Source: Magnetococcus sp. DMHC-6 (GTDB lineage Bacteria; Pseudomonadota; Magnetococcia; Magnetococcales; JADFZT01). From it: a stretch of DNA of 64,000 nucleotides. How positions within the stretch are numbered: position 1 is the stretch's first letter; every line of letters begins with the position of its first letter. Both the position numbers and the translations under genes were made by a program. The stretch lies in assembly GCA_039908535.1 (NCBI GenBank), contig JAMOAW010000027.1:10705-74704 (forward strand), read 5' to 3'. The notes beneath the pieces were generated by a model that was given only the letters and a program-made list of their open reading frames with translations, was not told the origin of the DNA and did no database searches. Positions 1 through 64,000 of the stretch are shown one piece after another.

Positions 1-68
1 ATAGCAAAGGGTATCGAGTCTCTCATTTCACTGGCAGCGAGATACTTTATTTTTTTTGTTGGTTTTTT

Positions 69-914
69 ATGCAAGATCACGATCAAAAAGGCTCACTTTT
101 ATTGGATTGGATGCCGCCTGGATATAATCCACGTCACTATTTTGAGGAGGATGGGGAGTATCTGACCGACATCTCTTTTGCGGGTCATATGTCACCCCCT
201 TGGACCCGTAGGGAATTGGATCGGGTGATCTATTCCGATTCAGAATGGGGGACGCTCAAGTTTGAGGAGGTGGCCACTTGGGTTGAGCAGGATTTGCACG
301 GCCGCGACACTACAGGTTGGGGGTTGAACGCTTATTTGGATCACTCTTTGGCGTATATTGCCGCCAGGATTGGAAAAGTTGTGGAGCCTGACCTGACCAT
401 TCAGTATGATTTGAGTCAGCGTCTTTATCTGCGGATGGCTCGACGGCACAAGCTGCTGAATGGCGTGATGGCCATGAATCCCATGCCTACTCTGACAATC
501 CATGGGACACATGGTTGGGGGAAGTGGCCAGAGTATGCCCCTTATTATCGGGGGTATCTGGATGAACCTACGGCGTTGCGTCGGCTTTATCGCACCTCTC
601 GCATTAATTTGCATGAAGGTCCTGGTGTCCATTTTCGTAGCCTGGATTGCATGGCATCGGGGGGGGTGCTTTTTTTTATGGAAACGCCAGAGGATGTCTC
701 TCTGGGAAGATTGGAGAGCATCTTTCAACCTGATGTTCATTACATACATTTTACTCCAGAAAATTTTGCCGAAAAGGCGACCAAACTTCTGGAAAATCCG
801 GTTAATCTGCGTCAGATTGCGGCTAATGCTGCCCAGGAAGTACGTCAACGGCATACATGGCGTCATCGTGCCGAGAAAATTCGTGAAGATTTACTTCATA
901 TATTGGAACAATAA
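69..914 (+). CDS. Glycosyltransferase-like protein (CgeB / Glyco_trans_1_2-type C-terminal domain)
   Basis: 281-aa ORF with ATG start. The C-terminal half (INLHEGPGVHFRSLDCMASGGVLFF...IHFTPENFAEKATKLLENP...RQRHTWRHRAEKI) resembles, from memory, the CgeB-type GT domain. It sits in a sugar-modification cluster. Confidence 0.45.
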   Translation: MQDHDQKGSLLLDWMPPGYNPRHYFEEDGEYLTDISFAGHMSPPWTRRELDRVIYSDSEWGTLKFEEVATWVEQDLHGRDTTGWGLNAYLDHSLAYIAARIGKVVEPDLTIQYDLSQRLYLRMARRHKLLNGVMAMNPMPTLTIHGTHGWGKWPEYAPYYRGYLDEPTALRRLYRTSRINLHEGPGVHFRSLDCMASGGVLFFMETPEDVSLGRLESIFQPDVHYIHFTPENFAEKATKLLENPVNLRQIAANAAQEVRQRHTWRHRAEKIREDLLHILEQ

Positions 915-918
915 AAAT

Positions 919-1008
919 TAGGACCTTGGGTAGCGGAGAACCGCTACCCAATCCCCCCTCTTTATTTTTTAGGGATTCTGGGGGATTCATCCCCCAGGGT
1001 TTTGTTTT
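919..1008. repeat. Hairpin-repeat locus R1 (degenerate core A-B-C, forward)
   Basis: ggaccttgggtagcggagaaccgctacccaa ... ctgggggattcatcccccagggttttg. Same order and orientation as the cores at the other loci. Confidence 0.8.
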
Positions 1009-1062
1009 CCAAAGAATGGCGCAGATTTTTATTCACTTTAACTGATAAAAAGTTCAAAAGAT

Positions 1063-2190
1063 ATGAGCGATCAAATTGAATATTACCTTAAAATTCAACC
1101 TTTTCAGAGAGATGTCGCTGATCTGAAACTTTTTTTAAATCGTCGTAGTGCGCTTTATAGGCATTTGGGGATTGTTCCTAAATTTATTTTTCAACAATCG
1201 ATCTTGGAGTTTGGTCCTGGGTTTGGCGAAAATGCCATTTTTCCACTGTTGCAAAAACCGAGTCGATATCTGTTCGTCGATGCCATTGAAAATTGCCTGG
1301 AAAAAACCAGAGAGCGGCTCACCTCTCTCTCTTTTTCAGAAACTCAGCTGGAATATCGGTTAAGTTCTATTGAAAATTTTATGAGTACAGAGCTTTTTGA
1401 TTTGGTGATATGTGAAAGTGTCATTCCTCGTGAACCACAACCGGAAATATTATTGGCCAAGGTGGCGGAATCGGTGTCTATTGGGGGGGTGTTGGTGATT
1501 ACCTGTCAGGATCCGGTATCGACCTTTGCCGAACTGCTTCGTCGTTTATTGGCTCTTCTGGTTGTCGATCCTGAGGAGTCCTTGGAAGCAAAATTAAAAC
1601 GGTTGTTGCCTCTGTTTGATCCCCATCTCAAGACCATCCAAGGCATGACGCGCTCAAGTTCGGATTGGATCTTGGATAATCTTCTGAGACCTTGGGAAAG
1701 TGCCTCTTTTTCGATTCCTGATGCCATTCACACCTTGAAAGATCGGTTTGATATCCATGGCACCTCTCCACGTTTTATCCTTGATAGTCGTTGGTTTAGA
1801 ACGATTCATGAGGAGGATTTTGGGTTTCATGCGGTAGCTGAAAAGAGCTATTATGCCAATGTGCATAATCTTATCAATCATCGGGTTTGGACACCCTCTA
1901 TTTCGGAACAGCTCAATAAAACGCTTCTTGAACTCTGTTCTAAAATATTTCAGGAGATTCAAGCCTTTGAAGAACAACGGGATCGTCAGTTGGTGTGGTC
2001 TTTGTTGGGGGATTTGCAACAGGTGATCGATTTGGCTGCAATTTTTTCTGAGGATACCGAACGGGCTTTGCGGGATTATCATCGTGTTTTGCAAAAATAT
2101 TTGCAAGAAGGGGTGTTGGATCCTTTTGTTGAATTTGCGCCTCTCTTTGGACGTGGTCAGCAGTATGTGAGTTTTATTCGTCGTTGTTGA
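1063..2190 (+). CDS. Class I SAM-dependent methyltransferase
   Basis: 375-aa ORF. Motif I-like ILEFGPGFGENA, followed by a DLVICESV acidic/hydrophobic motif. Confidence 0.6.
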   Translation: MSDQIEYYLKIQPFQRDVADLKLFLNRRSALYRHLGIVPKFIFQQSILEFGPGFGENAIFPLLQKPSRYLFVDAIENCLEKTRERLTSLSFSETQLEYRLSSIENFMSTELFDLVICESVIPREPQPEILLAKVAESVSIGGVLVITCQDPVSTFAELLRRLLALLVVDPEESLEAKLKRLLPLFDPHLKTIQGMTRSSSDWILDNLLRPWESASFSIPDAIHTLKDRFDIHGTSPRFILDSRWFRTIHEEDFGFHAVAEKSYYANVHNLINHRVWTPSISEQLNKTLLELCSKIFQEIQAFEEQRDRQLVWSLLGDLQQVIDLAAIFSEDTERALRDYHRVLQKYLQEGVLDPFVEFAPLFGRGQQYVSFIRRC

Positions 2191-2195
2191 AAAAT

Positions 2196-2343
2196 GAAAA
2201 TCAAGACCTTGGGGGCCCAGAACCGCCCCCCAATTCCCCCCACCTTTTTTTTTAATTCTTAAAAAAAAGAGGGGGTCTGGGGGATTCATCCCCCAGGGTT
2301 TGGCCTTTGATTTTTTTTTGCCCGAAGGGCATCATGTTCGAAT
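2196..2343. repeat. Hairpin-repeat locus R2 (core A-B-C + F module)
   Basis: aagaccttggggg..ccgccccccaattcccccc-T9-aattctt-A8-gagggggtctgggggattcatcccccaggg, followed by ttgcccgaagggcatcatgttcg. Lies between convergent genes. Confidence 0.9.
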
Positions 2344-2345
2344 GA

Positions 2346-3491
2346 TTATGACCAAGGAAAGTTTTGTAGGGCGGCAATGACGTGATCTACCTGTGAATCG
2401 GTCATTTCAGGATAAATGGGTAATGATAAAACCTCCTTGGCAATGCGTTCGGTCTGCGGTAGCTGGATATTTTTAAAAGGTAGGGCGGCTTGCTGGTGGA
2501 GAGGTGGCCACCAATGGGCCATGGTTTCCACCCCTTGGCGGCGTAGATGGTTGGCCAGGCGGTCCCGTTCTGGGTAGCGAATGACGTAAGAGTTAAAAAT
2601 ATCCCAATAGGGGGTGTTTTTCTCCTCTGGGGAAGGGGGGAGGCGGATGGCCGTGATGTTTTGTAAACCGGCGCAATAGCAGCGGGCAATATGTCGTCTA
2701 CGCTCCAGAAAAAATGGTAAATGGTCGAACCGTTCCAGTAGAATGGCGGCTTGCAGGGTATCCAGTCGACTGTTGTAGCCATATTGAATCAGGTGGGTTT
2801 TGTTTTCGAGGCCATGGTTGCGCAATAGGCGTATTTGGCGGGCTATGTGCGGGTCGTTGGTGGTGACCAATCCGCCATCACCACAGCAGGCCAAGACTTT
2901 CATTGGATGAAAACTGAAGGCCCCTGCCAAACCAAAACTACCGGCATGTCGACCTTCATAGCAGGCACCAAAGGCTTGGGCGGCATCTTCTATCACCACC
3001 AAGTTGTGTTGTTGCGCGATTTTTAAAATAGGTGTCATGGGACAGCATCGCCCGTTGAGATGAACCGGGATGATGCCACGGGTTTGTGGGGTGATGGCTT
3101 TTTCTAACTGGTTTGGATCCATGGTAAAATTTTGATCGATATCGACTAAAATGGGGGTAGCCCCACAGCGATGGATGGCGGCTAAGGTGGCGACAAAGGT
3201 ATGGGCAACGGTAATCACCTCATCTGCGGGACCAATTCCCGCCGCTTGCAGAGCAAAATAAATGGCATCGCTGCCATTGCCAACGCCAATGGCATGGTCC
3301 ACACCGAGAAAATCGGCCGATTTTTTTTCAAGTTCTTCTACTTCATCTCGCAAAATTAACCGGGCATCGGCACAGACATCTTCCATGCGCGCTAAAAGGG
3401 CGTGTCGATGTTGTTGAAAGGCCAAGCGCATATCAATATAGGGAACCTGCCATTTTGGCGTGGAAGAGAGATTTTGTGGGGAATCGGTCAT
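2346..3491 (-). CDS. DegT/DnrJ/EryC1/StrS-family PLP-dependent sugar aminotransferase
   Basis: 381 aa. Family-typical GNGSDAIYFALQA, DAAQAFGA, and SFHPMKVL containing the PLP lysine. Confidence 0.85.
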   Translation of the reverse strand: MTDSPQNLSSTPKWQVPYIDMRLAFQQHRHALLARMEDVCADARLILRDEVEELEKKSADFLGVDHAIGVGNGSDAIYFALQAAGIGPADEVITVAHTFVATLAAIHRCGATPILVDIDQNFTMDPNQLEKAITPQTRGIIPVHLNGRCCPMTPILKIAQQHNLVVIEDAAQAFGACYEGRHAGSFGLAGAFSFHPMKVLACCGDGGLVTTNDPHIARQIRLLRNHGLENKTHLIQYGYNSRLDTLQAAILLERFDHLPFFLERRRHIARCYCAGLQNITAIRLPPSPEEKNTPYWDIFNSYVIRYPERDRLANHLRRQGVETMAHWWPPLHQQAALPFKNIQLPQTERIAKEVLSLPIYPEMTDSQVDHVIAALQNFPWS

Positions 3492-3615
3492 TTTGTTTTC
3501 TTGTCTGGTTAGGTTGTGTGAACGGATGCGGTGGGTGTAGATTGCTACCCTTATAGATTTTCTGCTATATGTTACGTTTTATAAATTCAGTTTGCAAGTT
3601 TGCAGGGGAGAATTT

Positions 3616-3886
3616 ATACCAATTTGCGTTCAATAAGGTATTATTGGAGGGGTCCGGGAAGCGTCACGCTCCCCGGCGGGTTTGGAGGCAGAGCCTCCAA
3701 GGTCTTGTTTTTAATTTTTCCCATAGGCGTGATGTTTACGACAAAATTAAGACCTTGGGGGGCGGAGAACCGCCCCCCAACTCCCCCCACCCTTTTTTTT
3801 TAAATCTTAAAAAAAAGAGGGGGTCTGGGGATTCATCCCCCAGGGTTTTGTTTTTTATTTTTTACCCGCAGGGCATCATGTTCGAT
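3616..3886. repeat. Hairpin-repeat locus R3 (inverted outer module + core A-B-C + F)
   Basis: 3616-3748 is the reverse complement of the outer part of R10 (ataccaatttgcgttcaataaggtattattggagggg..ccggggagcgtgacgctccccgg..ttggaggcagagcctccaa). 3749-3850 is a near-perfect core. Lies in a divergent intergenic region. Confidence 0.9.
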
Positions 3887-3928
3887 AAACAGAAGAATTG
3901 GGTTATTGTTGGGAGTGTGAGTTAAGCT

Positions 3929-4909
3929 ATGGAGGAACTATCTGGTTATTCGTTGGATTTGCCTGCGTTGTATTATGGCATGTTGCGTATTCGTCGTATT
4001 GAAGAGGCTATCGCCAAGCGATACGTTGAACAGGAAATGCGTTGTCCGGTTCATCTGTGTATTGGTGAAGAGGCGGTGGCCGTCGGGGTATGTCACGCCT
4101 TGACACCACAGGATGTGGTTTTTGGCAACCATCGTTCCCATGGCCATTTTTTGGCCAAGGGGGGGTGTTTAAATCGTATGATGGCAGAGATTTATGGCAA
4201 AGCCAGTGGATGTTGCGGTGGTCGGGGGGGGTCTATGCATTTGATAGACCAAGAAGCGGGTTTTTTGGGTGCGGTCCCCATCGTGGGTGGAACAGTGCCA
4301 TTGGCGGTTGGGGCGGCTTGGGCGGCGCAACTGAGAAGGGAAAATCGGGTTGCGGTTGTCTTTTTTGGCGATGGTTGCTTTGAAGAGGGGGTCCTCCACG
4401 AATCAATGAATTTTGCCGCTTTAAAAAAACTGCCCGTTTTGTTTGTCTGTGAAAATAATCGCTTGTCGGTTTATACCCGCATTGAAGAGCGTCAACCCGA
4501 CCGTCCGATCCATGCCATTGCTGCGGCCCATGGGCTTGGGGTTTGGTGTGGGGATGGCAATGATGTTGAAACGGTGGCCAGGCAGGCGGGTTCAGCGGTT
4601 GCTCTGGCGCGTCAAGGTGAGGGACCGCAATTTTTAGAGTTTATGACCGATCGTTGGTTGGGGCATGTTGGGCCAGACTTTGACGATGACTTAGGCTACC
4701 GTCCCAATGAGTGCCAAGCAGATCGGTTGCAACGCTGTCCTCTCAAACGGGCTGGAGCTACCTTGGAACGGCAGTTTGGCTGGAAGGCAGAAAAATTTGC
4801 CGCCCTGGAGGCCTTGATTCAGGAGGAGGTGGCGCAGGCTTGGCGTTTTGTTCGGGAGAGTCCAAATCCCAATCCACAGACCAGGGGAGATTTTTCCTAT
4901 GCAGAGTGA
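3929..4909 (+). CDS. Thiamine-diphosphate-dependent 2-oxoacid dehydrogenase E1 component, alpha subunit-like
   Basis: 326 aa. TPP motif GDG-x(25)-NN (FFGDGCFEEG...LFVCENN). Paired with a beta subunit directly downstream. Confidence 0.8.
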   Translation: MEELSGYSLDLPALYYGMLRIRRIEEAIAKRYVEQEMRCPVHLCIGEEAVAVGVCHALTPQDVVFGNHRSHGHFLAKGGCLNRMMAEIYGKASGCCGGRGGSMHLIDQEAGFLGAVPIVGGTVPLAVGAAWAAQLRRENRVAVVFFGDGCFEEGVLHESMNFAALKKLPVLFVCENNRLSVYTRIEERQPDRPIHAIAAAHGLGVWCGDGNDVETVARQAGSAVALARQGEGPQFLEFMTDRWLGHVGPDFDDDLGYRPNECQADRLQRCPLKRAGATLERQFGWKAEKFAALEALIQEEVAQAWRFVRESPNPNPQTRGDFSYAE

Positions 4910-5987
4910 ATCAGCTATGGAACAAGAGATAACCTTTGCCCAAGCGATCCAGGAGGGATTGCGACAAGCCATGGAGCGTTATCCAGAGGTGATGGTGATG
5001 GGGGAGGGTGTTCCTGATCCAAAAAACATTTTTAAAACCACCGAAGGCTTAAGAGCACTTTTTGGTGGTGATCGGGTTTTGGATATGCCCCTGGCGGAAA
5101 ATGGCATGACCGGGGTTTGTATTGGTTTGGCCTTATCGGGATTTCGACCGGTATTGGTGCACCAACGTGTCGATTTTGCTCTTCTTTCTATGGATCAACT
5201 GATTAATAATGCCGCTAAATGGCACTATGTGTTTAATGGTCAGGTCACGGTTCCCCTGGTGGTGCGTTTATTGATTGGTCGCGGTTGGGGGCAAGGCCCC
5301 CAGCATGCGCAAAGTTTGCAGGCCTTGTTTGCGCATATTCCTGGTTTAAAGGTGGTGATGCCAACAACGCCTCGGGATGCCAAGGGGATGTTGATTCGGG
5401 CCATTTGTGACAATAATCCGGTGTTGTTTTTAGAGCATCGCTGGCTGCATGGTTTAAAGGGGAGGGTGCCTATGGGATATTATGAGACCTCTTTAGATCA
5501 AGCGCAGATTTTGCGTACCGGTGGTGCTGTCACGGTGGCGACCTTTTCTTATATGACGATTGAGGCCCTGGCGGTGGCAGATGTTTTGGCCGATTTTGGG
5601 GTAGAGGTTACGATTATCGACATGCGTTCGGCCCGACCTATGGACATGCAACCGGTTTTGGCCTCTCTTCAAAAGACGGGACGGTTGCTTGTTTTGGATA
5701 CGGGTTGGGCTTCGTGTGGGGTGAGTGCTGAATTATTGGCTCGTGTTGTTGAGCAGGGGTTTGCCTCTCTACGTTGTCCCCCATTGCGTATTACTTTGCC
5801 AGACCATCCCGTACCCACCGCTGAATATTTGACCAATGATTATTATCCCGATGGGGAAGATATTTTGCGTGGCATTCTTAAATTGGTGGATGCTGATCGA
5901 AGCTGGCCCTTGGAGGCACTTTTGCAAAGGGTGCGTTTGACTGGCCATCGGGATGTTCCCAATCCGGCTTTTGTGGGGCCGTTTTAA
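4899..5987 (+). CDS. E1 component beta subunit-like (transketolase-like pyrimidine-binding and C-terminal domains)
   Basis: The ORF track starts at 4848. The ATG at 4899 (MQSESAMEQEITFAQAI..GEGV) overlaps the alpha-subunit stop by 11 nt and matches typical E1-beta N-termini. Confidence 0.8.
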   Translation: MQSESAMEQEITFAQAIQEGLRQAMERYPEVMVMGEGVPDPKNIFKTTEGLRALFGGDRVLDMPLAENGMTGVCIGLALSGFRPVLVHQRVDFALLSMDQLINNAAKWHYVFNGQVTVPLVVRLLIGRGWGQGPQHAQSLQALFAHIPGLKVVMPTTPRDAKGMLIRAICDNNPVLFLEHRWLHGLKGRVPMGYYETSLDQAQILRTGGAVTVATFSYMTIEALAVADVLADFGVEVTIIDMRSARPMDMQPVLASLQKTGRLLVLDTGWASCGVSAELLARVVEQGFASLRCPPLRITLPDHPVPTAEYLTNDYYPDGEDILRGILKLVDADRSWPLEALLQRVRLTGHRDVPNPAFVGPF

Positions 5988-6004
5988 CCTGTAGGGATAA
6001 AATA

Positions 6005-7033
6005 ATGGATCATCACATGCGCATTTCCAAACCCATTGCCGTTGTGACCGGTGGAGCTGGATTTATCGGCAGTCATATGAACGATTTATTGCTGGATGAG
6101 GGATATCGGGTTCGGGTTGTGGACAATCTCTCTGGAGGACATGTGGGCAATTTGGCTCATCATGCCAATAATCCCGATTTAACTTTGGAAGAGCGGGACA
6201 TTTGCACGGTTTCTCCGCAGGATGGGGTGTTTAAAGGGGCGCGACTGGTGATCCATTTCGCTGGGATTGGCGATATTATTCCTTCAATTGAAGCCCCACT
6301 GGATTATATGTCTACCAATGTGCAGGGGACAATACGGGTTTTGGAGGGGGCGCGTTGGGCTGGTGTCGATAAATTTGTCTATGCGGCCTCCTCTTCTTGT
6401 TATGGTTTGGCGACCACCCCCACCCGTGAGGATCATCCGGTTGCGCCGCAATATCCATATGCTTTGAGTAAAAATTTGGGTGAACAAGCGGTTTTTCATT
6501 GGCATCAGGTCTATCGTTTGCCTGTGAATTCGTTGCGTATTTTTAATGCTTATGGTACCCGAGTACGGACAACGGGTGCTTATGGGGCCGTGTTTGGGGT
6601 GTTTTTTAAACAAAAGTTGGCTGGATTGCCTTTTACAGTGGTTGGTGATGGTCTCCAGAGTCGGGATTTTATTTATGTAACGGATGTGGCGGCGGCTTTT
6701 TATGCAGCGGCCAAGAGTACCTATTCTGGAAAGATTTATAATCTTGGAGCGGGTGCCCCGCAGACCATTTTGCGTTTGGTGGAGCTGTTGGGTGGGGATT
6801 GGATCTCTATTCCCAAACGGCCTGGGGAACCAGATTGTACCTGGGCCGATATCGGTAAGATCACCCGTGAGCTGGGTTGGAGACCGCAGGTCGATTTTGC
6901 CGCTGGAGTGGCAAAAATGGTCGCTGAAATTGAAAATTGGCGGGATGCGCCGCTTTGGGATCCCGATTCCATTGCTATGGCGACTCAAACTTGGTTTAAA
7001 TATTTGCATAAAGATTCGAACATCGCCTCTTAA
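6005..7033 (+). CDS. NAD-dependent sugar epimerase/dehydratase (extended SDR)
   Basis: 342 aa. Rossmann motif VTGGAGFIGSH and catalytic YxxxK (YALSK). Confidence 0.85.
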   Translation: MDHHMRISKPIAVVTGGAGFIGSHMNDLLLDEGYRVRVVDNLSGGHVGNLAHHANNPDLTLEERDICTVSPQDGVFKGARLVIHFAGIGDIIPSIEAPLDYMSTNVQGTIRVLEGARWAGVDKFVYAASSSCYGLATTPTREDHPVAPQYPYALSKNLGEQAVFHWHQVYRLPVNSLRIFNAYGTRVRTTGAYGAVFGVFFKQKLAGLPFTVVGDGLQSRDFIYVTDVAAAFYAAAKSTYSGKIYNLGAGAPQTILRLVELLGGDWISIPKRPGEPDCTWADIGKITRELGWRPQVDFAAGVAKMVAEIENWRDAPLWDPDSIAMATQTWFKYLHKDSNIAS

Positions 7034-7040
7034 ATCAATA

Positions 7041-7292
7041 TCTGGGTGGGCGGAGAACCGCCCCCCAGACCCCCTCTTTTTTTTAAGTCTTAAAAAAAAG
7101 AGGGGGTCTGGGGGATTCATCCCCCAGGGTTTTGATTTTGTAACCGTTCAGATAAAAAAATCAAAAACAAGACCTTGGGGGATTGCATCCCCCAACCCCC
7201 CTGCTATTTGAAGAAAGCAAAACCGAATTCAAAAGCAAAGTCAAAAGCAAAGTCAAACCCCTGGGGGCAATCCCCCAGACCCCTTTTTTTTA
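7041..7292. repeat. Hairpin-repeat locus R4 (core A-B-C followed by an E-D-C' element)
   Basis: Core at 7041-7135. 7166-7285 (aagaccttgggggattgcatcccccaa ... ctgggggcaatcccccag) is the reverse complement of the C'-D-E stretch seen in R5, R6 and R9. Confidence 0.9.
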
Positions 7293-7315
7293 TTAATATA
7301 TGAACGTTGGTCTCC

Positions 7316-7348
7316 AAAAAGCCTGCCTTTTGTGCAGGCTTTTTTTTA
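7316..7348 (+). terminator. Rho-independent terminator (bidirectional shape)
   Basis: aaaaaGCCTGCcttttgtGCAGGCtttttttt. Lies downstream of repeat locus R4 and the epimerase gene. Confidence 0.7.
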
Positions 7349-7466
7349 TGGAAATATGGGCTGGCATCCATTTTTTCTCTCAAGTCGAGAAAAGAAAATC
7401 CGATAAAAAGAATAAGTGTATTTTTACCTATTTTCTCTAAAGGTCAAATGGCCTGTTTAAATTTAT

Positions 7467-7493
7467 TCAAGTCCAAGCCATCACAGCCGATAA
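7467..7493 (+). promoter_or_regulatory. Candidate sigma-28 (FliA) promoter upstream of the first flagellin
   Basis: TCAA-N15-GCCGATAA against the consensus TAAA-N15-GCCGATAA (-10 element 8/8, -35 element 3/4). It would give a ~230-nt leader. Confidence 0.4.
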
Positions 7494-7671
7494 ATAGAAT
7501 AGGGTAGATTTTATCTAAATCAAGGCAAGGAGAGCTATAAGAAGAGTCTCAGAGAAATAATTGTGAATGATATTGGTAAGTGCAGATGGTAAAGGCATGT
7601 TTTATTGTCCTTGTTATTTTAGCTAAAAAACGGGTTGGACTGGCCCTTTAAAATGAACAGTTCATCATGCC

Positions 7672-7723
7672 AAGGAAGGGTGTCTGAAAAAAAATTTTCA
7701 GACTAACTTTGATTTTTAGGAGG
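7672..7723 (+). promoter_or_regulatory. Flagellin 5' leader: GGA motif, hairpin, GGA-containing SD (CsrA-type two-site layout)
   Basis: AAGGAAGG at 7672-7679, hairpin gtctgaaaa/ttttcagac at 7682-7703, AGGAGG at 7718-7723, ATG at 7732. The block is conserved upstream of the paralog at 8635-8681. Confidence 0.4.
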
Positions 7724-7731
7724 AAAAACAG

Positions 7732-8577
7732 ATGTCTCTTACAATTAATAGCAATGTGGCAGCCTTGAGTGCGCAACGTCATATGAATAATACGACAAAT
7801 GCGCTGCAAAAAGTCTATACCCGTCTCTCTTCTGGGTTGCGCGTAAATAGCGCGGCGGATGATGCGGCTGGACTCTCTATCTCCAATCGTATGACGGCGC
7901 AAATTCGTGGTATGAATCAGGCCGTTCGCAATGCCAACGATGCCATCTCAATGGTTCAGGTGGCGGAAGGTGCTTTGGATGAAACGACCAATGCCTTGCA
8001 ACGTATTCGGGAACTGGCGGTCCAGGCCTCGAACGGGACGTTGACCAGTACAGATCGGTCGGATCTTCAGAAAGAGGTGGATCAGTTGATTGCAGAAGTG
8101 GATCGGATTGCAACGACCACTGAGTTTAACAATCAAGCCATGTTGCAAGGAAGTATGTCGGCGGGTAGAACTTTTCAGATTGGTAACGACGCCAATCAAA
8201 CGATTCGGGTCTCTATTGGGGCGGTCACATCGACGGCTTTGGGACTGGCGACGGTTTCTATGGGTGCGGGTGGTGCCAGTGCTGGGGTGGCGATTTCACT
8301 TGCCGGGGCCGCTATTACCGCTATGGATAGTGCTTTGGATTCGGTCTCGGCCATTCGTTCGACATTGGGTGCGTTTCAAAACCGTTTTGAGGCAACGATT
8401 TCTAGCCTTACCAATATTTCAGAAAACACCTCTGCGGCCCAATCGCGCATTATGGATGCAGATATTGCCGCAGAAACGGCCAATTTGACCCGTTATTCCA
8501 TTCTGCAACAGGCGGGCGTGGCGGTTATGGCTCAGGCCAATCAGCAACCTCAAATTGCGTTACGGTTGCTCAGTTAA
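7732..8577 (+). CDS. fliC: Flagellin (short, 281 aa)
   Basis: Conserved flagellin N-terminus ([24 protein letters not shown]) and C-terminus (NRFEATI...[32 protein letters not shown]). Confidence 0.95.
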
Positions 8578-8634
8578 TTGGTGGTGCTGGAGAATGGGTT
8601 GGGTCGACCATTTAAAATGAATGGCCTATAAATA

Positions 8635-8681
8635 CCAAGGAAGGTTGTCTGTTTGTTTGCAGACTCATTTTTTGATAGGAG
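8635..8681 (+). promoter_or_regulatory. Flagellin 5' leader (paralogous to 7672-7723)
   Basis: ccAAGGAAGG at 8635-8644, hairpin gtctg..cagac at 8647-8664, AGGAG at 8677-8681, ATG at 8691. Confidence 0.4.
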
Positions 8682-8690
8682 AAATACCTC

Positions 8691-18019: not shown

Positions 18020-18505
18020 ATGGAGATTCATGGGACGCGGTTTGGAACGTTGACGTACCAAAAAGAGGATATCATTCAGATGGAAGACGGATTGTTGGGG
18101 TTTCCGTTGAGCAAACGTTATTTGCTTTTTCCATATTCAGAAGAGTCTTCATTTTTTTGGCTTCAGTCTATTGATGAACCAGAAATTGCTTTTATTGTTG
18201 TCAATCCATTTGAGTTTTTCGCCGATTTAGAAATAGTCATAGAAGATCATGACGCGATCGCGATTGAACTGAAAAACCAGGAGGATGTGGAGTTGTTCAG
18301 CCTAGTGATCATCCCGGAGGGCAAACCGGAAGAGATGCGCACCAATTTGGCTGGCCCCGTGGTCGTGAATGCCACGAATCGCAAAGGACGGCAGATTTTA
18401 TTGAAGGATTATTCACCACGCCAACCGTTGATACCAGATAACATGCGGGAGAGTTATCGGAGGGAAAAACTGTTGGTCCCCAATCGTAGAATGGCTCAAA
18501 AGTAA
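18020..18505 (+). CDS. fliW: Flagellar assembly factor FliW (copy 2)
   Basis: MEIHGTRFGTLTYQKEDIIQMEDGLLGFP... is collinear with copy 1. The track ORF starts at a TTG at 17828, but its first 64 aa have no counterpart in copy 1. Confidence 0.85.
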   Translation: MEIHGTRFGTLTYQKEDIIQMEDGLLGFPLSKRYLLFPYSEESSFFWLQSIDEPEIAFIVVNPFEFFADLEIVIEDHDAIAIELKNQEDVELFSLVIIPEGKPEEMRTNLAGPVVVNATNRKGRQILLKDYSPRQPLIPDNMRESYRREKLLVPNRRMAQK

Positions 18506-18567
18506 ACATAAGAGTCAAACATGAAGTGGGAACATGCCCTTAGATGAAAGAAGGGTGTGAGGAAATT

Positions 18568-18595
18568 CAAAGGATTTTGTCACTAAATAAGAGGA
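18568..18595 (+). promoter_or_regulatory. Flagellin leader with two GGA motifs (CsrA-type)
   Basis: cAAAGGA at 18568-18574 and AAGAGGA at 18589-18595 (the SD). ATG at 18603. Confidence 0.4.
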
Positions 18596-18602
18596 TCGAA
18601 CC

Positions 18603-19433
18603 ATGCCGCTTTTTATTAATACCAATGTTGCTTCGTTAAATGCGCAGCGCAATTTGAACAAGTCAACCGGCGAACTGGGCAAAACTTTTGCTCGTTTGGC
18701 CTCTGGTCTTCGGATTAATTCGGCCAAAGACGACGCCGCTGGGATGGCCATTAGTACTCGTATGACTTCGCAGATTCGTGGATTGAGTCAGGCTTCTAGA
18801 AACGCCAATGATGGTATTTCCCTGATTCAGGTTGCGGACGGTGCTCTTGAAGAGACGACCAATGCCTTGCAAAGAATTCGTGAATTGGCGGTTCAGGCTG
18901 CGAATGGTACTTACAACTCTACCGACCGTGCCGATCTGCAAAAAGAGGTTGATCAACTTCTTTTTGAAGTGGATCGGATTTCCACAGACGTAGAGTTTAA
19001 CAACAAAAAATTGCTTTTGGGTACGAGTATTCGCAGTGTTGATTTTCAGATAGGCGATAAAGAAAATCAGACGATTGAAATCACGATCACCAGTTGTGAT
19101 ACGAGGGCTTTGCTTGGATTAACTAGCGCGAATGTGACTATTATCACAGCTTCTGATGCGGGGATGGCCTTGACGCAGTTGACTAAAGCTTTGGACAGTG
19201 TGACAACAATACGGGCCACCTTGGGTGCGGCGCAGAATCGTTTTGAAGCGGTGATCAATAATCTTTCGAACGTGGTGGAGAATATTTCAGCAGCTCGTTC
19301 GCGGATTGTGGATGCCGATATTGCCGCTGAAACGGCGACATTGACACGCAATGCCATTTTGCAACAGGCTGGAACAGCGGTTTTGGCTCAGGCCAATCAG
19401 CAGCCACAGTTGGCTTTGCAGTTGCTTGGCTAA
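18603..19433 (+). CDS. fliC: Flagellin (276 aa)
   Basis: Flagellin N- and C-terminal conserved blocks. Differs from the 281-aa pair in the central region. Confidence 0.95.
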   Translation: MPLFINTNVASLNAQRNLNKSTGELGKTFARLASGLRINSAKDDAAGMAISTRMTSQIRGLSQASRNANDGISLIQVADGALEETTNALQRIRELAVQAANGTYNSTDRADLQKEVDQLLFEVDRISTDVEFNNKKLLLGTSIRSVDFQIGDKENQTIEITITSCDTRALLGLTSANVTIITASDAGMALTQLTKALDSVTTIRATLGAAQNRFEAVINNLSNVVENISAARSRIVDADIAAETATLTRNAILQQAGTAVLAQANQQPQLALQLLG

Positions 19434-19754
19434 AAAAAAGCTTATTGAAAAGAGATAAACTGCCGATAAAACTTATAAGAAGTGTGCTTTGTGCCAAATA
19501 GATCAGAAAGTTGATCTTTTAATAGCGAATCTTCTTTAATTGGGGTGGGGTATGCAAGGCTTTGGAACTGGGATCCCTGTTTGGTTCAGGTGGACACTTC
19601 TGAGGAATTTGGTTTTATATTTGAGTTGACCGGGTTCCTCGGAGTGTGTTACCAATTTAATAAAGCCTGCAAAAGGGTGGTTTTATTCTTATCAATAGGT
19701 CACTTCATCTATTTTGATGGGTAAGAGCGACAGAATTGGACTAGGAGAAAACAG

Positions 19755-21227
19755 ATGCTCGGATCGGTAACTTTTGGTGGATTGGCCAGTGGTTTGCCCA
19801 CGGATCTTGTCGATCAGCTTATGTCTGCTCAGCAAACGCGCAAGAAAACGTTGGAGAGAGATCGGGATTATTTTACCAAGCAACTGAGTACTTATGATAC
19901 TTTGGTCTCTAAGCTAAAGAGCTTTCAATCCACCGTTGAGGATTTGCAGTCGGCTTCCAGTTTTTCGCCGCATACAGCCAGTAGTTCCGATACCACGCGT
20001 ATTTCGATCTCCTCTGATAGTACGGCGGTGGAGGGGAATCATTCGGTGGAGGTCCAGAGGTTGGCGACCAATGCGACCTTTGTTGCCGATACCGGGACCG
20101 CAGCTTTGACCGATACGTTGGGACAGGCGGGTGGTACGTTTGATTTTTCCTATATCGGATCAGGAGGTACTCCTGAAGCCATTTCAGTTGCTTTTAACAG
20201 TACGGACACGTTGTCTGATTTGGTGAGCAAGATCAATTCTGCCGCATTCACGAGTGGATCCGGGTTTTCAGCCGGGGTGATGTATGATGGCAGCCAATAT
20301 CGTTTGACACTGACGGCCAAGGATGCGGGAGCTGGGGTGCGGGCTGCGGATGGCACAACGACCACCTCGCGGATTAGTGCGGTGAGTTTTTCGGCTAATG
20401 ATGCCTTTGCCTCTATAACCCAAACCAGAGCTGGCGTGGATGCCCAGATGAAGGTAGATGGGGTATCTAACATCTACAGCAGCAGCAACTCGGTGAATAA
20501 TGTTTTGACAGGTGTCACCATGTCGTTAGGTCAGGTTAGTTCTGGCGTGGTTCCTGGCGGTGCGGGTGTCGGTGCGGCGACCGGTTCTGACAATCAATTA
20601 GGTGGTACTGGTACCGATATTATGATCAGTATCAGCAATGACAGCACCACCTTGAAGACGACTCTGGATAGTTTTGTCACCGCTTATAATGATGTGATCA
20701 ATTTTATTTCAGGTCAGAAGGAGCAATATTTTTCTGGGGAGTCACTGACCCGTTCTATCGTTTCTCAGATGCGGAGTGTGATCAACACCCCCACGGGGGA
20801 TGGATCGGGAGGGACGTTAACTCCTTATTCGACTTTGGCGGAGATAGGATTGCGAACGGATCAAAAGTTGGGGACCATTAGTTTTGATTCGACTAAATTA
20901 GATGCCGCGATCAGTAGTAATTTTAAGGCGATCTCCTCTATATTCACCACCACCGATGCCACTGGTAACGATGGCGTTGCCCATCGCATGGCCGATCTTT
21001 TATCCGGGATTACCGACAGCACCGATGGTTCAGTGACAGCGCGCCAAGATGGTTTGCAAAATCGTATTGACAGTCAGCAGGAGCGTATTGATAAGGAGAC
21101 CATTCGTTTGGATGCAGAAAAGGAACGTTTGACCCTTAAATTTGCCACCCTGGAACGATTAATTACGCAAATGAAGGGTTCTTCAGGCTCTTTGGAATCT
21201 ACGCTGTCGAGTTTGAATAGTAAGTGA
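19755..21227 (+). CDS. fliD: Flagellar filament cap protein
   Basis: 490 aa. N-terminus SVTFGGLASGLPTDLVDQLMSAQ and a C-terminal coiled coil (RIDKETIRLDAEKERLTLKFATLERLITQM). Confidence 0.9.
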   Translation: MLGSVTFGGLASGLPTDLVDQLMSAQQTRKKTLERDRDYFTKQLSTYDTLVSKLKSFQSTVEDLQSASSFSPHTASSSDTTRISISSDSTAVEGNHSVEVQRLATNATFVADTGTAALTDTLGQAGGTFDFSYIGSGGTPEAISVAFNSTDTLSDLVSKINSAAFTSGSGFSAGVMYDGSQYRLTLTAKDAGAGVRAADGTTTTSRISAVSFSANDAFASITQTRAGVDAQMKVDGVSNIYSSSNSVNNVLTGVTMSLGQVSSGVVPGGAGVGAATGSDNQLGGTGTDIMISISNDSTTLKTTLDSFVTAYNDVINFISGQKEQYFSGESLTRSIVSQMRSVINTPTGDGSGGTLTPYSTLAEIGLRTDQKLGTISFDSTKLDAAISSNFKAISSIFTTTDATGNDGVAHRMADLLSGITDSTDGSVTARQDGLQNRIDSQQERIDKETIRLDAEKERLTLKFATLERLITQMKGSSGSLESTLSSLNSK

Positions 21228-21356
21228 TAGAGTCTGTTGGAATTGGAATGAATTTTGCTTAATTTTTAGTAACGTCTCAAAACGGCTTTTTTTTGAAACG
21301 TGTCATACTTTTGTCGGTTTTTTAATCATAACAAATTAGGATAGCGAGATTTGACC

Positions 21357-21752
21357 ATGATGCAGACGCAGAACTACCCAACCAGCTCTTTTGAATATAT
21401 TCCGCCGGCCAATGACCCAGACCAAGAGAGCCAATTGGATCTGTTGGTTCGTCTTTATGAGGGGGCCATCGCTTTTCTGAACAAGGCCATCAAGGCATGT
21501 GAATCTTCCGAAATTGATCAGTTTAAATATTTTATTCAAAGAGGACGCCGTATTATTGAGGAGTTTCAAAATACGCTCGATTTTACAGAAGGTGGTTTGG
21601 TTCCCACACAGTTAAATGATCTTTATGAATATATGCTCGACAGCTTGACACAGGCCACTTTGACTCACGATACCCTTTTTGTAGAACGGGTTAATGAGCA
21701 ACTGGAGGTTCTCCTGGATGGCTGGAGAGGCCTTCAGCAACCGAGTCACTAA
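21357..21752 (+). CDS. fliS: Flagellin-specific chaperone FliS (copy 1)
   Basis: LLVRLYEGAIAFL...EFQNTLDF..GG..QLNDLYEYM is the FliS four-helix pattern. ATG at 21357; the track start at 21351 is a TTG. Confidence 0.8.
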   Translation: MMQTQNYPTSSFEYIPPANDPDQESQLDLLVRLYEGAIAFLNKAIKACESSEIDQFKYFIQRGRRIIEEFQNTLDFTEGGLVPTQLNDLYEYMLDSLTQATLTHDTLFVERVNEQLEVLLDGWRGLQQPSH

Positions 21753-21766
21753 CGGAATCTGCTTAA

Positions 21767-22213
21767 ATGTCCTATGGTTTAAAAAGTTACAAAACCTCCA
21801 AGACCTATACCGCCTCTCGGGAAGATCTTTTAATCCTCTTATATGAGGGGGCGATACGTTTTCTTGAACGGTCCATCAAGGAGAAAGAGAGTGGGACCTT
21901 AAGCGAACATAAAATGTATTTGCGCAGAGGTCTATGTATTATTGCCGAACTGCAAAGTACATTAGATTTTCAGCAAGGGGGGGATTTGGCCATACAGTTG
22001 TTTGAACTGTATGGATATATGCTGGATCGGTTGACGCAAGCCAATTTGACCCAGGATATGGAGCACATCAGCAGAGTTATTGGGCATTTGAATACCTTAT
22101 TGGAAGGGTGGCGTGTCGCTGTAGCCCAGGTCAAAAAGGAAGGAGGTCTACCTGGCACAATGGGAACCGCCTCCGCCAATTCATCCTCTGTTGCACGTGT
22201 GAGTAGTTTATAG
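21767..22213 (+). CDS. fliS: FliS paralog (copy 2, with C-terminal extension)
   Basis: LLILLYEGAIRFL...ELQSTLDFQQGGDLAIQLFELYGYM is collinear with copy 1. Confidence 0.75.
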   Translation: MSYGLKSYKTSKTYTASREDLLILLYEGAIRFLERSIKEKESGTLSEHKMYLRRGLCIIAELQSTLDFQQGGDLAIQLFELYGYMLDRLTQANLTQDMEHISRVIGHLNTLLEGWRVAVAQVKKEGGLPGTMGTASANSSSVARVSSL

Positions 22214-22215
22214 TG

Positions 22216-22554
22216 ATGGATAGTGCTCTCACCCGTTTAGAAAATTTATTGGATCGTTTTCGTGAACCAGAAAAATTGGGTGCTGAGGAGTTAGGCGTAC
22301 TCTCCCAGTTATGGTCCGAAGGAGTCGAGTCGGTGGTCCAGGCTGGCAAGACGATTCACCTCCAAGAGGCGCAAAAAGATCAGTATAGGATACGTTTGCA
22401 ACAATTGATCGATCAATTGCCAGCCATCGAAACACTGCTAAGTCAGCACAAGTCAGAGGTGGCCCAACGTCTTTATGCGGAAAATCGACGCTTTAAAGCC
22501 TTGGCCAGCAGTTATGGGGGCTCGGGACGAAATTCGATGGGGCGTACGGTGTAA
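22216..22554 (+). CDS. Small helical protein of the flagellar locus (FliT-like position)
   Basis: 112 aa from the ATG at 22216, immediately after fliS. I recognise no diagnostic motif; the function is inferred from position only. Confidence 0.3.
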   Translation: MDSALTRLENLLDRFREPEKLGAEELGVLSQLWSEGVESVVQAGKTIHLQEAQKDQYRIRLQQLIDQLPAIETLLSQHKSEVAQRLYAENRRFKALASSYGGSGRNSMGRTV

Positions 22555-22750
22555 GATATAAATAAAAATAAAAAATTAAGACCTTGGGGGCGGAGAACCG
22601 CTCCCAACACCCCCTTTTTTTTTTTTATTAAAAAAAAAAAGGGGTCTGGGGGATTGCCCCCAGGGTTTTGCTTTTGCTTTTGACCTCGGTTTTGCTTCCT
22701 TCAAAAAGCAGGGGGATTGGGGGATGCAATCCCCCAAGGTCTTGACTTTG
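22552..22750. repeat. Hairpin-repeat locus R6 (A-B then C'-D-E)
   Basis: aagaccttgggggcggagaaccgctcccaa..T13..A11..ggggtctgggggattgcccccaggg..ttgacctcggttttgcttccttcaaaaagcaggggg attgggggatgcaatcccccaaggtcttgactttg. Overlaps the 3' end of the hslR ORF. Confidence 0.9.
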
Positions 22751-23140
22751 TAAACAGAGTCGTCTGCGCTCCCGTTTGGTTGGACGCGGACCACCAGGAA
22801 TGGGAGCTGTGCCGAGAATAGCAACTATTTGGCGTTTTTTCTCGCTCTCCTCCTGACGCTTTTTTTGACTCTGGGCCGTCTCTTGATATAAAAGGATCGC
22901 TTCTCGCGCTGGTCCACGTTGTTCGGAAACGCCAGTGACATCCACAATCCATTCTATGGATTCTTTGCCAATCTTTAGTTGATCCCCTATTTTTAGTGTG
23001 TGTCCAGGTTTGACGCGGGCCCCATTTAAATGCACCCGCCCGCCAGTGACAGCTTGGGCGGCCAATGCCCGTGTTTTAAAAAAACGTGCGGCCCAAAGCC
23101 ATTTGTCGATTCGAACCGTCATAAAAGAAGGGGGGGTCAT
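22628..23140 (-). CDS. hslR: S4-domain ribosome-associated heat-shock protein Hsp15, with a repeat-encoded C-terminal tail
   Basis: [38 protein letters not shown] is the Hsp15 pattern. Residues after ~130 are translated from repeat R6. Confidence 0.8.
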
Positions 23141-25851
23141 GTAAAATCGCCTTTTTCAGGAGAGAGAACCGTTTTGGCCAGATATTCGCTTGTTTGATGA
23201 ATCTCCCCCGTGACCTGTTGCAAACTTTCGCCCCATTGTCCAAATTGTTGGAGTAGATCCTGTGTCCTTAAGAGGTGCTCGGTGGTATCCTGCGTTTGTT
23301 GAAGCAAAAATAGGCTTTCCTGCGTGGTTTGCTGAAAAAGGGTACCGGTTTTGTGGATCTCCTCTGAGGTAGCTACCACCTGATGGGTGATTTCGGTAAT
23401 CTTTGTTGAAATGGCATTGATGCTGTGATTGACCTGGGCCATCTCTTCGGATGCCGTATGGATCCGTTGCGTGACTTCGCGGGTCTCTTGCGAAACCATC
23501 TGCATGGTTTCGGTAATGTTTTGAATGGTGTGGCTCTGTTCATCTAAGCTGTTGAGGATGACCTCTGTGGAGAGATCAATTTTTTCAATATGATGAGCCA
23601 CTTGCTTGGAGACGGAGGTTGCGTCTGTGGTGTTGTTTTGTATTTCGTGAATTTTAAGGGTAATCATCTGGGTGGCTTGACTGGTTTGCCGGGCCAGCTC
23701 TTTGACTTCGTTGGCGACCACCGCAAACCCTTTGCCCGACTCTCCCGCTCCAGCGGCCTCAATGGAGGCGTTTAAGGCCAGCATATTGGTTTGTTCGGCG
23801 ATATCGTTGATGAGTTCAACGACGGTGTCGATCTCTTGGGCCGAGATAGCAAGTTTTTCCATGGATTGGATGCTGATTTTGGCCTGCTGACTGGCTTGGC
23901 GGGCCTCATTTCTGGATGTTTCGCTTTGCTGGCGGACATCGGTTTGGGTGAGAAACATTGTATGGATGGCCGTGGCAACGTCGTGGAGATGGGTATCGGA
24001 TCTTTGGACCGCCTTTTGAACCTGTCCCATGCGGTTATTGCTCTCCTCAGCGGCTTGGGCAACCGAAGAGAGGTTGGAACTGGCTATTTCTGCCGAATTG
24101 GTAATCTCCTGCATATCTATATGGATGGCTTGGATGGTTTGGGTTAGATTTTTTAATAAAAGAACCATGCGTTCGGTGTGCTGATGGAGAGAAGGGGGGC
24201 TATGTTGGTGGTGTTGGGATGTGCAGATCCATGTCTCAGACATGGCTTGGCTGATCTCATGCAACGAGTGACTGGCCAGTTTTAATTTTTGTGTCAAGGG
24301 GGAGAGGGTTTGGAGTTGGGTATGGGCTTGGTTGCGAATGGCGGCATTTTCTTCGGCAAAGGCATTTGGGGTCGAAAGGGGAGTTGTTATCTCTTTGTTT
24401 ACCCATTGACCTGTTGTCCATGCTAAAATGATTCCAATGGCTAAAATAAGCAGAGCCAACCAACCGGCAAAGGTTGTGTTTGGCAACGGCGGCAGCTCTT
24501 GCAGGGTATCTGTAGGTTGTTGTGCCCAGGCCGCAGGAATATCTAATAAAGAGCGAAAGAAAGAGAATGTGGAGGAGATGTCGTCGGGATGGAGAAGCCT
24601 GGAATTGGATTGCTGGGGCATTTTTTGGGCGGCTTGTGTGGCTTTTTCCAAAGCCAAGTAAAGGGCTTCCATGGCCTGTTCAATCTTTTTATGAGAGGGG
24701 GTGGGAATGTTTTTTGTCCATTGGGTAAAACTGTTTTGGTAATCTTGTAACAGTTTATAGAGCTTCTCTTTTTCTGGTTGGGGAGTAAATTGTTTGGCAT
24801 CGCTAGGTTGGTCAAAGAGCATATAATTTTGCTCCAAAACGCGTGCGTTTAGATAATCTTTCCATAAATCAGGGACATAGAGCGCGGTGAGCGTGGTTTC
24901 CATCTCTGCAGCCAAACGGTTTAATTCGTCTGGGTTTGTCTCCTCTGTTTTGGAGTTTTGTATAAATATATCAAATGTATTTGTGTAGTCTTGAAATGTT
25001 TTGGATAACTTTTGTTGTGTGCTTGAAGCCAGTTTGCTCTGGGCTAACTCTTTCATAAAGAGCACTTGCAGACGTTTGAATTCGTCCAAAGCCTCCTCTT
25101 TTTGCAGGAGATAATCCTTCTCCGCTTTGCGCATACGAATAAAGGTGGTTCGAATCTGGGAGATATCCATCTCGTTGAGTTGGGTTTCCAGGTTGGTCCG
25201 GGCTTGCTGCTGTAGGGGGTGGGCTTGGATTTTTGTGCTGGCAAGGAGGGCCTGTTTTAATTGGGTCAAAGCTTGGTCTAATGCCTGGATGCTTGGGTCA
25301 TTATTTAATATTTTTAAAAGTTTATCGGTTGCTTGATGGGCTTGGTCGAATAATTCTTGTTGCGGTTGGGTTTGTCTTGGCATCGCAATAGTGGCGGCGA
25401 TTTTTAAAAGAAGCCCGTGGAGGGCTAAAAGGGGATCTATGCTGGGGTTGGAAGCCAAGTGGGGTGCCGGAGACGCAATTTTTGGTGTGACCAGAAGGGG
25501 GGCTGGATGGGTGAGTGAGTGGTTATTTGGTTGTGCGGTTTTGGTCTCTGGGCATGGGCTTTGCGGGGGGGGCTTTGGGCATTCTGTCACGGTTGGACAT
25601 TTCGAAACGGTCGCAACAGAGAGTTGCCAAGCGCAATCGTTGGTCTTATCAGTTAAGAGTTGGGCCTGCTTGAGCAGTGTCTGATAACGAGCTGTGGTTT
25701 GGTCTAACAGGCTTTGATAGTACCAAAAACCGCCAGCCACCCATAAAATAAATATACCAAAGGCCAACGCAATTTTAGCTCGAGGGGTCGTAGGAGAAGA
25801 TGTTTTGAAATAGTTCACAGAATTCAGCCCTTTTAGAAAAATTGGTTGCAA
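23137..25851 (-). CDS. Methyl-accepting chemotaxis protein (904 aa)
   Basis: C-terminal signalling domain [35 protein letters not shown]. Two TM segments. Apparent TTG start. The stop overlaps the hslR start (ATGA). Confidence 0.85.
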
Positions 25852-25928
25852 CGAAACAGAATGGAGAATACCAATTTTTTAAGCCTTAGAATAGCGTCAA
25901 GAATGCCATAGGATCCTTCATGGGTTTA

Positions 25929-26336
25929 TTATTTTACCTCTTCCACTTCCATTCGTTCAATATCTGCCAGAGTCACCCATCGTCCGTCCAAGGTGATAAA
26001 ACTGCGATTTTGTAAGGCGTTTTTATGGGCGAGGTAGGTGGTTGTCTGATTGGATTGGACGTTGATCACGCGAATTTTGACTTGCTGATGTTCTTCTTGC
26101 CAGTTATTGTAAAAAAACCAACTACTGGTGAGAAGTACGAAGGAAAAGGCTATGGTGAGAGCTATTTTATCGCCACGGCTGCGGGGAGCCCTTGGCGGTG
26201 GGGGCGGTGGCATGGGGCGATTGGCGTGAATGCGGCCTAAAAAATAGATGATCGCTATGACCAAAATAGAGAGGATTAATTTAAACAGCATGATTTTCCA
26301 TGAGTCATCGTTGTTTCTAGCCGATAAGGATAACAT
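25929..26336 (-). CDS. Small membrane protein, proline-rich loop
   Basis: Two hydrophobic segments and a PMPPPPPPRAP tract. No family recognised. Confidence 0.4.
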   Translation of the reverse strand: MLSLSARNNDDSWKIMLFKLILSILVIAIIYFLGRIHANRPMPPPPPPRAPRSRGDKIALTIAFSFVLLTSSWFFYNNWQEEHQQVKIRVINVQSNQTTTYLAHKNALQNRSFITLDGRWVTLADIERMEVEEVK

Positions 26337-26517
26337 CCCCAAAAATGGACTAGGTTATGAAATATACTATTCCAGGTCTAAATTGACACGATGGAAGCCA
26401 GTTGGCAAGGGTTGAGAGGCCTTTTAGTCGAGTGGTCTTTTTTTTATGGCTATTCTTGATGGTATAATGGACAATTATGTTCGGATGATTGGGTTGTTAT
26501 GATGAAAGGAGGATGAA

Positions 26518-27012
26518 ATGACATTACAACAAGGGGATCTTGACCAAATTGTTCAATATATTAAACCGCAATTTATCCTCTGGATGTCAGATCGGGTGTT
26601 GGAAAAACCCCATGAACTTTATGAAATTGAATGGCGTGAGCGCATTATTCGGGTTGAGGAGGCGTTAAAACATCAGCGTGAATTGATGCAGCAGGGGTTC
26701 GCAATGATGGGAAAACAGTTGGAACTGGAGGATAAACGGTTAGAGCAGGTGGATAAACGGTTAGAGCAGGTGGATAAACGGTTAGCTTTGCTACAATCTG
26801 AGATGGATAAACGGTTAGAGCAGGTGGATAAACGGTTAGCTTTGCTACAGTCTGAGATGGATAAACGGTTTGAGCAGGTGGATAAACGGTTTGAGCAGGT
26901 GGATAAACGGTTAGTTTTGCTACAATCTGAGATGGATAAACGGTTTGAGCAGGTGGATAAACGGTTAGTTTTGCTACAATCTGAGATGGATAAACGGTTC
27001 ATAAACGTTTAG
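26518..27012 (+). CDS. Heptad tandem-repeat (DKR[LF]EQV) coiled-coil protein, apparently frameshifted from its C-terminal membrane anchor
   Basis: Good RBS (aaaggagg) and ATG. Tandem 21- and 33-nt units from 26731. The frame starting at 27003 continues KRLEFLTQRIDRFMIWSFGITLALSGIVITALKILR* to 27113. Confidence 0.7.
   Translation: MTLQQGDLDQIVQYIKPQFILWMSDRVLEKPHELYEIEWRERIIRVEEALKHQRELMQQGFAMMGKQLELEDKRLEQVDKRLEQVDKRLALLQSEMDKRLEQVDKRLALLQSEMDKRFEQVDKRFEQVDKRLVLLQSEMDKRFEQVDKRLVLLQSEMDKRFINV
26731..27000 (+). repeat. In-frame tandem repeats (21-nt gataaacggttagagcaggtg and 33-nt gataaacggttagctttgctacaatctgagatg units)
   Basis: Read directly from the sequence. There is a higher-order duplication of the DKRLEQV/DKRLALLQSEM pattern with L->F and A->V variants. 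Confidence 0.95.
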
Positions 27013-27183
27013 AGTTTCTTACGCAACGGATTGATCGTTTTATGATTTGGTCCTTTGGTATAACGCTCGCTTTGTCGGGTATCGTCATCACAGCACTAAA
27101 AATTTTAAGATAATATTTTTTGAAATCTTTTATCGTTGGATATGTATATGAATGTCAATTGGCAAGGGGTGAGTGGTTCTGAA

Positions 27184-27633
27184 ATGCAAACCGAGTCGAT
27201 TGCGTCTCGGTTGGCGCAGGTGGCTCGAGTGGGGTTGGTGGTGGCGTTGGAGGGGGATTTGGGGGCGGGGAAAACCGTCTTTGCCCGTGGGTTTGTGCAT
27301 GGCATGGGGGTGGCGGATCCCTATGTCACCAGTCCGACATTTACCTTGCTCAATCCCTATTTGGAAGGCAAAATGCCCGTCTACCACTTCGATTTTTATC
27401 GGCTAGAATCCCCCGAAGAGTTGATTCAGATCGGGGCAGAGGGGTATTTGGGCACCGATGGGGTGGCCTTAGTGGAATGGCCAAGTCGGGCTGGAGATTG
27501 GATTCCTGCAGATCATCTGCGGGTGGTCTTGACATTTCGGGATGAGGAGCCTGACAAACGTTGGATCGAATTTCGGGCAACTGGCGGGCATAGCAATATG
27601 ATTTTGGCCGATTTTTGCCATTTGGAGGCATAG
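27184..27633 (+). CDS. tsaE: tRNA t6A biosynthesis ATPase TsaE (YjeE)
   Basis: GDLGAGKTVFARG..., VTSPTFTLLNPY, YHFDFYRL motifs. Start uncertain (TTG at 27136 in the track; ATG at 27184 preferred). Confidence 0.8.
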   Translation: MQTESIASRLAQVARVGLVVALEGDLGAGKTVFARGFVHGMGVADPYVTSPTFTLLNPYLEGKMPVYHFDFYRLESPEELIQIGAEGYLGTDGVALVEWPSRAGDWIPADHLRVVLTFRDEEPDKRWIEFRATGGHSNMILADFCHLEA

Positions 27634-27635
27634 AG

Positions 27636-28642
27636 ATGAAGGATCAACCCCCCTCTTTATTAAAACCAGAGGCTTGGCGTTTTCTGCTGGAGATCCTTGG
27701 GACCGATATAACCGTGGCACGCGCCTCTGAGGATGCCTCGTTTCGGAGTTATTATCGGGTTAGAATTCATGGTGGGAACTCTTTTATTTTAATGGATGCC
27801 CCACCAACTCATGAAGATGTCCGACCTTTTGTGGATATTGGCCGTTTTTTGTTTGAGCATGGGGTAAGTGTCCCCAAAATTTTAGCACAAAACGTGGAAA
27901 CTGGTCATCTTTTATTGGAAGATTTTGGTGATCAGACCTTTTTAAAAGCCTTGGCTGCGGGAGTCGAGGCCGAGGGGTTGTATCGACGGGCTGTGGAAAC
28001 CCTGGTCACCCTGCAGGCGACTCCATGGGACCACACCTGTTTAGCCCACTCCCGTCCCTATGATCGAGAATTATTGCATAGAGAATTGGCATTGTTTACC
28101 GATTGGTATGTGGAAGGGATTCTCAAGCGGCCCATCTCCCCTTCGGATCGGCAGCAGTTTGAGATGGTTTTTGCCGTGTTAATGGAGAATATTTTAGCTC
28201 AACCGGTCTGCTTGGTGCATCGGGATTATCACAGCCGCAATCTGATGTGGTGTGCGGGAGAGCGGGTTGGGGTGTTGGATTTTCAAGATGCGGTGATGGG
28301 ACCGGTGACCTATGATTTAGCCAGTCTGTTGCGGGATTGTTATGTGGCTTGGGAGGCCCCTTTTCGCAAAAGAGTGCAGAGGTATTGGTTGGAACATGCC
28401 CAGGATCCCTGGCACTATGGCCAGGATTGGTCTCGATTTGAGAAAGATTTTGATTGGATGGCCCTGCAGCGCAATCTTAAAGCGGTGGGAATTTTTGGCC
28501 GTCTCTCGTTGCGGGATGGCAAACATGGTTATTTGGCCGACATTCCCCGCACTCTGGGGTATGTCTGGGAGGTTTTACCCCGTTATCCGCAGTTAGAGCC
28601 GTTGCACGATCTGTTACAACGGTATATAGCGAGAGTAGAAGC

Positions 28643-28646
<4 letters not shown>
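27636..28646 (+). CDS. amgK: Aminoglycoside-phosphotransferase-fold sugar kinase (AmgK-like anomeric MurNAc/GlcNAc kinase)
   Basis: HRDYHSRNLM catalytic loop and DFQDA. GGAGG RBS before the ATG at 27636. The recalled tsaE-amgK-murU synteny supports the call. Confidence 0.6.
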
Positions 28647-30647
<2,001 letters not shown>

Positions 30648-30723
30648 AGAATATATCGGACTCGCTCAGGTGTTAACCCAAAGGGCAGTTGAAAAATAAT
30701 TGAGAGCAGGATCTCCTTCGGGG

Positions 30724-30862
30724 TACCTTGGGGGGGCGGAGAACCGCCCCCCAATCCCCCCCACCCTTTTTTTTTAATTCTTAAAAAAAAGAGGGGGTCT
30801 GGGGGATTCATCCCCCAGGGTTTTGCGTTTGATCTTTTGCCCGGAAGGGCATCATGTTCTAA
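30724..30862. repeat. Hairpin-repeat locus R7 (core A-B-C + F)
   Basis: Near-consensus core between convergent purB and the receiver gene. Confidence 0.9.
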
Positions 30863-30870
30863 CTGTCCTG

Positions 30871-31281
30871 TTAAGGGGTCTCTGCGGGGATCAGGTGGTA
30901 TTCCCGCAGTTTGGCTAATAAATGGCTGCGTATGATCGGTTTGGTTATATAATCGGTGCATCCTCCTTTGAAGAAGGCCTCCACCACCTGTTTTTCGGTA
31001 TCTAGGGCACTGACGATAAAGATGCTCGTCTCTTTGGAACCGGAGTACCCTTTCTCTTTTTCAAAGGCACGCATGGCAAACAGTGCCTCTTGGCCATTCA
31101 TGATAGGCATCATAATATCTAATAAAACAAGCTGATAAGGGGTTTTATCTTCTATGGCTAATTGAAAAATTTCGAGGGCTTCTCGACCATCTTTGGCAAA
31201 GTCATACTCTCCGAAAGGGGCCATGATTTGTGCTAGAACCTGTCTGTTGTTTTTTTCATCATCGACGATTAATATTTTCAT
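30871..31281 (-). CDS. Single-domain response regulator (CheY-like receiver)
   Basis: MKILIVDDE...LVLLDIMMPIMNG...KP receiver pattern. ATGA overlap with the upstream kinase. Confidence 0.85.
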   Translation of the reverse strand: MKILIVDDEKNNRQVLAQIMAPFGEYDFAKDGREALEIFQLAIEDKTPYQLVLLDIMMPIMNGQEALFAMRAFEKEKGYSGSKETSIFIVSALDTEKQVVEAFFKGGCTDYITKPIIRSHLLAKLREYHLIPAETP

Positions 31282-33755
31282 TTTTTTAAATCATTTTCCA
31301 GTTGGTGACACCATTTAAGAATATCGGGCTTGTTTTCTTTACGAACCGCCATCAAAAGACGTAAAGCCGTTTTAGACAAGTTTGGGTCTTCTAAATGTCC
31401 GACCATCTCTTTTGTGGTTTCTATTTCTTTGGTAAGGAGCTGCCAATCCCCCTTTTCTAAAGCTTGTTGCACGAAGATTAATTGATTTGCGATTTGAATT
31501 CTAGGGGGCGTATCAGAGAGGATAGATCTTTGTTCTGAGTGGATCGTGGTATCCAGATCAATTGTGCTTGGGCAGAGGATCATTTTAAGGTTGAGGGTCA
31601 AGCGCAAGATACGTTGTAACTCTTCTGGTCGGTATGGTTTAAAAATAAAATCGTTTGTCCCTGCCTGTCGAGCAAAGGTATTAAATGTGAGATGAGAAGA
31701 GGTTCCAATGATGGGAATGTTCGCAGGACAAGTGGATATTTGGCCAGATCGAATGGATTTTATGGTATGTAGACCATTCATTTCTGGGAGAGAGAGATCT
31801 ATCAGAAGAAGGTCGAAGGGTTCTGATTGTAGAAGGTGTCGGGTCTCTTGGCCATGGGAACAGGTATTGAGTTGATATCCTTTGATGGTTTGTAAGATTG
31901 ACAAGGCATGTTCACGGTCGTGAGGATGGTCATCTATGATGAGAATTTTAATCGGTTTGGTGGTGTATGATGGTAAGAGATGCCAATGAAAATTTTTTGC
32001 ATGAGAAGGTAAGGGGGTATTTTGAAAAATTTCATTGATGGTATCTATGAGACATAGTGGAGAGATGGGCTTGATGAGCGTGCGGGCGATCCCCAATTTT
32101 TCAGATAGAAGCAAATCATTTCGACGATGGTTGCCGGGCAATAAAAGTAGAATGGGTATGATTTGGTTCGAAAGATGGTTGAGATATTCTGCCAATTTGA
32201 CACCATTGCATTTTGGCAAACGACAATCCAACACAATGAGATCAAAATAAGGTTTGTTGTATTGAATGGCATTTTCTATAAGTTGCAACACGTCATACCC
32301 ATCGTTAGCCTCGACGATTTGCCCTCCAAACAGGGACAGTGTGCGGGAGAGTATTTTGCGGCTATTGGGATTGCCATCGGCGAGCAGAATATTTAGGCCA
32401 AAAAATTGCACTGCACTGGAAAGATAGGTTTGATTGAGGGGGTGAGAGCTGGGTTGGAAATCGACCGTAAAATGGAAGCGGCTTCCTTGCCCCTCCTGGC
32501 TTTCTACCCAAATGTTTCCCCGCATTTTTTCAACAAAACGTTTGCAAATAGCCAGTCCAAGCCCACTACCACCATATTTTCGGGTGGTGCTGCTGTCGGC
32601 CTGGATAAATTCTTCAAAGATGATTTGTTGTTTGTCAAAAGGAATACCAATGCCAGTATCGTGAATTTGAAAATAGAGGCACCATGGGAAAATATCTAAC
32701 TCTTTGCTCTCGTCCAAACTGACCAGGAGGGTGATTGTGCCTTTTTCGGTAAATTTAATGGCATTACCGATTAAATTGAGTAAAATTTGCCTTAATTTTG
32801 TCGGGTCACTGATGACTCGAATGGGCAGTTTAGGGTCGAGTGAGCAAATAAATTCGAGATTTTTTTTGTGTATTTGCGCAATTAAAACGGCACAACTCTC
32901 CCAGATCAACTTGTGAAGATCAAAATCGATCTGTTCAAATTCCATTCCCCCTGCATCAAATTTTGAGATATCCAAAATAGAGTTGAAAATGTGTAATAAG
33001 GTATTTCCAGATTGAACGACAATTTCTAGATTTTGTCTCTCCTGACTGGTCTGGGCGGTATCCAAAAGAAGGTCAGACAAACCGATAATGGCGTTTAAAG
33101 GGGTGCGGACTTCGTGACTCATGGTGGCTATAAAAATATTTTTTTTATGCAAAGCCTGCTCGACAGACTCTTTGGCTTGGCGCAGTTCATGGGTGCGCTC
33201 TTCTACGATGTGTTGGAGGTGATTGCGATGTCTTAAAAGTTCTATTTCGGCATGTTTGTGTTCAATAATGCCTGCTAGGGCGTGGACGATCATGGTGAGA
33301 TAGGTCTCGATTTCAGCATTCTGGATATGATTGTGTTCCACATACAAATTGAGGAGGCCAAGCATTTTTCCTTTTGACATCAGAGGATAACAATAATGAC
33401 CATGATTTTTAATGCCTTTAAACGAGATGTGATGCTGATCATCTAAAGCGTTTTTAAAAACCATCTCTTGCTTTTGGGCGGCAATACCACACAGGCAGGT
33501 GCCAAAGGGAATGCGTGCGCAGGCTTTTAGAAGATGATTATCTAGTCCAATATGGGTGACCATTTTCAAAACGTGCGGCTCTTGGGAATCGATTAAAAAG
33601 AGGCTTCCCTTGGCAAGCAAGGTCAACCAGTCGTTGGAAAGAATGAGTTGCAGGGCCTTTTCCATGAGTTCTTCTAAGCTGTAAGGCTCTAAAGCTAGTT
33701 CCAACAATTGGCTGACAACGACCAGGGCTTGTTCACGTCTTTCTTGATGGATCAT
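31278..33755 (-). CDS. Hybrid sensor histidine kinase (GAF - HisKA - HATPase - REC - REC)
   Basis: GAF-type FGTCLCGIAA, H-box MSHEVRTPLNAIIG, G2 box GGSGLGLAICKRF, and two receiver-like segments. Confidence 0.85.
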   Translation of the reverse strand: MIHQERREQALVVVSQLLELALEPYSLEELMEKALQLILSNDWLTLLAKGSLFLIDSQEPHVLKMVTHIGLDNHLLKACARIPFGTCLCGIAAQKQEMVFKNALDDQHHISFKGIKNHGHYCYPLMSKGKMLGLLNLYVEHNHIQNAEIETYLTMIVHALAGIIEHKHAEIELLRHRNHLQHIVEERTHELRQAKESVEQALHKKNIFIATMSHEVRTPLNAIIGLSDLLLDTAQTSQERQNLEIVVQSGNTLLHIFNSILDISKFDAGGMEFEQIDFDLHKLIWESCAVLIAQIHKKNLEFICSLDPKLPIRVISDPTKLRQILLNLIGNAIKFTEKGTITLLVSLDESKELDIFPWCLYFQIHDTGIGIPFDKQQIIFEEFIQADSSTTRKYGGSGLGLAICKRFVEKMRGNIWVESQEGQGSRFHFTVDFQPSSHPLNQTYLSSAVQFFGLNILLADGNPNSRKILSRTLSLFGGQIVEANDGYDVLQLIENAIQYNKPYFDLIVLDCRLPKCNGVKLAEYLNHLSNQIIPILLLLPGNHRRNDLLLSEKLGIARTLIKPISPLCLIDTINEIFQNTPLPSHAKNFHWHLLPSYTTKPIKILIIDDHPHDREHALSILQTIKGYQLNTCSHGQETRHLLQSEPFDLLLIDLSLPEMNGLHTIKSIRSGQISTCPANIPIIGTSSHLTFNTFARQAGTNDFIFKPYRPEELQRILRLTLNLKMILCPSTIDLDTTIHSEQRSILSDTPPRIQIANQLIFVQQALEKGDWQLLTKEIETTKEMVGHLEDPNLSKTALRLLMAVRKENKPDILKWCHQLENDLKK

Positions 33756-33997
33756 AGAGGGTATCCAAAAATTTTAGAGGTTTTTTGTTGATATGTTACA
33801 TTTTACCAGATTTTCCATGTTAACAGAAGATTGAAAACAAGATGCGTAAAATATTTTATTGTGGTAGATTTTAGAAAATCAATAAATGTTTAAGAGATGT
33901 TTTTTGTATTTGTATATATATATTGTTATGATAGTATTTAGTTTATTTTGTTTACTTTGTTTTGATGTTTTTTTAATAACGACTGTATGGGGCGGGG

Positions 33998-36172
33998 ATG
34001 ACTATGATAAAGAACGAAGATGAAAAGCCTAAGCTGTTGTTGGTGGATGATATGGTGGCCAACATTATGATGTTGCATGAGGTGTTGAAGGATGATTACC
34101 ATACCTATTTTGCTAAAGATGGGGTGTCTGCTCTGAAAGCCGCAGAGGATCGTTTACCTGATCTTATTTTGTTGGATATACATATGCCTGGCATGGATGG
34201 TATGGAGGTGTGCAGGCGTTTAAAGGCGGATTCGCAAACAGAGCGGATTCCCATTATTTTTATTACCTCTCTCTCCGAAACCCAAGATGAAACCGCTGGA
34301 TTAGAGTTGGGGGCGGTGGATTATATCACCAAGCCTTTTAATCCGACTGTTGTGCAACTTAGAGTCAAAAATCACATTGCTTTAAAAAAATATCAGGACC
34401 ATTTGGAAGAGTTGGTCCTGGAACGAACGGCCAAACTGCAAAAGGCCAAAGAGGAGGCCGAGTCGGCGGATCGCGCAAAAACCAAATTTTTGATGATCAT
34501 CAGCCACGAATTGCGTACCCCATTAAACAGCATTATTGGATTTTCTGAAAGTTTGTCCACTGTGTTGCAAGGGGAATCCAAAGAGTTGGCCGGGATGATC
34601 TATGACTCTGGAGTAAAATTAAATTCTATGGTTGGGAATATCCTGGATTTGGTCAAGTTGGAAAGTCAAAAGGTGCCCCTTGCCTGTCAACCTTTCCATG
34701 TCCGAGAATTGGTGCAGCAAACGGCTCGGCAGGTAGAAATGAAATATCAAGAAAAAGGGCTTGTTTTTGAAAGCGCATGTGCATTGGACGTTCCTGAATT
34801 TTTGCAAGGAGATGAAAAACGAATTCGGCAAGTACTCGGTCATTTACTGGATAACGCTTTTAAATTTACGGACAAGGGATCGGTCTATGTAAAAGTGGAA
34901 CGGGGACATGGGGAGGGGTATCGGGATCAACTGGTTTTTTCGGTTGAAGATACTGGTATTGGGATTCCCCAGGAGAAGTTAGATGACATATTTGGTTTTT
35001 TTACAATGTTGGCCGAGGATATGTATACCCAGCATAAGGGCGGGATCGGTATTGGTTTGGCGATTTGTAAAAGTGTTGTCAAACTTATGAATGGAAAAAT
35101 TTGGGTGAGCAGTAGGTCCACTGGTAGTGTGTTTTCTTTTTCTGTTTTATCTAAGAGTCGTTTGTTATGTCTGTTTGTATTCGGATTGATTGTGGGTGGT
35201 TGGCAAGGGGGGGCCGTTGCGGAAGATTCCTTGCGCGGACCGGCCTTTTCCGATCCAAAACAGCTCACCCCTATGCCAGAAGAGTGGCAAAAAAAGCCGA
35301 TTGAGTACGATGCCGAGGCCAAAAAGCTGCAAGCCGATGTGGTTATCACCCTGGATCAAGAGATTTTTTTGATGTTGGGCGACAAAATTATGGATTATGG
35401 CAAGAAAAAAGGGATTAAAATTGTTAATCAAGAGGGGACCTGCGGGATCTCAGACGGTTTTATGTTGAAAAAACAGGTAGATTTAGCGGGTTATTGTTGT
35501 GCACCAAGTACGTCGGCCCGTCTACCCACCCTCACGTATCGTACTCTTGGTATTGCCGCAAAGGTCTTTATCGTGCATCCCGATAATCCCGTCAATAACC
35601 TGACCGTAGAACAATTGCAAAAGATATATCAAGGCGAGTATGCCCGTTGGTCAGAGGTGAAAGGCTTGGAGGGAGCTCCCAATATTCCCATTCATGTCGT
35701 TGGTCGTCTCCATTGCAAGTTGCGCCCCGGTCATTGGCGTCTTCTGCTGGATTATGAAAATATGTTTAGTCCGCGCATGAAAGAGGTCAGCACCATTCCA
35801 GATGTCATCGCCGAAGTGATGGGTAACCCTGGTTCTATTGGGTATGATACCATGACCAATATCCTTCGTTTTCAAAAAAAGGATCACCCCCCCAAGGTTT
35901 TGAGAATGGAGGGGCAGACTCCTCATGATCTCGATGCCATTGCCAATTTGCGTTATCCTCTCTATCGGACGTTGGAGCTGGCCTCCTGGGAGGGCGAGGG
36001 GGTACGTAATCGTTACGTGGATGATTTAGAAGCTTTTATGTTGAAAGAGGCTGAATCTCTGGATCCAGAAAAATTTAGTTTTGTTCCCGCTTCCCTGATG
36101 CGTAAAACCGGTTGGCAGTTTGTGGGTGATGAAGCCGTGGGAGAACCTCCGGTTCAGAAAAATCAAAAATGA
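33998..36172 (+). CDS. REC - HisKA - HATPase protein fused in frame to a signal-peptide-like segment and a PstS-like periplasmic binding domain
   Basis: Receiver (LLVDD..LILLDIHMPGMDG). H-box ISHELRTPLNSIIG. GIGIGLAICKSVV..GSVFSFSV. Then SKSRLLCLFVFGLIVGGWQGGAVA|EDS. Then the PBP motif LTVEQLQKIYQGEYARWSEVKG. Confidence 0.8.
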   Translation: MTMIKNEDEKPKLLLVDDMVANIMMLHEVLKDDYHTYFAKDGVSALKAAEDRLPDLILLDIHMPGMDGMEVCRRLKADSQTERIPIIFITSLSETQDETAGLELGAVDYITKPFNPTVVQLRVKNHIALKKYQDHLEELVLERTAKLQKAKEEAESADRAKTKFLMIISHELRTPLNSIIGFSESLSTVLQGESKELAGMIYDSGVKLNSMVGNILDLVKLESQKVPLACQPFHVRELVQQTARQVEMKYQEKGLVFESACALDVPEFLQGDEKRIRQVLGHLLDNAFKFTDKGSVYVKVERGHGEGYRDQLVFSVEDTGIGIPQEKLDDIFGFFTMLAEDMYTQHKGGIGIGLAICKSVVKLMNGKIWVSSRSTGSVFSFSVLSKSRLLCLFVFGLIVGGWQGGAVAEDSLRGPAFSDPKQLTPMPEEWQKKPIEYDAEAKKLQADVVITLDQEIFLMLGDKIMDYGKKKGIKIVNQEGTCGISDGFMLKKQVDLAGYCCAPSTSARLPTLTYRTLGIAAKVFIVHPDNPVNNLTVEQLQKIYQGEYARWSEVKGLEGAPNIPIHVVGRLHCKLRPGHWRLLLDYENMFSPRMKEVSTIPDVIAEVMGNPGSIGYDTMTNILRFQKKDHPPKVLRMEGQTPHDLDAIANLRYPLYRTLELASWEGEGVRNRYVDDLEAFMLKEAESLDPEKFSFVPASLMRKTGWQFVGDEAVGEPPVQKNQK

Positions 36173-36190
36173 GATGGGTTACATTTTAAG

Positions 36191-36430
36191 GTATCGGAAA
36201 AATAAAAAATCAAGACCTTGGGGGCGGAGAACCGCCCCCAACACCCCCACCCTTTTTTTTTATTAAAAGAAAAAAGGGGGCTGGGGGAGTGCCCCCAGGT
36301 TTTTTTTTTGACTTTTTACCCGAAGGGCATCATGTATGAACCAAGAGCTTGGGGGGGCGAATCTCCTCTGAAACAACCGGGGGCCCCCCAATCCCCCCTT
36401 TTTTTTGCTTAACTTATTTAAAAAAAAGAG
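36191..36430. repeat. Hairpin-repeat locus R8 (core A-B-C + F + second degenerate A-B)
   Basis: gtatcggaaaaataaaaaatcaagaccttgggggcggagaaccgcccccaa ... ttacccgaagggcatcatgtatg ... cttgggggggcga..ccccccaatcccccc-T9..A8gagg. Confidence 0.9.
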
Positions 36431-36441
36431 GTTTAAATTCC

Positions 36442-39400
36442 ATGTTGGATGACTTTTCTGGCCCGGTTCGATTGCCGCGACTTTCCATCTTTTGGAAAAT
36501 GATGTGGATTAATCTGCTGGTGGGTGGGGTCTCTTTTGTTATTATCTTTGCTTGGCAGTCGCAGTTTTCAGAGTTTTTTTTTCAGGAACATCTGCGCGAT
36601 GAGTTGGAAGTGCAAGGCAAAATTCATCGGTCGGATTTTGATCATCGTGTGCGGACGTTGATGAGTGCCATGGCCATCTATGCCGACCACACGAATTTAT
36701 ATCGTTATTTGAGTCAACGCCTAACGACCGGTGCGCAAAAGTCACCGGTCGTAGTCCATCGTCGTTTGCCTGCTTGGATGCCGCCCGCCTCGTTGGTGCG
36801 GGCGATTACCCAGCCCACCTTTTTGTTGTTAACCGATGCCGAACAACATCTCCAAGAATTGTATCGCAATGGGGATGAGGCGACTACTCCCGATTTTATT
36901 TCCTTACTCGCCACCCCTTTGGCGTATTATACGGTTGGCAAGATGACCATGCTTGGGGATGTGGCCAGCCTTATTGTTGCGAAAGAGGTTCGGGATGAAA
37001 ACGATCGACTGTTGGCCTATTTGGTCAGTATTACCTATTTGGATGATTATTTTTTGAAAGAGGCTTTGCAAATTTCTGAAGATGGACCTATCGCGCTTCT
37101 GTGGAACAATGCAACCCAAAAAATAATTGCCAGTAGCGATCCCAGTCGTATCCATGCAGGTATGGCGGTGGGGGAGATTGAGGAGCGGTATTATCTGGTT
37201 AAGAAAAATTTTTTTGACGATGCCTCGGATCTTCTTGTGACTTTTGCTTCTGGTGTGGTCAAGAAAGCGGAAGACGAGCAGGTGCAACGCTTGAAGGGTC
37301 AGTTTAGTCGTTTTAGCCTTTTATTGGAAGCTGCTTTTATTTTTGTCTCTTTATTGGTCACCTTTTCGATCTCTTTTGGAATTCGTCGGTTAACGCACCA
37401 TGTGATTGGATATACACAGCACTCTTTAGACTCTTTTGTTGGTTGCCAAATGGATGTGGCCCCGTTTCGGGGCTGGAAAGAGTTGATTGAGTTGGCTATG
37501 AGTTTTAATTTATTGACCAACCGCTTGCGGGAGAAGCATCTCACCCAGGAGCAGTTGATGGGGGAATTACATCAAGCCAAAGTCACGGCCGATGCGGCCA
37601 ATCGTTCCAAGTCGGAATTTTTGGCCAATATGAGCCATGAAATCAGAACGCCGATGAACGCCATTATTGGTTTGGGCCATTTGTTGAGTAAGACCAAGTT
37701 GACGGCTAAGCAATTTGATTATGTCACCAAAATGAGTGCCTCTTCCCATGGTTTGCTTGGGATTATCAATGATATTTTGGATTTTTCTAAGATCGAAGCG
37801 GGCAAGTTGCAATTGGAAGAGGTTGAGTTGGACCTGGATATGGTGTTGGAACAGTTGGCCAATATTATCTCCATCCGTACTGAAGAAAAAGGGTTGGAAC
37901 TTTTGTTTGATATCCATCCAGAGGTTCCGCGTCGCCTGCTAGGGGATCCGTTGCGCGTGGGGCAGATATTGCTCAATCTGGCCACCAACGCCGTTAAATT
38001 TACTCATCAAGGGGAGATAGTTGTTTTTATAAAGGTTAACTCCTGCGATGAGGAGAGGAGTACCTTGTTGTTTGGTGTTCGTGATACGGGTATTGGTCTC
38101 ACACCAGAACAACTCCAGACGCTGTTTCGTCCCTTTCAACAAGCCGATTCTTCCACAACACGCCAATTTGGTGGTACGGGGTTAGGACTCTCTATTTGTC
38201 GTTATCTCGTTGAACAGATGGGCGGTGAGATTTGGGTCGAGAGCCAACTGGGTATGGGTTCGACTTTTTATTTTACGGCACAATTTAAAAATGTGGTCCA
38301 GGCACAGCCTAGGTTATGCAAAATTTCTCCAGACTTACATGGGAATCGGGTGTTGGTTGTGGATGACAACCCTGTGGCTTTGATGGTTCTTGGTAACTAT
38401 TTAGAGGCTATGAGCTTTCGGGTCGAACGGGTCTCTTCTGGCCAAGAGGCGTTGACACAATTGGTTGAATCATATCAAAAAAATGATGTCTTTGAAGTGG
38501 TTTTTATGGATTGGAAGATGCCAGTTATGGATGGCATCCAGACCATTCAGCAGATTCGCAACCATCCTGGAATTTTTCAACCGGTCTGTATCATGGTGTC
38601 GGGTTATGGCCTTGAGGAGATGCGGGAGCGATTGGCAGAGGAGGGATTTGTCAATGGATATTTGACAAAACCGGTCACCTCTTCGCAATTGTATAACTCT
38701 ATTTTGGCAGCCATGCGTGGGGAGGATTTGACCAGAACGGGCGAGGTTGGCAGGAATTCTATTTATTTTCCCGATCCAATCCGGTTCCGAGGGGTGCGGG
38801 TGTTGTTGGCAGAGGACAATCGGGTGAATCAACAGGTGGCCATGGAGATTTTGCAAGAGGCCCAGATTCGGGTGGATATAGCGCAAAATGGCTTAGAGGT
38901 GGTGAAAAAGGTGTTTGAACAGATGCAGCCCCCCTACGATGCCATTCTTATGGATATTCATATGCCGTTGATGGACGGCTTAACTGCGACGCAAACCATT
39001 CTTGCGCGTTTTCCAAAATTTTCTACCCCTATCATTGCCATGACCGCCAGTGCCATGAAACAGGATATAGATGCCTGTTTGGCGGTGGGGATGGCGGCAC
39101 ATGTGGCTAAACCGATTGATGTGCGTCAGCTATTTGTTCTTTTGGAGCGATTTGTTGAACGCAAAGAAGAGGCCGATATTCCCTTGGATGAGGCCATTCG
39201 TCCATCCAATACGGTGGGTGGATTGGCCGAAATTTTGACTGGGGATTTTCCTGGATTGAATATTTCAGAAGGGCTTAAACGAATTTATGGCAATGAGTCG
39301 GTGTATTTGCAATTATTGCAAATTTTTCAAGATGAGGAGGCGGCAACTTCTTTAAAATTGGACCAATTGCTGCAACAAAATTTATTTGCAGACGCCGTGT

Positions 39401-39831
39401 CCGTGCTGCATGGCGTGAAAGGGGTGGCGGGAAATTTGGGGGCTTTGGATTTACAATCGGTGTCGGCTCGGTTGGAAAAATTTTTAAAATCCACTCCCCA
39501 TGCCGATGTTGACGCCCTAGTGACTTCTTTTCAGCTCTCTTTGGCCACAGTTTTGGAGAGCATCCAGAAAATTTTATTTTTGGTTAAACAAGAAAAAACA
39601 CGTAACCAAGCAGACGTGGTTTTGGATGTGGTGGAGCCATTCTCAATCGAAGGGGTGCAGAAGTTGCGTTTTTTATTGGAAAAACAGGATTTGGGCGCGG
39701 AAAATTTGTTAAATATTTTAAGGCCTGGGTTGATCGGGGCTGGATTTTCTAGGGAAGTGGATCAATTGACTAAGGCGATGGGCCAACTCAATTTTTCCGA
39801 GGCGATCCAAATTTTAGATCACATGAAATAA
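36442..39831 (+). CDS. Hybrid sensor histidine kinase (periplasmic domain - HisKA - HATPase - REC - REC - Hpt)
   Basis: AAGAGG RBS and ATG at 36442; the track start at 36349 lies inside repeat R8. H-box [14 protein letters not shown]. Two receivers. Hpt motif [13 protein letters not shown]. Confidence 0.85.
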
Positions 39832-39834
39832 ACG

Positions 39835-40026
39835 GCACCACCACACTTAACCGTGGTCATCTGTTTTTTGATTGATTAAATGCCCCCAGGGTTTGGTTTT
39901 TGTTTTTGATCTTGCTTTTGACCTCGGTTTTGCTTTTTTCAAAAAGCAGGGGGATTGGGGGATGCAATCCCCCAAGGTCTTGACTTTGCTTTTTGTTCAG
40001 GCACTCGTTAATCATCCACACTTAAA
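39835..40026. mobile_element. Second copy of the TIR element seen at 9641-9864 (locus R9), right end truncated
   Basis: GGCACCACCACACTTAACCGTGGTcatctgttttttgatt ... gttcaggcactcgttaatcatccacacttaaa. Collinear with 9641-9852, with an internal deletion. The right TIR stops after cttaaa. Confidence 0.75.
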
Positions 40027-40043
40027 CTATAGGCATTTTGAAC

Positions 40044-40277
40044 TTATTTTGGAGAGAGAATTCGTGAGGCTTGATCCAGCACATCCTCGCTCATTTTGCG
40101 ATTGGCTTTGCGGGTTTCGCGTTTGATTTTGTCATAGATCTCTTCTCGATGCACTTGCACTGTGCGAGGGGCTTCTATGCCAATGCGCACTTGGTTGCCT
40201 TTGATGCCGAGCAAGGTGATTTTAATTTCATCACCGATGTTTAAGCTTTCGCCGATTCTTCTGGTCAAGATTAACAT
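40044..40277 (-). CDS. csrA: Carbon storage regulator CsrA (long, FliW-partner type)
   Basis: [48 protein letters not shown] plus a ~25-aa C-terminal extension. GGGGGA RBS. Confidence 0.95.
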
Positions 40278-40387
40278 TTAATATTCCCCCTTAATAAAAT
40301 AAGAGCTTCCGTGTGAACGGGGGTTAGACTCCTTGTGATCACAATTGATAAATAATTTTTTTTTTGGCACAGCCTATTCTCCCCCCA

Positions 40388-40903
40388 TTAGAGTTGCCGT
40401 GAAAACAGATGAAAAGGATTGCCCGCCTGTCGGTGGCCCAGGCGATTGTAAGAGGCACCCGCATTCCGGGTACTGTTTTTGACTGCTTGAATGACCGTTT
40501 CGGTCGCCATTAAAACTCCATTCAAGATGGCCTGGTTCTCTTTGTTAAGTTTATTGGCTTGTTGAATTAATTCCCGCAGGCGAAGGCGTATTTGGATCAG
40601 ACCGGTATTTCCCCCTAGGGCCTGATCAATATGGGCGAGGGTGAGCTCTTCGCTGTTTATGTTTAATGCCAAGGCCAACGCATGGGAAAGTTGTTGGCGG
40701 TTTTGGTCTGCCTCGCGAATATGGGTGAGTGCCTGGTTTATTTGTGTGGTGATATTTTTTAAAATTATGGAATTGCGTTGTAAAATAGCCTCTTTTTCCT
40801 GATTAAAAAGAATCAGAAGATTTTCGAATTGCGCCATCAGGTGTTGCAATGTTTGGTTTAGATGGTCGGTGGTTTGTTTAATGTCGTCGTTGGTAGTGTC
40901 CAT
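40388..40903 (-). CDS. flgN: FlgN-like flagellar export chaperone
   Basis: 171-aa helical protein directly downstream of flgM. Its sequence character is FlgN-like (LLILFNQEKEAILQRN...), but the call rests mostly on position. Confidence 0.5.
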   Translation of the reverse strand: MDTTNDDIKQTTDHLNQTLQHLMAQFENLLILFNQEKEAILQRNSIILKNITTQINQALTHIREADQNRQQLSHALALALNINSEELTLAHIDQALGGNTGLIQIRLRLRELIQQANKLNKENQAILNGVLMATETVIQAVKNSTRNAGASYNRLGHRQAGNPFHLFSRQL

Positions 40904-40915
40904 AGAGATATCCTG

Positions 40916-41224
40916 TTAAACGGATTTTTTCCTTTCTTTCAAGACTTGACGCAAGATTTTATCGGCCACGTCCAGGCTGGAGACATGATATCGACCATCT
41001 TCCAACGCCTCACGAATGGGATCGACCAATTCAGATCGGATATCGGGACTGTTTTGCATGGCTTCTCCTGCCATCCCAATGGTTCTAGAGAGGCTTGACA
41101 GCTCAACGTCATCTTTTCTGGAGGACGACTTGGCGGTGGTTTGTGGAGTGGTGGTACTGGATACCCTTCGACCTGTAAGCCGTCCCAAGCGTCTAACATT
41201 GGTATTTTTAATTTTTGTGACCAT
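40916..41224 (-). CDS. flgM: Anti-sigma-28 factor FlgM
   Basis: 102 aa. C-terminal IRSELVDPIREALEDGRYHVSSLDVADKIL is the FlgM pattern. Confidence 0.75.
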   Translation of the reverse strand: MVTKIKNTNVRRLGRLTGRRVSSTTTPQTTAKSSSRKDDVELSSLSRTIGMAGEAMQNSPDIRSELVDPIREALEDGRYHVSSLDVADKILRQVLKERKKSV

Positions 41225-41264
41225 GAACAGGAATTCCCTTTGATGAATAAACTCAGTTTAATAA

Positions 41265-41297
41265 TTTTTTGTTCTGCGTTTTATGCAGAACAAAAAA
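41265..41297 (-). terminator. Rho-independent terminator after flgJ
   Basis: ttttttGTTCTGCgttttatGCAGAACaaaaaa, immediately downstream of the stop at 41298. Confidence 0.7.
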
Positions 41298-41708
41298 TTA
41301 AGGCAGAGAGTTATTTATCGGTTTTTGCTCCACCGAGGTTAAAGAATTTTCATCCGACCGCAATTGATTTAAATGTCCTTCCATCTGTTCAGGGGTGAGG
41401 CGCGTATTGCGGGTGAGTTCATGGAACAAGGCCTCTTTGATGCCGAGTCCCTTTGGCTTTCGACTCATAATATTTGCATATTCGCCGTCGAGCATTTCAT
41501 TAAATAATTTTTCGCCAGCACTGTGGGAGAATAGGCTCTCTGCTCCCCCATCGGGAACGGTTTTCCGCATTGAGGCGAGCATTTGACGAATGAAGATGGC
41601 CTCAAAATCGGCTGTAGCCTCATGGAGGCGTTTTAGATCTTTATCTTGAAGCGTATTTTCTTTGACGGTTGTTGAGGCGGCTGTCAAGCCTGCAATGGGC
41701 TGGCTCAT
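41298..41708 (-). CDS. flgJ: Rod-binding protein (FlgJ N-terminal domain only, no muramidase domain)
   Basis: LHEATADFEAIFIRQMLASMRKTV...GEKLFNEMLDGEYANIMS rod-binding motif. ATGA overlap with flgI. Confidence 0.7.
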   Translation of the reverse strand: MSQPIAGLTAASTTVKENTLQDKDLKRLHEATADFEAIFIRQMLASMRKTVPDGGAESLFSHSAGEKLFNEMLDGEYANIMSRKPKGLGIKEALFHELTRNTRLTPEQMEGHLNQLRSDENSLTSVEQKPINNSLP

Positions 41709-42946
41709 AGGATTTCCAACTCTGCCTGTAAGGCACCAGAGGCCTTGATGGCCTGTAAAATAGCAATAAGGTCTCTAGGAGTCACGCCAACGCTGTTTAG
41801 TCCTTGGACCAATTCACCGAGGGTGACCCCTTCTTGCATTTCGATCAATTTAGCCTCTTCTTCGGTGGCGTTTACACGGCTATTGGGTGTTGTAGCGGTT
41901 GTGCCACCGCTGAAAGAGTTTGGTTGGCTGATTTGGGGTCTTTCCGATATTTTGATGGTCAAATTACCGTGGGAGAGGGCCACCGTAGAGACGTGGACAT
42001 TTTCGCCCATGACGATGGTTCCGGTCCGTTCATTGACGACGATTTTGGCGGGTTGATCTTGCTCTACTTGTAGATTTTCCAATCTAGAGACAAAGGAGAC
42101 CACCTTGCCTAAATACTCTTCTGGTACTTTTATTTGGATGGTTCCAGAGTCGCGGGCCGTGGCGACCGGTTTGCCCATTTGGTCGTTAATGACAGTTACC
42201 ATGCGGTTGGCGGTACTAAAGTCTGGATTTTTTAAAGAAATTTGTAAATTATTTTCATCGTTTAGTTCAAAAGGAATTTCTCGTTCCACGATGGCTCCAC
42301 CCGCAATACGGGCCACGGTTGGATGATTTTTTTGGACGCTTGAACCAGAATTTCCTTCAGCGGCAAAGCCACCGATCGAGAGAGGCCCTTGAGCTACGGC
42401 ATAAATGCGGCCATCGGCCCCTTTCATCGGGGTGAGGATCAAGGTACCGCCTTGAAGGCTTTTGGCATCACCGAGAGAGGAGAGGACGACATCCAGATGA
42501 CCACCCTGACGGGCAAAGGGGGGCAGGGTGGCGGTCACCATGACTGATGCCACATTTTTGACTTTGATTTTATCGTCAGCGGAGATGCCCATCCGTTCCA
42601 GCATCATTTTAATGGATTGGGTGGTAAAAGCGGCTCCAGAGTCACCCGTGCCATTTAGACCGACCACCAAGCCAAAGCCAGTCAGAGGGTTATCACGCAC
42701 CCCTTCTATATTGACCACATCTTTTAAACGAGCCGCTTCACCCAAGGTGGGGGGAGCGCAAGCCAACAACAGGGCCAGAGAGAAAAAAATTTTCTTTTTA
42801 TGAAGGGGAATTTTTTGCGCATCTCTTTCTGTGTTAACCTGAAGTCGTATGAGCATTTTTTCGCTTCTTTTGCTGAAAAAGGGGGGGAGCATGGGAGTCA
42901 TAAGGGTCACAATACCGGAACCTGGGAGAATACCGAGTTGATCCAA
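41705..42946 (-). CDS. flgI: Flagellar P-ring protein
   Basis: RLKDVVNIEGVRDNPLTGFGLVVGLNGTGD... is the FlgI pattern. Start uncertain: in-frame ATGs at 42901 and 42856 lie after the flgH stop. Confidence 0.9.
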   Translation of the reverse strand: MDQLGILPGSGIVTLMTPMLPPFFSKRSEKMLIRLQVNTERDAQKIPLHKKKIFFSLALLLACAPPTLGEAARLKDVVNIEGVRDNPLTGFGLVVGLNGTGDSGAAFTTQSIKMMLERMGISADDKIKVKNVASVMVTATLPPFARQGGHLDVVLSSLGDAKSLQGGTLILTPMKGADGRIYAVAQGPLSIGGFAAEGNSGSSVQKNHPTVARIAGGAIVEREIPFELNDENNLQISLKNPDFSTANRMVTVINDQMGKPVATARDSGTIQIKVPEEYLGKVVSFVSRLENLQVEQDQPAKIVVNERTGTIVMGENVHVSTVALSHGNLTIKISERPQISQPNSFSGGTTATTPNSRVNATEEEAKLIEMQEGVTLGELVQGLNSVGVTPRDLIAILQAIKASGALQAELEIL

Positions 42947-43623
42947 CTTGGATTTTGCTGTTGAGCCACCGAACCGTCGCCGGAATATTCGATGCGGGCA
43001 TCGGCGATTTGAGTAGAGGCCACGGCATTGCCAGCAGAAATATCTTCGGGACGGATGATGCCTGAGAGTAAAATAAATTGGTTTTCGTTATTGATGGTGA
43101 TATCTCGGCGACCTTCAATACGCAGGTTGCCATTGGCCAACACTTCGGTGACGGCACAGGTGATGGTGGTTTTAAAATCGCTCTTCCCATCGGTTTTTCC
43201 AGAGCCGTCATAGGAGTGGTTGCTGGTAATATTGTTTTTGGTGTCATTGCTAAAGAGTTTGTTGTAAATTCCAGCAAGGCCGAACATGCCTGATAGGGTA
43301 AATCCATCCGTGTTATCTCTGGAAAGTTTGGTTGTTGCTTCCCGTGAAGCATCGGATGTTTCCTGGACATTGACGGTAATAATATCGCCGACGTTTCTGG
43401 CTTTGGTATCCAAAAACAAGGTATTACGATCGGTTGTCTGCCAGATAGAACCTTTTTTGGGTGCCAAAAGTTCTGGGGGTTGAGGACGGACGATTTGTAT
43501 GGGTTCGATGGGGCGTTCAGCAGCACGGGTCATCCCGCAGCCAGAAAGCCCGACGCTGGTAAGTATTAAAATAACTCCCATGGCATTTTTGTCCATTTTT
43601 CTTCTCCTGACACGACCTAACAT
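42907..43623 (-). CDS. flgH: Flagellar L-ring lipoprotein
   Basis: Lipobox LTSVGLSGC. ITVNVQE...SGKTDGKS...NGNLRIEG is the FlgH pattern. The start may be a downstream in-frame ATG (43596 or 43581). Confidence 0.9.
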   Translation of the reverse strand: MLGRVRRRKMDKNAMGVILILTSVGLSGCGMTRAAERPIEPIQIVRPQPPELLAPKKGSIWQTTDRNTLFLDTKARNVGDIITVNVQETSDASREATTKLSRDNTDGFTLSGMFGLAGIYNKLFSNDTKNNITSNHSYDGSGKTDGKSDFKTTITCAVTEVLANGNLRIEGRRDITINNENQFILLSGIIRPEDISAGNAVASTQIADARIEYSGDGSVAQQQNPSWINSVFSQVPVL

Positions 43624-43654
43624 AACCTATTTTTTGAGGGGATGGCCATTTTTA

Positions 43655-44368
43655 TTAATTGTCGACCTGTGCTTCGCCAGGTCCGGTTATTTTGGCCATA
43701 AAACGTTTACGACTCTCTGGGTTGCGAATTTCAATTTGATCGCCGATGTGACCTTTATCCATCGAAATCCCGGTGGTTTGGATGGAGAGAGCACCATTGG
43801 TGACCCATATGTTGATTTTTTGACCTCGATCCACGGCCAAAGGGCGTTCAAACCAAGCCTCTTGCAGTGGACTTTTCTCTTTGATCAATCGATTGGCGGA
43901 TTTGCCGATCAACTCTTCTGGTTTTAAAATCAGGCCTGGATCCATGCGCACCAGCTCCAATTTTTGCCAACGAATGTCTGCTTCTGTCACGATATCGCCC
44001 CGTTTCAGCGTGTGACTGACAACAGGGATTTTTATTTTTTTATTTAAAACAACCGAAACCTGAAAATTGGCTTCTGGGGTGCCATTGACCAAAGCCGTGA
44101 CGGGCAGATAGTGTCGACCTGGCGTGCGTTCTTCTGTAGGAAAATCGATTTTCCAGGTTATTTTCCCCTCTTTTAAGGGGAGGCCAAAGCGATAATAGAC
44201 GCTTGCAACGGACAACCCTTCTGGACCTTCGGTTTGCAATTTTTCTTCCAGATATTTTTCAACAGAGCGTCCGACCTCTCCTGGTTCAAGCGTTGCCGCA
44301 TGGAGTACGGAGAAGGGGGACCACAGGGTCAAAGCGACCAATAAACCTGTGTTGATTGGTATTTGCAT
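43655..44368 (-). CDS. flgA: Flagellar P-ring assembly chaperone FlgA
   Basis: Signal peptide from the ATG at 44368 (MQIPINTGLLVALTLWSPFSVLHA). C-terminal SAF-like ..GDIVTEADI.. and GHIGDQIEIRNPESRKRFMAKI. Confidence 0.75.
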   Translation of the reverse strand: MQIPINTGLLVALTLWSPFSVLHAATLEPGEVGRSVEKYLEEKLQTEGPEGLSVASVYYRFGLPLKEGKITWKIDFPTEERTPGRHYLPVTALVNGTPEANFQVSVVLNKKIKIPVVSHTLKRGDIVTEADIRWQKLELVRMDPGLILKPEELIGKSANRLIKEKSPLQEAWFERPLAVDRGQKINIWVTNGALSIQTTGISMDKGHIGDQIEIRNPESRKRFMAKITGPGEAQVDN

Positions 44369-44498
44369 GGTGTTTTTTCTCACTAAAAAATGTTTTATCG
44401 TGAGATATCTTGCAAAAAATGAACCAAACATTTTTTTCTCCGTTTCCAGGCAGATGAGCTGGGAGACATCTTTATAAAAAACTCATATGAAACAGTTA

Positions 44499-45308
44499 TC
44501 AACGCTTCATAGAAGTCACAGCATTGAGCATAGAGTCCACCGTTTGAATGGATTTGGTTCCGGTCTCATAGGCCCGTTGGGTGGTGATCATATTGACCAT
44601 TTCAGTCACCATATTGACGTTGGATTGTTCCAGATAATGTTGCTGGATGGTGCCAAAACCGTCTGTATTTGGATTTCCGAGTTGGGGAACACCTGAGGCC
44701 ACGCTCTCTTTATAGAGGTTATTGCCGATGGCGGTGAGTCCTTCAGGATTGATAAAACGGGCCAGCTGAATCTGTCCAACATTTGGGGATGTGCCGGGGG
44801 GGGTGCTGGTTTTTAAATCAATGCTGCCAGAAGCTTGGACAACAATACCAGTGGTGGTATTTGGATCGAAACCAAGTTGTGCTCCGATCAGCGGATAGCC
44901 ATCAGAGGTGACGATATTGCCATCTGAAGATTTTTTAAAGCTGCCATCGCGGGTGTAGGCGGTTTCGCCGTTGGGCAGTTCGATTTGAAAAAAGCCTTGC
45001 CCTTGGACCATCATGTCTACATTCATGGGATCTTCACTGCTGGCGATGCCGCTGCCTTGGGTAAAATCTTTGCCGACCGACACGACTTTGACACCATGGC
45101 CCAGTTGAATTCCCACGGGGAGTTGGGTGCCAGCAGAGGAGGTTTCGCTGCCAGCGGCGCGCAAGTTGGCGTAGAGGAGATCTTGAAAGTCGGTGCGTGA
45201 ATGTTTAAACCCCGTGGTGTTGACGTTGGCCAGATTATCGGCAATGACGTCCATGTTGGTTTGTTGCGCTTGCATGCCAGTAGCGGCACTCCAAAGTGCG
45301 CGAATCAT
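44499..45308 (-). CDS. flgG: Flagellar distal rod protein
   Basis: MIRALWSAATGMQAQQTNMDVIADNLANVNTTGFK ... YLEQSNVNMVTEMVNMITTQRAYE. Confidence 0.9.
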   Translation of the reverse strand: MIRALWSAATGMQAQQTNMDVIADNLANVNTTGFKHSRTDFQDLLYANLRAAGSETSSAGTQLPVGIQLGHGVKVVSVGKDFTQGSGIASSEDPMNVDMMVQGQGFFQIELPNGETAYTRDGSFKKSSDGNIVTSDGYPLIGAQLGFDPNTTTGIVVQASGSIDLKTSTPPGTSPNVGQIQLARFINPEGLTAIGNNLYKESVASGVPQLGNPNTDGFGTIQQHYLEQSNVNMVTEMVNMITTQRAYETGTKSIQTVDSMLNAVTSMKR

Positions 45309-45338
45309 AAGCAGTTACTCCTTAATGAATGAGATTTT

Positions 45339-46148
45339 TTATTTTAAAGATCCGATTTGGTTGGCGGCCTGGTTGTCCATGGAATCCAGGGCTTGAATCA
45401 TTTTTTGATAGGTCTCCATGGCGCGGTTGGCATCAATCATGTTGGTCATGCTGCGGATCATGTTAGCGTTGGAGCCTTCTAGAAACCCTTGATGGATCCC
45501 TTCAGAACTGTTTTCCATGGCAATTTCTGCCCCTTGGGGGGCGGAATAGAGGTTTAATCCGACTTTTTCCAGAGACTCTGGAGGGAGATCAACTCGTTGG
45601 AGCCGACCAATATTGCCTTGTGATCCTGTGATGGTGCCATCTTCAGCAATGTGAATGGGACCGGCATCTCCCACCACCAGCGGGGCGTTGCCCGCTCCTA
45701 AAACGGGAAAGCCATCTTTTGAGGTGAGTTCGCCAACGGGATTGACCCGAAAAGAGCCATCGCGGGTGTAGCGGCGTCCATCTGGGGTGTCCAGAACGAA
45801 AAAACCTTTGCCTTCCAGGGCAACGTGCAACGGGTTGTTGGTCTGTTGCATGGCCCCTTGTTCCAGGTTGACATGGGTGCCATCGGCTCGGGGATAGGTC
45901 ATACGATAGGCGTTAGAGGCTGGATTGGTGAACGGAAAAGAGATATCTCCTGGAGCGCGTAATCCCATAAAGCTGTCGGTTGGCAATGGAAATTGTTCAA
46001 TGCCAGGGGATGTTAAATAGGAGTCAAAGGTGATATTATCCTCTTTAAAGCCAGTTGTGTTGACGTTGGCCAGATTGTTGGCCAATACGTCCATGCGCAT
46101 TTCGGTACGAAGGGCACCGTTGACGGTTGCGTATAATCCGCTATCCAT
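45339..46148 (-). CDS. flgF: Flagellar proximal rod protein
   Basis: LANNLANVNTTGFKED ... FLEGSNANMIRSMTNMIDANRAMETYQK. Lies upstream of flgG. Confidence 0.85.
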   Translation of the reverse strand: MDSGLYATVNGALRTEMRMDVLANNLANVNTTGFKEDNITFDSYLTSPGIEQFPLPTDSFMGLRAPGDISFPFTNPASNAYRMTYPRADGTHVNLEQGAMQQTNNPLHVALEGKGFFVLDTPDGRRYTRDGSFRVNPVGELTSKDGFPVLGAGNAPLVVGDAGPIHIAEDGTITGSQGNIGRLQRVDLPPESLEKVGLNLYSAPQGAEIAMENSSEGIHQGFLEGSNANMIRSMTNMIDANRAMETYQKMIQALDSMDNQAANQIGSLK

Positions 46149-46191
46149 AGTGTGTGGCTCCTCATTTTGTTGAGACGTTTTTCAAATTCTA

Positions 46192-46207
46192 AGCAATAAT
46201 TATACCA
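46192..46207 (-). promoter_or_regulatory. Sigma-54 promoter candidate for the flgF-flgJ operon
   Basis: The minus strand reads TGGTAT-aatta-TTGCT with the canonical GG/GC 12-nt offset, ~45 nt upstream of the flgF ATG. Confidence 0.6.
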
Positions 46208-46257
46208 TAGACCGGTTTTGTTTTTTTGGAACCATTTTTTTGGAAGATAAGCAGATT

Positions 46258-47088
46258 ATGAAAGATAAAAAATTTTCTACGGGTCAAGCTATAGAGCAAT
46301 TAGAGGGCTTAATGGCCCGTTTACGTGCCGAGGATGGGTGTTCTTGGGATCGGGAGCAGACCCATAAAACCTTACTGCCTCATACCCTTGAGGAGGCCTA
46401 TGAGGTGGTGGAGGCGGTGGAGGTGGGCAATGATTCTGGTTTGAAAGAGGAGTTGGGGGATCTTTTGTTTCATATTGTTTTTCATAGCCAGATTGCCCAA
46501 GAGGAGGGGCGATTTTCTTTGAGCGATGTGATCACCGGGATTACGGAAAAAATGCGTGCCAGACATCCGCATCTCTTTGGCTCAGAGGTGGGAACGTTGA
46601 CCGAACCCGCCGCTGTGGTACGGCGTTGGGAGGAGATTAAACAATTGGAAAAAGAGCAAAAACGTCAGGAAAAAGGGAGCGCGAAACATACCCCCTCCAT
46701 TTTTGACGGTATTAACAGCCGTCTGTCGGCTTTGCTGTGGTCGAGTAAGGTGCAGCGGGAGATGGCGCGGGTTAATTTTGATTGGTCGAATGTGAAGGAT
46801 ATATATGCCAAGATAGATGAAGAGTTGGATGAGCTGAAACAGGCCCATCGGCAAGGCGATCCAAAGGCCATGGAAGAGGAGATGGGTGATCTGTTTTTTG
46901 TTTTGGTCAATCTGTGTCGCCATTTAGAGATCAATCCAGAACTCGCCTTGCGTTGGGTTACGTTAAAGGTGCAAAAACGGTTTCGTTATATTGAAGCGCG
47001 GGTGGCTCAGATGGGTCAGTCGGTTGTTGAGACCGATTTGGAACGGTTGGAGGCGTTGTGGCAGGAGAGCAAAATACGAATTGGTTAA
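46258..47088 (+). CDS. mazG: Nucleoside triphosphate pyrophosphohydrolase MazG
   Basis: CSWDREQTHKTL..EEAYEV.EA..., plus a second MazG repeat EELDEL..EMGDLFFVLVNL. ATG at 46258; the track start at 46240 is a TTG. Confidence 0.85.
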   Translation: MKDKKFSTGQAIEQLEGLMARLRAEDGCSWDREQTHKTLLPHTLEEAYEVVEAVEVGNDSGLKEELGDLLFHIVFHSQIAQEEGRFSLSDVITGITEKMRARHPHLFGSEVGTLTEPAAVVRRWEEIKQLEKEQKRQEKGSAKHTPSIFDGINSRLSALLWSSKVQREMARVNFDWSNVKDIYAKIDEELDELKQAHRQGDPKAMEEEMGDLFFVLVNLCRHLEINPELALRWVTLKVQKRFRYIEARVAQMGQSVVETDLERLEALWQESKIRIG

Positions 47089-47148
47089 AGTATGGTTTTG
47101 TTTTGATCGATATGATATGTATTAAATGCTCTAAATTGGATAAATAAA

Positions 47149-47673
47149 ATGGCTTTACATGTGAGTAGATCAAAAAACAGAGTTGTTGAGAACACCAATT
47201 TGGCTAGGATTATTCGGGCTGTTTTGGTCTTTACTGTTTTGTTGTTGGTTGTTGGTGCCAATCTACCCAAAGAGATTGCCGTGCAAGTGGGGGTAGAGAG
47301 CAATTTTTTATTGGCGGCGTTGGCGGCCATTGTTGCGGTTTGGACTGTGCAGCATATTCATATGTTGTTGGTATCGCTAGTGATTTTTTTATCACTTGTG
47401 GCCAATTTTTCCAATTTTACCAATGCCCCCATTCCAGTAAATCACAGTATGGCCGTTTTGGCCCTGATTGTTTTGGTGGGTGTTTGGATGGCAAAAAATG
47501 TTAGTAAAATTATTGCACTTCTTTTTCTTACCCTGGGCATCGGTCTTCTGTTGCCGCCAGAATACACCACGGTTCTGCACCTTGATTTTGGAATTTTACT
47601 CCCTCTCTTCATTGCCTTGTTGGCCACCCCTATTTTAATATTTCTTTTCAGTAGACGTCAGCGTCTTTCTTGA
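47149..47673 (+). CDS. Integral membrane protein, unknown function
   Basis: 174 aa with about five hydrophobic segments. No motif recognised. Confidence 0.45.
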   Translation: MALHVSRSKNRVVENTNLARIIRAVLVFTVLLLVVGANLPKEIAVQVGVESNFLLAALAAIVAVWTVQHIHMLLVSLVIFLSLVANFSNFTNAPIPVNHSMAVLALIVLVGVWMAKNVSKIIALLFLTLGIGLLLPPEYTTVLHLDFGILLPLFIALLATPILIFLFSRRQRLS

Positions 47674-47696
47674 AAAAGCATGTTATCGAGGTATCT

Positions 47697-48880
47697 TTAG
47701 GAAAGTATGTTTTGCAATTTATCAAGAATATAGGCGAAACGTCCACCTGGTGAAACATTGACTTTAAAAGTCTCTCTAACACGGGAATCAATCTCATCCA
47801 TACGAAAAATTTCTCGAGTCTGTCCGCCAAGATGAATCAGGGGCATAACGACTGCCATTGGGTGATGTTGACGCAGGATGTCCAACTCTGGTACCTTTCC
47901 CTATCGAAAACCTCATCCGCCCCAATTTTGGCTCAATTTCCAGCATTTTTGGAGATGGAGAATTAGATTTTGCTAGACATCGAGGCAGATTTTCGAGAGA
48001 ATCAGAAACAATATTGAGGTTTCATCGCTCCAAATAGCCCAATTTTTTTCTGAAGCGGGCAGTGGGCATTGGAACCTTGTCTTTTGGATGTGTACTTTGA
48101 AAACTGAAACTGGCTTTAAATCAGGCAGCTTTCCGCAGATATTGATGTTGCGCCAGTCGTAATTTGTCTCTGAGCCGATTTTATGGACAGATGAAGACTC
48201 CCTGAATTCATTCTTTTCTGGCGTATCGTTGATGTATCGGAAAAATAAAAATCAAGACCTTGGGGGGCGGAGAACCGCCCCCCAATTCCCCCCACCCTTT
48301 TTTTTTAATTCTTAAAAAAAAGAGGGGGTCTGGGGGGATTCATCCCCCAGGGTTTGGCCTTTGATTTTTTTTTGCCCGAAGGGCATCATGTTCATGTCGT
48401 AAACATCACGCCTATGGGAAAAATTAAAAGCAAGACCTTGGGGGGGTGCACCCCCCAACCCCCCTGCTTGGGGGCTACAAAGTCAAAAACAAAGTCAAAA
48501 GCAACACCTTGGAGGCTCTGCCTCCAAACCTCCGCCGGGGAGCGTGACGCTCCCCGGACCCCTCCAATAATACTTTATTGAACGCAAATTGGTATTAATC
48601 AATTCATCCAAAAGACGCTCTAAGCCCGGTATTGTATATTTGGCATGACTTTGATCTCCAGCCAAAACTTCAGCATCTAATACCAATCGCAACCCAGACA
48701 CCAAATATGAATGATAAGTGTGAGAAGGATGGCCTGGTTTTTTGGAATTATAACCAACCTCTGCTCCTTCCTGTTTGCCATATAAATGTTTGACTGTGGT
48801 GTCTATATCCAATATCCACGATGTGTTAAGAAGAGGAAATATGCAATTTTTTGGTGGTACTCTAAATTCCAGTGTTTTTT
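47697..48880 (-). pseudogene. Decayed DDE transposase (IS4/IS1380-superfamily-like) split by repeat locus R10
   Basis: 48596-48880 encodes ..WILDIDTTVKHLYGKQEGAEVGYNSKKPGHPSHTYHSYLVSGLRLVLDAEVLAGDQSHAKYTIPGLERLLDEL, the first-D region of such transposases. The frame resumes below R10 (INDTPEKNEF...GKLPDLKPVSVFKVHIQKTRFQ) with stops and frame changes. Confidence 0.5.
48234..48595. repeat. Hairpin-repeat locus R10 (core A-B-C + F + E-D-like + outer module)
   Basis: gtatcggaaaaataaaaatcaagaccttggggggcggagaaccgccccccaa ... ccggggagcgtgacgctccccgg acccctccaataatactttattgaacgcaaattggtat. Lies inside the transposase remnant. Confidence 0.9.
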
Positions 48881-48917
48881 AAATAAAATTAAAAAAAACA
48901 GTCAGCACCCGGTACTC

Positions 48918-49829
48918 TTAGGCAATCGGTTTCCAATTCCGAGCCAAAGCTTGAGCCTGGGAGAGTTGAGTGGGGTTTAGGGCATCGGTGAGATGTTCTC
49001 GACGATCTATGGCCGTGGCATGGCCTTGCTCGGCGGCGAGATGAAACCACATGTAGGCTTGAATGTTGTCGGGTGCAACCCCTTTGCCTTTGGTGTAGAG
49101 GGTGCCTAACATGTTTTGGGCATCGGCATAGCCACGATCGGCGGCTTGACGCAACCAGTTGGCCGCTTCTTTGTCGTCTTTGGGAACCCCTTTGCCCTCC
49201 ATGAAGATTAAAGCAACACTGTATTGAGCCATGGGGAGACCTTGGTCGGCGGCCATGCGAAACCATTTGAGAGCCTCTTGATCGGCATCGGCAAGGTCAT
49301 GATCGTTTTCATAGATCATGCCCAGATTATATTGCGCCTTGGCAAAACCTTGACTGGCGGCTAGTTTAAACCATTTAATGGCTTCTGAATCGTTTCTTGG
49401 TACCCCTTTGCCACGACGATAGAGCATCCCTAAATTAAATTGGGCGTTGGGATACCCCTTTTGGGCCGCCAGTTGATACCATTTTTTTGCCTCGTTGCCA
49501 TCTTTGGGAACACCGTTGCCGGTATCATATAGGACACCTAAGTTAAATTGCGCACTGATCAAGCCCTGTTCAGCGGCTAGCTTAAACCATTTAACGGCCT
49601 CTTTGTCGTTTCTTGGAACCCCCTTGCCTTGCGAATACATCATCCCTAAGGAAAATTGCGCCTTGGCTAAGCCTTGTTTGGCCGCTTGACGAAACCATTT
49701 CATCGCTTCTAAATCGTCTTTGTTGACCCCTTTGCCTTGAAGGTAGGTCATGCCAAGAAGAAACTGGGCACTGGCATCCCCTCCTTGGGTCGCGGTTTGA
49801 ATTAATTTTTCAAGCTCTTTTGGGGGCAT
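48918..49829 (-). CDS. Sel1-repeat (SLR/TPR-like) protein
   Basis: About eight ~36-aa repeats of the form A.KWF..AA.QG...AQ..LG.MY..GKGVP.D..EA. Confidence 0.85.
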   Translation of the reverse strand: MPPKELEKLIQTATQGGDASAQFLLGMTYLQGKGVNKDDLEAMKWFRQAAKQGLAKAQFSLGMMYSQGKGVPRNDKEAVKWFKLAAEQGLISAQFNLGVLYDTGNGVPKDGNEAKKWYQLAAQKGYPNAQFNLGMLYRRGKGVPRNDSEAIKWFKLAASQGFAKAQYNLGMIYENDHDLADADQEALKWFRMAADQGLPMAQYSVALIFMEGKGVPKDDKEAANWLRQAADRGYADAQNMLGTLYTKGKGVAPDNIQAYMWFHLAAEQGHATAIDRREHLTDALNPTQLSQAQALARNWKPIA

Positions 49830-49835
49830 GATCGG

Positions 49836-52253
49836 TTATCCTTTCTTGGCACTTCTGTTTTGGGCTTGCAGAAAGGCCGCAGCCATCGCACTCTCCAAAG
49901 GATTGCCCTTGGGCGTTTTGTTGAATAGATTTTGAACCATTTGGGCTTGGGATTTTGCCTTTGGTTCTGTTTTTGTTTGTGGTTTCGTGGCTTGGCGTTG
50001 AGTGCGGGAGGGGGAATGGGCGTTTTTATCGCTTTTTTCAGCTTTTTCTGTTGTATTGGGGGTATGCTCTTGGCTTGGGGTCTCCTCCAAACGCATACTT
50101 AAAGCAATACGTCGCCGGGCCGTGTCGATCTCCAGAACACGCACTTTGACCACATCCCCGGTTTTGATGATTTCATGCGGATCTTTGATAAAACGGTCGG
50201 ACATCACCGAAATATGCACCAAACCATCTTGATGTACCCCTAAATCAACAAATGCGCCAAAATTGGTAATGTTGGTGACCACCCCTTCTAAAATCATGCC
50301 GGGTTTTAAATCCTGTAAGGATTCGACCCCCTCTTTAAAAGTAGCGGTTTTAAACTCTGGGCGTGGGTCTCGACCTGGTTTTTCCAATTCAAGCAGAATA
50401 TCTTGGATGGTGGGCTCGCCGAATTGATTATCAACAAAGTCAAACGGGTGGAGGGTGCGCAACAGGGCGTGGTTGCCAATTAACTGTTTTAAGGAGCGAT
50501 TGGTCATGTGCATAATGCGTTCGACTACCGGGTAAGATTCGGGATGGACCGCCGAGGCATCTAAAGGGGTGTCTCCATCGCGAATACGCAAAAAGCCCGC
50601 AGCCAGTTCATAGGTTTTAAGACCAAATCGGGTCACCTTTTTTAATGATTTACGATTGGGAAAGGGGCCAAATTCGTTGCGATGGTTGACAATATTGAGG
50701 GCTAAGGTGGCGTTTAAACCAGAAACCCGCTCCAGTAGAGGGGGAGAGGCGGTGTTGACATCGACCCCAACGGCATTCACCGCGTCCTCTACCACGCCGT
50801 TTAAAGCCTCCATCAGGCTCTTTTCCTCAACATCGTGTTGATACTGCCCAACACCAATCGATTTTGGATCAATTTTTACCAATTCCGCCAGGGGATCTTG
50901 TAGGCGTCTGGCTATGGAGACCGCCCCCCGCAACGTAACATCCAACTCTGGCAGCTCTTTGGAGGCATATTCCGAGGCCGAATAGACCGAAGCTCCAGAT
51001 TCGCTGATCACAATGCTGGTAAGATGCAACTCAGGATGAAGCTTGCGCAGCTCTCCAACCAAGCGATCGGTCTCTCGCGAGGCAGTACCGTTGCCAATGG
51101 CAATGAGTTTAACCTGATAGCGTTTGGCCAACGTAGCCAGTTTTTGCACAGCTTCCAAGGCTTGATTGTGGGGTGGGTGGGGATAGAGGGTATCGGTGGC
51201 ACACACCTTACCCGTGGCATCCACCACCGCCACTTTGACCCCGGTGCGTAAACCAGGGTCTAAACCAATCACCGGAACCTGTCCCGCTGGGGCGGCCAGT
51301 AATAAGTCTTTTAAGTTGTTGGCAAAGACCCGAATGGCCTCTTTGTGAGCCATTTGCGTGAGTTGTTTGATTAAATCGTTTTCTAAATAGCCGCTGATGC
51401 GCTTGCGCCACGCTTGGCGGACTCCTTGTAACATCCAAATGGCCCCAGGGGCTTGACGGTTGCGGAGCTCCAGATGTTGAATGATTCGCTCTTCACAGGT
51501 GGAAGTCTGCTCTTTGCTGAGTTCGGTATCGTCTTCATGTACCAAAACCATACGCAAAACCCCTTCGCTTTTACCTCGCAACATGGCCAGGGCGCGGTGC
51601 GAGGGGATTTTGTTGAGCAATTCTTGAAAATTGAAATAATCGGAAAAGTTGCTACCGCTCTCTTCCTGTCCAGCGATGACGGTGGTTTGAATCACGCCAT
51701 GTTGTTGCAAAATGGTACGTAACTCTCCCAGCAACTGGGCATCTTCAGCTAAAATATCGACGAGAATATCCCGTGCCCCCTCCAGGGCTTGCTCGACGGT
51801 GAGAATGTTTTTGCCCGGATTTATGAATTGTTGCGCTACCTCTTCGGGGCGATCGTTGAGATGGGCCTGGATATGTTGGAAAAGGGGTTCCAAACCAGCC
51901 TCACGGGCAGCGGTGGCCTTGGAGTGCCGTTTCGGACGAAATGGTAAATAAAGATCCTCTAAGCGGGTTTTGGAGTCGGCCGCCAAGATCTCTTGTTCCA
52001 ACTTTGGCGTCAGTTGGCCAGATTCGCGGATACTTTTGAGAATTGCCTCGCGACGGGCCTCCATGTCACGTAGATAGCCTAAGCGTTCCAATAGATAACG
52101 CAGATGGACGTCCGTTAAACTTCCGGTGATCTCTTTGCGGTATCGGGCGATAAACGGCACCGTCGCCCCCTCGTCCAGCAATTGAATGGCGGCGATGACC
52201 TGCTCTTCCCGAACGTCGATCTCTTCGGCAATGCGTTGACTGATGGATTTCAT
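49836..52253 (-). CDS. tex: Transcription accessory protein Tex (YqgF/HhH/S1 domains)
   Basis: N-terminus IAEEIDVREEQVIAAIQLLDEGATVPFIARYRKE. C-terminal S1 domain (GMILEGVVTNITNFGAFVDLG). Confidence 0.9.
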   Translation of the reverse strand: MKSISQRIAEEIDVREEQVIAAIQLLDEGATVPFIARYRKEITGSLTDVHLRYLLERLGYLRDMEARREAILKSIRESGQLTPKLEQEILAADSKTRLEDLYLPFRPKRHSKATAAREAGLEPLFQHIQAHLNDRPEEVAQQFINPGKNILTVEQALEGARDILVDILAEDAQLLGELRTILQQHGVIQTTVIAGQEESGSNFSDYFNFQELLNKIPSHRALAMLRGKSEGVLRMVLVHEDDTELSKEQTSTCEERIIQHLELRNRQAPGAIWMLQGVRQAWRKRISGYLENDLIKQLTQMAHKEAIRVFANNLKDLLLAAPAGQVPVIGLDPGLRTGVKVAVVDATGKVCATDTLYPHPPHNQALEAVQKLATLAKRYQVKLIAIGNGTASRETDRLVGELRKLHPELHLTSIVISESGASVYSASEYASKELPELDVTLRGAVSIARRLQDPLAELVKIDPKSIGVGQYQHDVEEKSLMEALNGVVEDAVNAVGVDVNTASPPLLERVSGLNATLALNIVNHRNEFGPFPNRKSLKKVTRFGLKTYELAAGFLRIRDGDTPLDASAVHPESYPVVERIMHMTNRSLKQLIGNHALLRTLHPFDFVDNQFGEPTIQDILLELEKPGRDPRPEFKTATFKEGVESLQDLKPGMILEGVVTNITNFGAFVDLGVHQDGLVHISVMSDRFIKDPHEIIKTGDVVKVRVLEIDTARRRIALSMRLEETPSQEHTPNTTEKAEKSDKNAHSPSRTQRQATKPQTKTEPKAKSQAQMVQNLFNKTPKGNPLESAMAAAFLQAQNRSAKKG

Positions 52254-52284
52254 GATGCCCTTTCCAGTTTAAAATATATCTTAT

Positions 52285-54399
52285 TTAACAAGGTTGTATG
52301 TGCCGACATTGGGGGTATTGATTACAGCCTAAAAAATGATTGCCTGAATGATGCCCTCTTTTAGCAATGCGTTTAATCAGTTGTCCGGTGTGACATTTTG
52401 GACAGGGCAATAAATCCTCTGGTGATGATTGGGACAAAGAGGGGTCATTGGCTGATGCCGCCTGCTTGTTGGGGGGGCGTCGTCGGGGGCGCGGCATGGC
52501 TTTTGCGGCCGGCTGCGACGACGGTTGATCCATAAAATGGTTTGGTACTCCGGCAAAAATGGGCATTCCTAGACGTTCTTTTTCTTTGACATTGTGAATC
52601 AAACGTTGCACCCAGAAGATGGACTTATTTAAAAATTCTTGCAAGCCTTCCTGAGAGTTGGGCGAATGGGCAATATCATCCAGGGCCTGTTCCCAAACAG
52701 CGGTGGTGGCTGGATCGGTGACACTGTGGGGCAGCATATCCACTAAAGCCCGCCCGGCAGGCTGGCTGAGCAGGCTCTTTTTTCCCTCTTTTACCAAAAG
52801 GCCCCGTTTGAGTAAATTTTCAATGATTGATGCCCGAGTGGCTTCGGTGCCAATACCAGCTGTTTCGCGTAATATTTTACGTAGTCTTGGATCCTCAACT
52901 TGAAGGCCAATATTTTTCATGGCTTGAATCAGGGTGCCTTCGGTATAGCGTTCAGGTGGTTTGGTCTGCTTTTCGTGCATTTGCGCATCAACCACCTGCA
53001 CGGGTTGGCCAATTTGGACCTGGGGCAGGGGGTGGGTATCTTCTTGCTCGGCGGATTTTTTATCTTCTTGGCGCAACACTTGTTTCCAGCCAGCAATTTT
53101 TTCCACCCGGCCCGAAGCCCGAAATAATTCTTGTTGGATCAGAGCCTGAAGAATGGTTTGGTCATATTCAAAAGCGGGAAAAAATTGTGCTAGATAATGG
53201 CGACGAATGAGATCATAAACCTGTTTCTCCTCATGGGACATGTTTTCCAAATGGACCTTGGACCCGGTTGGAATAATGGCATGGTGGGCAGTGATTTTGG
53301 TATCGTTCCAGGCCTTTGAAATCAGAGAACTATCTGCGGCTTGAATCAAAGGGATTAAAGAGGGATCGGATTGGGTTAAAGCCGCAAAAATAGTAGGGAC
53401 ATCATTTCGTTGTGAGCAGGGTAGATAGCGGCAGTCGGTACGCGGATAGGTGATGGCCTTGTGTTTTTCATAAAGAGCCTGTGCGACCTCCAGGAGGCGT
53501 TGCGCCCCCATTCCCCAGCGTCTGGAGGCCTCTTGTTGCAGAGTAGAGAGTTCCAAGGGCAGGGGGGGGGATTCTTGTTTTCTTTTGGTCTCGGCACTTT
53601 GGATTACGCCCGTTTGACCCTGAACCTTGGTGACGACTTGGTCTGCTAACTCTTTATTGAGGCAGCGGCCTTCTTCATCGGTGTGGGCTTTGGGCGGGAT
53701 CCATTTGGCCTGAAATTGGCCTTTTTCAACCTGCAATTGTACCAAAACATCAAAATAGGCCACGGGTTTAAAATTTTCAATCAATCGATCCCGATCCACC
53801 ACCAATTTTAAGGTGGGGGTTTGGACGCGACCGACGGTTAAAACCCCCTGATATCCGTTACGCTGTCCCAAGAGGGTATAGGCGCGGGAGAGATTCATAC
53901 CTACCAACCAATCCGCTCGTGATCGACCCAGTCCGGCAAGATAGAGGGGTTCGGTCTGCTGACCAGGAAGCAAAGTCGCCAATGCTTTGCGAATGCTCGC
54001 CTCATCAAGTGCAGAGAGCCATAAACGGGAGATTTTGCCTCGATATAAACAGTATTCCAACACCTCACGACCGATGGTCTCCCCTTCGCGATCGGCATCC
54101 GTGGCCAAAACGACTTCGTGGACCCCTTTTAACAACCCTTTGATAATTTTTAATTGTTTGCTCACCTGGGAGCGGACTTCTAATTGCCAATGTTCTGGAA
54201 TAATGGGAAGGGTGTGCAGTTGCCAAGTTTTCCATTCTGGTTTGTAGGCATCCGGGGAGAGTAACTCCAGAAGGTGTCCAATGCACCAAGTGACTTGGGA
54301 GCCGCTTCCCTCCAGGTAGCCATCGCGTTTGCCCGTTGCACCTAAAACAGAAGCAATATCACGGGCTTGGGAGGGCTTTTCACATAGGTATAAAATCAT
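52285..54399 (-). CDS. topB: DNA topoisomerase III with C-terminal zinc-ribbon
   Basis: MILYLCEKPSQARDIA, Toprim DADREGE, active-site region ITYPRTDCRYL, and C-terminal CPKC...GCNQYPQC. ATG at 54399; the track start at 54408 is a TTG. Confidence 0.85.
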   Translation of the reverse strand: MILYLCEKPSQARDIASVLGATGKRDGYLEGSGSQVTWCIGHLLELLSPDAYKPEWKTWQLHTLPIIPEHWQLEVRSQVSKQLKIIKGLLKGVHEVVLATDADREGETIGREVLEYCLYRGKISRLWLSALDEASIRKALATLLPGQQTEPLYLAGLGRSRADWLVGMNLSRAYTLLGQRNGYQGVLTVGRVQTPTLKLVVDRDRLIENFKPVAYFDVLVQLQVEKGQFQAKWIPPKAHTDEEGRCLNKELADQVVTKVQGQTGVIQSAETKRKQESPPLPLELSTLQQEASRRWGMGAQRLLEVAQALYEKHKAITYPRTDCRYLPCSQRNDVPTIFAALTQSDPSLIPLIQAADSSLISKAWNDTKITAHHAIIPTGSKVHLENMSHEEKQVYDLIRRHYLAQFFPAFEYDQTILQALIQQELFRASGRVEKIAGWKQVLRQEDKKSAEQEDTHPLPQVQIGQPVQVVDAQMHEKQTKPPERYTEGTLIQAMKNIGLQVEDPRLRKILRETAGIGTEATRASIIENLLKRGLLVKEGKKSLLSQPAGRALVDMLPHSVTDPATTAVWEQALDDIAHSPNSQEGLQEFLNKSIFWVQRLIHNVKEKERLGMPIFAGVPNHFMDQPSSQPAAKAMPRPRRRPPNKQAASANDPSLSQSSPEDLLPCPKCHTGQLIKRIAKRGHHSGNHFLGCNQYPQCRHIQPC

Positions 54400-54428
54400 A
54401 AGATCCAAGAACTATAAAAAGTTGTATA

Positions 54429-55055
54429 TCAGAACAATTTAAACATTTTGCCAAGCATACCTGTAATCGATATGGCCGAAAACAGAATGGCAAAAGTAAA
54501 AAGTCGAATGGTGAGCATGCGATTTTCCCGCAAACCGGCATCAATTTTAACATCAATGCGTTCCAATAATTTGTCCAATTTGTTACCAACTTCTTTAATT
54601 TCAACATGCATTTCTTCGAAGCGTTTGTCCACCTGTTCGAAGCGTTTGTCCACCTGTTCGAAGCGTTTGTCCACCTGTTCGAATCGTGTATTTATATCGA
54701 GACGGTTTTTATTAAAATTTTCTTTTGTATCTGTCCTCAAATCATCAATACGTTTATCGATCTGTTCGAAGCGATTATCTACCTGTTCAAACCGTGTGTT
54801 TATATCGAGACGGCTTTTATTAAAGTTTTCTTTTGTATCTGTTCTCAGTCCATCAATATGTTTATCTAATTGTTCAAATTGATATTTTGTATCTTTTTTG
54901 AACTCGTTAAGTTCGGTACGGACATGAAGGATATCATGTTGCAGGTGGTCGAAGCGAACTTCGAGATATTTGGTTGTTGGAACAAAATTAGCGAGCAACA
55001 TATCGATTGTTTTTTTGTCTAAAGGCAAGCTAATTGGATTTTCCTGTTCAGTCAT
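54429..55055 (-). CDS. Heptad tandem-repeat (DKRFEQV) coiled-coil protein with C-terminal membrane anchor
   Basis: 208 aa. RFEQVDKRFEQVDKRFEQVDKRFEEM and a duplicated ~39-aa unit. C-terminal TM LTIRLFTFAILFSAISITGMLG. Paralogous in architecture to 26518-27113. Confidence 0.7.
   Translation of the reverse strand: MTEQENPISLPLDKKTIDMLLANFVPTTKYLEVRFDHLQHDILHVRTELNEFKKDTKYQFEQLDKHIDGLRTDTKENFNKSRLDINTRFEQVDNRFEQIDKRIDDLRTDTKENFNKNRLDINTRFEQVDKRFEQVDKRFEQVDKRFEEMHVEIKEVGNKLDKLLERIDVKIDAGLRENRMLTIRLFTFAILFSAISITGMLGKMFKLF
54615..54677 (-). repeat. Three exact 21-nt tandem units (ttcgaagcgtttgtccacctg on the + strand)
   Basis: Read directly from the sequence. Encodes (QVDKRFE)x3. Confidence 0.95.
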
Positions 55056-55146
55056 TTTATCTTCTCCTCTTCCACCGGATCGTTTTCAGACATATTAGAA
55101 TTTTAAAATAAAACAGCAAAGGAAGTCCAACATAAAATGCACTGGA

Positions 55147-58100
55147 TTAGAGGTTCCCTTGGATCATCTTGAGCAATTCCGTGGCTGAGAGCTTACCGCT
55201 TATTTCTCCCCCTTCAAGCAATCCGTCGGCTAAGTCGCGTTTATGTTTGTGGAGATCGACGATTTTTTCTTCGATGGAGTTTTTGGTGACCAATCGATAA
55301 ATGGTGACCGGGCGTTGTTGACCGATGCGGTGGGCGCGGTCCGAGGCTTGGTCTTCCACGGCTGGGTTCCACCATGGATCCATATGAATGACATAATCGG
55401 CGGCGGTCAGATTGATTCCCAATCCACCCGCCTTTAGACTGATTAAAAAGAGATCGCCTTCCCCAGATTGAAAGGCCTCTACCCGTTTTTTGCGCTCTTT
55501 AGCGGGGGTGGAGCCGTCTAAAAATTGATAGAACACCTTTTTTTGATCGAGAAGTTGGCGGACGATGGTTAGATGATCGACAAATTGGCTAAATACCAAT
55601 ACCTTATGGCGGTTTTCCAATAAATTTTCTACCACCTCCCAGAAAAGCAATAATTTACTGCTTATAATGGGACTGTCTGGCAAGACCAGACGACTGTTGC
55701 AGCAGGCCCGTCGCAACCGCATGATTTGCGCCAAAATTTGCAAATGGTTGTGTGCCATTGGTCCTTGAAAATTTTCGATCTCCTCAATAGCCTGTCTACG
55801 AATAGATTCGTAAAAGGCGGTCTCTTCTGGGCTCATCTCCACCTGCAAGGTGATTTCGGTGCGTGGGGGTAGTTCGTCCAGAACTTGGCTTTTGGTACGG
55901 CGTAATATAAAGGGTTGGATCAATTTTTTTAAGCGATGCCGGGCTTCGGAATGGGGGTCACGTTCAATGGAAGCGGCAAAACGTTCGTTAAACCGTTCCA
56001 GAGTGCCCAGTAGTCCTGGATTGATAAATTGAAATAAATTCCAAAATTCCCCAAGATGATTTTCAATAGGGGTCCCTGTGGTGACCATTTTAAAGGCTGC
56101 TTTGAGATTCATGACCGCTTTGGAGCGTTTGGTCAGACGGTTTTTGATGGCCTGCGCTTCGTCCACCACCAACACGTTCCAGTTTATTGTAGCGAAAAGA
56201 TCGGCCTCTTGTTGTAGTAAACCATAACTGCAAATCATGAGGTCAAAGGGGCGCAGCTCTTGTAATATTTGCGTCCGTTGGGTGCCACCAAATAGAATTC
56301 CGTTGAGGGTAGGGGCAAAGCGGAGGATTTCGGTTTGCCAGTTCATGCAGACCGAGGTGGGGGCGATTACCAAGGAGGGGCCTTGTTGGGCTCTTGAGAG
56401 GAGTAATGCCATGGTCTGTACGGTTTTTCCCAATCCCATGTCGTCGGCCAAACAGGCCCCAACCCCCCAGGCGGCCAAACGGGAGAGCCAACGATAGCCT
56501 ACCTGTTGATAATCCCGCAGTTCGGTTTGTAAGGTGGAGGGCAGCGGTGGATCCAGGGTTTGGGCTTGATCCACCCGTTTGAGATGGGCTTTCCAATGGT
56601 TGTCGGACCTGAAGGCTCCTGCCTCTTGGCTCAATTCGCGGAGAAGGGGGCCAGCCAGGGGGTGAAAACGTTGACCTTGCGCACTTTTTTCTGAAAAAGC
56701 CTCCATATCCAGTAACCGCTTGCGAAAGGCCTCGGTCAGGGTGATAAATTCATGGTTGCCAATGGGGATAAAGCGGCTCTCTTTTTTGTGTAGGAGTTCT
56801 AGGAGTTCTCCCATTTCTAAAATGAGCGTTTCATCAATGTGTAATTGGCCAGTGAGGGCAAACCAATTTTGGTCACGTTTGACCTGAATGCGCAGTTTAT
56901 CCATGGTGATTGGAGGACGCACGCGCATTTTTTCTCCTTCGGGCCACTCCACCACCACCTGATCATTGAGCGTTTGCAGTTGTAAGAGCAACTCTAAACA
57001 ATGGTCGGGGTCGTCCAATTGCCACTGCCCGGGTTCTCTCTCGCTGCCGACCAATTGGGGGCAGAGGGTGAGTAACTGTTGCAAGCGTTTTTTTTCTTCA
57101 TCCAACTGGCGATGGGTTTGTACCCGTTGCCCTTTGATTTCGGCCAGAATAGTCTGTCCCCCCTGCCCAGGAAGAAAGGTGGGGCCTTCATCGGTAAAAG
57201 GGCGTACTAAAAGGTTTATTTTTAAACCATCCCCAAGGGGAGAGAGGGAAAGATGGGGTCTGGAATCGGCAGGAACTTCAGTTAAATTTTCAACACCGCC
57301 TCCAATATGGGATTGCACAGTGACCAACGATGCCAGAGAGTGCATGGCCTCTAAGACCCGTTGTTGCTCCTGGGCGGGAATTTCGAGTCCCTTTTCCCCT
57401 AAAATATCGGCAATGCGTTTGTGGGCTGGGGTAATTTCGATCACTTTGCAGCGGGTTGGGGAGACCTTGCGAAAAATTACGCCAAGATGTTCAATTTTTT
57501 CCGAGAAATTCATCAGGACCACCCCTTTGGACCGATTGACTAACAATTCTGGTTCGGCCTGAACCACCTCTAAATTGAGTTCAGGCTGATCTTCCCAAAA
57601 GAGCATTGGATGGCCGACCAAGGCCAAGAGCAAACGATCCTTAGAAAATGAATAAAAGGTGCCGCCAAAAGCTGGGGTCTCTTGAACAATGGTGGCGCAA
57701 ATTTTGCGATCATGATCGCTTAAAAAATCCAAATGTTGGGTCTCCTCGTACAACCTGTTTAAGGCGACTGGGCGACCCTTGGTCCATCCTTTGCCATGGG
57801 TATTGGTCTGCAAGAGGGGTTGTATGCTGACTTGATGACCGAGAAGTTGCAGCATCCAAATCAATCGGGTTTGGGTGGCACTGGTGGGTTGATGAGAAGA
57901 TTTTCCACTGCCATCGCCCCCTATGGAGATCAAGGCCTTTAAGGCCCGTTCCCAGCGTTCCTCTTTGGCGACAATGGTCATCATGCTTTGTAGACCGGTG
58001 TTGGCCTGTACGGTAGCGGCGAATTCGGCAGCGGCACTGTTTTTCGGTTGGAGCAGGGCCAACAAAGAGGCCGCCTCCATGGCTGCCCATTGGTAGCCAT

Positions 58101-59385
58101 TTTTTTTGGCCTGATTAAAAATAACTTCCAACTCATAAGGTTTGGCGCGGGCATATTCTTGATCGATCCAAATGCGGGCCATAACTTGAAAGAGTTTGGT
58201 AAAAAGGGTCTCATTCTTTGAAGTTAAACGTTTTAAATCGCCATTATTCAAAGAGACGGCATCCATCAACAGCCCCGTTTCCAGAAGAATAATGGCTTTT
58301 CTGGTTTCATTGTTTTGCGCCAGGAATACCGCATCCATAAAACGCAGACTGGGAATGGTGTTTTGCAGTTTGAGATCGCGAATTAAAATTAAAAATTCTT
58401 CTAAACGATGATATTGTCCGGGATCACCGGTTTTGAGTAACGCCAATAAAAAAAAGAGTCCACCTAAGTCAGGGAAAAAAATTTTACGTTTACGAGTAGA
58501 TCTCTTGAGTTCCAAAAAGGCCGTTTCAAATGCTTCCAAAGCCATATCGTTTTTGCCAAGCAGGAAATAGATCCAACCTTGCAAAGAGGAGTGATGCATA
58601 ATAGACAATTCGCCATCTAAAATTTTTTGAGCCAGCGCGATTTGTCCTTGAAAAATGAGGGTCATGACTAATAGATAACGAAATCGTCCGGCAATAATGC
58701 TGTCAGAACATTGTTTATGATAGAGATGTAGGAGAGGCAGCAGAGACGTGACGTTTTCAAATTGACTTAAAAGATAAGGGACCATCTCTTCCAGAACCAT
58801 TGCCTGGATGGTCAAAGGTAACGTCTGAAACCAATTTATATCGAAGGGATATCCACACGCAGTGGTCAAGAGTGGATTGAGTTTGGTCTCTTTTGGAAAT
58901 TGATTTTGGCATAAGGTGATATAAAATTCCATCTGTTTGAGGTTATGGTCAAACAGGGCCAAGCGAATTTCTCGGATGCCACGGGTAAAACTGTGTAATT
59001 TTTTGGCTTGGGTATAATAAACGCGTATGGCGGGTAACTCTGTCTGGATCACCCTGGCCAACTCCTGAAACCGTCCCTCTTGGATAGCCAGATGGGTGGC
59101 AAAGGTCAAGAGTGGTGTTGCACAGCGAAATTGATTCAAAGAGGCATCCTCTTGTTCTAGTAAGCCCAAACGGTACAATTTGGCCAGAATGGTTTTTAAT
59201 TCATTATTGGTCAGAGGTAAATTTTTCTCCCCGCGAATGGGTGTGGCCTGAAGAATTCGGGTCAGATTGGTGGCATGGATTGATTCCATCAAAATGGCCA
59301 GAAATTGGATGACTTCTCGTTCGATTTGGGTTGTTTTATTAAAGTGTTCCAACCAAGAGGGGGTGTTAAGGTCTAAAGAAGTCAT
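55147..59385 (-). CDS. SNF2-family helicase (about 1412 aa) with a ~900-aa uncharacterised N-terminal region
   Basis: Motif I LADDMGLGKT, motif II DEAQAIKN, motif VI DPWWNPAVEDQASDRAHRIGQ. ATG at 59385; the track start at 59409 is a TTG. Confidence 0.85.
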   Translation of the reverse strand: MTSLDLNTPSWLEHFNKTTQIEREVIQFLAILMESIHATNLTRILQATPIRGEKNLPLTNNELKTILAKLYRLGLLEQEDASLNQFRCATPLLTFATHLAIQEGRFQELARVIQTELPAIRVYYTQAKKLHSFTRGIREIRLALFDHNLKQMEFYITLCQNQFPKETKLNPLLTTACGYPFDINWFQTLPLTIQAMVLEEMVPYLLSQFENVTSLLPLLHLYHKQCSDSIIAGRFRYLLVMTLIFQGQIALAQKILDGELSIMHHSSLQGWIYFLLGKNDMALEAFETAFLELKRSTRKRKIFFPDLGGLFFLLALLKTGDPGQYHRLEEFLILIRDLKLQNTIPSLRFMDAVFLAQNNETRKAIILLETGLLMDAVSLNNGDLKRLTSKNETLFTKLFQVMARIWIDQEYARAKPYELEVIFNQAKKNGYQWAAMEAASLLALLQPKNSAAAEFAATVQANTGLQSMMTIVAKEERWERALKALISIGGDGSGKSSHQPTSATQTRLIWMLQLLGHQVSIQPLLQTNTHGKGWTKGRPVALNRLYEETQHLDFLSDHDRKICATIVQETPAFGGTFYSFSKDRLLLALVGHPMLFWEDQPELNLEVVQAEPELLVNRSKGVVLMNFSEKIEHLGVIFRKVSPTRCKVIEITPAHKRIADILGEKGLEIPAQEQQRVLEAMHSLASLVTVQSHIGGGVENLTEVPADSRPHLSLSPLGDGLKINLLVRPFTDEGPTFLPGQGGQTILAEIKGQRVQTHRQLDEEKKRLQQLLTLCPQLVGSEREPGQWQLDDPDHCLELLLQLQTLNDQVVVEWPEGEKMRVRPPITMDKLRIQVKRDQNWFALTGQLHIDETLILEMGELLELLHKKESRFIPIGNHEFITLTEAFRKRLLDMEAFSEKSAQGQRFHPLAGPLLRELSQEAGAFRSDNHWKAHLKRVDQAQTLDPPLPSTLQTELRDYQQVGYRWLSRLAAWGVGACLADDMGLGKTVQTMALLLSRAQQGPSLVIAPTSVCMNWQTEILRFAPTLNGILFGGTQRTQILQELRPFDLMICSYGLLQQEADLFATINWNVLVVDEAQAIKNRLTKRSKAVMNLKAAFKMVTTGTPIENHLGEFWNLFQFINPGLLGTLERFNERFAASIERDPHSEARHRLKKLIQPFILRRTKSQVLDELPPRTEITLQVEMSPEETAFYESIRRQAIEEIENFQGPMAHNHLQILAQIMRLRRACCNSRLVLPDSPIISSKLLLFWEVVENLLENRHKVLVFSQFVDHLTIVRQLLDQKKVFYQFLDGSTPAKERKKRVEAFQSGEGDLFLISLKAGGLGINLTAADYVIHMDPWWNPAVEDQASDRAHRIGQQRPVTIYRLVTKNSIEEKIVDLHKHKRDLADGLLEGGEISGKLSATELLKMIQGNL

Positions 59386-59466
59386 CGTTTTTTTCCAGTG
59401 GATCACCAAAGGTTCTGGTTGAGGTTTAATGAAGGGGAGATGGGTGATTCTACATAGGTGCCAAAT

Positions 59467-59497
59467 GGATAATTGCGATACCTTTTCGCTATTATCC
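59467..59497. promoter_or_regulatory. 12-bp-arm inverted repeat (possible operator) upstream of the SNF2 gene
   Basis: GGATAATTGCGA-taccttt-TCGCTATTATCC, with one mismatch between the arms. Confidence 0.25.
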
Positions 59498-59735
59498 CTC
59501 AGAATAAGTTTTTAACGAAGTATTTTTATCGCACAAGGATTAAAAGAGCCAGAATATTTTAGTTTTAGTGGCTTTTTGTGAAAAATTTTAGATTTAGATA
59601 GGCTGAACTGGAAACGGGTAAAAATTTTTAGTATTGATGGAATGAGAAAATGTTTTTTTATTTGTAATTATTTGTTTTTATTTATAAAAAATTTTTTTTA
59701 TGTATGGATCTTCTTGTTTTTGAGTGAAAATTAAA

Positions 59736-59764
59736 TTGACAAAAAGCTTTTTTTAGTGTAAAAA
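59736..59764 (+). promoter_or_regulatory. Near-consensus sigma-70 promoter facing the giant lipoprotein gene
   Basis: TTGACA-17 nt-TAAAAT in a very AT-rich intergenic region. Confidence 0.45.
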
Positions 59765-60031
59765 TCAAAATTAGAATTTGTGGTGCAATTGAGAATAGAA
59801 ACTATATTTTTTTAAAATTTTACGATCTGCTTGTTTTTTTTTATATATTCCATAAAAATTTTTTTCTTTTTTATTAAGGGTGTCTTTTGGATGCCGAATT
59901 TTTTCTTTTATGTTTGTTTGACGAGTTGTTTTGCCGATAAAGTTTCCTGCCTTCCATCCGATTTTCCCAAATCCAGCGACGAATACCGTGCTATCAGATC
60001 ATTTTCAACCCGAGGGGTATAAGGTTAAGCT

Positions 60032-63000
60032 ATGAACCAATTTCACACGTCTTTACACAGTGTTGCTGACAAAACTTCAGGTGATTTTGGGGTTGAGTTC
60101 AGCCCTGTTTTGATTTCTGGACACGCCTTGCACGCGGTTCGATCGATTGAAGGGGAAATTTCTGCCAAACCAGGTGTGTATGAAATTGAATTACCTACGG
60201 AACGGAGCGAATTCATTAAATTTGTCACCGAGTGGGAGAGCAAGCACCGTTTGGCCGCGCTTAAAGGGGCGGCCTTTTCTGTATTGGTATTACCTTTAGC
60301 GGCAACTTTGGCTGGTTGCGGCGGCGGTGGCGGCGGTGGTGGTGGTACTTCTACTGAGTTGGGTTGGGTGGTGGACGGACCGATTAAAGATGCCACGGTC
60401 TGGCGTGATAGCGATGGGGACGGCGTGCAGGATTCTGGCGAAAAATGGACCACGAGCAATGCCGATGGCAGTTTTGATACCGCTGCTGTTACTGGTGCAG
60501 GGGTGCTGCGCTCTAAGGGTGGGACAGATGTCGTTACGGGTCAAAGTTTTGCCGACATTGTTTTATCCGCGCCCGATGGATCTACCACAATTAGCCCTGT
60601 TACCACTTTAATTCAGGAGTATGCCCTGGCCAATGGGGTGGATGCAACAACGGCGCAGGCTTCGGTAAAAACACTTCTTGGCATTTCAACCACCACTGAT
60701 CTTTTGTCCTATAATCCTACCGATAATACCGCTTTAGGCAATCAAGTGATTGCTGAAGCGCAAAAGATCATCGCGGCGACTCGGACGTTAAACAGTTTTG
60801 GTGTCAATATTCAGACGGCCTTTTCGAGTGTGATCACTCAACTATCTACGGCAACCGATGCGACGCAGGCCGATTTTTCGAATGCTCTCACTATTCAAAC
60901 CATGCTGGCAAACAATGGGATTACCACCCCTGATGCCGTGACTCTTGCGCAAACAATCGCGACATCCATCCAAAAAATTGCCACGGCAGTGGTGCAAAAT
61001 GGTTATAATTCTACGGCGGCAAAGGATACTGTTACGGAAGCCGTATCTGTGTCTAATACCGCTGCGGGTGTGTTGGTGACGGCCGCTGATTTGGCTGCTG
61101 GAACCTACAGTCAAGTCACAGGCAGTGTGAATGTCACGGTGACAGCTCCAGCTACGGTTGCGCAATTGGCCGCCATTGATGCCAAGACTACCGGGTCGCT
61201 CTCTTACGCTTCCATCGTTGATACGGCGGCCCATTTGGTTGGCAACAGTTATGTCACTGGAAATGTCAATGTGACGGTGACGGATACCACTACGGTTTCT
61301 GTGATCTCCACGATTGATGCACAGACGGCGGGTAAGTTGACCTATAATCTCTCCGATACCGCTGCAAATTTGGCGGGGGCTTCGGCGGCGATTGGCAATG
61401 GGGCAGGGAGCATGACGGCCACAACGACGGCCAACGCTGCCCAAGCTAAGGTGATAGAAGCTTTTACCAATAGCGGCTTAACCACCTATGATGTTTCCGA
61501 TACGGCCACGGCATTGGCTGCCAGTACTGGTTTAAATAGTGCGGTGAAAATTACCGCAACCACCTTGGCCACAGGAGCCGAGGCGACTGTTTTGGCCAAT
61601 TTTGCCAAAGCGGTGGTGTATAGTATTTCGGATACTGCCACCAATGTCGCGAACAGCAGCGGTTTGAATAAAGCGGTTCATATTACGGCGACCACAGCGG
61701 CGTCTGTGCAACAAGCGACGGCAATCGTGAATGCCGCCAATAGCGGGACCAAAACGTATGATTTAAGCGACACAGCGGAGAATTTGGCTGGTGCGGTTTT
61801 GGCGGTAGGAAATGGAGCCGGGACCATTTCGGCGACGACGACAGCGACGGTTTTGCAAGCGACGGCGATTGAAGCGTTTACCAACAGTGGTTTAACCATC
61901 TATAATATTATTGATACAGCTGAGAGTTTGGCGACCTCTTCGAATGCGGTTTTGACTTTGGCGGGGACGGTTACCGCAAGTACGGTCGCCACGGCTGCGC
62001 AAGCCAGTATTTTGGCTGGATTTACCAAGGAAGTGGTGTACAATATTTCTGATACGGCCACGGCATTGGCTGCCAGTACGGGTTTAGACGAAGCGGTGAA
62101 CATTACTGCAACCACAGCGGCTACGGTCGCGGAAGCCAACGTTATTGTTTTGGCTAACAATACGGGAACCAATATTTACAATTTGAGCGATACCGCATCG
62201 AATTTGGCGGCCGCCAGTTCAGCGGTTGGCAATGGGGCTGGGACCATTACCGCGACGACTTCGGTGACGGTTGCCCAAGCGGCGGCGATTGAGGCGTTTA
62301 GTAACAGCGGAGTCAATGCCTACGCCATTGCTGACACAGCGAGCCATTTGGCGGCTGCGACCAATGCGGTTTTGTCTTTGGGGTCCACGGTCACGGCGAC
62401 TGATTTGGCCACTGGAGCTGAGGCCACTATTTTGGCGAGTTTTGCCAAGCCTGTCGTCTATAGTGTTTCAGATACGGTCACCAATTTACTGGCCAGCAGC
62501 GGTTTGAATGAGGCGGTCAATGTGACGGCGACTACGCCGGTAACGTTGCAACAAGCGGCAGCACTTGAGGCGTTTAGTAACAGCGGAATCAATACGTATG
62601 CTATTGCTGATACAGTGAGTCATTTGATAGCTTCGACCGATGCGATTTTGTCTTTGGGGAGCACGGTTACGGCGACCGATTTGGCCACTGGAGCCGAGGC
62701 CACCCTTTTGGCGAGTTTTGTCAAGCCGGTGGTGTATAGTGTTTCGGACAGTGCCGCCAATTTAGCGGCCAGCAGTGGTTTGAACGAGGCGGTCCATATT
62801 ACGGCGACCACTGCGGCGACCGTGCAACAAGCGACGACGATTGTCAATGCCACCAATAGCGGGAGCAATACCTATCATTTAAGCGATACAGCGGAAAATT
62901 TAGCTGGGGCATCTTTAGCGGTAGGGAATGGTGCGGGGAGTATTACGGCCACAACGACGGCCAATGTTGCCCAGGCCACAGCCATAGATGCTTTTACCAA

Positions 63001-64000
63001 CAGCGGAACCAATACCTATTATATTATTGATACAGCAGACAAATTGGTACTCACAACTAATGCAATTTTAGACCAGGCGGTTACCGTCACGGTCAGTGGA
63101 CCGCCGGCAACGGCGGCTCAAGCCTCTATTTTGGCTGCTTTTACCAAACCGGTGGTTTTTACTGTTTCCGATACTATTGCCAACATGGAGACAAGTACTG
63201 GTTTGGGTGAAGCGGTTTCGGTCACCGTTGTGGACAGTGCGAATCATATCACGGCGGCTGATTTTATGGCCGGCAATTTGGCCTTGGTGACTCTGTTGAC
63301 GGTAAGTGATAACGCGGATGTCACCCTATCCGTAGACGAATTAAATCGACTCACGGTGACCACCACAGGCACCATTCATTTAGCGGATACGGCAGCCAAA
63401 ATCAATGCGGTGGATTTGACCACATTAAAATTTGCCCAGGTGACCACCTTGGAGGCCACAGATGGGGGAACTATTGTTTTAACTGTCGACGAGATGAATC
63501 GTTTTGCCGTCCTGGACACGGTATCTGATACAGCGGCAAACATTAATGCGACCGATTTTACCACGGGCCACATGGCCAACGTGACCTCTTTGACGGTGAG
63601 TGATGGTGGTGACATTATTTTGAGCATTGCCGAATTGAGCCGTTTGACCATCACCACCACTGGTGTGGTTATTGTGTCGGATACGGCAGAAAATATTAAT
63701 GCGGCTGATTTTACCTCTGGAAATTTGGCTCAGGCCGTTGTGTTGGATGTGAGTGATGGAGGTGCTATTCATATAAGTATCTCTGAATTGACGCATTTCG
63801 CCTATGATCTAATAAATGGTTATAGTACGTTGGATGTCGTAGATACTCCGACCAACTTGTTGGCAGAAAAGACAAATATTGAAAATTTGTATGTAGATGG
63901 ACGTGTGAGTTCATTGACTGCAACTGTTTTTGCAACAGCAACAGAAGCGGATACTTTGGCCGATTTTAGTGTTCCTGTGCAATATAGTATTTCGGATACT
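60032..64000 (+). CDS. Giant repetitive surface lipoprotein / adhesin-like protein (5' partial, continues past the window end)
   Basis: I translated the frame from the ATG at 60032 and found no stop through 64000. The ORF track omits it, probably because it has no stop. Internal lipoprotein signal MAALKGAAFSVLVLPLAATLAGC if started at the TTG at 60251. Ca-binding-like DSDGDGVQD. More than 20 modules carrying the [YF]x[IVL]SDTAxNL motif. Confidence 0.8.
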   Translation, partial: MNQFHTSLHSVADKTSGDFGVEFSPVLISGHALHAVRSIEGEISAKPGVYEIELPTERSEFIKFVTEWESKHRLAALKGAAFSVLVLPLAATLAGCGGGGGGGGGTSTELGWVVDGPIKDATVWRDSDGDGVQDSGEKWTTSNADGSFDTAAVTGAGVLRSKGGTDVVTGQSFADIVLSAPDGSTTISPVTTLIQEYALANGVDATTAQASVKTLLGISTTTDLLSYNPTDNTALGNQVIAEAQKIIAATRTLNSFGVNIQTAFSSVITQLSTATDATQADFSNALTIQTMLANNGITTPDAVTLAQTIATSIQKIATAVVQNGYNSTAAKDTVTEAVSVSNTAAGVLVTAADLAAGTYSQVTGSVNVTVTAPATVAQLAAIDAKTTGSLSYASIVDTAAHLVGNSYVTGNVNVTVTDTTTVSVISTIDAQTAGKLTYNLSDTAANLAGASAAIGNGAGSMTATTTANAAQAKVIEAFTNSGLTTYDVSDTATALAASTGLNSAVKITATTLATGAEATVLANFAKAVVYSISDTATNVANSSGLNKAVHITATTAASVQQATAIVNAANSGTKTYDLSDTAENLAGAVLAVGNGAGTISATTTATVLQATAIEAFTNSGLTIYNIIDTAESLATSSNAVLTLAGTVTASTVATAAQASILAGFTKEVVYNISDTATALAASTGLDEAVNITATTAATVAEANVIVLANNTGTNIYNLSDTASNLAAASSAVGNGAGTITATTSVTVAQAAAIEAFSNSGVNAYAIADTASHLAAATNAVLSLGSTVTATDLATGAEATILASFAKPVVYSVSDTVTNLLASSGLNEAVNVTATTPVTLQQAAALEAFSNSGINTYAIADTVSHLIASTDAILSLGSTVTATDLATGAEATLLASFVKPVVYSVSDSAANLAASSGLNEAVHITATTAATVQQATTIVNATNSGSNTYHLSDTAENLAGASLAVGNGAGSITATTTANVAQATAIDAFTNSGTNTYYIIDTADKLVLTTNAILDQAVTVTVSGPPATAAQASILAAFTKPVVFTVSDTIANMETSTGLGEAVSVTVVDSANHITAADFMAGNLALVTLLTVSDNADVTLSVDELNRLTVTTTGTIHLADTAAKINAVDLTTLKFAQVTTLEATDGGTIVLTVDEMNRFAVLDTVSDTAANINATDFTTGHMANVTSLTVSDGGDIILSIAELSRLTITTTGVVIVSDTAENINAADFTSGNLAQAVVLDVSDGGAIHISISELTHFAYDLINGYSTLDVVDTPTNLLAEKTNIENLYVDGRVSSLTATVFATATEADTLADFSVPVQYSISDT
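61200..63240 (+). repeat. Type-I protein modules (44-48 aa; xYx[IL]SDTAxNLA...ITATT...QA..I.AF.NSG), including a 276-nt tandem duplication (62291-62566 and 62567-62842)
   Basis: Read from the translation. Boundaries are approximate. Confidence 0.8.
63240..63800 (+). repeat. Type-II protein modules (47-51 aa; INAxDFTxGxxAxVTxLTVSDGGxIxLSIxELxRL...SDTAxN)
   Basis: Read from the translation, about four copies. Boundaries are approximate. Confidence 0.75.

What the first reader, a model, noticed from the sequence alone, without database searches (positions are those of the whole stretch)
69..7033. Sugar-modification island with a TPP-dependent E1 alpha/beta pair directly upstream of the flagellins
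Six genes encode a CgeB-like glycosyltransferase, a SAM methyltransferase, a DegT-type aminotransferase, E1-alpha and E1-beta of a 2-oxoacid dehydrogenase, and an extended-SDR epimerase/dehydratase. There are no E2 or E3 partners. The island lies immediately 5' of two flagellin genes. The combination looks like a pathway for an aminated, methylated sugar carrying a two-carbon (acetyl or hydroxyethyl) branch. Orphan E1 pairs have been proposed to install such branches in a few deoxysugar pathways; as I recall, in avilamycin biosynthesis. Its position suggests flagellin glycosylation with an unusual sugar. No pseudaminic- or legionaminic-acid synthase and no Maf-type transferase is visible in this window.
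Basis: partly seen in the sequence, partly recalled or inferred. Interest (0 to 1): 0.6.

Follow-up and report, generated by a model that had tools for sequence, protein, structure and literature searches.

The report
Orphan E1 sugar-pathway genes beside flagellins
Next to the flagellin genes of a magnetotactic coccus sits a small sugar-making gene set whose "pyruvate dehydrogenase E1" pair belongs to a widespread, unstudied branch that never has its usual E2 partner and always sits among sugar genes, so it most likely adds a two-carbon piece to a sugar; whether that sugar ends up on the flagellum is not shown.

Summary
The six genes are real. Three corrections apply: the first gene (a PF13524 glycosyltransferase) is cut by the window's 5' edge, so the island may continue upstream; DegT is on the minus strand; and repeat hairpins, a terminator and sigma-28-like promoters separate the island from the flagellins.

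The source is Magnetococcus sp. DMHC-6. The window holds no E2 or E3.

The E1 pair belongs to a monophyletic clade. Its beta subunits carry a 31-37 aa C-terminal extension ending D-x-P-x3-F-x-G-P-F. PDH E1beta and E2-linked relatives lack this extension.

Across about 165 loci from other genomes and metagenomes, clade members never sit next to an E2. They lie in sugar clusters, usually with a reversed HldE-like kinase/nucleotidyltransferase, a GmhA-like isomerase, the window-type SDR and radical-SAM/SPASM genes. A close relative has the operon E1a-E1b-DegT (62% identical to the window's).

I infer E2-independent, ThDP-dependent two-carbon transfer onto a sugar, as proposed for AviB1/B2 and Pau11/12, but in a different, heptose-type setting.

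The flagellin link is weak. Adjacency recurs only in Sulfurimicrobium lacus; elsewhere the cassette sits in polysaccharide loci.

Verdict: partly supported; a new variant of a known kind.

The parts
3..914 (+). Glycosyltransferase with a PF13524 (Glyco_trans_1_2, CgeB-like) domain. It is truncated at the 5' end by the window edge; about 85 residues are missing.
   Evidence: It is 30-35% identical to 378-390 aa GTs in the E1 clusters of Methylomonas and a gammaproteobacterial MAG (L021, L022, L024, L033), and 35% identical to the S. lacus GT.
914..1008 (.). REP/MITE-like palindromic repeat element (two GC-rich hairpins).
1063..2190 (+). SAM-dependent methyltransferase, 375 aa. It has an N-terminal class-I fold and a C-terminal half with no family match.
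   Evidence: It has no homologue in the GTDB loci. The only hit is 29% identity in one metagenome locus, L143.
2190..2320 (.). REP/MITE-like repeat element.
2346..3491 (-). DegT/DnrJ/EryC1 sugar aminotransferase, 381 aa, with the PLP lysine in SFHPMK.
   Evidence: It is 62% identical to the DegT directly downstream of E1beta in Magnetococcales L172 and 50% identical to the one in the Methylomonas sp. TEB cluster.
3681..3866 (.). REP/MITE-like repeat elements in the divergent DegT/E1 intergenic region.
3929..4909 (+). E1 alpha subunit (ThDP/PP domain), 326 aa. It has the GDG...NN motif and the active-site His246. Clade-specific invariants are E152 and G248.
4899..5987 (+). E1 beta subunit (PYR plus C-terminal domain), 362 aa. 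Its start overlaps the E1alpha stop by 11 nt.
5880..5984 (+). Clade-specific C-terminal extension of E1beta, ending RDVPNPAFVGPF.
6005..7033 (+). Extended SDR, GalE-type (ASSSCYG, YALSK), 342 aa. It is the orthologue of the cassette SDR.
   Evidence: It is 74% identical to the L030 SDR and about 55% identical to the cassette SDRs.
7031..7347 (.). Repeat hairpins (7031-7300) plus an intrinsic terminator (stem 7320-7340, T-run to 7347) that end the E1-SDR operon.
7380..7493 (+). Two sigma-28-like promoters, TCAAGTCN-N11-NCCGATAA, upstream of fliC1.
7732..8577 (+). Flagellin 1 (281 aa).
8691..9536 (+). Flagellin 2 (281 aa).

Best explanation
The region is the visible end of a glycan-biosynthesis island of Magnetococcus sp. 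DMHC-6.

Shown:
- The core is a translationally coupled E1alpha-E1beta-SDR operon with a divergent DegT aminotransferase.
- A SAM methyltransferase and a PF13524 glycosyltransferase flank the core.
- Repeat hairpins separate the units.
- The E1 pair belongs to a distinct, E2-less clade of heterodimeric ThDP enzymes. The clade is marked by an invariant C-terminal D-x-P-x3-F-x-G-P-F tail on the beta subunit and is always embedded in sugar-nucleotide and glycosyltransferase clusters.

Inferred:
- The pair decarboxylates pyruvate to hydroxyethylidene-ThDP. Instead of passing the unit to a lipoyl arm, it adds it to a carbonyl carbon of a sugar intermediate by acyloin-type carboligation. The result is a two-carbon branch or extension.
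- DegT then aminates a keto group, the methyltransferase methylates, and the glycosyltransferase transfers the finished sugar.
- In this genome the most likely acceptor is flagellin. That step is the least secure.
For: 1. Family assignments and the intact ThDP machinery:
- The GDG...NN motif and the alpha His246 are present.
- The equivalents of beta Glu59 and His128 are invariant (residue roles from PMC2663715).

2. No E2 or E3 anywhere in the 64 kb.

3. Survey of 80 GTDB species loci:
- The 62 loci whose E1beta is 44-70% identical have no E2.
- About 45 of those 62 have a reversed HldE-like kinase/nucleotidyltransferase.
- Many also have a GmhA-like SIS protein, the window-type SDR (about 55% identical) and rSAM/SPASM genes.
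- Where E1beta is only 34-39% identical the sugar genes vanish. Four such loci carry a true E2 with lipoyl, E3-binding and catalytic domains.

4. The C-terminal tail is present in 47 of 48 clade members and absent outside the clade. The clade is monophyletic on core columns alone. D345, P347, G353, P354 and F355 are invariant in a 37-sequence alignment.

5. Closest relatives:
- L172 has the operon E1a-E1b-DegT(62%)-SDR-B12 rSAM-GT.
- L170 has E1a-E1b followed by a convergently oriented TPR+PF13524 GT.
- L030 has rSAM-fused E1ab-SDR(74%)-HldE-like.

6. NCBIfam PDH equivalog cutoffs are not reached: 277 against 394, and 287.5 against 321.

7. Precedent for orphan E1 pairs adding a two-carbon chain from pyruvate to sugars: PMC4425429, PMC4753412, PMC4802897.

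8. Flagellin link:
- Adjacency in the window.
- S. lacus has FliD-FlaG-flagellin directly beside its E1 cluster.
- TPR+GT proteins with FlmG-like architecture sit beside E1 genes in Magnetococcales (PMC7591256).
- MO-1 flagellins are reported as highly glycosylated (PMC7175107).
Against: - No enzyme of this clade, and to my knowledge none of the actinomycete pairs, has been reconstituted. The chemistry is inferred.
- The island has no 4,6-dehydratase to supply a 4-ketosugar; the SDR is GalE-type.
- The window has no nucleotidyltransferase for the sugar, and no HldE-like, SIS or rSAM gene. The pathway is incomplete as seen, and the window cuts the island.
- Flagellin adjacency is absent from 80 GTDB and 80 metagenome loci. 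In Varunaivibrio, Sulfuricaulis and Nitrosomonadaceae the cassette lies in polysaccharide loci with GT2, GT4, WecA-like or Wzm/Wzt genes. It also occurs in lineages that I take to be mostly non-flagellated (Chlamydiae, Omnitrophota).
- The sugar genes have no sigma-28-like promoter.
- The catalytic histidines used for lipoyl acylation are retained, so sequence alone does not exclude a lipoyl acceptor.
Confidence: 0.6

Rival explanations
1. The chemistry is the same, but the target is different. The island makes a sugar for a surface polysaccharide, LPS O-antigen, capsule or the flagellar-sheath glycoprotein, and its position beside the flagellins is incidental.
For: - Most relatives place the cassette in polysaccharide loci with GT2, GT4, WecA-like or Wzm/Wzt genes.
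- None of 160 surveyed loci has a flagellin within 10 kb.
- Terminators and separate sigma-28-like promoters isolate the flagellins.
- Repeat elements suggest a rearranged mosaic.
- The window's GT has no room for a TPR flagellin-binding domain.
- The MO-1 sheath is itself a glycoprotein (PMC7175107).
Against: - The island directly abuts a 40 kb flagellar region.
- An independent second case exists in S. lacus, with no unrelated gene between the flagellin and the cluster.
- The window holds no lipid-carrier or export genes (Wzx/Wzy, Wzm/Wzt, WecA).
Confidence: 0.4
2. The E1 pair builds the carbon skeleton before activation, rather than branching a nucleotide 4-ketosugar. It would act like DXS or transketolase: transfer a C2 unit from a 2-oxoacid to an aldose phosphate. 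The product would then be isomerised (GmhA-like), phosphorylated and nucleotidylated (HldE-like).
For: - The most constant neighbour of the pair is the kinase/nucleotidyltransferase, usually with a SIS isomerase.
- These partners are too divergent from LPS GmhA/HldE to reach the equivalog cutoffs, as expected for a non-standard substrate.
- Several loci add a split transketolase and an ALS-like ThDP enzyme.
- No 4,6-dehydratase is conserved with the pair.
Against: - The window, L170, L172 and S. lacus lack the SIS and HldE-like genes nearby, yet keep the E1 pair with DegT, SDR and GT genes.
- A pyruvate-derived 1-deoxyketose could not be isomerised to an aldose by a GmhA-type enzyme (inference).
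Confidence: 0.3
3. It is the E1 of an ordinary pyruvate, acetoin or branched-chain 2-oxoacid dehydrogenase, and its E2 and E3 are encoded elsewhere.
For: - The best models are PDH E1alpha and E1beta.
- The catalytic Glu and His residues are conserved.
- Databases call relatives 'acetoin dehydrogenase'.
- The rest of the genome was not seen.
Against: - The scores fall below the equivalog cutoffs.
- The clade is separate from E2-linked relatives and has a unique C-terminal tail.
- No E2 lies beside any of the clade members in about 165 loci, whereas sugar genes nearly always do.
- DegT is co-operonic with the pair in L172.
Confidence: 0.05
4. The pair is a non-oxidative decarboxylase of a sugar-derived 2-oxoacid. 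It would release an aldehyde or ketone that DegT then aminates, analogous to phosphonopyruvate decarboxylase followed by a transaminase.
For: The E1-DegT pairing recurs: about 10 of the 80 GTDB loci and about 10 of the 80 metagenome loci carry a DegT at least 36% identical to the window's, and L172 has the two in one operon.
Against: - No ulosonic-acid synthase is conserved with the pair.
- E1-type enzymes are not known to release aldehydes efficiently (established knowledge).
- Most clade loci lack DegT.
Confidence: 0.07

Closest known systems
AviB1/AviB2 (avilamycin) and Pau11/Pau12 = Plm8/Plm9 (paulomycin): orphan E1alpha/beta pairs of Streptomyces
   Same: - A heterodimeric E1alpha/E1beta pair without E2 or E3, located inside a sugar-biosynthesis cluster.
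- Similar sizes: Pau11 is 325 aa against 326 aa here.
- The proposed chemistry is C2 transfer from pyruvate to a sugar carbonyl (PMC4425429, PMC4753412, PMC4802897).
   Different: - Those act in dTDP-6-deoxyhexose pathways that have a 4,6-dehydratase, and they decorate antibiotics.
- Here the partners are a GalE-type SDR and DegT. Across the clade they are GmhA-like and HldE-like genes and radical-SAM enzymes, in surface-glycan loci of Gram-negative bacteria and candidate phyla.
- Pau12 is 345 aa against 355-362 aa here.
YerE (yersiniose A, Yersinia pseudotuberculosis)
   Same: A ThDP-dependent enzyme that attaches a two-carbon branch from pyruvate to a nucleotide 4-ketosugar of a Gram-negative surface glycan (cited in PMC4753412).
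   Different: YerE is a single-chain, acetolactate-synthase-like flavoprotein, not an E1 heterodimer. ALS-like genes do occur beside some clade members but not in the window.
E1 (alpha2beta2) of pyruvate, branched-chain or acetoin dehydrogenase complexes
   Same: The fold and domain order, the ThDP motif, and the catalytic beta Glu59, beta His128 and alpha His are shared. The best PDB matches are human PDH E1alpha and G. stearothermophilus E1beta.
   Different: - No E2 or E3 partner.
- Scores below the equivalog cutoffs.
- A clade-specific 31-37 aa C-terminal tail on beta.
- Clade-specific invariants near the active site in alpha: E152 in GDGxxE and G248 in H-x-G.
Flagellin glycosylation islands (Maf/Pse-Leg type; FlmG type of Caulobacter)
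   Same: Sugar-modification genes directly beside flagellin genes. Relatives carry TPR+GT proteins with the FlmG architecture (PMC7591256).
   Different: The window shows no Maf, no Pse/Leg synthase, no CMP-sugar synthetase and no TPR on its GT. The sugar genes have no flagellar promoter.
ADP-L-glycero-D-manno-heptose pathway (GmhA, HldE, HldD)
   Same: In most other clade loci, but not in the window, the E1 pair is flanked by a GmhA-like isomerase, a kinase/nucleotidyltransferase and an extended SDR. S. lacus adds a family-9 heptosyltransferase-like GT.
   Different: - The domain order is reversed: nucleotidyltransferase N-terminal, PfkB kinase C-terminal.
- All scores are far below the equivalog cutoffs.
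- No GmhB is present.
- None of these genes except the SDR is in the window.

Membership tests
2-oxoacid dehydrogenase complex E1 (PDH/BCKDH/acetoin) | E1_dh alpha subunit plus Transket_pyr/Transketolase_C beta subunit, with the ThDP motif and catalytic Glu/His residues | tested here: met
   The GDG...NN motif, alpha His246 and the equivalents of beta Glu59 and His128 are all conserved.
2-oxoacid dehydrogenase complex E1 (PDH/BCKDH/acetoin) | A partner E2 (lipoyl domain, peripheral-subunit-binding domain, acyltransferase core) and an E3, usually in the same operon | tested here: not met
   None in the 64 kb window. None beside any clade member in about 165 loci. The same search does find E2 beside four more distant relatives. 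The rest of the genome was not seen.
2-oxoacid dehydrogenase complex E1 (PDH/BCKDH/acetoin) | Score at or above the curated NCBIfam equivalog cutoffs | tested here: not met
   Alpha scores 277.3 against 393.85 (TIGR03182). Beta scores 287.5 against 321 (NF006667).
AviB1/B2-Pau11/12-type sugar C2-branching E1 pair | An orphan E1alpha/beta pair inside a sugar-biosynthesis cluster, without E2 or E3 | tested here: met
AviB1/B2-Pau11/12-type sugar C2-branching E1 pair | A co-located NDP-hexose 4,6-dehydratase that supplies the 4-keto acceptor | tested here: not met
   The only SDR has ASSSCYG in place of the (S/T)xDE motif of 4,6-dehydratases (motif rule from established knowledge). Its best model is GalE.
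AviB1/B2-Pau11/12-type sugar C2-branching E1 pair | Sequence or phylogenetic affiliation with AviB1/B2 (AAK83190/1) or Pau11/12 | not testable with these tools
   These sequences could not be fetched. The only data are lengths (325 and 345 aa) and their mutual identity of 34-37% (PMC4425429).
AviB1/B2-Pau11/12-type sugar C2-branching E1 pair | A product sugar carrying an acetyl or hydroxyethyl branch derived from pyruvate | not testable with these tools
   Needs the glycan structure or an enzyme assay.
Flagellin glycosylation island | Sugar genes adjacent to flagellin genes | tested here: met
   The SDR ends at 7033 and fliC1 starts at 7732. The arrangement recurs in S. lacus but in none of 160 other loci.
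Flagellin glycosylation island | A dedicated flagellin glycosyltransferase (Maf, or the TPR-GT FlmG type) | tested here: not met
   The window has no Maf domain. Its GT aligns to 380-390 aa proteins that have no TPR. TPR+PF13524 proteins occur only in relatives. Homology to FlmG itself was not tested.
Flagellin glycosylation island | Co-regulation with late flagellar genes | tested here: not met
   The sigma-28-like motif lies upstream of fliC1, not of the sugar genes. This is a crude consensus test only.
Flagellin glycosylation island | Flagellin shown to carry the glycan | not testable with these tools
   The only support is a literature statement for the related strain MO-1 (PMC7175107).
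Tail-bearing sugar-cluster E1 clade (defined here) | An E1beta C-terminal extension of 31-37 aa ending D-x-P-x3-F-x-G-P-F | tested here: met
   The window's tail is ...HRDVPNPAFVGPF.
Tail-bearing sugar-cluster E1 clade (defined here) | The cassette partners: HldE-like kinase/nucleotidyltransferase, GmhA-like SIS and rSAM/SPASM | tested here: not met
   All are absent from the 64 kb window; only the cassette SDR is present. They may lie upstream of the window edge or elsewhere in the genome.

The most novel reading that the evidence does not exclude
The tail-bearing E1alpha/beta heterodimers are a large, unrecognised class of sugar-modifying ThDP carboligases. They are present in hundreds of species across Pseudomonadota, Nitrospirota, Omnitrophota, Actinomycetota, Chlamydiota and others. 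With a reversed HldE-like activator and radical-SAM enzymes they would build a so-far undescribed C2-branched or chain-extended higher sugar. In Magnetococcus and Sulfurimicrobium an aminated, methylated version of that sugar would decorate flagellin through a non-Maf, non-Pse/Leg route.
Probability: 0.25. Interest if true: 0.75.

Novelty: new variant of a known kind. Interest (0 to 1): 0.55.

Why it matters
Genome pipelines label these genes 'pyruvate/acetoin dehydrogenase E1' or 'alpha-ketoacid dehydrogenase subunit beta'. That label misstates their role in hundreds of environmental and cultured bacteria.

If the inference holds, E1-type ThDP enzymes are a general tool for C-C bond formation on sugars well beyond a few Streptomyces antibiotics. 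The associated cassette would then point to an unknown bacterial sugar in the O-antigens, capsules or flagella of nitrifiers, methanotrophs, sulfur oxidisers and magnetotactic bacteria.

The invariant C-terminal GPF tail gives a simple sequence marker that separates these enzymes from true dehydrogenase E1s. It is also an obvious target for mutagenesis.

Cultured carriers make the question testable: Sulfurimicrobium lacus, Varunaivibrio sulfuroxidans, Methylomonas spp., Methylobacter tundripaludum SV96 and Nisaea nitritireducens.

Tried and rejected
- **Source contig upstream of the window.** Exact-protein look-ups for the GT, E1alpha (both the window translation and P0001) and E1beta (P0121) all returned 'not on record'. 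A metagenome scan with the GT found nothing. The upstream part of the island stays unseen.
- **PSBD-contact residue as a test of E2 independence.** I recalled that G. stearothermophilus E1beta Glu285 contacts the E2 binding domain. It is Arg in the window and K/R in most of the clade. It is also Lys in most outgroup sequences, and none of the outgroup positions is Glu. I found no paper to confirm the contact. The residue is not diagnostic, and I dropped the argument.
- **AF2 monomer of E1beta.** The model is good overall (pLDDT 85.5). The last 15 residues of the tail score only 54-73, and coordinates cannot be inspected against an alpha subunit. Where the tail docks is unknown.
- **Rfam scan of the window.** No family matched, so there is no riboswitch or known RNA in the repeats.
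- **Literature searches.** Searches for an E1 pair in flagellin glycosylation islands or heptose clusters found nothing relevant. Treede et al. 2005 is not held.
- **NCBIfam model for FlmG-type transferases.** None exists to test the TPR-GT proteins.
- **Flagellin co-localisation as evidence.** Two cases in about 165 loci, one of which is the window that prompted the finding, is close to the chance expectation. I therefore treat it as weak evidence.
- **My own ORF caller.** It produced antisense artefacts in high-GC loci (clusters 5, 20 and 25). I ignored these.

Full report
**What is there**

The window comes from Magnetococcus sp. DMHC-6, on an NCBI contig of 75,918 nt. The E1alpha and E1beta proteins match records P0001 and P0121 at 100% identity.

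All six genes of the finding are real and intact:
- a PF13524 (CgeB-like) glycosyltransferase;
- a 375 aa class-I SAM methyltransferase;
- a DegT-family aminotransferase on the minus strand (2346-3491);
- E1alpha (3929-4909);
- E1beta (4899 or 4920 to 5987);
- an extended SDR (6005-7033).

Two 281 aa flagellins follow at 7732 and 8691. They open a flagellar region of about 40 kb. It holds FlgK/L, two FliW, an 833 aa flagellin, a fourth flagellin and FliD. Further on it holds FlgN, FlgI, FlgH, FlgA, FlgG and FlgF. I scanned every ORF of 150 aa or more in the 64 kb and found no E2, E3, Maf, or Pse/Leg gene. A tblastn search with a genuine E2 also found nothing.

**Corrections to the observation**

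- The start at 69 is an artefact. The reading frame is open back to base 3, and the protein aligns from about residue 85 of 378-390 aa homologues. The glycosyltransferase gene, and possibly the island, is cut by the window edge. Statements about what is "not visible" therefore carry little weight. I could not fetch the upstream DNA.
- The genes do not form one operon.
  - E1alpha, E1beta and the SDR are tightly packed; the E1beta start overlaps the E1alpha stop.
  - DegT is divergent from this operon.
  - Nearly every intergenic gap holds a copy of a palindromic repeat of about 120 nt.
  - Four of the six exact hairpin cores in the window lie within the first 7.2 kb.
- Between the SDR and fliC1 lie repeat hairpins, an intrinsic terminator (7320-7347) and two sigma-28-like promoters, TCAAGTCN-N11-NCCGATAA. 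No such promoter precedes the sugar genes.

**What the E1 pair is**

The ThDP machinery is intact.
- The GDG...NN motif and the active-site His246 of the alpha subunit are present.
- The equivalents of beta Glu59 and His128 are also present (residue roles from PMC2663715).
- The proteins nevertheless score below the curated PDH cutoffs.

I fetched 80 species-level loci from GTDB genomes, clustered their ORFs, and annotated the recurrent clusters. The result is bimodal.
- In 62 loci the E1beta is 44-70% identical to the window's.
  - None of them has an E2.
  - About 45 carry a ~507 aa protein with an N-terminal cytidylyltransferase-like domain and a C-terminal PfkB kinase, which is HldE with the domain order reversed.
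  - Many also have a GmhA-like SIS protein, an SDR about 55% identical to the window's, and one or two radical-SAM/SPASM proteins.
  - The canonical order is rSAM-SDR-SIS-HldE-like-E1a-E1b-(small ORF)-rSAM.
- In the loci where E1beta is only 34-39% identical the sugar genes disappear. Four of those loci carry a true E2 with lipoyl, E3-binding and catalytic domains.

A second set of 80 metagenome loci gave the same picture.

**A clade marker**

Every E1beta from the sugar-context group that is long enough carries a C-terminal extension of 31-37 aa ending D-x-P-x3-F-x-G-P-F. This holds for 47 of 48 sequences; the exception is cut by a contig end. G. stearothermophilus PDH E1beta and all outgroup sequences stop 3-13 residues after the shared core.

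A neighbour-joining tree built only on core columns recovers the tail-bearing sequences as one clade. The window is nested among Magnetococcales. In a 37-sequence alignment D345, P347, G353, P354 and F355 are invariant.

The alpha subunit has clade-specific invariants close to the cofactor site: E152 in GDGxxE and G248 after the catalytic His. Some Magnetococcales encode the two subunits as one fused protein. An AF2 monomer model is confident except for the last 15 residues, which probably need a partner subunit.

**The window's own lineage**

- L172 (E1beta 70% identical) has the operon E1a-E1b-DegT-SDR, followed by two B12 radical-SAM genes and a glycosyltransferase. Its DegT is 62% identical to the window's.
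- L170 (72%) has E1a-E1b followed by a convergently oriented 633 aa protein with an N-terminal TPR region and a C-terminal PF13524 domain.
- L030 has rSAM, fused E1ab, an SDR 74% identical to the window's, and an HldE-like gene.
- Methylomonas sp. TEB combines the full cassette with a window-type GT (30% identical) and a DegT (50% identical).

So E1alpha, E1beta, DegT, the SDR and the PF13524 GT belong together. The window shows a rearranged subset that lacks the HldE-like, SIS and rSAM genes.

**Mechanism**

Established:
- a ThDP-competent E1 heterodimer;
- no E2 partner;
- obligate association with sugar genes;
- co-operonic with a sugar aminotransferase.

Inferred: the pair decarboxylates pyruvate and adds the hydroxyethylidene-ThDP unit to a sugar carbonyl.

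This chemistry is proposed, on genetic grounds, for AviB1/B2 and Pau11/12 = Plm8/9 (PMC4425429, PMC4753412, PMC4802897). It is demonstrated for the unrelated YerE (cited in PMC4753412).

I cannot say whether the acceptor is a nucleotide ketosugar (branching) or a sugar phosphate before activation (chain extension).
- The window's SDR has the GalE-type ASSSCYG/YALSK motif and lacks the Asp-Glu pair of 4,6-dehydratases. The avilamycin-type route via a 4-keto-6-deoxyhexose is therefore not evident.
- The clade's usual partners point to a heptose-type or other non-standard sugar. S. lacus also has a family-9 heptosyltransferase-like GT in its cluster.

**Flagellin link**

For:
- The island abuts the flagellins.
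- In Sulfurimicrobium lacus the order is FliD-FlaG-flagellin-[MTase/GT2]-rSAM-GT9-rSAM-E1a-E1b-rSAM-PF13524 GT, with nothing unrelated in between.
- TPR+GT proteins with the architecture of the flagellin transferase FlmG sit beside E1 genes in Magnetococcales (PMC7591256).
- All 14 flagellins of the related strain MO-1 are reported as highly glycosylated (PMC7175107).

Against:
- None of the 160 surveyed loci has a flagellin within 10 kb.
- In Varunaivibrio, Sulfuricaulis and Nitrosomonadaceae the cassette lies in polysaccharide loci.
- It also occurs in lineages that I take to be mostly non-flagellated.
- The window's GT has no room for a TPR domain.
- The sugar genes show no flagellar promoter.

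Two adjacent cases in about 165 loci, one of which prompted the finding, is near chance (my estimate). I put flagellin as the target at roughly 0.35-0.45.

**Novelty**

Orphan E1 pairs in sugar pathways are known from a few actinomycete antibiotics. What is new here:
- a large, phylogenetically broad clade with a diagnostic C-terminal tail;
- a different, conserved set of partner genes;
- placement in surface-glycan loci, and occasionally flagellin loci.

I found no paper describing this in the searchable library. Databases name these genes as dehydrogenase subunits. I rate it a new variant of a known kind, of moderate to good interest. The flagellin aspect remains an open, testable lead.

Noticed in passing
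window 914-1008, 2190-2320, 3681-3866, 7031-7300, 9546-9820; also about 30801 and 48333: A palindromic REP/MITE-like element of about 120 nt fills nearly every intergenic gap of the island. It has two GC-rich hairpins with the core GGGGGATTCATCCCCCAGGG. Four of the six exact cores in the 64 kb lie in the first 7.2 kb, all in the same orientation. No Rfam family matches. The elements inflate the terminator-like count (29 against 15.6 expected).
   Followed up: partly
window 7732-8577, 8691-9536, 15126-17627, 18603-19433; FliW at 14510-15088 and 17828-18505: Four flagellin paralogues, including an 833 aa giant one, and two FliW genes lie in one region. This fits the many-flagellin Magnetococcus pattern and FliW/CsrA-type control.
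   Followed up: partly
window 7622-7700 and 8586-8664: fliC1 and fliC2 share a conserved 5' leader: GGGTTGG..TTTAAAATGAA, then CCAAGGAAGG, then a short hairpin just before the Shine-Dalgarno sequence. The GGA-rich motif could be a CsrA binding site.
   Followed up: no
window 7380-7406 and 7467-7493; other CCGATAA sites at 17677, 19463, 26321, 40959(-) and 41315(-): Sigma-28-like promoters with an unusual -35 element (TCAAGTC) lie upstream of fliC1. CCGATAA occurs 21 times against 7.25 expected, and several copies lie just upstream of flagellar genes.
   Followed up: partly
L029 102-2168, L030 2865-4958, L035 9899-12061, L040 9935-12061: In several Magnetococcales the E1alpha and E1beta genes are fused into one ORF of 688-720 aa. 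This natural fusion would be convenient for structure prediction or expression.
   Followed up: partly
E1alpha residues 152 and 248 (window about 4382-4384 and 4670-4672): Two alpha-subunit positions near the cofactor site are invariant in the clade: Glu152 in GDGxxE (Asn/Gln/His in the outgroup) and Gly248 two residues after the catalytic His. They may shape acceptor specificity.
   Followed up: no
L001/L032 14763-17563; L049, L051, L054, L055, L060, L065, L082: Some clade loci combine up to three ThDP systems: the E1 pair, a split transketolase and an acetolactate-synthase-like enzyme. They also carry methyltransferases, a zinc alcohol dehydrogenase and B12 radical-SAM enzymes. This hints at repeated C2 additions or heavy tailoring.
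   Followed up: no
canonical cassette, e.g. L002 12077-12454 and L167 11121-11456: A conserved small ORF of 111-128 aa with no family match sits between E1beta and the downstream radical-SAM gene in many cassettes. It is absent from the window.
   Followed up: no
window 27615-29344: An APH-family kinase plus an NTP-transferase pair (AmgK/MurU-like) lies between TsaE and adenylosuccinate lyase. It is the only sugar-1-phosphate nucleotidyltransferase candidate in the window and is probably housekeeping cell-wall recycling.
   Followed up: no
window 3569-3925: This 118 aa ORF lies entirely over repeat elements in the DegT/E1 intergenic region and is very likely not a gene.
   Followed up: partly

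What the first reader, a model, noticed from the sequence alone, without database searches (positions are those of the whole stretch)
22628..22756. Repeat locus R6 supplies the last ~40 codons of hslR
The Hsp15 ORF is conventional through ...[13 protein letters not shown] (about residue 128), which is close to where Hsp15 proteins normally end. The ORF then continues for ~40 more codons (..[37 protein letters not shown]). These are translated from the E, D and C' modules of the repeat, which begin at 22750. The insertion appears to have removed or displaced the native stop codon. It created a repeat-encoded tail with a Lys-rich stretch, a proline-containing segment and an FFF end. Similar repeat-derived peptides appear in spurious ORFs at other loci, but this is the only case fused to a real gene.
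Basis: partly seen in the sequence, partly recalled or inferred. Interest (0 to 1): 0.55.

Follow-up and report, generated by a model that had tools for sequence, protein, structure and literature searches.

The report
Mobile-repeat-encoded tail on Hsp15 gene
In this magnetotactic-coccus genome the small heat-shock gene hslR (Hsp15) has lost its last few codons and its stop codon and reads 40 codons into a truncated mobile palindromic repeat, a real but already familiar kind of accident that also affects at least one other gene of the same genome.

Summary
ORF 22628..23140 (-) encodes a 170-aa Hsp15-type S4-domain protein, identical to the protein annotated in NCBI for the MAG Magnetococcus sp. 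DMHC-6. Its core is intact. Codons 131-170 and the stop lie inside repeat locus R6 (22564-22750), and the boundary is exactly at 22750/22751.

Among the other 119 best homologues, 114 of the 116 that carry the RPxKxxRR motif end 6-14 residues after it. This protein ends 44 residues after it.

The tail-coding unit (E-D-C') is the internal part of a 224-bp MITE. A complete copy lies at 9641-9864, with 23-nt terminal inverted repeats and an 8-bp target duplication. The R6 copy lacks both ends, and hslR lacks about 5-6 native codons. A deletion or rearrangement junction therefore fits better than a clean insertion.

The case is not unique. HolB (DNA polymerase III delta') of the same MAG carries the same repeat peptide, in the same frame, in place of its native C-terminus. 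An antitoxin ORF in Magnetococcus sp. YQC-5 also runs into a repeat of this family.

The tail is predicted to be disordered and shows no sign of selection. This is a new member of a known kind (compare Coxiella QMITE2-enhC and Rickettsia RPEs). Interest is low to moderate.

The parts
22751..23140 (-). Native part of hslR (Hsp15-type S4-domain protein), residues 1-130. The ATG start overlaps the stop of the upstream MCP gene (ATGA).
   Evidence: All 35 invariant columns of the 22-sequence alignment are kept. AF2 pLDDT is above 90 for the core.
22628..22750 (-). Repeat-derived tail: codons Q131-F170 plus the TAA stop (22628-22630), followed by a second in-frame TAA.
   Evidence: No homologue has this tail. 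It is predicted as coil with pLDDT 54-72.
22564..22750 (.). Mosaic repeat locus R6. It consists of an A-type hairpin module, a T-run/A-run, the E hairpin, the D spacer (CAAAAG-type hexamers) and the C' hairpin. It fills the whole gap between the convergent genes.
   Evidence: Folded as RNA it gives -84.8 kcal/mol, z = -6.6.
22701..22735 (-). C' hairpin (9-bp stem GGGGGATTG/CAATCCCCC) followed by UGCUUUUUGA. This is a terminator-like site inside the extended ORF (codons 136-147).
   Evidence: pattern scan; -19.6 kcal/mol. Function not tested.
22646..22663 (.). E hairpin CTGGGGG-ATTG-CCCCCAG, terminator-like on both strands, lying in codons 160-165.
22612..22644 (.). T12/A11 long hairpin. On the minus strand the 11-T run (22630-22640) encodes FFF and supplies the first base of the stop codon, so the tail length depends on the homopolymer length.
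   Evidence: I5/I6.
22586..22606 (.). A-module hairpin GGGGGCGGAGAACCGCTCCC with an AAGACCTTGG leader. On the minus strand it is followed by a U-rich tract and is the likely final terminator of the hslR transcript.
   Evidence: (D8, D10).
9633..9872 (.). Reference copy of the 224-bp MITE that contains E-D-C'. The element spans 9641-9864, with terminal inverted repeats at 9641-9663 and 9842-9864 and an 8-bp target-site duplication CCCGATGC at 9633-9640 and 9865-9872. It is nested in another repeat element.
39834..40025 (.). Second MITE copy (R9), with the left terminal repeat and a truncated right end. It starts 3 nt after the stop of gene 36349..39831.
   Evidence: (D18, 95%).
7156..7296 (.). 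Inverted copy (R4) of C'-D-E without terminal repeats. Its conceptual translation is almost identical to the HolB tail.
   Evidence: (I1, I2).
22213..22554 (+). Convergent neighbour ORF (113 aa, no Pfam hit) downstream of fliD and two fliS genes. Its stop lies 9 nt from R6.
23137..25851 (-). Methyl-accepting chemotaxis protein gene immediately upstream of hslR, probably in the same operon.

Best explanation
This is a genuine genomic gene-repeat fusion with no selected function.

The genome (MAG Magnetococcus sp. DMHC-6) is crowded with mosaic palindromic repeats that sit 0-18 nt after stop codons. One family is a 224-bp MITE whose internal part is E-D-C'. Downstream of hslR, a copy of this MITE was joined to an ordinary A-type element. 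On the gene side it lost its terminal about 50 nt together with the last 5-6 codons and the stop of hslR, most likely by a deletion or an illegitimate recombination.

The repeat is free of stop codons in two of three frames. The ORF therefore runs on for 40 codons to a TAA in the AT-rich spacer.

The product is an otherwise intact Hsp15 with a 40-residue, probably disordered tail. This is tolerated because the Hsp15 C-terminus is flexible.

Shown: the fusion, the repeat origin of the tail, the truncation of both partners, the MITE nature of the element, and recurrence in HolB. Inferred: deletion as the event, translation of the tail, and its neutrality.
For: - ORF and its coordinates.
- Hsp15 identity with an intact core.
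- The same 170-aa protein is in the NCBI annotation of the MAG.
- Repeat boundary at 22750, with 123 nt of ORF inside the repeat.
- Tail-length outlier, 44 residues against 6-14.
- Complete MITE with 23-nt terminal inverted repeats directly flanked by the 8-bp duplication CCCGATGC. Removing the element and one duplication copy restores the usual ...TTGCCCGA..GCATCATGTT end of the host element.
- The R6 copy lacks both terminal repeats and the 50-nt gene-side end.
- Frames 0 and 1 of the repeat are open in R6, R9 and R4.
- The other repeat loci in the window lie just 3' of genes, with 0-14 nt of overlap.
- HolB of the same MAG has the same peptide in place of its conserved last 14 residues or so.
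- An antitoxin ORF in YQC-5 runs about 35 codons into a repeat.
- The tail is predicted as coil with low pLDDT.
- E. coli Hsp15 residues 107-133 are disordered on the ribosome, and a C-terminal 5xGS-FLAG fusion still pulls down ribosomal proteins: PMC9757039.
- Published precedents: QMITE2 gives 33 C-terminal residues to Coxiella EnhC (PMC5896051). Repeats that extend the 3' ends of genes are reviewed in PMC3184786.
Against: - The sequence is a metagenome-assembled genome, and I could not inspect read support for the junction or for the 11-base homopolymer that sets the stop.
- No relative closer than 57-58% identity exists in the searched collections. The ancestral state and the nature of the event (deletion or insertion) are therefore inferred only from the architecture of the element.
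- C'-type hairpins also occur without MITE ends (R4, R10). C'-D-E may therefore move or recombine as a module, and 'truncated MITE' may oversimplify.
- Translation of the tail is not shown.
- Two housekeeping genes carry the same peptide in the same frame. This could hint at selection, although the search could only detect that one frame.
Confidence: 0.74

Rival explanations
1. ORF-internal terminator (non-stop) model. The C' hairpin with its U-tract (22735-22701), or the E hairpin followed by the U11 run, ends most hslR transcripts before the TAA at 22628. Ribosomes then reach the mRNA 3' end, the protein is tagged by tmRNA and degraded, and the fusion acts as a knock-down of Hsp15 rather than as a tail. 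This rival concerns the consequence of the fusion, not its origin, and is compatible with the fusion being real.
For: Terminator-like sites on the minus strand lie inside the tail (5 found against 1.8 +/- 1.4 in shuffles). The C' hairpin folds at -19.6 kcal/mol. In R5 and R9 the same hairpin lies downstream of minus-strand genes, where a terminator would be expected. The same idea was raised for QMITE2-enhC (PMC5896051). From my own knowledge, REP elements within about 15 nt of stop codons in E. coli cause ribosome stalling and trans-translation (Liang, Rudd and Deutscher, Mol Cell 2015).
Against: Translation through a hairpin normally prevents it from forming, so terminators inside an ORF are usually suppressed. 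The E hairpin is separated from the U-run by ACCCC. A further hairpin with a U-rich tract lies beyond the stop (22606-22560). No transcript data are available.
Confidence: 0.15
2. Assembly or sequencing artefact of the MAG. In the organism hslR has its own stop, and the junction or the frame is wrong.
For: The source is a MAG. The region is rich in repeats and contains homopolymers of 11-12 bases. Neither the DMHC-6 contig nor any reads could be retrieved.
Against: The junction lies at the boundary between unique and repeat sequence, not inside a repeat where mis-joins arise. None of the three frames has a stop near the junction, so an indel cannot restore a normal end. About 5-6 native codons are missing, not only the stop. 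The contig runs through ten repeat loci with normal genes on both sides of each. An independent contig shows the same kind of fusion in holB.
Confidence: 0.06
3. Fresh, clean insertion of an intact mobile element into the 3' end of hslR, displacing the native end and stop.
For: The element family does transpose, as shown by the terminal repeats and 8-bp duplication in R5. The elements land within a few bases of stop codons.
Against: R6 has no MITE terminal repeats and no target duplication, and the gene-side 50 nt of the element are missing. There is no displaced hslR remnant: only 9 nt lie between R6 and the neighbouring stop. R6 is a mosaic of two element types.
Confidence: 0.08
4. The tail is a selected, functional addition. 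For example, it could be a Lys-rich RNA- or ribosome-binding extension, or a degron ending in FFF. In that case the MITE would act as a reusable C-terminal peptide module, as proposed for Rickettsia RPEs.
For: The same peptide in the same frame ends two unrelated housekeeping proteins of one genome. The Hsp15 C-terminus is proposed to contact a partner factor on the 50S subunit (PMC9757039).
Against: The search could only detect this one frame. Intergenic copies R4 and R9 give virtually the same conceptual peptide, so sequence conservation is explained at the DNA level. R5 is frameshifted. The tail is predicted to be disordered. No homologue outside this MAG has it (only self and HolB among 1.84 billion representatives).
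Confidence: 0.06

Closest known systems
Coxiella burnetii QMITE2 fused to enhC (strain Dugway), and QMITE1/2 overlaps with the 3' ends of genes (PMC5896051)
   Same: A small non-autonomous palindromic element at the 3' end of a real gene supplies the last 33 residues and the stop. All affected functional genes are hit at their 3' ends. A non-stop consequence through RNA processing of the element's stem (RNase III) was discussed for that case too.
   Different: The element family and the host phylum differ. In Coxiella a sister strain shows the alternative state, an indel that gives a stop before the element. No close relative is available here. The copy here is truncated and mosaic.
Rickettsia palindromic elements (RPE; Ogata et al. 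2000, cited in PMC3184786)
   Same: Palindromic repeats that are translated as part of host proteins, recurrently in several unrelated genes.
   Different: RPEs are mostly inserted internally and in frame without destroying the host ORF. Here the native C-terminus is replaced. Translation is unproven here.
E. coli REP/BIME mosaics (bacterial interspersed mosaic elements)
   Same: GC-rich palindromic units combined with short spacer motifs in variable mosaics. They are extragenic, lie directly 3' of genes and often between convergent genes, and have terminator- or mRNA-stabiliser-like structure.
   Different: There is no sequence relation. At least one family here has MITE-type terminal repeats and an 8-bp target duplication, which REPs lack. 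Association with a RAYT transposase was not examined.
Neisseria Correia elements (CREE)
   Same: MITEs of 100-250 bp with terminal inverted repeats, in very many copies close to genes, co-transcribed, and carrying hairpins.
   Different: Correia elements duplicate TA, not 8 bp, and the sequences are unrelated. This comparison rests on my own knowledge and was not tested here.
Canonical Hsp15 (HslR) of E. coli
   Same: S4 domain, a long helix and the conserved RPxK(R/K)xRR C-terminal motif.
   Different: E. coli Hsp15 has 133 aa and ends 9 residues after the RR motif (from my own knowledge of the sequence). This protein has 170 aa and has exchanged that end for 40 repeat-encoded residues.

Membership tests
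Hsp15 / HslR (ribosome-associated heat shock protein) | N-terminal S4 RNA-binding domain | tested here: met
   Pfam PF01479, E = 1.5e-13, residues 9-55.
Hsp15 / HslR (ribosome-associated heat shock protein) | Hsp15-type C-terminal helix and basic RPxKxxRR motif (Pfam HSP15_C) | tested here: met
   A precomputed PF28601 hit is recorded for the identical protein P0001. The motif RPTKRERR occupies residues 119-126 and aligns with 21 homologues.
Hsp15 / HslR (ribosome-associated heat shock protein) | Score above the NCBIfam equivalog cut-off (NF007673, 148 bits) | tested here: not met
   105.6 bits, below the 148-bit cut-off. It is therefore best called an Hsp15-type S4-domain protein, as NCBI does.
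MITE (miniature inverted-repeat transposable element) | Terminal inverted repeats | tested here: met
   Met for the reference copy: 9641-9663 and 9842-9864, 23 nt, 87% complementary. NOT met for the R6 copy fused to hslR, which lacks both ends.
MITE (miniature inverted-repeat transposable element) | Target-site duplication directly abutting the ends | tested here: met
   CCCGATGC at 9633-9640 and 9865-9872. By my own estimate the chance of this is about 1 in 65,000. R6 has no such duplication.
MITE (miniature inverted-repeat transposable element) | Small size, no transposase ORF, several copies | tested here: met
   The element is 224 bp. Copies or fragments lie at R4, R5, R6, R9 and R10 in 64 kb.
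MITE (miniature inverted-repeat transposable element) | A cognate autonomous IS with the same terminal repeats | not tested
   The rest of the DMHC-6 genome could not be retrieved. The terminal-repeat motif is absent from the 135 fetched loci.
REP/BIME-type extragenic palindromes | Short GC-rich imperfect palindromes, extragenic, high copy number, in mosaic arrangements | tested here: met
   Ten mosaic loci lie 3' of genes in the 64-kb window. The hairpin pattern has 9 matches against 0 expected.
REP/BIME-type extragenic palindromes | Association with a RAYT (IS200/IS605-like) transposase | not tested
   No such gene was looked for outside the window.
Any Rfam RNA family | Match at the gathering threshold | tested here: not met
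   The best match was ctRNA_pGA1 at 28.4 bits against a 45-bit gathering score. All others were weaker.
Intrinsic terminator | GC-rich hairpin immediately followed by a U-tract | tested here: inconclusive
   The pattern scan finds sites on both strands. Function cannot be tested with these tools.

The most novel reading that the evidence does not exclude
The internal E-D-C' module of a Magnetococcales MITE may be a recurrently recruited and actually translated C-terminal peptide module on housekeeping proteins (Hsp15 and HolB in one genome). Alternatively, its ORF-internal terminator hairpins may turn these genes into constitutive non-stop messages. For the ribosome-rescue factor Hsp15, that would tie its own level to the cell's trans-translation capacity.
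Probability: 0.06. Interest if true: 0.6.

Novelty: new member of a known kind. Interest (0 to 1): 0.3.

Why it matters
In practical terms, it flags an annotation issue. The public 170-aa 'S4 domain-containing protein' and the 366-aa HolB of this MAG both carry repeat-derived ends that should not be propagated as family features.

In biological terms, it is a clean example of how densely packed MITE/REP-like elements sitting on stop codons remodel protein C-termini. It occurs in a lineage (freshwater magnetotactic cocci) whose repeat content, as far as I could find, has not been described. The family is shared at 75-95% nucleotide identity between MAGs that the literature places in different families. 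That observation is probably more interesting than the hslR tail itself.

Tried and rejected
1. A word-index protein search with the 41-aa tail returned nothing, not even the parent protein. This is a limitation of the tool and not evidence. It was replaced by the exhaustive HMMER scan.
2. I looked for a close strain lacking R6. The best non-self Hsp15 is 57% identical in the 5.8-billion-protein collection and 58% in JGI metagenomes.
3. I checked synteny in the nearest homologues. It is not conserved: minCDE-hslR for P0002, and other neighbours for P0003 and P0038. hslR of YQC-3 ends ...RDGE* and is followed by ordinary sequence.
4. I tried to fetch the DMHC-6 holB or hslR contigs. They are not on record, so the holB junction could be studied only at the protein level.
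5. The Rfam scan gave nothing above the gathering threshold.
6. I looked for a displaced native hslR end beyond R6. There is no room for one (9 nt) and no Hsp15-like reading there.
7. Frameshift error as an explanation was rejected, because no frame has a stop near the junction.
A genome-wide census of fusions was therefore not possible.
9. Most mechanical ORFs that overlap repeats in other Magnetococcales loci have no Pfam match and look spurious, or the overlap lies at their 5' end, where it comes from taking the first possible start codon.

Full report
**1. What is there**

The minus-strand ORF 22628..23140 encodes 170 aa.
- Residues 9-55 are an S4 domain (Pfam, E = 1.5e-13).
- Residues 7-128 match the NCBIfam Hsp15 model, although below its equivalog cut-off (105.6 against 148 bits).
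- An identical 170-aa protein is annotated in NCBI as 'S4 domain-containing protein [Magnetococcus sp. DMHC-6]' (MEO5377455.1). The window therefore comes from that metagenome-assembled genome.
- The start ATG overlaps the stop of a 904-aa methyl-accepting chemotaxis protein gene. Downstream and convergent are fliD, two fliS genes and a 113-aa ORF that ends at 22554.

**2. The tail is an outlier**

I aligned the protein with 21 homologues, including three other Magnetococcales. Every invariant residue is kept, and the others end 7-12 residues after the conserved RPxKxxRR motif.

Across the 120 best database hits, 116 homologues carry the motif. Of these, 114 end 6-14 residues after the RR (mode 9-10) and two end 20 and 23 residues after it. 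The window protein ends 44 residues after it.

Only four residues after the RR (RLCL) are native. About 5-6 native codons are therefore missing as well as the stop. AlphaFold2 with this alignment gives pLDDT above 90 for the core, a helix at 122-135, and coil with pLDDT 54-72 for 136-170.

**3. The tail is repeat DNA**

- A self-BLAST restricted to the ten repeat loci of the window defines R6 as 22564-22750.
- hslR has 123 nt inside this interval. The 16 other neighbouring genes have 0, 2 or, in one case, 14 nt inside a repeat.
- The alignment with copies R5 (9650-9860), R9 (39850-40040), R4 (7130-7330) and R10 places the boundary at 22750/22751, the first base of codon Q131.
- The stretch 22666-22750 is 95% identical to 39904-39988.
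- No frame has a stop at the junction. Frame 0 runs 40 codons, frame 1 runs 58, and frame 2 runs 17. A base-calling indel therefore cannot restore a normal end.
- The TAA at 22628-22630 is made of the last T of an 11-T run followed by AA. The exact tail length therefore depends on that homopolymer. From established knowledge, such runs are prone to sequencing error and to transcriptional slippage (reviewed in PMC5009743).

**4. What the repeat is**

The window holds ten mosaic loci built from a few hairpin modules:
- A: GGGGGCGGAGAACCGCCCCC.
- B/E: CTGGGGGATT(CAT/G)CCCCCAG.
- C': TTGGGGGATGCAATCCCCCAA.
- A GCCCGAAGGGC hairpin.

These are combined with A-rich leaders, T/A runs and CAAAAG-type hexamers. 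All loci lie just 3' of ordinary, unrelated genes. The distance from stop codon to repeat is 0-18 nt. No Rfam family reaches its threshold.

In R5, the E-D-C' unit is the inside of a discrete 224-bp element. It has 23-nt terminal inverted repeats at 9641-9663 and 9842-9864. An 8-bp direct repeat, CCCGATGC, abuts both ends at 9633-9640 and 9865-9872. Removing the element and one copy of the duplication restores the usual ...TTGCCCGA..GCATCATGTT end of an A-type element. It is therefore a MITE that transposed into another repeat.

R9 keeps the left terminal repeat and part of the right end. R4 and R6 have neither.

**5. How the fusion probably arose (inferred)**

- The R6 copy begins, on the gene side, inside the MITE. 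The about 50 nt GCTTTTTGTTCAGGCACTCGTTAATCGTCCACACTTAAATGTGGTGGTACC that follow C' in R5 and R9 are absent.
- On its other side, the R6 copy is joined through the shared T-run/A-run/B-E region to an ordinary A-type module.
- hslR is itself a few codons short, and only 9 nt separate R6 from the neighbouring stop codon. There is no room there for a displaced native end.
- Both partners are thus truncated at the junction. This points to a deletion or illegitimate recombination that removed the element's end together with the gene's end and stop, rather than to a clean insertion.

**6. It is not unique**

An exhaustive HMMER scan of 1.84 billion representative proteins with the 42-residue tail found, apart from the protein itself, one clear match. 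A third hit, P0122, reached E = 7.4e-05 at 48% identity over 28 residues and is an unrelated repetitive protein.

The clear match is P0121 (E = 5.8e-10, 85% identity), with the match at residues 323-363 of 366. P0121 is DNA polymerase III subunit delta' of the same MAG, on another contig (MEO5376588.1). Magnetococcales HolB proteins are mostly 320-335 aa (range 315-348). In the twelve-sequence alignment they end 14-18 residues after the conserved NLNRxLxLE. The DMHC-6 protein lacks that end and carries [45 protein letters not shown] instead. This is almost the conceptual translation of the intergenic copy R4.

In Magnetococcus sp. YQC-5, an ORF whose antitoxin domain (dnstrm_HI1420) ends at residue 180 runs about 35 further codons into a repeat of this family (L071).

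The recurrence fits elements that sit on stop codons and lack stops in two frames. It does not require selection, because the scan could only see one frame.

**7. Consequences (inferred)**

If the mRNA reaches 22628, ribosomes should translate the tail. On the 50S subunit, residues 107-133 of E. coli Hsp15 are disordered, and a C-terminal 5xGS-FLAG fusion still co-purifies ribosomal proteins (PMC9757039). An appended disordered tail is therefore plausibly tolerated.

Alternatively, transcripts may end before the stop. Two candidate sites exist:
- the C' hairpin with UGCUUUUUGA (22735-22701, -19.6 kcal/mol);
- the E hairpin followed by the U-run.

That would give non-stop messages and tmRNA tagging, as was suggested for the Coxiella enhC-QMITE2 fusion (PMC5896051). 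I rate this at about 0.15, because translation normally suppresses terminators inside an ORF, and a further hairpin with a U-rich tract lies beyond the stop.

**8. Wider context**

The hairpin pattern AAGACCTTGGGGG-N(4-12)-CCCCCAA recurs in other Magnetococcales MAGs: YQC-5, nWRX3bin6, Umea_bin-01869, nNGHbin13 and WMHbin3. Whole elements are 75-89% identical to the window copies, and one 56-nt stretch is 95% identical. DMHC-6 and YQC-5 are placed in different families, and FCR-1, a member of YQC-5's family, has only 55% AAI with DMHC-6 (PMC11950176).

No close relative of DMHC-6 was found. The ancestral hslR end therefore cannot be observed.

**9. Verdict**

The mechanism is refined to a truncated, mosaic MITE remnant at a deletion junction. 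The uniqueness claim is refuted at the genome level.

Repeat elements that replace or extend protein C-termini are well documented: Coxiella QMITEs, Rickettsia RPEs, and the cases reviewed in PMC3184786. This is therefore a new member of a known kind, in an undescribed repeat family. The main caveat is that the sequence is a MAG without accessible read support.

Noticed in passing
window 9633-9872: A complete 224-bp MITE with 23-nt terminal inverted repeats (GGTACCACCACACTTAA...) and an 8-bp target-site duplication CCCGATGC. It is nested inside the GCCCGAAGGGC-hairpin end of another repeat element. This is direct evidence that at least one of these repeat families transposes.
   Followed up: yes
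P0121 (MEO5376588.1, Magnetococcus sp. DMHC-6, another contig); compare window 7156-7296: DNA polymerase III delta' (HolB) of the same MAG has its conserved last 14 residues or so replaced by a 44-residue peptide from the same repeat in the same frame. The DNA could not be retrieved.
   Followed up: partly
loci L002-L075 (Magnetococcus sp. YQC-5, Magnetococcales nWRX3bin6, Umea_bin-01869, nNGHbin13, WMHbin3): The same mosaic repeat family occurs in other Magnetococcales MAGs at 75-95% nucleotide identity, although DMHC-6 and YQC-5 are assigned to different families (FCR-1, of YQC-5's family, shares only 55% AAI with DMHC-6). The repeats are far better conserved than the proteins. This suggests either horizontal spread or strong constraint.
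   Followed up: partly
L071:28-687 (+), Magnetococcus sp. YQC-5: An ORF with an antitoxin domain (dnstrm_HI1420, residues 94-180) continues about 35 codons into a repeat. The mechanical ORF also joins the upstream toxin-like part and the antitoxin in one frame without a stop between them.
   Followed up: partly
window 901-914, 2189-2190, 7032-7033, 9536/9537, 39831/39834: Repeats start 0-18 nt after stop codons. The glycosyltransferase-like ORF 69..914 takes its last 4-5 codons and its TAA from the repeat leader (14 nt of overlap). In three other genes the repeat starts at the stop codon itself or at the very next base.
   Followed up: partly
loci L001, L003, L006, L012, L016 and others (Lachnospiraceae, Defluviitaleaceae, Peptococcaceae MAGs): The pattern AAGACCTTGGGGG-N5-CCCCCAA also hits many loci, often several per genome, in unrelated Clostridia. 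This is possibly an independent hairpin repeat family with the same stem.
   Followed up: no
window 22630-22640 and 22615-22626: Homopolymer runs of 11 A and 12 T form a long A:T hairpin. The hslR stop codon depends on the exact run length: one base fewer adds 18 residues, and one base more opens the frame much further.
   Followed up: partly
window 3569-3925 (+) and 22576-22824 (-): Long mechanical ORFs (118 and 82 aa) are made almost entirely of repeat sequence. Such ORFs could be mis-annotated as hypothetical proteins.
   Followed up: no
window 26676-27041; 54615-54795; 61077-64000: Other, unrelated periodic repeats inside coding regions: 54-nt and 21-nt periods, and 276/420-nt units in what looks like a large repetitive protein at the end of the window.
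   Followed up: no
window 7732-8577, 8691-9536, 18603-19433, 15126-17627; 21351-22213: Several flagellin paralogues (two of 281 aa end ...[10 protein letters not shown] and ...[10 protein letters not shown]; one of 276 aa ends ...[10 protein letters not shown]) and two adjacent fliS genes. This is a flagellar and glycosylation gene neighbourhood.
   Followed up: no

What the first reader, a model, noticed from the sequence alone, without database searches (positions are those of the whole stretch)
26518..27113. Tandem-repeat coiled-coil gene separated from its membrane anchor by an 11-nt near-duplication
The ORF is a run of DKRLEQV / DKRLALLQSEM / DKRFEQV / DKRLVLLQSEM units (21- and 33-nt repeats) and stops at 27012. 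The frame starting at 27003 encodes KRLEFLTQRIDRFMIWSFGITLALSGIVITALKILR*. This is exactly the RID-plus-TM ending seen in the intact paralog at 54429-55055. At the junction, ATAAACGGTTC (26990-27000) is followed by ATAAACGTTTA (27001-27011), a 9/11 match. Deleting the first 11 nt restores one continuous ORF (...SEMDKRLEFLTQRIDRFMIW...). The possibilities are a slipped-strand event in a repeat-rich gene that uncouples the coiled coil from the membrane (possible on/off variation), a pseudogene, or an assembly error.
Basis: seen in the sequence. Interest (0 to 1): 0.6.

Follow-up and report, generated by a model that had tools for sequence, protein, structure and literature searches.

The report
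Frameshifted tail-anchored coiled-coil repeat gene
A small repeat-rich gene for a membrane-anchored coiled-coil protein in an uncultured magnetotactic coccus is cut off from its anchor by an 11-base partial repeat that shifts the reading frame. This is most likely an ordinary, recent disabling mutation in a dispensable acquired gene, not a genetic switch.

Summary
ORF 26518-27012 has an N-terminal domain, then ten in-frame 21/33-nt units, then a truncated 11-nt unit. It stops at TAG 27010-12. The -1 frame (27003-27113) encodes the missing end, ...LEFLTQRIDRFMIWSFG plus a transmembrane helix.

The repaired protein aligns end to end with a large uncharacterised family. That family has a conserved about 60-aa helical head, variable DKRFEQV heptads and 11-residue units, and a C-terminal anchor. 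All 120 best hits keep the anchor, and 58 of 62 genes scored in other genomes are one uninterrupted ORF.

The window matches MAG Magnetococcus sp. DMHC-6 (Illumina MiSeq). Relatives carry a CBS gene or nothing at this position. Low GC and a flanking 29-nt repeat suggest the gene was acquired.

Nothing supports a switch or programmed frameshifting:
- there is no slippery heptamer and no RNA structure;
- all repeat periods in the family are multiples of 3;
- there are only two imperfect 11-nt copies.

One other family member (L070) carries a similar 2x11-nt lesion, and two carry nonsense mutations.

Verdict: a recent inactivating frameshift (about 0.6). An assembly or minor-variant artefact (about 0.2) cannot be excluded without reads. 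Low interest.

The parts
26391..26419 (+). Upstream copy of a 29-nt imperfect direct repeat (ATGGAAGCCAGTTGGCAAGGGTTGAGAGG). It opens a 22-codon relic ORF, MEASWQGLRG.., that resembles the TsaE N-terminus.
   Evidence: family D3, 23 of 29 identical; 2 of 500 shuffles reach the score. Translation.
26460..26468 (+). TGGTATAAT, an extended -10-like promoter element about 50 nt upstream of the start codon. Inferred only.
   Evidence: Read from the sequence. The consensus scan did not flag it because the -35 is poor.
26508..26512 (+). Shine-Dalgarno GGAGG, 5 nt before the ATG.
   Evidence: Sequence.
26518..27012 (+). Truncated ORF as it stands: 164 aa, made of head domain, coiled-coil repeats and a missense tail FINV, with no membrane anchor.
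26518..26715 (+). Conserved N-terminal head: helix 5-27, loop, then the start of the long helix (..YEIEWRERIIRVEEALKHQRELMQQGF).
   Evidence: Alignment. AF2 model with pLDDT 91. 141 cluster representatives match this domain alone.
26731..26988 (+). Ten in-frame tandem units: six 21-nt heptad units (DKR[LF]EQV) and four 33-nt 11-residue units (DKRL[AV]LLQSEM).
26989..27000 (+). The lesion: a truncated 11-nt unit GATAAACGGTT plus C27000. It shifts the downstream sequence into the -1 frame.
27003..27113 (+). Orphaned 3' end of the gene in the -1 frame: the last heptads (KRLEFLTQRIDRF), the transmembrane helix (MIWSFGITLALSGIVITAL, 27042-27098), then KILR and the stop. It is still undecayed and close to the family consensus.
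   Evidence: Family C-termini.
27148..27176 (+). Downstream copy of the 29-nt direct repeat. It is the true 5' end of tsaE (MNVNWQGVSG..).
   Evidence: The TsaE start is confirmed by exact match to NCBI MEO5377459.1.
27148..27633 (+). tsaE, the first gene of the conserved tsaE-amgK-murU block. The repeat gene sits just upstream of it.
   Evidence: Synteny.
25929..26342 (-). Conserved small membrane-protein gene that marks the other edge of the variable slot. It is the ortholog of the 131-134-aa gene in relatives.
   Evidence: MEO5377457.1.
54429..55055 (-). Second, intact repeat protein with a C-terminal anchor. It is related only through the RFEQVDK repeats and is not a true paralog of the head or the anchor.
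   Evidence: MEO5377483.1, hypothetical protein.

Best explanation
What it is. This is a recently frameshifted, probably non-functional copy of a gene from a widespread but uncharacterised family of small tail-anchored inner-membrane proteins.

The intact protein, inferred from homologs. It has a cytoplasmic helical-hairpin head of about 60 aa. One long coiled-coil stalk follows, built from DNA-level tandem 21-nt (heptad) and 33-nt (11-residue) units. A single C-terminal transmembrane helix ends the protein, with only 0-11 residues (3-4 in most) beyond it.

What happened here. In Magnetococcus sp. DMHC-6 the gene sits in a variable slot just upstream of tsaE and looks acquired. A complex indel at the last repeat boundary left an 11-nt partial unit. 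This can be read as an 11-nt gain or as a 10-nt loss from a 21-nt unit. Translation therefore ends at 27012 after four missense residues. The product, if stable, is a soluble head plus stalk without its anchor. The anchor-coding remnant has no start codon or ribosome-binding site of its own.

Shown: the sequence, the family architecture, the synteny and the absence of frameshift signals. Inferred: the topology, the loss of function and the recency of the event.
For: - Sequence and frames.
- The repaired protein matches more than 4700 database proteins over 99% of its length. These share the head, the repeats, the LTxRIDRFMxWSFG motif and the TM helix.
- All 120 best hits have a C-terminal hydrophobic run of at least 14 aa.
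- 58 of 62 head-to-anchor motif pairs in 80 genome loci lie in one uninterrupted ORF.
- The orphaned tail is still stop-free and close to the family consensus in its conserved LTQRIDRFMIWSFGIT segment, so the event is recent.
- Other copies of the family are also broken, as expected for a dispensable multi-copy gene. L070 is frameshifted by two 11-nt units. L008 and L059 carry nonsense codons, and L008 has an intact copy 1.2 kb away.
- The source is an Illumina MiSeq MAG, and 20 other genes in the window are full length.
- Relatives have a CBS gene or nothing at this position. GC is 40-42% against 50-54% in the flanking genes, and a 29-nt repeat flanks the segment. Together these point to an acquired, non-core gene.
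- There is no slippery site, no significant RNA structure (z = -1.1) and no Rfam hit at the junction.
Against: - No reads and no close relative are available. The best homolog is 55% identical, an exact-match metagenome scan found nothing, and a tail-specific protein search found nothing. So the allele frequency in the population and the ancestral junction are unknown.
- The lesion is not explained by one simple slippage event, since every model needs an extra substitution.
- The promoter, the ribosome-binding site and the tail are all intact, which is also what an artefact or a reversible switch would look like.
- NCBI accession and locus-tag numbering suggest the depositors' annotation treats the locus as an ordinary CDS rather than a pseudogene, although I could not retrieve that protein.
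Confidence: 0.62

Rival explanations
1. Assembly artefact, sequencing artefact or unrepresentative consensus. The organism's real gene, or its majority allele, is intact. The 11 nt would come from a misassembled repeat, a minority strain variant, or an amplification chimera in the magnetically enriched sample.
For: - The source is a binned metagenome assembly, not an isolate.
- The lesion lies inside a 270-nt array of near-identical repeats, the kind of place where assemblies go wrong.
- The downstream tail shows no decay.
Against: - Repeat collapse or expansion in a de Bruijn assembly moves by whole units (21, 33 or 54 nt, all in frame). It cannot invent the unique junction GGTTCATAAACG; this point is inference.
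- Illumina indel error is low.
- No other split gene was found among 20 checked in the window.
- An analogous 11-nt-unit lesion exists in an independent genome (L070), so such mutations do occur, or recur as the same artefact.
Confidence: 0.2
2. Reversible phase variation. Gain and loss of 11-nt units at the repeat boundary toggles the protein between an anchored and a soluble or absent form.
For: - Two adjacent 11-nt units share a 7-nt perfect core (ATAAACG), so precise reversion by deletion is mechanistically possible.
- A second family member (L070) carries two tandem GATAAGCGGTG units that arose between AAGCGGT repeats 11 nt apart.
- The expression signals and the tail are intact.
Against: - There are only two copies, 9 of 11 identical. 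Classical contingency tracts have many perfect copies.
- All array periods in 79 of 81 family genes are multiples of 3.
- Motif spacings are 21 nt (282 times) and 33 nt (61 times), with 11 nt only in L070.
- The two lesions lie at different positions in the gene.
- No population data exist.
Confidence: 0.07
3. The truncated soluble head-plus-stalk protein has been retained because it has a function of its own, for example as a dominant-negative partner or regulator of anchored family members elsewhere in the genome.
For: - The strong Shine-Dalgarno and promoter-like elements are retained.
- The family is often multi-copy, with tandem pairs, so hetero-oligomers are conceivable.
- The model predicts an uninterrupted 130-residue helix.
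Against: - None of the 120 best homologs lacks the anchor.
- There are no signs of age or selection. The orphan tail is intact, which implies a very recent event.
- No second head-domain family copy was found in the window.
Confidence: 0.05
4. Programmed -1 ribosomal frameshifting makes both a soluble and an anchored product from one mRNA.
For: The downstream frame is -1 relative to the ORF, and the two frames overlap by 19 nt (26994-27012).
Against: - There is no X XXY YYZ heptamer in the overlap (CGG TTC ATA AAC GTT TAG, by inspection).
- The downstream fold is not better than shuffles (z = -1.1).
- There is no Rfam element.
- Homologs are single ORFs.
Confidence: 0.02

Closest known systems
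Uncharacterised 'hypothetical protein' family with DKRFEQV repeats. Examples: Thiowin_02053 of Thiorhodovibrio winogradskyi, G8237_12955 of a Magnetococcales MAG, SAMN05216326_11623 of Nitrosomonas marina.
   Same: - The same conserved head (..YEIELRERMVRVEEELKHQRELMQQGF).
- The same heptad and 11-residue DNA-level repeats.
- The same LTxRIDRFMxWSFG motif and C-terminal TM after repair.
- 45-55% identity over 99% of the length.
   Different: The window copy is split by a frameshift, so as it stands it lacks the anchor. It also uses L in place of F in many units and has an unusually high share of 33-nt units.
DUF1640 / CCDC90 family (MCUR1, CCDC90B; Pfam PF07798). These are membrane proteins of prokaryotes and mitochondria with a head, a coiled-coil stalk and a C-terminal TM (PMC4786415).
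   Same: The overall plan is the same: head, coiled-coil stalk and a single C-terminal transmembrane helix. UniRef labels two homologs 'DUF1640 domain-containing'.
   Different: - No Pfam DUF1640 match for the repaired protein (E <= 1) or for any of the 40 aligned sequences (the repaired protein plus 39 homologs; E <= 0.01).
- The [aliphatic]-A-T-K-x-[DE] beta-layer motif described at the start of the DUF1640 stalk is not evident.
- A PDB profile search gives only generic coiled-coil hits.
Borrelia Bdr (direct-repeat) proteins (from my own knowledge).
   Same: Small proteins with a variable number of tandem repeat units of 33 nt (11 residues), a C-terminal hydrophobic anchor to the inner membrane, multi-copy paralogous families and unknown function.
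   Different: The repeat sequence is different (a KID-type motif) and there is no shared head domain. Homology was not tested here.
XhlA-type small coiled-coil proteins with a C-terminal TM (phage 'hemolysin', phrog_1193).
   Same: An N-terminal coiled coil followed by one C-terminal TM. Homolog P0002 gives a weak PHROG hit (4.8e-5).
   Different: The hit is weak and covers only the coiled coil and TM. The best PHROG matches (phrog_6701, phrog_20262) have unknown function. There is no phage context here.
Simple-sequence contingency loci (phase-variable genes of Neisseria and Haemophilus).
   Same: A repeat-associated frame shift inside a coding region with intact expression signals.
   Different: Those have many perfect copies of a short unit not divisible by 3. 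Here there are two imperfect 11-nt copies inside arrays whose natural periods are all multiples of 3.

Membership tests
DKRFEQV-repeat tail-anchored family (uncharacterised) | Conserved N-terminal helical head of about 60 aa (R40, E41, R42, R45, V46, E47, Q53.. nearly invariant) | tested here: met
   Alignments. 70% identity to P0021 in this domain and 141 cluster representatives.
DKRFEQV-repeat tail-anchored family (uncharacterised) | Tandem 7- and 11-residue units encoded by 21/33-nt DNA repeats | tested here: met
   The same periods occur in 79 of 81 family genes.
DKRFEQV-repeat tail-anchored family (uncharacterised) | C-terminal LTxRIDRFMxWSFG motif and TM helix in the same ORF | tested here: not met
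   The motif and TM are present but sit in the -1 frame. The feature is met only after removing the lesion. The locus is therefore a disrupted member.
DUF1640 / CCDC90 (PF07798) | Significant match to the Pfam model | tested here: not met
   No hit at E <= 1 for the repaired protein. None of the 40 aligned sequences (the repaired protein plus 39 homologs) hits at E <= 0.01.
DUF1640 / CCDC90 (PF07798) | Beta-layer motif [aliphatic]-A-T-K-polar-[DE] at the start of the stalk (PMC4786415) | tested here: inconclusive
   The motif is not seen in the window protein by inspection. Many homologs begin MALAxEDL / MALATEDI, which only loosely resembles it. No structural test was made.
DUF1640 / CCDC90 (PF07798) | Head, coiled-coil stalk and single C-terminal TM | tested here: met
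   The AF2 model has helix 5-27 and helix 32-163. The TM lies in the repaired tail.
Phase-variable contingency locus | Tract of several perfect tandem copies of a unit whose length is not a multiple of 3 | tested here: not met
   There are two copies, 9 of 11 identical. All TRF periods are multiples of 3.
Phase-variable contingency locus | Copy-number polymorphism within a population or between strains | not testable with these tools
   No reads are available. No relative is closer than 55%, and the scans were empty.
Programmed -1 ribosomal frameshift | Slippery heptamer X XXY YYZ in the overlap | tested here: not met
   The overlap 26994-27012 (ACGGTTCATAAACGTTTAG) contains none, by inspection.
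Programmed -1 ribosomal frameshift | Downstream stimulatory RNA structure, and the two-ORF layout conserved in homologs | tested here: not met
   z = -1.1, no Rfam hit, and 58 of 62 homologs are single ORFs.
Borrelia Bdr proteins | Sequence homology to the Bdr repeat and anchor | not tested
   The resemblance is recalled from memory only. No Bdr sequence was compared.

The most novel reading that the evidence does not exclude
In this protein family the 21-nt heptad units contain sub-repeats spaced 10-11 nt apart. These sub-repeats occasionally generate 11-nt units. Such units could act as a reversible frame switch that releases the coiled-coil head and stalk from the membrane, or silences the gene. 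The window and L070 would be two independent 'OFF/soluble' states of such a switch.
Probability: 0.06. Interest if true: 0.5.

Novelty: new member of a known kind. Interest (0 to 1): 0.17.

Why it matters
By itself it matters little. It is one more broken copy of a non-essential hypothetical gene in a draft genome, and it should be annotated as frameshifted rather than as a 164-aa protein.

Two side results have modest value:
- The gene belongs to a large family that is absent from Pfam and NCBIfam. The family consists of tail-anchored coiled-coil proteins whose stalk length varies through in-frame 21/33-nt DNA repeats. It occurs in purple sulfur bacteria, nitrifiers, sulfate reducers, spirochaetes and magnetotactic cocci. 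Coiled-coil specialists might use it as a natural series mixing heptad and 11-residue periodicity.
- The locus shows a small gene inserted at the 5' end of tsaE, apparently with duplication of the target.

If the switch reading were true, it would be an unusual case of a long-unit phase switch that controls membrane anchoring.

Tried and rejected
- Pfam, NCBIfam, PHROGs: only coiled-coil noise, or phage families of unknown function.
- PDB by sequence, PDB by profile, and Foldseek with the AF2 model: nothing specific.
- Conserved gene neighbourhood across 80 loci: none found, and no tsaE synteny.
- Exact look-ups of the 164-aa ORF, alternative starts and the antisense ORF: not in the collections.
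- The contig of the source MAG is not in the contig index.
- Exact 26-mer scan of metagenomes: 0 hits.
- Tail-specific protein search: 0 hits.
- Plasmid collection: one irrelevant hit.
- Literature search for the repeat motif: 0 papers.
- -1 PRF, rejected: no slippery site and no structure.
- Simple single-step slippage models for the lesion, rejected: each needs extra substitutions (and inspection).
- The apparent 'frame changes' in L043 and L061 lie across runs of N (L061's broken frames shown; L043's).
- The ARAGORN tRNA-Arg call at 20521-20593 lies inside an intact FliD gene, so it is probably false.

Full report
**1. Observation**

- An ORF with a strong Shine-Dalgarno (GGAGG 26508-12) starts at ATG 26518.
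- After a non-repetitive stretch of about 70 codons it runs through ten in-frame tandem units at 26731-26988. Six are 21-nt units encoding DKR[LF]EQV. Four are 33-nt units encoding DKRL[AV]LLQSEM.
- The 11-mer GATAAACGGTT that begins every unit occurs 11 times exactly, against about 1.1 expected. TRF reports arrays of period 21, 54, 75 and 129 at 95-100% match.
- The eleventh copy (26989-26999) is not followed by the rest of a unit. Instead it is followed by C and then ATAAACGTTTAGAG..., the start of the last, diverged unit.
- The zero frame therefore reads DKRFINV and stops at TAG 27010-12.
- The -1 frame, open from 26994, reads ..KRLEFLTQRIDRFMIWSFGITLALSGIVITALKILR* up to 27113.

Three repairs all give a single ORF with continuous heptad phase into the hydrophobic tail:
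- removing 26990-27000 gives 194 aa;
- restoring a full 21-nt unit (+10 nt, with C27000 changed to G) gives 201 aa;
- adding one base gives 198 aa.

The '9/11 near-duplication' is thus the same thing as 'a repeat unit truncated to 11 nt'. No model is a clean one-step slippage.

**2. What the gene is**

The repaired protein finds more than 4700 database proteins, and the best 120 are 125-222 aa long. The listed hits mostly cover 99% of the query, and the ones read out share its whole architecture:
- a conserved head (MALAQEDL..I..YIK...WL.EQSLGKPP.VYEIELRERMVRVEEELKHQRELMQQGF);
- a variable number of DKRFEQV-type units;
- the motif LTxRIDRFMxWSFG;
- a hydrophobic helix followed by 0-11 residues (3-4 in most).

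All 120 best hits have the C-terminal hydrophobic run.

In 80 loci fetched from species-representative genomes, 58 of 62 head-to-anchor motif pairs lie in one uninterrupted ORF. Among these genes plus the window's own copy, 79 of 81 carry DNA-level tandem arrays. Every array period is a multiple of 3: 21, 33, 42, 54, 63, 75.... The spacing between successive D-K-R codon motifs is 21 nt 282 times and 33 nt 61 times.

An AlphaFold model of the window ORF (pLDDT 91) is a helix (residues 5-27), a short loop, and one uninterrupted helix (residues 32-163). There is no signal peptide.

My inference is a tail-anchored inner-membrane protein. Its helical-hairpin head would be held in the cytoplasm on a coiled-coil stalk, and the stalk length would drift by in-frame repeat gain and loss.

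The family is not captured by curated resources:
- Pfam and NCBIfam give nothing above threshold, and in particular no DUF1640 match in any of the 40 aligned sequences, although UniRef labels two homologs that way.
- No solved structure matches by sequence, profile or fold.
- The best PHROG matches have unknown function.
- There is no conserved gene neighbourhood.
- Several genomes carry multiple copies, sometimes in tandem.
- The function is unknown, and I found no paper on the repeat motif.

**3. Source and local context**

The adjacent AmgK-like protein is 100% identical to a protein of 'MAG: Magnetococcus sp. DMHC-6' on a 75.9-kb contig. Three neighbouring proteins of the window are exact matches to that record. 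DMHC-6 is an uncultured freshwater magnetotactic coccus. Its genome was sequenced on Illumina MiSeq, then assembled and binned (PMC9840458).

The nearest available relatives have AmgK at 64-67% identity. They keep the order small membrane gene (-) / [CBS-domain gene or nothing] / tsaE-amgK-murU. In the window, the repeat gene occupies that variable slot.

Three observations suggest acquisition:
- The 757-bp segment carrying the gene is bounded by a 29-nt imperfect direct repeat, 26391-26419 and 27148-27176. 23 of 29 positions match, and 2 of 500 shuffles reach the score.
- The downstream copy of that repeat is the real start of tsaE.
- The segment is 40% GC, against 54% for tsaE and 50% for amgK.

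This fits a lineage-specific insertion at the 5' end of tsaE. I hold this as a reasonable inference, not a demonstration.

**4. Nature of the frameshift**

Against programmed frameshifting:
- The 19-nt overlap has no X XXY YYZ heptamer.
- The downstream RNA folds no better than shuffles (z = -1.1).
- There is no Rfam hit.
- Homologs are single ORFs.

Against a dedicated phase switch:
- There are only two imperfect 11-nt copies.
- The family's natural repeat periods keep the frame.

In favour of such lesions being a recurrent accident of this repeat type:
- L070, a gammaproteobacterial genome, has a family member frameshifted by two tandem GATAAGCGGTG units. These were generated between AAGCGGT sub-repeats 11 nt apart.
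- Two further copies (L008, L059) carry nonsense codons, and L008 has an intact copy next door.
- So a few percent of copies are broken in different ways, as expected for a dispensable multi-copy gene.

On the artefact question:
- Repeat collapse in a k-mer assembly shifts by whole units and cannot create the unique junction GGTTCATAAACG (inference).
- Illumina indel rates are low.
- 20 other genes checked in the window are full length.
- Even so, a MAG consensus may represent a minority haplotype, and I had no access to reads.
- No close relative or independent assembly could be found.
- Equal differences in NCBI accession numbers and locus tags between flanking genes (26 and 26) suggest the depositors' annotation has an ordinary CDS here, not a flagged pseudogene. 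I could not retrieve it.

**5. Verdict**

- Most likely (about 0.6): a real and recent frameshift that truncates the protein before its anchor. The orphan tail has no start codon or ribosome-binding site of its own. It has not decayed, so the event is young.
- Artefact or minor variant: about 0.2.
- Reversible switch: about 0.07.
- Retained soluble function: about 0.05.
- Recoding: about 0.02.

Its appeal to the 'paralog' at 54429-55055 is weak, because that protein shares only the repeats (37% over 126 aa) and has a different head and anchor. The thing itself is ordinary, and only the family it belongs to is mildly interesting.

Noticed in passing
window 26391-26419 and 27148-27176 (segment 26420-27147): An imperfect 29-nt direct repeat brackets the repeat gene. 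The downstream copy is the true tsaE start, and the upstream copy opens a relic MEASWQGLRG ORF. The bracketed segment is 40% GC against 54% for tsaE. Relatives have a CBS gene or nothing at this position. This looks like a small gene inserted at the 5' end of tsaE with duplication of the target.
   Followed up: partly
L070 6200-6300 (Gammaproteobacteria bacterium CCP3-SC15AN1): An independent family member is frameshifted inside its repeats by two tandem 11-nt units, GATAAGCGGTG GATAAGCGGTG, and its anchor-coding tail is intact. This is the same class of lesion as in the window.
   Followed up: partly
L008 about 6036 and L059 about 6069: Two other family members carry an in-frame stop near the N-terminus, at the E and W positions of the consensus. 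L008 has an intact paralog 1.2 kb upstream.
   Followed up: no
family-wide (P0001-P0120, L001-L082): The family is widespread (at least 4700 sequences) and absent from Pfam and NCBIfam. It consists of tail-anchored coiled-coil proteins whose stalks are DNA-level tandem arrays mixing 21-nt and 33-nt units. It is often multi-copy or in tandem pairs and has no conserved neighbour. It occurs in Chromatiaceae, Nitrosomonas, Desulfobacterales, spirochaetes and Magnetococcales.
   Followed up: partly
window 54429-55055 (-): A second, intact repeat protein (RFEQVDK units, C-terminal anchor, 36% GC) lies between a topoisomerase III gene (52285-54408) and a 1420-aa SNF2-family helicase gene (55147-59409). 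Its head and anchor are unrelated to the first gene. NCBI calls it hypothetical protein H7832_06845.
   Followed up: partly
window 27087-27114: A sigma-70-like promoter match (ATCACA-16-GATAAT) lies inside the 3' end of the repeat gene, just upstream of tsaE. It could drive tsaE independently of the inserted gene.
   Followed up: no
window 20521-20593: ARAGORN calls a tRNA-Arg(CCT) inside the intact FliD gene (19755-21227). It is probably a false positive.
   Followed up: partly
window 7732-9536 and 21351-22213: There are tandem duplicate flagellin genes (two of 281 aa) and tandem duplicate fliS genes. The window is rich in flagellar genes (fliD; flgN, a Rod-binding (FlgJ-like) gene, flgI and flgH confirmed by Pfam, with unchecked ORFs beside them at 43655-46148).
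   Followed up: no

What the first reader, a model, noticed from the sequence alone, without database searches (positions are those of the whole stretch)
33998..36172. Cytoplasmic REC-HisKA-HATPase module fused in frame to a signal-peptide-like segment plus a PstS-like binding domain
The first 384 residues form a complete soluble receiver-kinase that ends in the usual ...GSVFSFSV. Without a stop codon, the frame continues into SKSRLLCLFVFGLIVGGWQGGAVA|EDS. This segment has the n-h-c structure of a Sec signal peptide with an AxA site (cleavage predicted at 35221/35222). It is followed by a ~315-aa domain carrying the PstS/PBP_like_2 hallmark LTVEQLQKIYQGEYARWSEVKG. Two readings are possible. 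(a) It is a sensor kinase with inverted topology, with catalytic domains N-terminal, one TM and a periplasmic ligand-binding domain at the C-terminus. (b) It is a recent fusion or read-through of a kinase gene and a secreted binding-protein gene, possibly still producing the binding protein from the internal GTG at 35129. I am not aware of reading (a) as a described architecture.
Basis: partly seen in the sequence, partly recalled or inferred. Interest (0 to 1): 0.65.

Follow-up and report, generated by a model that had tools for sequence, protein, structure and literature searches.

The report
Kinase and secreted binding-protein genes fused
In one uncultured magnetotactic bacterium, a deletion of about 70-90 bases has joined a cytoplasmic signalling kinase gene to the neighbouring gene for a secreted sensor-helper protein; this is a one-off fusion of two ordinary genes, not a new kind of sensor.

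Summary
Window 33998..36172 (+) is one 724-codon ORF encoding REC, HisKA and HATPase_c, then a signal-peptide-like segment, then a PstS-fold binding domain. The product is identical to a protein annotated in the Illumina metagenome-assembled genome Magnetococcus sp. DMHC-6.

It is not an established architecture. In every related locus examined, the kinase (380-391 aa) and the binding protein (337-363 aa) are separate adjacent genes, each PBP gene having its own Shine-Dalgarno, ATG and N-terminal signal peptide. Against the closest loci the window has one gap of about 90 nt. That gap removes the last kinase codons, the stop codon, the spacer with its ribosome-binding site, the ATG and about four n-region codons.

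The internal hydrophobic segment is therefore the binding protein's own cleavable signal peptide. It has not lengthened, and it keeps the AVA|E site. The binding-protein gene always sits just upstream of a membrane histidine kinase, as in TorT/TorS or AioX/AioS, so it is probably that kinase's periplasmic co-sensor.

Most likely reading: a real, lineage-specific fusion in which the C-terminal domain is still exported and cleaved free. An assembly artefact cannot be excluded without reads. Interest is low to moderate.

The parts
33998..36172 (+). Fused ORF, 724 aa plus stop; identical to P0121, 'MAG: ATP-binding protein [Magnetococcus sp. DMHC-6]'
34037..34360 (+). Receiver (REC) domain, aa 14-121; acidic pair D17-D18, phospho-acceptor Asp in LLDIHMPGMDG (aa 58-68), FITS and ITKPF motifs all present
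   Evidence: Pfam PF00072, 87.3 bits; motifs located
34475..34666 (+). HisKA dimerisation/phospho-acceptor domain, aa 160-223; H-box SHELRTPLN at aa 169-177
   Evidence: Pfam PF00512, 56 bits
34808..35146 (+). HATPase_c catalytic domain, aa 271-383; N, G1, F and G2 boxes intact. Its tail is orthologous to the stand-alone kinases of L003, L007 and L012, which stop 3-8 residues after the equivalent FxFS[IV]
   Evidence: Pfam PF02518, 94.2 bits
35147..35149 (+). Junction codon TTA (L384). The point where relatives carry their last kinase codons, stop codon, 20-152-nt spacer with Shine-Dalgarno, ATG and about 4 n-region codons; gap of about 90 nt in the window
   Evidence: MAFFT DNA alignment
35150..35221 (+). 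Former N-terminal signal peptide of the binding protein, now internal: n-region SKSR, h-region LLCLFVFGLIVGGW, c-region QGGAVA with AVA|E. Aligns with the signal peptides of stand-alone orthologs (e.g. P0003 MRNYSKGRLCGQVIQGLFLLGCLVGGWQSVVA|EES)
35222..36169 (+). Mature PstS-fold (PBP_like_2 superfamily) binding domain, 316 aa; keeps 71 of 74 family columns that are at least 90% conserved
36173..36441 (.). 269-nt spacer with three G-rich hairpin plus T-run sites (36218-36241, 36281-36298, 36379-36396); relatives have 15-108 nt here
36442..39831 (+). Downstream hybrid histidine kinase (HisKA, HATPase_c, 2 REC, Hpt). Two hydrophobic segments flank a loop of about 250 aa with no Pfam hit, presumed periplasmic. 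Conserved neighbour and presumed partner of the binding protein; ATG 36442 has a GAGG core upstream
   Evidence: synteny

Best explanation
This is a lineage-specific in-frame fusion of two neighbouring operon genes. One encodes a soluble cytoplasmic REC-HisKA-HATPase kinase. The other encodes a secreted PstS-fold solute-binding protein that normally acts as the periplasmic co-sensor of the next gene, a membrane hybrid histidine kinase. A deletion of roughly 70-90 nt removed the kinase's last codons and stop codon, the spacer with its ribosome-binding site, and the binding protein's ATG and first few codons. Almost the whole signal peptide was left intact but internal. That much is shown by comparison with related loci. 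The rest is inferred. The binding domain can now be made only as part of the 724-aa product. The very hydrophobic h-region, with K386/R388 on its N-terminal side and E409/D410 on its C-terminal side, inserts N-in/C-out and drives Sec translocation of the C-terminal domain. Signal peptidase I then cuts at AVA|E and releases a normal periplasmic binding protein, leaving the kinase with a short C-terminal membrane tail. Functionally the two halves remain what they were. The binding domain does not regulate the kinase it is fused to.
For: Separate genes in relatives, with 20-152-nt spacers (599 nt in L001, with a response-regulator gene between): L001, L003, L006, L007/L008, L011, L012. L005 has a stop and a 46-nt spacer after a kinase remnant. 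The closest locus, L012, has a kinase 59.7% identical and a PBP 69% identical to the window's halves. The window shows a single gap of about 90 nt spanning stop, spacer, SD and ATG. All 9 stand-alone PBP genes have ATG plus a GGAG/GAGG core, and none is present before the window's in-frame candidate starts. The signal peptide aligns residue for residue with orthologous cleavable signal peptides and keeps the AxA site. It is the only hydrophobic segment in the protein, and its flanking charges fit N-in/C-out. Both halves look functional: all kinase and receiver motifs are present, and the PBP domain keeps 71/74 conserved columns, within the range of stand-alone members. The fusion is unique: only P0121 matches both halves among 384 proteins retrieved by three searches, including an exhaustive phmmer against 1.84 billion representatives. 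The genome is Illumina MiSeq data (PMC9840458), where a clean deletion of about 90 nt is not a typical error. The PBP to kinase adjacency is conserved across three phyla, matching the known SBP/sensor-kinase pairs listed in PMC8050422.
Against: The fusion rests on one contig of one MAG. No reads, no second assembly and no close relative (better than 70% identity) are available. Export and cleavage of a domain lying behind 384 folded cytoplasmic residues is inferred from general Sec/SRP behaviour, not shown. No signal-peptide predictor was available. One in three random deletions would be in frame, so the reading frame alone does not prove selection. The intact state of the PBP half could simply mean the event is very recent.
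Confidence: 0.6

Rival explanations
1. Assembly or consensus artefact, or a minority variant. The real DMHC-6 genome would have two genes, and the contig lost about 70-90 nt at the boundary (mis-join in a T-rich region, or a deletion variant within the population that won the consensus).
For: Single MAG, single contig, one member sequence. No independent record of the protein or of the junction 45-mer. All relatives have two genes. The junction lies in T-rich sequence.
Against: Illumina MiSeq data rarely give clean multi-codon deletions. No repeat long enough to collapse an assembly graph is evident at the junction. Both flanks are in frame and colinear with the orthologous proteins right up to the junction.
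Confidence: 0.17
2. The fusion is real but inactivates the binding protein. Behind a 384-aa folded cytoplasmic domain, and without its own start, the binding domain is not exported or is degraded. The locus would be on its way to losing the co-sensor while the kinase keeps working.
For: RBS and ATG are lost. The spacer to the downstream partner kinase has grown to 269 nt with terminator-like hairpins, against 15-108 nt in relatives, which suggests a disrupted operon. In L005 the same boundary was rearranged in the other direction, with the kinase reduced to its last ~28 codons, so the unit tolerates loss of parts.
Against: There is no decay in the binding domain: 71/74 conserved columns are kept and all invariant Cys/His/Arg are present. 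The signal peptide and AxA site are intact. The downstream hybrid kinase is full length.
Confidence: 0.13
3. One reading: a working inverted-topology sensor. The segment stays uncleaved as a membrane anchor, the binding domain sits in the periplasm tethered to its own kinase, and ligand binding (or docking onto the neighbouring hybrid kinase) modulates or localises the N-terminal kinase.
For: N-in/C-out topology with a large cytoplasmic N-terminal domain is feasible in bacteria (ToxR, CadC, PknB-type kinases; own knowledge). R388 to E409 leaves 20 uncharged residues, just enough to span a membrane. Both halves are intact.
Against: Not conserved anywhere else. The segment is a typical cleavable signal peptide with a 14-residue h-region and an AVA site, unchanged relative to orthologs. 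The link leaves the C-terminus of the ATP-binding domain, with no coiled-coil or HAMP path to the DHp helices through which histidine kinases are normally controlled (established knowledge of HK signalling).
Confidence: 0.07
4. Two products from one ORF by internal initiation. The binding protein would be translated separately from GTG 35129 (MFSFSVLSKSR...) or TTG 35162 in addition to the read-through product.
For: In-frame GTG and TTG codons exist. A start at GTG 35129 would give a plausible 31-aa signal peptide.
Against: No Shine-Dalgarno-like core within 25 nt of any candidate, whereas all 9 orthologous genes have one. No promoter-like site near the junction. A start at TTG 35162 would give a signal peptide with no basic n-region, unlike every ortholog.
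Confidence: 0.08

Closest known systems
Solute-binding-protein-dependent sensor kinases (TorT/TorS, LuxP/LuxQ, AioX/AioS/AioR, HptA/HptS, ChvE/VirA)
   Same: A signal-only periplasmic binding protein is encoded next to a membrane histidine kinase that has a periplasmic domain. The PBP-to-kinase gene order found here is conserved in Magnetococcales, Nitrospirae (there followed by a sigma54-type regulator, as in aioXSR) and Desulfobulbaceae. The known pairs are reviewed in PMC8050422.
   Different: The binding protein here belongs to the PBP_like_2/PstS superfamily. In that review this superfamily appears only with a chemoreceptor (PstS/CtpL), not with a sensor kinase. The ligand and the physical interaction are untested. 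In the window the binding protein is additionally fused to a different, cytoplasmic kinase.
PstS phosphate-binding proteins (PF12849, TIGR02136; PDB 1twy, 4exl, 1ixh-type)
   Same: Type II periplasmic binding fold. Best structural and sequence matches in the PDB. The Asp and Arg that align with PstS ligand residues are invariant (D87, R162 of the mature domain).
   Different: 15-20% identity. TIGR02136 scores far below its cutoff. The Ser/Thr-rich phosphate loops (GGGSGTG, AAGSGSR in 4exl) are replaced by EGTCGIS and GRLHCKxRPGHW. Four Cys (C74, C92, C93, C165) and H164 are invariant across the family. There is no pstCAB transporter next to it. Phosphate is therefore doubtful as the ligand.
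BvgS/EvgS-type kinases with fused periplasmic binding (Venus-flytrap) domains
   Same: A PBP-fold domain and a histidine kinase lie in one polypeptide (own knowledge).
   Different: In BvgS/EvgS the PBP domains are N-terminal, followed by a TM helix and a helical linker into the DHp domain, and the arrangement is conserved. Here the PBP domain is C-terminal to the ATPase domain, joined through a cleavable signal peptide, and found once.
Bitopic N-in/C-out signalling proteins with N-terminal cytoplasmic output (ToxR, CadC; PknB/PrkC Ser/Thr kinases)
   Same: The same predicted topology if the segment is not cleaved: cytoplasmic catalytic or output domain, one membrane span, extracytoplasmic sensor domain (own knowledge).
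   Different: Those proteins have genuine uncleaved anchors and conserved architectures. Here the span is a recycled signal peptide with an intact peptidase site.
Natural polyproteins split at an internal signal peptide (Bradyrhizobium fbcH, cytochrome b/c1)
   Same: One ORF whose downstream part is exported and released by cleavage after an internal signal sequence. This is the processing proposed here (own recollection of Thony-Meyer et al. 1991; not found in the searchable library).
   Different: fbcH is conserved and its upstream part is an integral membrane protein. Here the upstream part is a soluble kinase and the fusion is a singleton.

Membership tests
HisKA-type histidine kinase with N-terminal receiver (REC-HisKA-HATPase_c) | Pfam Response_reg, HisKA and HATPase_c above gathering scores, in that order | tested here: met
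   87.3, 56.0 and 94.2 bits against cutoffs of 30.2, 26.9 and 26.4
HisKA-type histidine kinase with N-terminal receiver (REC-HisKA-HATPase_c) | Catalytic motifs: H-box His; N, G1, F and G2 boxes; receiver Asp, Thr/Ser and Lys | tested here: met
   SHELRTPLN, LLDNAFKFT, DTGIGI, IFGFF, GGIGIGL; VDD, LLDIHMPGMDG, FITS, ITKPF
HisKA-type histidine kinase with N-terminal receiver (REC-HisKA-HATPase_c) | Orthology to stand-alone 380-391-aa kinases at the same genomic position | tested here: met
   59.7% identity over aa 3-383 to the L012 kinase; P0244, 391 aa, 60%; same synteny
PBP_like_2 / PstS superfamily | Pfam PF12849 above gathering score | tested here: met
   33.7 bits (35.5 for the domain alone) against 27; partial, profile positions 85-138 of 267
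PBP_like_2 / PstS superfamily | Type II periplasmic binding fold closest to PstS structures | tested here: met
   AF2 pLDDT 94.7; Foldseek top hits 1twy and 4exl at E about 2e-15, then E. coli PstS
PstS phosphate-binding protein proper (TIGR02136) | NCBIfam TIGR02136 above its cutoff | tested here: not met
   44.9 bits against 206.6
PstS phosphate-binding protein proper (TIGR02136) | Ser/Thr/Gly phosphate-binding loops conserved | tested here: inconclusive
   In the HMM alignment to 4exl, GGGSGTG aligns with EGTCGIS and AAGSGSR with LHCKxRPGH. Asp and Arg are retained, Ser/Thr are replaced by Cys/His.
PstS phosphate-binding protein proper (TIGR02136) | Genomic association with the pstCAB transporter | tested here: not met
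   Neighbours are histidine kinases and response regulators in all 12 loci and in the window
Sec-type cleavable signal peptide (SPase I) | n-h-c organisation with small residues at -3 and -1 | tested here: met
   SKSR / LLCLFVFGLIVGGW / QGGAVA|E; homologous to the N-terminal signal peptides of 11 orthologs. No SignalP-type predictor was available
Sec-type cleavable signal peptide (SPase I) | Located at the N-terminus of the translated product | tested here: not met
   Preceded by 384 residues. No SD-supported internal start
Sec-type cleavable signal peptide (SPase I) | Actual translocation and cleavage | not testable with these tools
   Needs reporter fusions or proteomics
SBP-dependent sensor kinase module (TorT/TorS-like) | Binding-protein gene adjacent to a membrane kinase that has an extracytoplasmic domain, conserved across taxa | tested here: met
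   PBP immediately upstream of a kinase in the loci that extend past the PBP gene: L001-L003, L005, L007/L008, L009-L011. L012 has an unidentified, contig-truncated ORF there. The window kinase has 2 hydrophobic segments around a loop of about 250 aa
SBP-dependent sensor kinase module (TorT/TorS-like) | Ligand-dependent physical interaction between binding protein and kinase sensor domain | not testable with these tools
   No experiment possible; complex prediction not run
   Only P0121 matches both halves among 384 retrieved proteins. No two-half match among the top 150 of 1.84 billion representatives
   The h-region is 14 residues and the AVA site is kept, as in the orthologous signal peptides. 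The junction follows the last strand of HATPase_c directly

The most novel reading that the evidence does not exclude
The fusion is real and the signal peptide is not cleaved. DMHC-6 would then make a bitopic histidine kinase with its catalytic core in the cytoplasm and a PstS-fold, cysteine-rich ligand-binding domain tethered in the periplasm. That domain would dock onto the neighbouring hybrid kinase and so physically recruit a second kinase to the same receptor complex. This would be a naturally occurring 'inverted' sensor kinase and a snapshot of how new receptor architectures arise by deletion between operon neighbours.
Probability: 0.07. Interest if true: 0.65.

Novelty: new variant of a known kind. 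Interest (0 to 1): 0.3.

Why it matters
As it stands, this mainly warns against reading a new receptor architecture into a single MAG gene model: the 'transmembrane helix' is a recycled signal peptide, and relatives have two genes. If reads confirm the fusion, it becomes a small natural experiment on two points. One is whether a Sec signal peptide still works, and is still cleaved, behind a 384-residue folded cytoplasmic domain. The other is how multidomain signalling proteins arise from operon neighbours. The more general lead lies outside the finding: a widespread, uncharacterised PstS-fold binding-protein family with four invariant cysteines, always paired with a histidine kinase in Magnetococcales, Nitrospirota and Desulfobulbaceae. 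Its ligand is unknown and is probably not phosphate.

Tried and rejected
1. Stop-codon point mutation (TAA/TGA to TTA at 35147). Rejected as the sole cause, because the spacer, SD and ATG present in all relatives are also missing. A PBP start upstream of a stop in the same frame is also impossible.

2. One-base indel in the T-runs. An extra T would end the kinase at the out-of-frame TAA 35152 (...SVFI*). That would leave only TTG 35162 as a PBP start, with no basic n-region and no SD, and the in-frame SKSR aligns with the n-region of P0003 (YSKGRLC). Considered unlikely.

3. Programmed frameshift or transcriptional slippage at the junction. There is no X XXY YYZ heptamer and the longest T-run is 5. 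Rejected.

4. Search for the same fusion elsewhere.
- Full-length word-index search.
- Exhaustive phmmer against 1.84 billion representatives.
- Local phmmer of each half against all 384 proteins held.
All found only P0121. Caveat: the top 150 are saturated by kinase hits of at least 324 bits, so fusions with distant halves would be missed. One search also unexpectedly failed to list P0121 itself.

5. Independent support for the junction.
- Exact-protein look-ups: nothing on record.
- A 45-nt junction scan of JGI metagenome contigs: no match.

6. GTDB genome scan for closer relatives: only one distant Nitrospiraceae locus.

7. Literature on bacterial internal signal peptides and on fbcH: nothing usable in the library.

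8. Cysteine geometry in the model: the coordinates are not exposed to the scripting tool.
Full report
**Observation**

Window 33998..36172 (+) is a single uninterrupted ORF of 724 codons. Pfam places four domains above their gathering scores:
- Response_reg, aa 14-121
- HisKA, aa 160-223
- HATPase_c, aa 271-383
- a partial PBP_like_2 match, aa 513-570

All receiver and kinase catalytic motifs are present. This is the only hydrophobic segment in the protein. It has K386/R388 before it and E409/D410 after it.

The remaining 316 residues model with pLDDT 94.7. Their best matches among solved structures are PstS-family proteins at 15-20% identity. The one qualification is that 'PstS-like' holds for fold and superfamily only, because TIGR02136 scores 44.9 bits against a cutoff of 206.6.

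**Source**

The product is 100% identical to P0121, 'MAG: ATP-binding protein [Magnetococcus sp. DMHC-6]', a cluster of one sequence on one contig. DMHC-6 is a metagenome-assembled genome sequenced on Illumina MiSeq (PMC9840458).

**Relatives have two genes**

The 120 best homologs of the C-terminal half are all stand-alone proteins of 302-409 aa. The eleven I read each have their own Met and N-terminal signal peptide. Several of the closest, at 63-70% identity, are from Magnetococcales.

I fetched 11 related loci through these homologs (L001-L003, L005-L012).
- In L003, L006, L007/L008, L011 and L012, a REC-HisKA-HATPase gene of 380-391 aa lies directly upstream of the binding-protein gene. 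The two are separated by a stop codon and 20-152 nt.
- L001 has a small response-regulator gene between them.
- L005 keeps only the last ~28 codons of the kinase.
- L002 has a different, larger kinase upstream.

The window's kinase half is orthologous to these stand-alone kinases. It is 59.7% identical to the L012 kinase over aa 3-383, and those kinases end 3-8 residues after the motif equivalent to FSFSV.

**Nature of the junction**

In a DNA alignment with L012, L005, L006 and L007, the window has one gap of about 90 nt. The gap covers the relatives' last kinase codons, stop codon, spacer, ATG and first n-region codons.

All nine stand-alone binding-protein genes start at ATG preceded by a GGAG/GAGG core. 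None of the window's in-frame candidate starts (GTG 35105, GTG 35129, TTG 35162) has such a core within 25 nt.

The window's SKSRLLC aligns with the n-region YSKGRLC of P0003, and the h- and c-regions align with those of all orthologs. Only about the first four codons of the binding-protein gene are therefore missing.

The event is a deletion. It is not a stop-codon substitution or a one-base indel. There is no frameshift heptamer or long homopolymer at the site, and no promoter- or terminator-like site nearby.

**Uniqueness**

A full-length search listed only P0121 with both kinase and PF12849 domains. An exhaustive phmmer against 1.84 billion cluster representatives gave only kinase matches among its top 150, with a best score of 534 bits and no best stretch extending past residue 404. 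Searching each half locally against all 384 proteins retrieved found only P0121 matching both.

Two caveats apply. The top-150 list is saturated by kinase hits of at least 324 bits. And one search did not list P0121 itself, so distant or differently built kinase-PBP fusions cannot be excluded. A database-wide survey of domain order could not be run.

**What the pieces do**

The binding-protein gene is followed by a histidine kinase gene in every locus fetched through it where the downstream gene could be identified.
- In Magnetococcales this is a hybrid kinase of 1135-1161 aa (L001-L003, L005, L007/L008, L011). L006 and L012 break off in unidentified ORFs.
- In a Nitrospirae MAG it is a 640-aa kinase followed by a sigma54-type regulator (L009).
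- In a Desulfobulbaceae MAG it is a GAF kinase (L010).

The window's downstream kinase (ATG 36442 to 39831) has two hydrophobic segments around a loop of about 250 aa with no Pfam match, followed by HisKA, HATPase_c, two receivers and Hpt. This is the layout of the known binding-protein-dependent sensor kinases TorT/TorS, LuxP/LuxQ and AioX/AioS, reviewed in PMC8050422. The inference is that the binding protein is the periplasmic co-sensor of the downstream kinase, not of the kinase it is fused to.

**Most likely mechanism (inferred)**

With its own start and ribosome-binding site gone, the binding domain can be made only as part of the 724-aa product. The h-region is strongly hydrophobic (11-residue Kyte-Doolittle mean 3.25), and the flanking charges favour N-in/C-out. 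The segment has not lengthened and retains AVA|E exactly like the orthologous signal peptides.

I therefore expect co-translational targeting, Sec translocation of the C-terminal domain, and cleavage by signal peptidase I. That would give a normal free periplasmic binding protein and a kinase with a short hydrophobic tail.

Both halves look selected or very recently joined. All kinase motifs are intact. The binding domain keeps 71 of 74 columns that are at least 90% conserved in the family (0.959; stand-alone members range 0.932-1.000).

**Rivals**

- Assembly artefact or minority allele, about 0.17. It rests on a single MAG with no independent record. Against it, a clean deletion of about 90 nt is atypical for MiSeq assemblies.
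- Real fusion that inactivates the binding protein, about 0.13. The spacer to the partner kinase has also grown to 269 nt with three hairpin/T-run sites, against 15-108 nt elsewhere.
- Internal initiation, about 0.08. There is no SD.
It is feasible topologically, as in ToxR, CadC or PknB (own knowledge). But it is unconserved, it carries a cleavable-type signal peptide, and it has no helical path from the membrane to the DHp domain.

These options are not all mutually exclusive with the best explanation.

**Verdict**

The finding is real in the sequence, but it is best read as a one-off deletion fusion of two ordinary operon genes. It is a new variant of known kinds (a REC-histidine kinase, and a solute-binding protein with its sensor kinase), not a new receptor class. 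Interest 0.3.

The more promising lead is the binding-protein family itself. It has a PstS fold, but the phosphate-binding Ser/Thr loops are replaced by EGTCGIS and GRLHCKxRPGHW. It also carries an invariant Cys-Cys pair (GYCCAP in the window), and C74, C92, C93, C165 and H164 are invariant across 60 sequences from three phyla. It is always paired with a kinase, and its ligand is unknown.

Noticed in passing
window 35432-35458, 35489-35506, 35702-35746 (motifs EGTCGISDG, GYCCAP, GRLHCKLRPGHWRLL); alignment A1: The binding-protein family has four invariant cysteines plus invariant His/Arg exactly where PstS proteins carry their Ser/Thr phosphate-binding loops. It is found in Magnetococcales, Nitrospirota and Desulfobulbaceae, always just upstream of a histidine kinase. 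In L009 it is followed by a sigma54 regulator (aioXSR-like layout), and in L010 it sits next to ArsR/ArsP/thioredoxin genes. The ligand is probably not phosphate; a thiophilic oxyanion or metalloid is only a lead.
   Followed up: partly
window 7259-7283 (-), 9698-9722 (+), 22641-22665 (+), 36276-36300 (+); L003 about 5905-5935: A G-rich palindromic element, GGGGGCTGGGGGAnTGCCCCCAGG, occurs four times in the window (0.01 expected by chance). A close copy lies in the kinase-PBP spacer of Magnetococcus sp. YQC-5. It looks like a dispersed REP-like or terminator hairpin of this lineage.
   Followed up: partly
window 36173-36441: The spacer between the fused gene and the downstream partner kinase is 269 nt and holds three hairpin plus T-run sites (36218-36241, 36281-36298, 36379-36396). 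Nine related loci have only 15-108 nt there. The operon may be transcriptionally split in this genome.
   Followed up: partly
L005 1-270: In the relative whose binding protein tops the hit list (P0001), the upstream kinase is reduced to its last ~28 codons (LQLMNGKIWVEESVPSGSEFCFAIHYSE*) preceded by stop codons. The same gene boundary has therefore been rearranged independently in another lineage.
   Followed up: partly
window 30871-33755 (-): Divergently transcribed from the fused gene are a GAF-HisKA-HATPase-REC-REC hybrid kinase (825 aa) and a single-domain response regulator (136 aa). The whole neighbourhood is a dense cluster of two-component genes, as in the related MAGs.
   Followed up: no
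tool behaviour, versus 12: The search with the C-terminal 340 aa did not return the 100%-identical 724-aa database entry P0121, which the full-length query did return. Long multidomain targets may be under-reported by that search, which limits the 'all homologs are stand-alone' statement.
   Followed up: partly

What the first reader, a model, noticed from the sequence alone, without database searches (positions are those of the whole stretch)
47697..48880. Composite repeat R10 interrupts a DDE transposase pseudogene
On the minus strand, 48880-48596 encodes a recognisable transposase segment (..WILDIDTTVKHLYGKQEGAEVGYNSKKPGHPSHTYHSYLVSGLRLVLDAEVLAGDQSHAKY..LLDEL). The reading frame then runs straight into the 362-bp repeat array (48595-48234). 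Below the array, transposase-like sequence resumes (..GKLPDLKPVSVFKVHIQKTRFQ.. then ..HLGGQTREIFRMDEIDSRVRETF..) with stops and frame changes. This is the only place in the window where the repeat sits inside former coding sequence. It argues that the repeats insert actively rather than being conserved regulatory DNA. It also marks 47.7-48.9 kb as a graveyard of mobile DNA.
Basis: partly seen in the sequence, partly recalled or inferred. Interest (0 to 1): 0.6.

Follow-up and report, generated by a model that had tools for sequence, protein, structure and literature searches.

The report
Transposase relic beside hairpin-repeat array
A short dead fragment of a jumping-gene enzyme lies directly against a cluster of hairpin repeats between two ordinary genes of a magnetotactic coccus, but the enzyme gene does not resume on the other side of the repeats, so this is common genomic debris and not a gene split by a repeat insertion.

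Summary
The window comes from the Magnetococcus sp. DMHC-6 MAG. Minus strand 48848-48600 encodes 83 codons that match residues about 155-236 of about 520-aa IS1380-like DDE transposases (tblastn E 1e-17 to 1e-30; 128 bits against an HMM of ten full-length relatives). The adjacent 48232-48599 is a real mosaic of a dispersed hairpin-repeat family. Transposase similarity stops at 48600, and the outer end of the repeat, defined by a second copy at 3612-3718, starts at 48595-48599.

The central claim fails. No frame of 47400-48233 shows transposase similarity (every piece scores 0.3 bits or less). The same HMM recovers a frameshifted pseudogene of this family end to end in a control locus. The "stops and frame changes" below the array are what random sequence gives (P = 0.16).

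The repeats resemble REP/BIME elements. About 27 units lie in 10 intergenic clusters, with 7-bp G-rich stems that carry compensatory changes. The family is shared with other Magnetococcales MAGs.

Best reading: a doubly truncated IS relic whose 3' break is a repeat terminus. This gives modest support for repeat-mediated rearrangement. It is not a simple insertion. The finding is ordinary and of low interest.

The parts
48600..48848 (-). Internal relic of an IS1380-like DDE transposase. It has 83 codons corresponding to residues about 155-236 of about 520. It holds the WILDxDTT / GxQEGA / YNxxKPGxPSH block with the first catalytic Asp region. It lacks the RGDxGF block and everything downstream, and it lacks the N-terminal 150 or so residues.
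   Evidence: tblastn of 10 full-length relatives. HMM: 128.6 bits over positions 156-240. Alignment with the fragments P0002-P0011 shows what should follow LLDxL. The apparent upstream extension with P0021 runs through stops into the intact Sel1 gene and is spurious.
48495..48812 (-). Annotated 105-aa ORF (H7832_06825). It is the transposase relic read on into repeat module C. It is an ORF-calling by-product, not a functional transposase.
48232..48393 (+). Repeat module A. Two hairpin units in inverted orientation (hairpins at 48260-48285 and 48330-48350) surround a T9..A8 palindrome, followed by a GCCCGAAGGGCATCATGTTC tail. It is 96% identical to 2189-2339 and 80-93% identical to the copies near 3743, 30725 and 36191.
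48395..48504 (+). Repeat module B. It holds one hairpin unit (48438-48458) plus a 12-nt ACAAAGTCAAAA x2.3 spacer. Related copies lie at 7156-7250, 9713-9820(-), 22674-22749(-), 39912-39994(-) and 3694-3743(-).
48491..48599 (+). Repeat module C. It holds a hairpin unit with the TTGGAGG..CCTCCAA stem (48509-48527), a second hairpin CCGGGGAGCG-TGA-CGCTCCCCGG (48535-48557) and an AT-rich outer end. It is 92% identical to 3612-3718 on the opposite strand. Its outer terminus (48595-48599) abuts the last transposase codon (48600).
47697..48231 (.). Unassigned spacer DNA between the array and the membrane-protein gene. It contains a 62-aa annotated ORF (47697-47885, minus strand, H7832_06820). It shows no transposase similarity and no statistically supported trace of former coding. 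Only a sub-threshold hint to SLOG cluster 3 / ThcA appears, at about 47790-47900.
47149..47673 (+). Left flanking gene: a conserved 174-aa membrane protein, the partner of MazG. It is 46% identical to the gene that follows mazG in another Magnetococcales MAG.
48918..49829 (-). Right flanking gene: an intact Sel1-repeat protein that is convergent with the membrane-protein gene. Its stop codon lies 70 nt from the start of the relic.

Best explanation
The 1.24-kb spacer between two convergent housekeeping genes (membrane-protein gene 47149-47673, plus strand; Sel1 gene 48918-49829, minus strand) holds three unrelated things side by side. The first is an 83-codon internal relic of an IS1380-like DDE transposase, truncated at both ends. 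The second is a 365-bp mosaic (modules A, B, C; five hairpins) of a REP/BIME-like hairpin-repeat family. That family populates intergenic DNA throughout this genome and related Magnetococcales. The third is about 535 bp of unassignable DNA.

The array does not split a gene whose two halves survive. The relic simply ends at the outer terminus of module C.

The most likely history is inferred, not shown. An IS copy landed in this spacer. A repeat module, or a whole array, then became joined by its natural end to codon about 237 of the transposase gene. The rest of the IS was lost, either in the same event (a terminus-adjacent deletion) or later through recombination between repeat copies. A separate deletion removed the 5' part.

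What is shown: the identity and extent of the relic, the membership and modular structure of the array, the coincidence of the two boundaries, and the absence of the rest of the gene.

What is inferred: the order of events, and that the repeats act as DNA/RNA hairpins. Possible roles are terminator-like or mRNA-stabilising elements, or substrates of an unidentified mobilising enzyme.
For: Relic: (E down to 7e-30; 128.6 bits; relatives pass the Pfam DDE_Tnp_1_4 and DDE_Tnp_1 cut-offs; NCBIfam IS1380 is the best model). The rest of the gene is absent: with a positive control, where the same HMM finds HMM positions 40-507 across seven frameshifted pieces in L028. The boundaries coincide: one search shows identity with the 3612 copy beginning at 48595-48599 and the last transposase codon ending at 48600. 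Repeat family: 10 clusters, all intergenic or at the 3' ends of genes. About 27 units, 25 of them with perfect 7-bp stems, show compensatory changes (pair 1 is T-A x16 against C-G x9; pair 5 is G-C against A-T). The array folds strongly (z = -6.9 as RNA, -7.2 as DNA). Module A is inverted relative to B-C in the 3612-3886 array, so the arrangement is mosaic. The family is present in YQC-5, nDJH8bin2, HCHbin5 and other Magnetococcales MAGs. It is absent from the syntenic flg-mazG loci of two more distant relatives. No intact copy of this IS appears among DMHC-6 proteins in the 5.8-billion-protein collection; the best non-self hit is 63% identical.
Against: The outer terminus of module C is defined by only one other copy in the window. 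Copies in other species stop at about 48567. No target-site duplication, and no enzyme that could mobilise the repeats, was found. The order of events cannot be recovered from one junction. The sequence is a short-read MAG contig, and both IS copies and dense repeats are classic sites of mis-assembly, so the juxtaposition itself has not been verified. The relic's 5' boundary (about 48850) touches no recognisable repeat, so at least one truncation is unrelated to the repeats.
Confidence: 0.6

Rival explanations
1. The composite repeat inserted into an IS transposase gene, and both halves of the gene survive, the distal half degraded by stops and frameshifts at 47697-48233.
For: The relic's frame runs straight into the array. 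The junction lies at a repeat terminus.
Against: No transposase similarity in any frame below the array, while the proximal 83 codons are very well preserved at 1.5 bits per position. The same HMM detects a heavily frameshifted pseudogene over its full length in L028. The number of stops and the length of the open run below the array match random expectation. Only 535 bp are available, where about 850 bp of gene would be missing.
Confidence: 0.03
2. The array was there first, as in the other convergent spacers. An IS inserted into it or beside it, as many IS elements target REP sequences. Ordinary deletions unrelated to the repeats then eroded the IS, so the coincidence of the break with the repeat terminus is accidental.
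For: Arrays of this family sit in at least four other convergent spacers of the window. REPs are documented IS targets (PMC1525189). The relic's 5' truncation clearly does not involve a repeat. Truncated relics of this transposase family occur elsewhere without any repeats (L026).
Against: An IS inserted into an array should meet it through its terminal inverted repeat, not through codon 237 of its gene. A random deletion endpoint falling within 0-4 nt of the natural module terminus is improbable. IS1380-type elements are not among the known REP-targeting families (own knowledge).
Confidence: 0.2
3. Assembly artefact. The MAG contig is mis-joined inside the repeat array, so the transposase relic with the Sel1/Tex side and the mazG/membrane-gene side are not neighbours in the real chromosome.
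For: The source is a metagenome-assembled genome. The array shares 90-96% identical modules of 100-150 nt with other loci. Synteny beyond the membrane-protein gene is not conserved in relatives, so nothing independently confirms the join.
Against: The modules differ by enough substitutions for unique assembly paths. Even if the contig is chimeric, the relic-to-module-C junction lies on one side of any such join and stays valid. There is no direct sign of chimerism in composition.
Confidence: 0.1
4. 47697-47900 is the C-terminal relic of a SLOG-domain (Thoeris type III ThcA-like) defence gene. The spacer would then be a decayed mobile/defence islet, not IS debris alone.
For: Pfam LD_cluster3 E = 1.4e-3 (18.8 bits) and NCBIfam ThcA E = 1.2e-3 (18.5 bits) hit the same 40 or so residues at the matching C-terminal profile positions. 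Codon-usage score for this frame is +0.13, similar to real genes.
Against: Both scores are below the curated cut-offs (25 and 110 bits). The match does not extend when upstream frames are added. PADLOC finds nothing. No homologues appear among 5.8 billion proteins. An equally weak hit falls on a TPR region instead. The AlphaFold model is unusable at pLDDT 50.6.
Confidence: 0.1

Closest known systems
REP sequences and BIMEs (bacterial interspersed mosaic elements) of Enterobacteria, Pseudomonas and Stenotrophomonas (PMC2817692, PMC3116915)
   Same: Short G+C-rich imperfect palindromes. They are extragenic, at high density, clustered in both orientations into mosaic arrays, and keep their stems through compensatory changes. 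Module A is an inverted doublet of two units, like a REPIN.
   Different: The units lack the GT(A/G)G head next to the palindrome. No RAYT was found in the window. The units carry a conserved AAAATCAAGACC leader and a CCCCC(T)n trailer. The host is a Magnetococcales lineage, for which my literature searches found no description of such repeats.
BOX elements of Streptococcus pneumoniae and Correia/NEMIS elements of Neisseria (own knowledge)
   Same: Modular (A/B/C-type) or inverted-repeat miniature elements, 100-350 bp long, that lie next to genes and fold into stable stem-loops.
   Different: No sequence relationship. No terminal TA duplication or transposase-matching inverted repeats could be shown here.
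IS1380 family insertion sequences (NCBIfam NF033539; Pfam DDE_Tnp_1_4)
   Same: The relic aligns to the N-terminal part of the catalytic core, profile positions 130-200 of 419. Its full-length relatives match the IS1380 model over nearly its whole length.
   Different: The relatives score 110-147 bits, below the 180-bit cut-off, and are about 100 aa longer, so this is a distant IS1380-like clade. The window copy retains only about 16% of the protein and no recognisable ends.
IS elements nested in REP arrays (IS1397, ISPpu9/10 and others; PMC1525189, PMC12288879)
   Same: Transposase sequence lies physically adjacent to a REP-like array in an intergenic spacer.
   Different: In those cases an intact IS is flanked on both sides by the split REP and joined through its own ends. 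Here an internal gene fragment meets an intact repeat terminus on one side only.

Membership tests
DDE transposase, IS1380-like (Pfam PF13701 DDE_Tnp_1_4 / NCBIfam NF033539) | Significant match to the family profile above the curated cut-off | tested here: not met
   The relic alone scores PF13701 14.7 bits (cut-off 34.7) and NF033539 16.2 bits (cut-off 180). Full-length relatives pass PF13701 and PF01609 but not NF033539 (110-147 bits against 180). Homology to those relatives is itself unambiguous. The relic therefore derives from a member of the DDE_Tnp_1_4 superfamily, a distant IS1380-like clade.
DDE transposase, IS1380-like (Pfam PF13701 DDE_Tnp_1_4 / NCBIfam NF033539) | Complete D-D-E catalytic core | tested here: not met
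   Only HMM positions 156-240 are present. The RGDxGF block that follows LLDxL in relatives and all C-terminal regions are missing.
Insertion sequence (as an element) | Terminal inverted repeats and target-site duplication | not testable with these tools
   No intact copy close enough for DNA alignment was found. The best non-self protein is 63% identical. The genome-contig scan found no relative.
REP / BIME | Short imperfect palindrome whose stem is kept through compensatory changes | tested here: met
   25 of 27 units have a perfect 7-bp stem. Pair 1 is T-A x16 against C-G x9, pair 5 is G-C against A-T, and pairs 6 and 7 are changed on both sides in the copy at 915.
REP / BIME | Extragenic location and high copy number | tested here: met
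   All 10 clusters lie between ORFs or overlap only their 3' ends. About 27 units occur in 64 kb. The genome-wide number was not measured.
REP / BIME | Units clustered in both orientations into mosaic arrays | tested here: met
   The focal array has units in the order + - + +. Module A is an inverted doublet, and A is flipped relative to B-C in the array at 3612-3886.
REP / BIME (RAYT-associated class, PMC2817692) | GT(A/G)G head immediately 5' of the palindrome | tested here: not met
   Units are preceded by AAGACC or AAAACC, not GTAG or GTGG. The definition was taken from PMC2817692.
REP / BIME (RAYT-associated class, PMC2817692) | A cognate RAYT (IS200/IS605-like Y1 transposase) gene flanked by inverted REPs | tested here: inconclusive
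   The 20 ORFs of the window scanned with Pfam, including those flanked by arrays, are housekeeping or glycosylation genes, and none is a Y1 transposase. The rest of the genome could not be searched.
MITE | Terminal inverted repeats matching an autonomous IS, plus target-site duplications | tested here: inconclusive
   Module A has inverted ends, which are the two hairpin units. No duplication is visible at the flanks of five aligned copies, and no parent IS is known.
SLOG cluster 3 / Thoeris III ThcA (for 47697-47900) | Profile match above the curated cut-off over the domain | tested here: not met
   14-19 bits against cut-offs of 25 and 110. Only about 40 residues match, with no extension upstream. 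PADLOC is negative.

The most novel reading that the evidence does not exclude
The G-rich hairpin units would be a still-active, non-autonomous mobile family specific to one branch of the Magnetococcales. They lack the GTAG head, so something other than a classical RAYT would mobilise them. On this reading the 48599/48600 junction is a fossil of one such element inserting into coding DNA and deleting what lay beside it. The family would then be a new REPIN-like system in a deep-branching proteobacterial lineage.
Probability: 0.2. Interest if true: 0.45.

Novelty: new member of a known kind. Interest (0 to 1): 0.2.

Why it matters
The practical value is mainly for annotation. H7832_06825 is a transposase relic fused to repeat sequence and should be marked as a pseudogene. 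The spacer should not be read as an interrupted IS.

The wider point of modest interest is that freshwater Magnetococcus-type genomes carry a dense hairpin-repeat family. It is conserved across species, resembles REP/BIME elements, and does not appear to have been described. These repeats can confound MAG assembly and ORF calling. At 22628-22750, for example, an array supplies the C-terminus of an S4-domain ORF.

One precise junction between a repeat terminus and the interior of a gene hints that the family rearranges DNA. It does not prove this.

Tried and rejected
(1) Looking for the rest of the transposase. tblastn with word size 2 at E<=10 and an unfiltered six-frame hmmsearch found nothing. 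The method was validated on L028.

(2) Reconstructing a frameshifted pseudogene below the array. Four hand-built reconstructions were tested against Pfam and NCBIfam and none improved the score.

(3) The SLOG/ThcA hint stays sub-threshold. A word-index search found only the protein itself. PDB sequence search found no hits. A plasmid tblastn hit (E = 0.04) lands in a TPR region of a multihaem cytochrome protein and is treated as chance. The AlphaFold single-sequence model has pLDDT 50.6 and is unusable, so no fold search was run.

(4) Testing for former coding below the array. A Markov simulation gave P = 0.16 and P = 0.38. Codon scores were equivocal.

(5) Searching for an intact IS copy. The search for related loci on genome contigs found no relative, and DMHC-6 itself is apparently not in that collection. 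The look-up of encoding contigs for P0001 found nothing on record.

(6) Synteny. The nearest mazG orthologues are only 55-59% identical. Gene order is kept through the membrane-protein gene and then diverges, so the ancestral state of the spacer could not be recovered.

(7) Looking for a repeat module at the relic's 5' side. Only low-complexity A/T matches were found.

(8) Rfam returned no family anywhere in the window.

(9) The apparent extension of P0021 into the Sel1 gene is spurious.

(10) A literature search for REPs in Magnetococcus found nothing.

Full report
Source and setting. Two small ORFs of the region are exact or near-exact matches to hypothetical proteins H7832_06825 and H7832_06820 of the metagenome-assembled genome Magnetococcus sp. 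DMHC-6. The mazG gene just upstream is 100% identical to that MAG's protein. The finding lies in a 1,244-bp spacer between two convergent genes. One is a 174-aa membrane protein (47149-47673, plus strand), which also follows mazG in another Magnetococcales genome. The other is an intact Sel1-repeat protein (48918-49829, minus strand), followed by Tex, topoisomerase and an SNF2 helicase. This is core chromosome, next to a flagellar gene cluster.

The transposase fragment is real. The minus-strand frame reads ..NCIFPLLNTSWILDIDTTVKHLYGKQEGAEVGYNSKKPGHPSHTYHSYLVSGLRLVLDAEVLAGDQSHAKYTIPGLERLLDEL. A word-index search found relatives at 59-67% identity, several carrying Pfam DDE_Tnp_1_4. An exhaustive profile search found 2,448 relatives, with full-length members of about 516-555 aa. 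Ten full-length members each hit the window only at 48600-48851, covering their residues about 155-238, with E from 1e-17 to 7e-30. An HMM of the ten gives 128.6 bits over positions 156-240. These relatives pass the Pfam cut-offs for DDE_Tnp_1_4 and DDE_Tnp_1. Their best NCBIfam model is IS1380, but below its cut-off (110-147 against 180 bits). I therefore call the family IS1380-like. The relic covers about 16% of the protein. It holds the first catalytic Asp block but not the RGDxGF block that follows LLDxL in every relative. One apparent upstream extension (P0021) runs through two stop codons into the intact Sel1 gene and is spurious.

The repeat array is real and modular. BLAST of the array against the window finds related sequence at ten places (about 900, 2200, 3650-3880, 7050-7300, 9550-9820, 22560-22750, 30730-30860, 36190-36430, 39880-39995 and here). 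All ten lie between ORFs or overlap only their 3' ends. The array resolves into three modules.
- Module A (48232/48240-48393) is 96% identical to 2189-2339.
- Module B is 48395-48504.
- Module C (48491-48599) is 92% identical to 3612-3718 on the other strand.
In the 3612-3886 array the order is C-B'-A with A flipped relative to the focal array, so the composite is a mosaic and not one rigid unit.

The elementary unit is AAAA(T/G)CAAGACC followed by a 7-bp G-rich stem, a variable loop and a CCCCC(T)n trailer. I count about 27 units in 64 kb, 25 of them with perfect stems. Stems are kept through changes on both sides: T-A against C-G at the basal pair, G-C against A-T at pair 5, and two double changes in the copy at 915. 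The array folds far better than shuffled controls (z = -6.9 as RNA, -7.2 as DNA). No Rfam family matches anywhere in the window.

The same hairpin and module A occur in several other Magnetococcales MAGs (YQC-5, nDJH8bin2, HCHbin5, an Umea bin and ERP019367_co2_107), at up to 88% identity over 138 nt. They are absent from the syntenic flg-mazG loci of two more distant relatives, including the site orthologous to the 39.9-kb array.

The junction. An alignment of the focal locus with the 3612 copy shows near-perfect identity starting at ATACCAATTTGCG (48595), possibly three bases earlier (48599). Outward of that point identity is at the random level. The last codon with transposase homology (Leu of LLDEL) ends at 48600. 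The break in the gene therefore coincides with the natural end of a repeat module to within 0-4 nt.

The gene does not resume. In a six-frame search of 47400-49100 with HMMER filters off, every piece other than the relic scores 0.3 bits or less. tblastn at E<=10 with word size 2 gives nothing in 47697-48233. Pfam, NCBIfam and PADLOC scans of every frame piece give no transposase. As a positive control, the same HMM applied to locus L028 recovers a badly frameshifted pseudogene of this family as seven pieces spanning HMM positions 40-507. The method would have seen a decayed distal half. The preserved half is in excellent condition (1.5 bits per position), so a sister half decayed beyond recognition is implausible. 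The region's best frame has 3 stops in 182 codons and a 90-codon open run, which simulated sequence of the same composition reaches with P = 0.16 and P = 0.38.

What the lower 535 bp is remains open. The 62-aa ORF region gives sub-threshold hits to SLOG cluster 3 (18.8 bits) and to Thoeris type III ThcA (18.5 bits) at matching C-terminal profile positions. The hit does not extend. It has no support from PADLOC, the protein collection or PDB. An equally weak hit to a TPR region competes with it. A single-sequence structure prediction was useless. I treat it as unassigned.

Interpretation. The relic is truncated at both ends, and the 3' break is a repeat terminus. The 5' break, 70 nt from the Sel1 stop codon, touches no recognisable repeat. 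The simplest history is as follows. An IS1380-like element once sat in this spacer. A repeat module was joined by its own end to the interior of the transposase gene. The remainder was lost, either at once or later through recombination between repeat copies. No intact copy of the IS is visible among the MAG's proteins. Strong signs point to constraint on the units: stem covariation, intergenic placement and conservation across species. That is the usual double picture for REP/BIME and REPIN elements (PMC2817692, PMC3116915).

Two alternatives remain. The array may have been there first, with the IS arriving beside it; REPs are known IS targets (PMC1525189). Or the MAG contig may be mis-joined inside the array. 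Neither can be excluded without reads or related genomes.

Comparison and novelty. The array works like and looks like a BIME made of REP-type hairpins, and module A is an inverted doublet like a REPIN. It fails the GT(A/G)G-head criterion of RAYT-associated REPs. No RAYT was found among the 20 window ORFs scanned. I therefore describe it as REP/BIME-like, not as a member of that class. The transposase relic is an ordinary pseudogene fragment of a known superfamily. Overall this is a new member of known kinds, of low general interest. Its value is in correcting the annotation and in flagging an undescribed repeat family in Magnetococcales.

Noticed in passing
window 22628-22750 (ORF 22628-23140, minus strand): An S4-domain (Hsp15-like) ORF reads about 41 codons past its conserved ..PTKRERRRL end into a repeat array (..[36 protein letters not shown]). 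This is a second place where the repeats overlap coding sequence. The stops of ORFs 69-914 and 1063-2190 also fall inside the left edge of arrays.
   Followed up: partly
window 47790-47900, minus strand: Sub-threshold similarity of the 62-aa ORF H7832_06820 to SLOG cluster 3 (PF18180) and to Thoeris type III ThcA. It may be a relic of a defence gene, or it may be chance.
   Followed up: partly
window 7732-8577, 8691-9536; related copies near 15111-17620 and 18588-19433: Tandem and dispersed flagellin paralogues (Flagellin_N + Flagellin_C) bracketed by repeat arrays. Upstream lies a sugar-modification gene set (DegT aminotransferase, epimerase/dehydratase, methyltransferase, glycosyltransferase) that looks like a flagellin glycosylation island.
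   Followed up: partly
window 61340-63036: Long tandem repeats with periods of 420 and 276 nt at 60-80% identity. This is probably a repetitive protein-coding region and was not examined.
   Followed up: no
window 54615-54858 and 26676-27041: In-frame short-period tandem repeats (21/108 nt and 54 nt) inside ORFs 54429-55055 and 26518-27012. Neither ORF has a Pfam assignment where checked.
   Followed up: no
L006 7893-7916 (contig CAYGZL010000159.1, labelled Anaerolineaceae): This contig carries the Magnetococcales-type hairpin together with its ACCCCCACCC trailer. It may be a mis-binned Magnetococcales contig or a case of horizontal spread of the unit.
   Followed up: no
L028 3646-5235 and L026 153-764: Other genomes hold decayed copies of the same transposase family. 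L028 has a full-length frameshifted pseudogene. L026 has a relic truncated right after the RGDCGFGN block. Most hits in the first protein search were also fragments. This IS clade is often seen as debris.
   Followed up: partly
window 39880-39995 versus L001 877-1007: The orthologous TamB/CsrA-FlgN spacer carries a repeat array in DMHC-6 but none in the Magnetococcales MAG GCA_015232395.1. Arrays have therefore been gained or lost at specific sites since these lineages split.
   Followed up: partly
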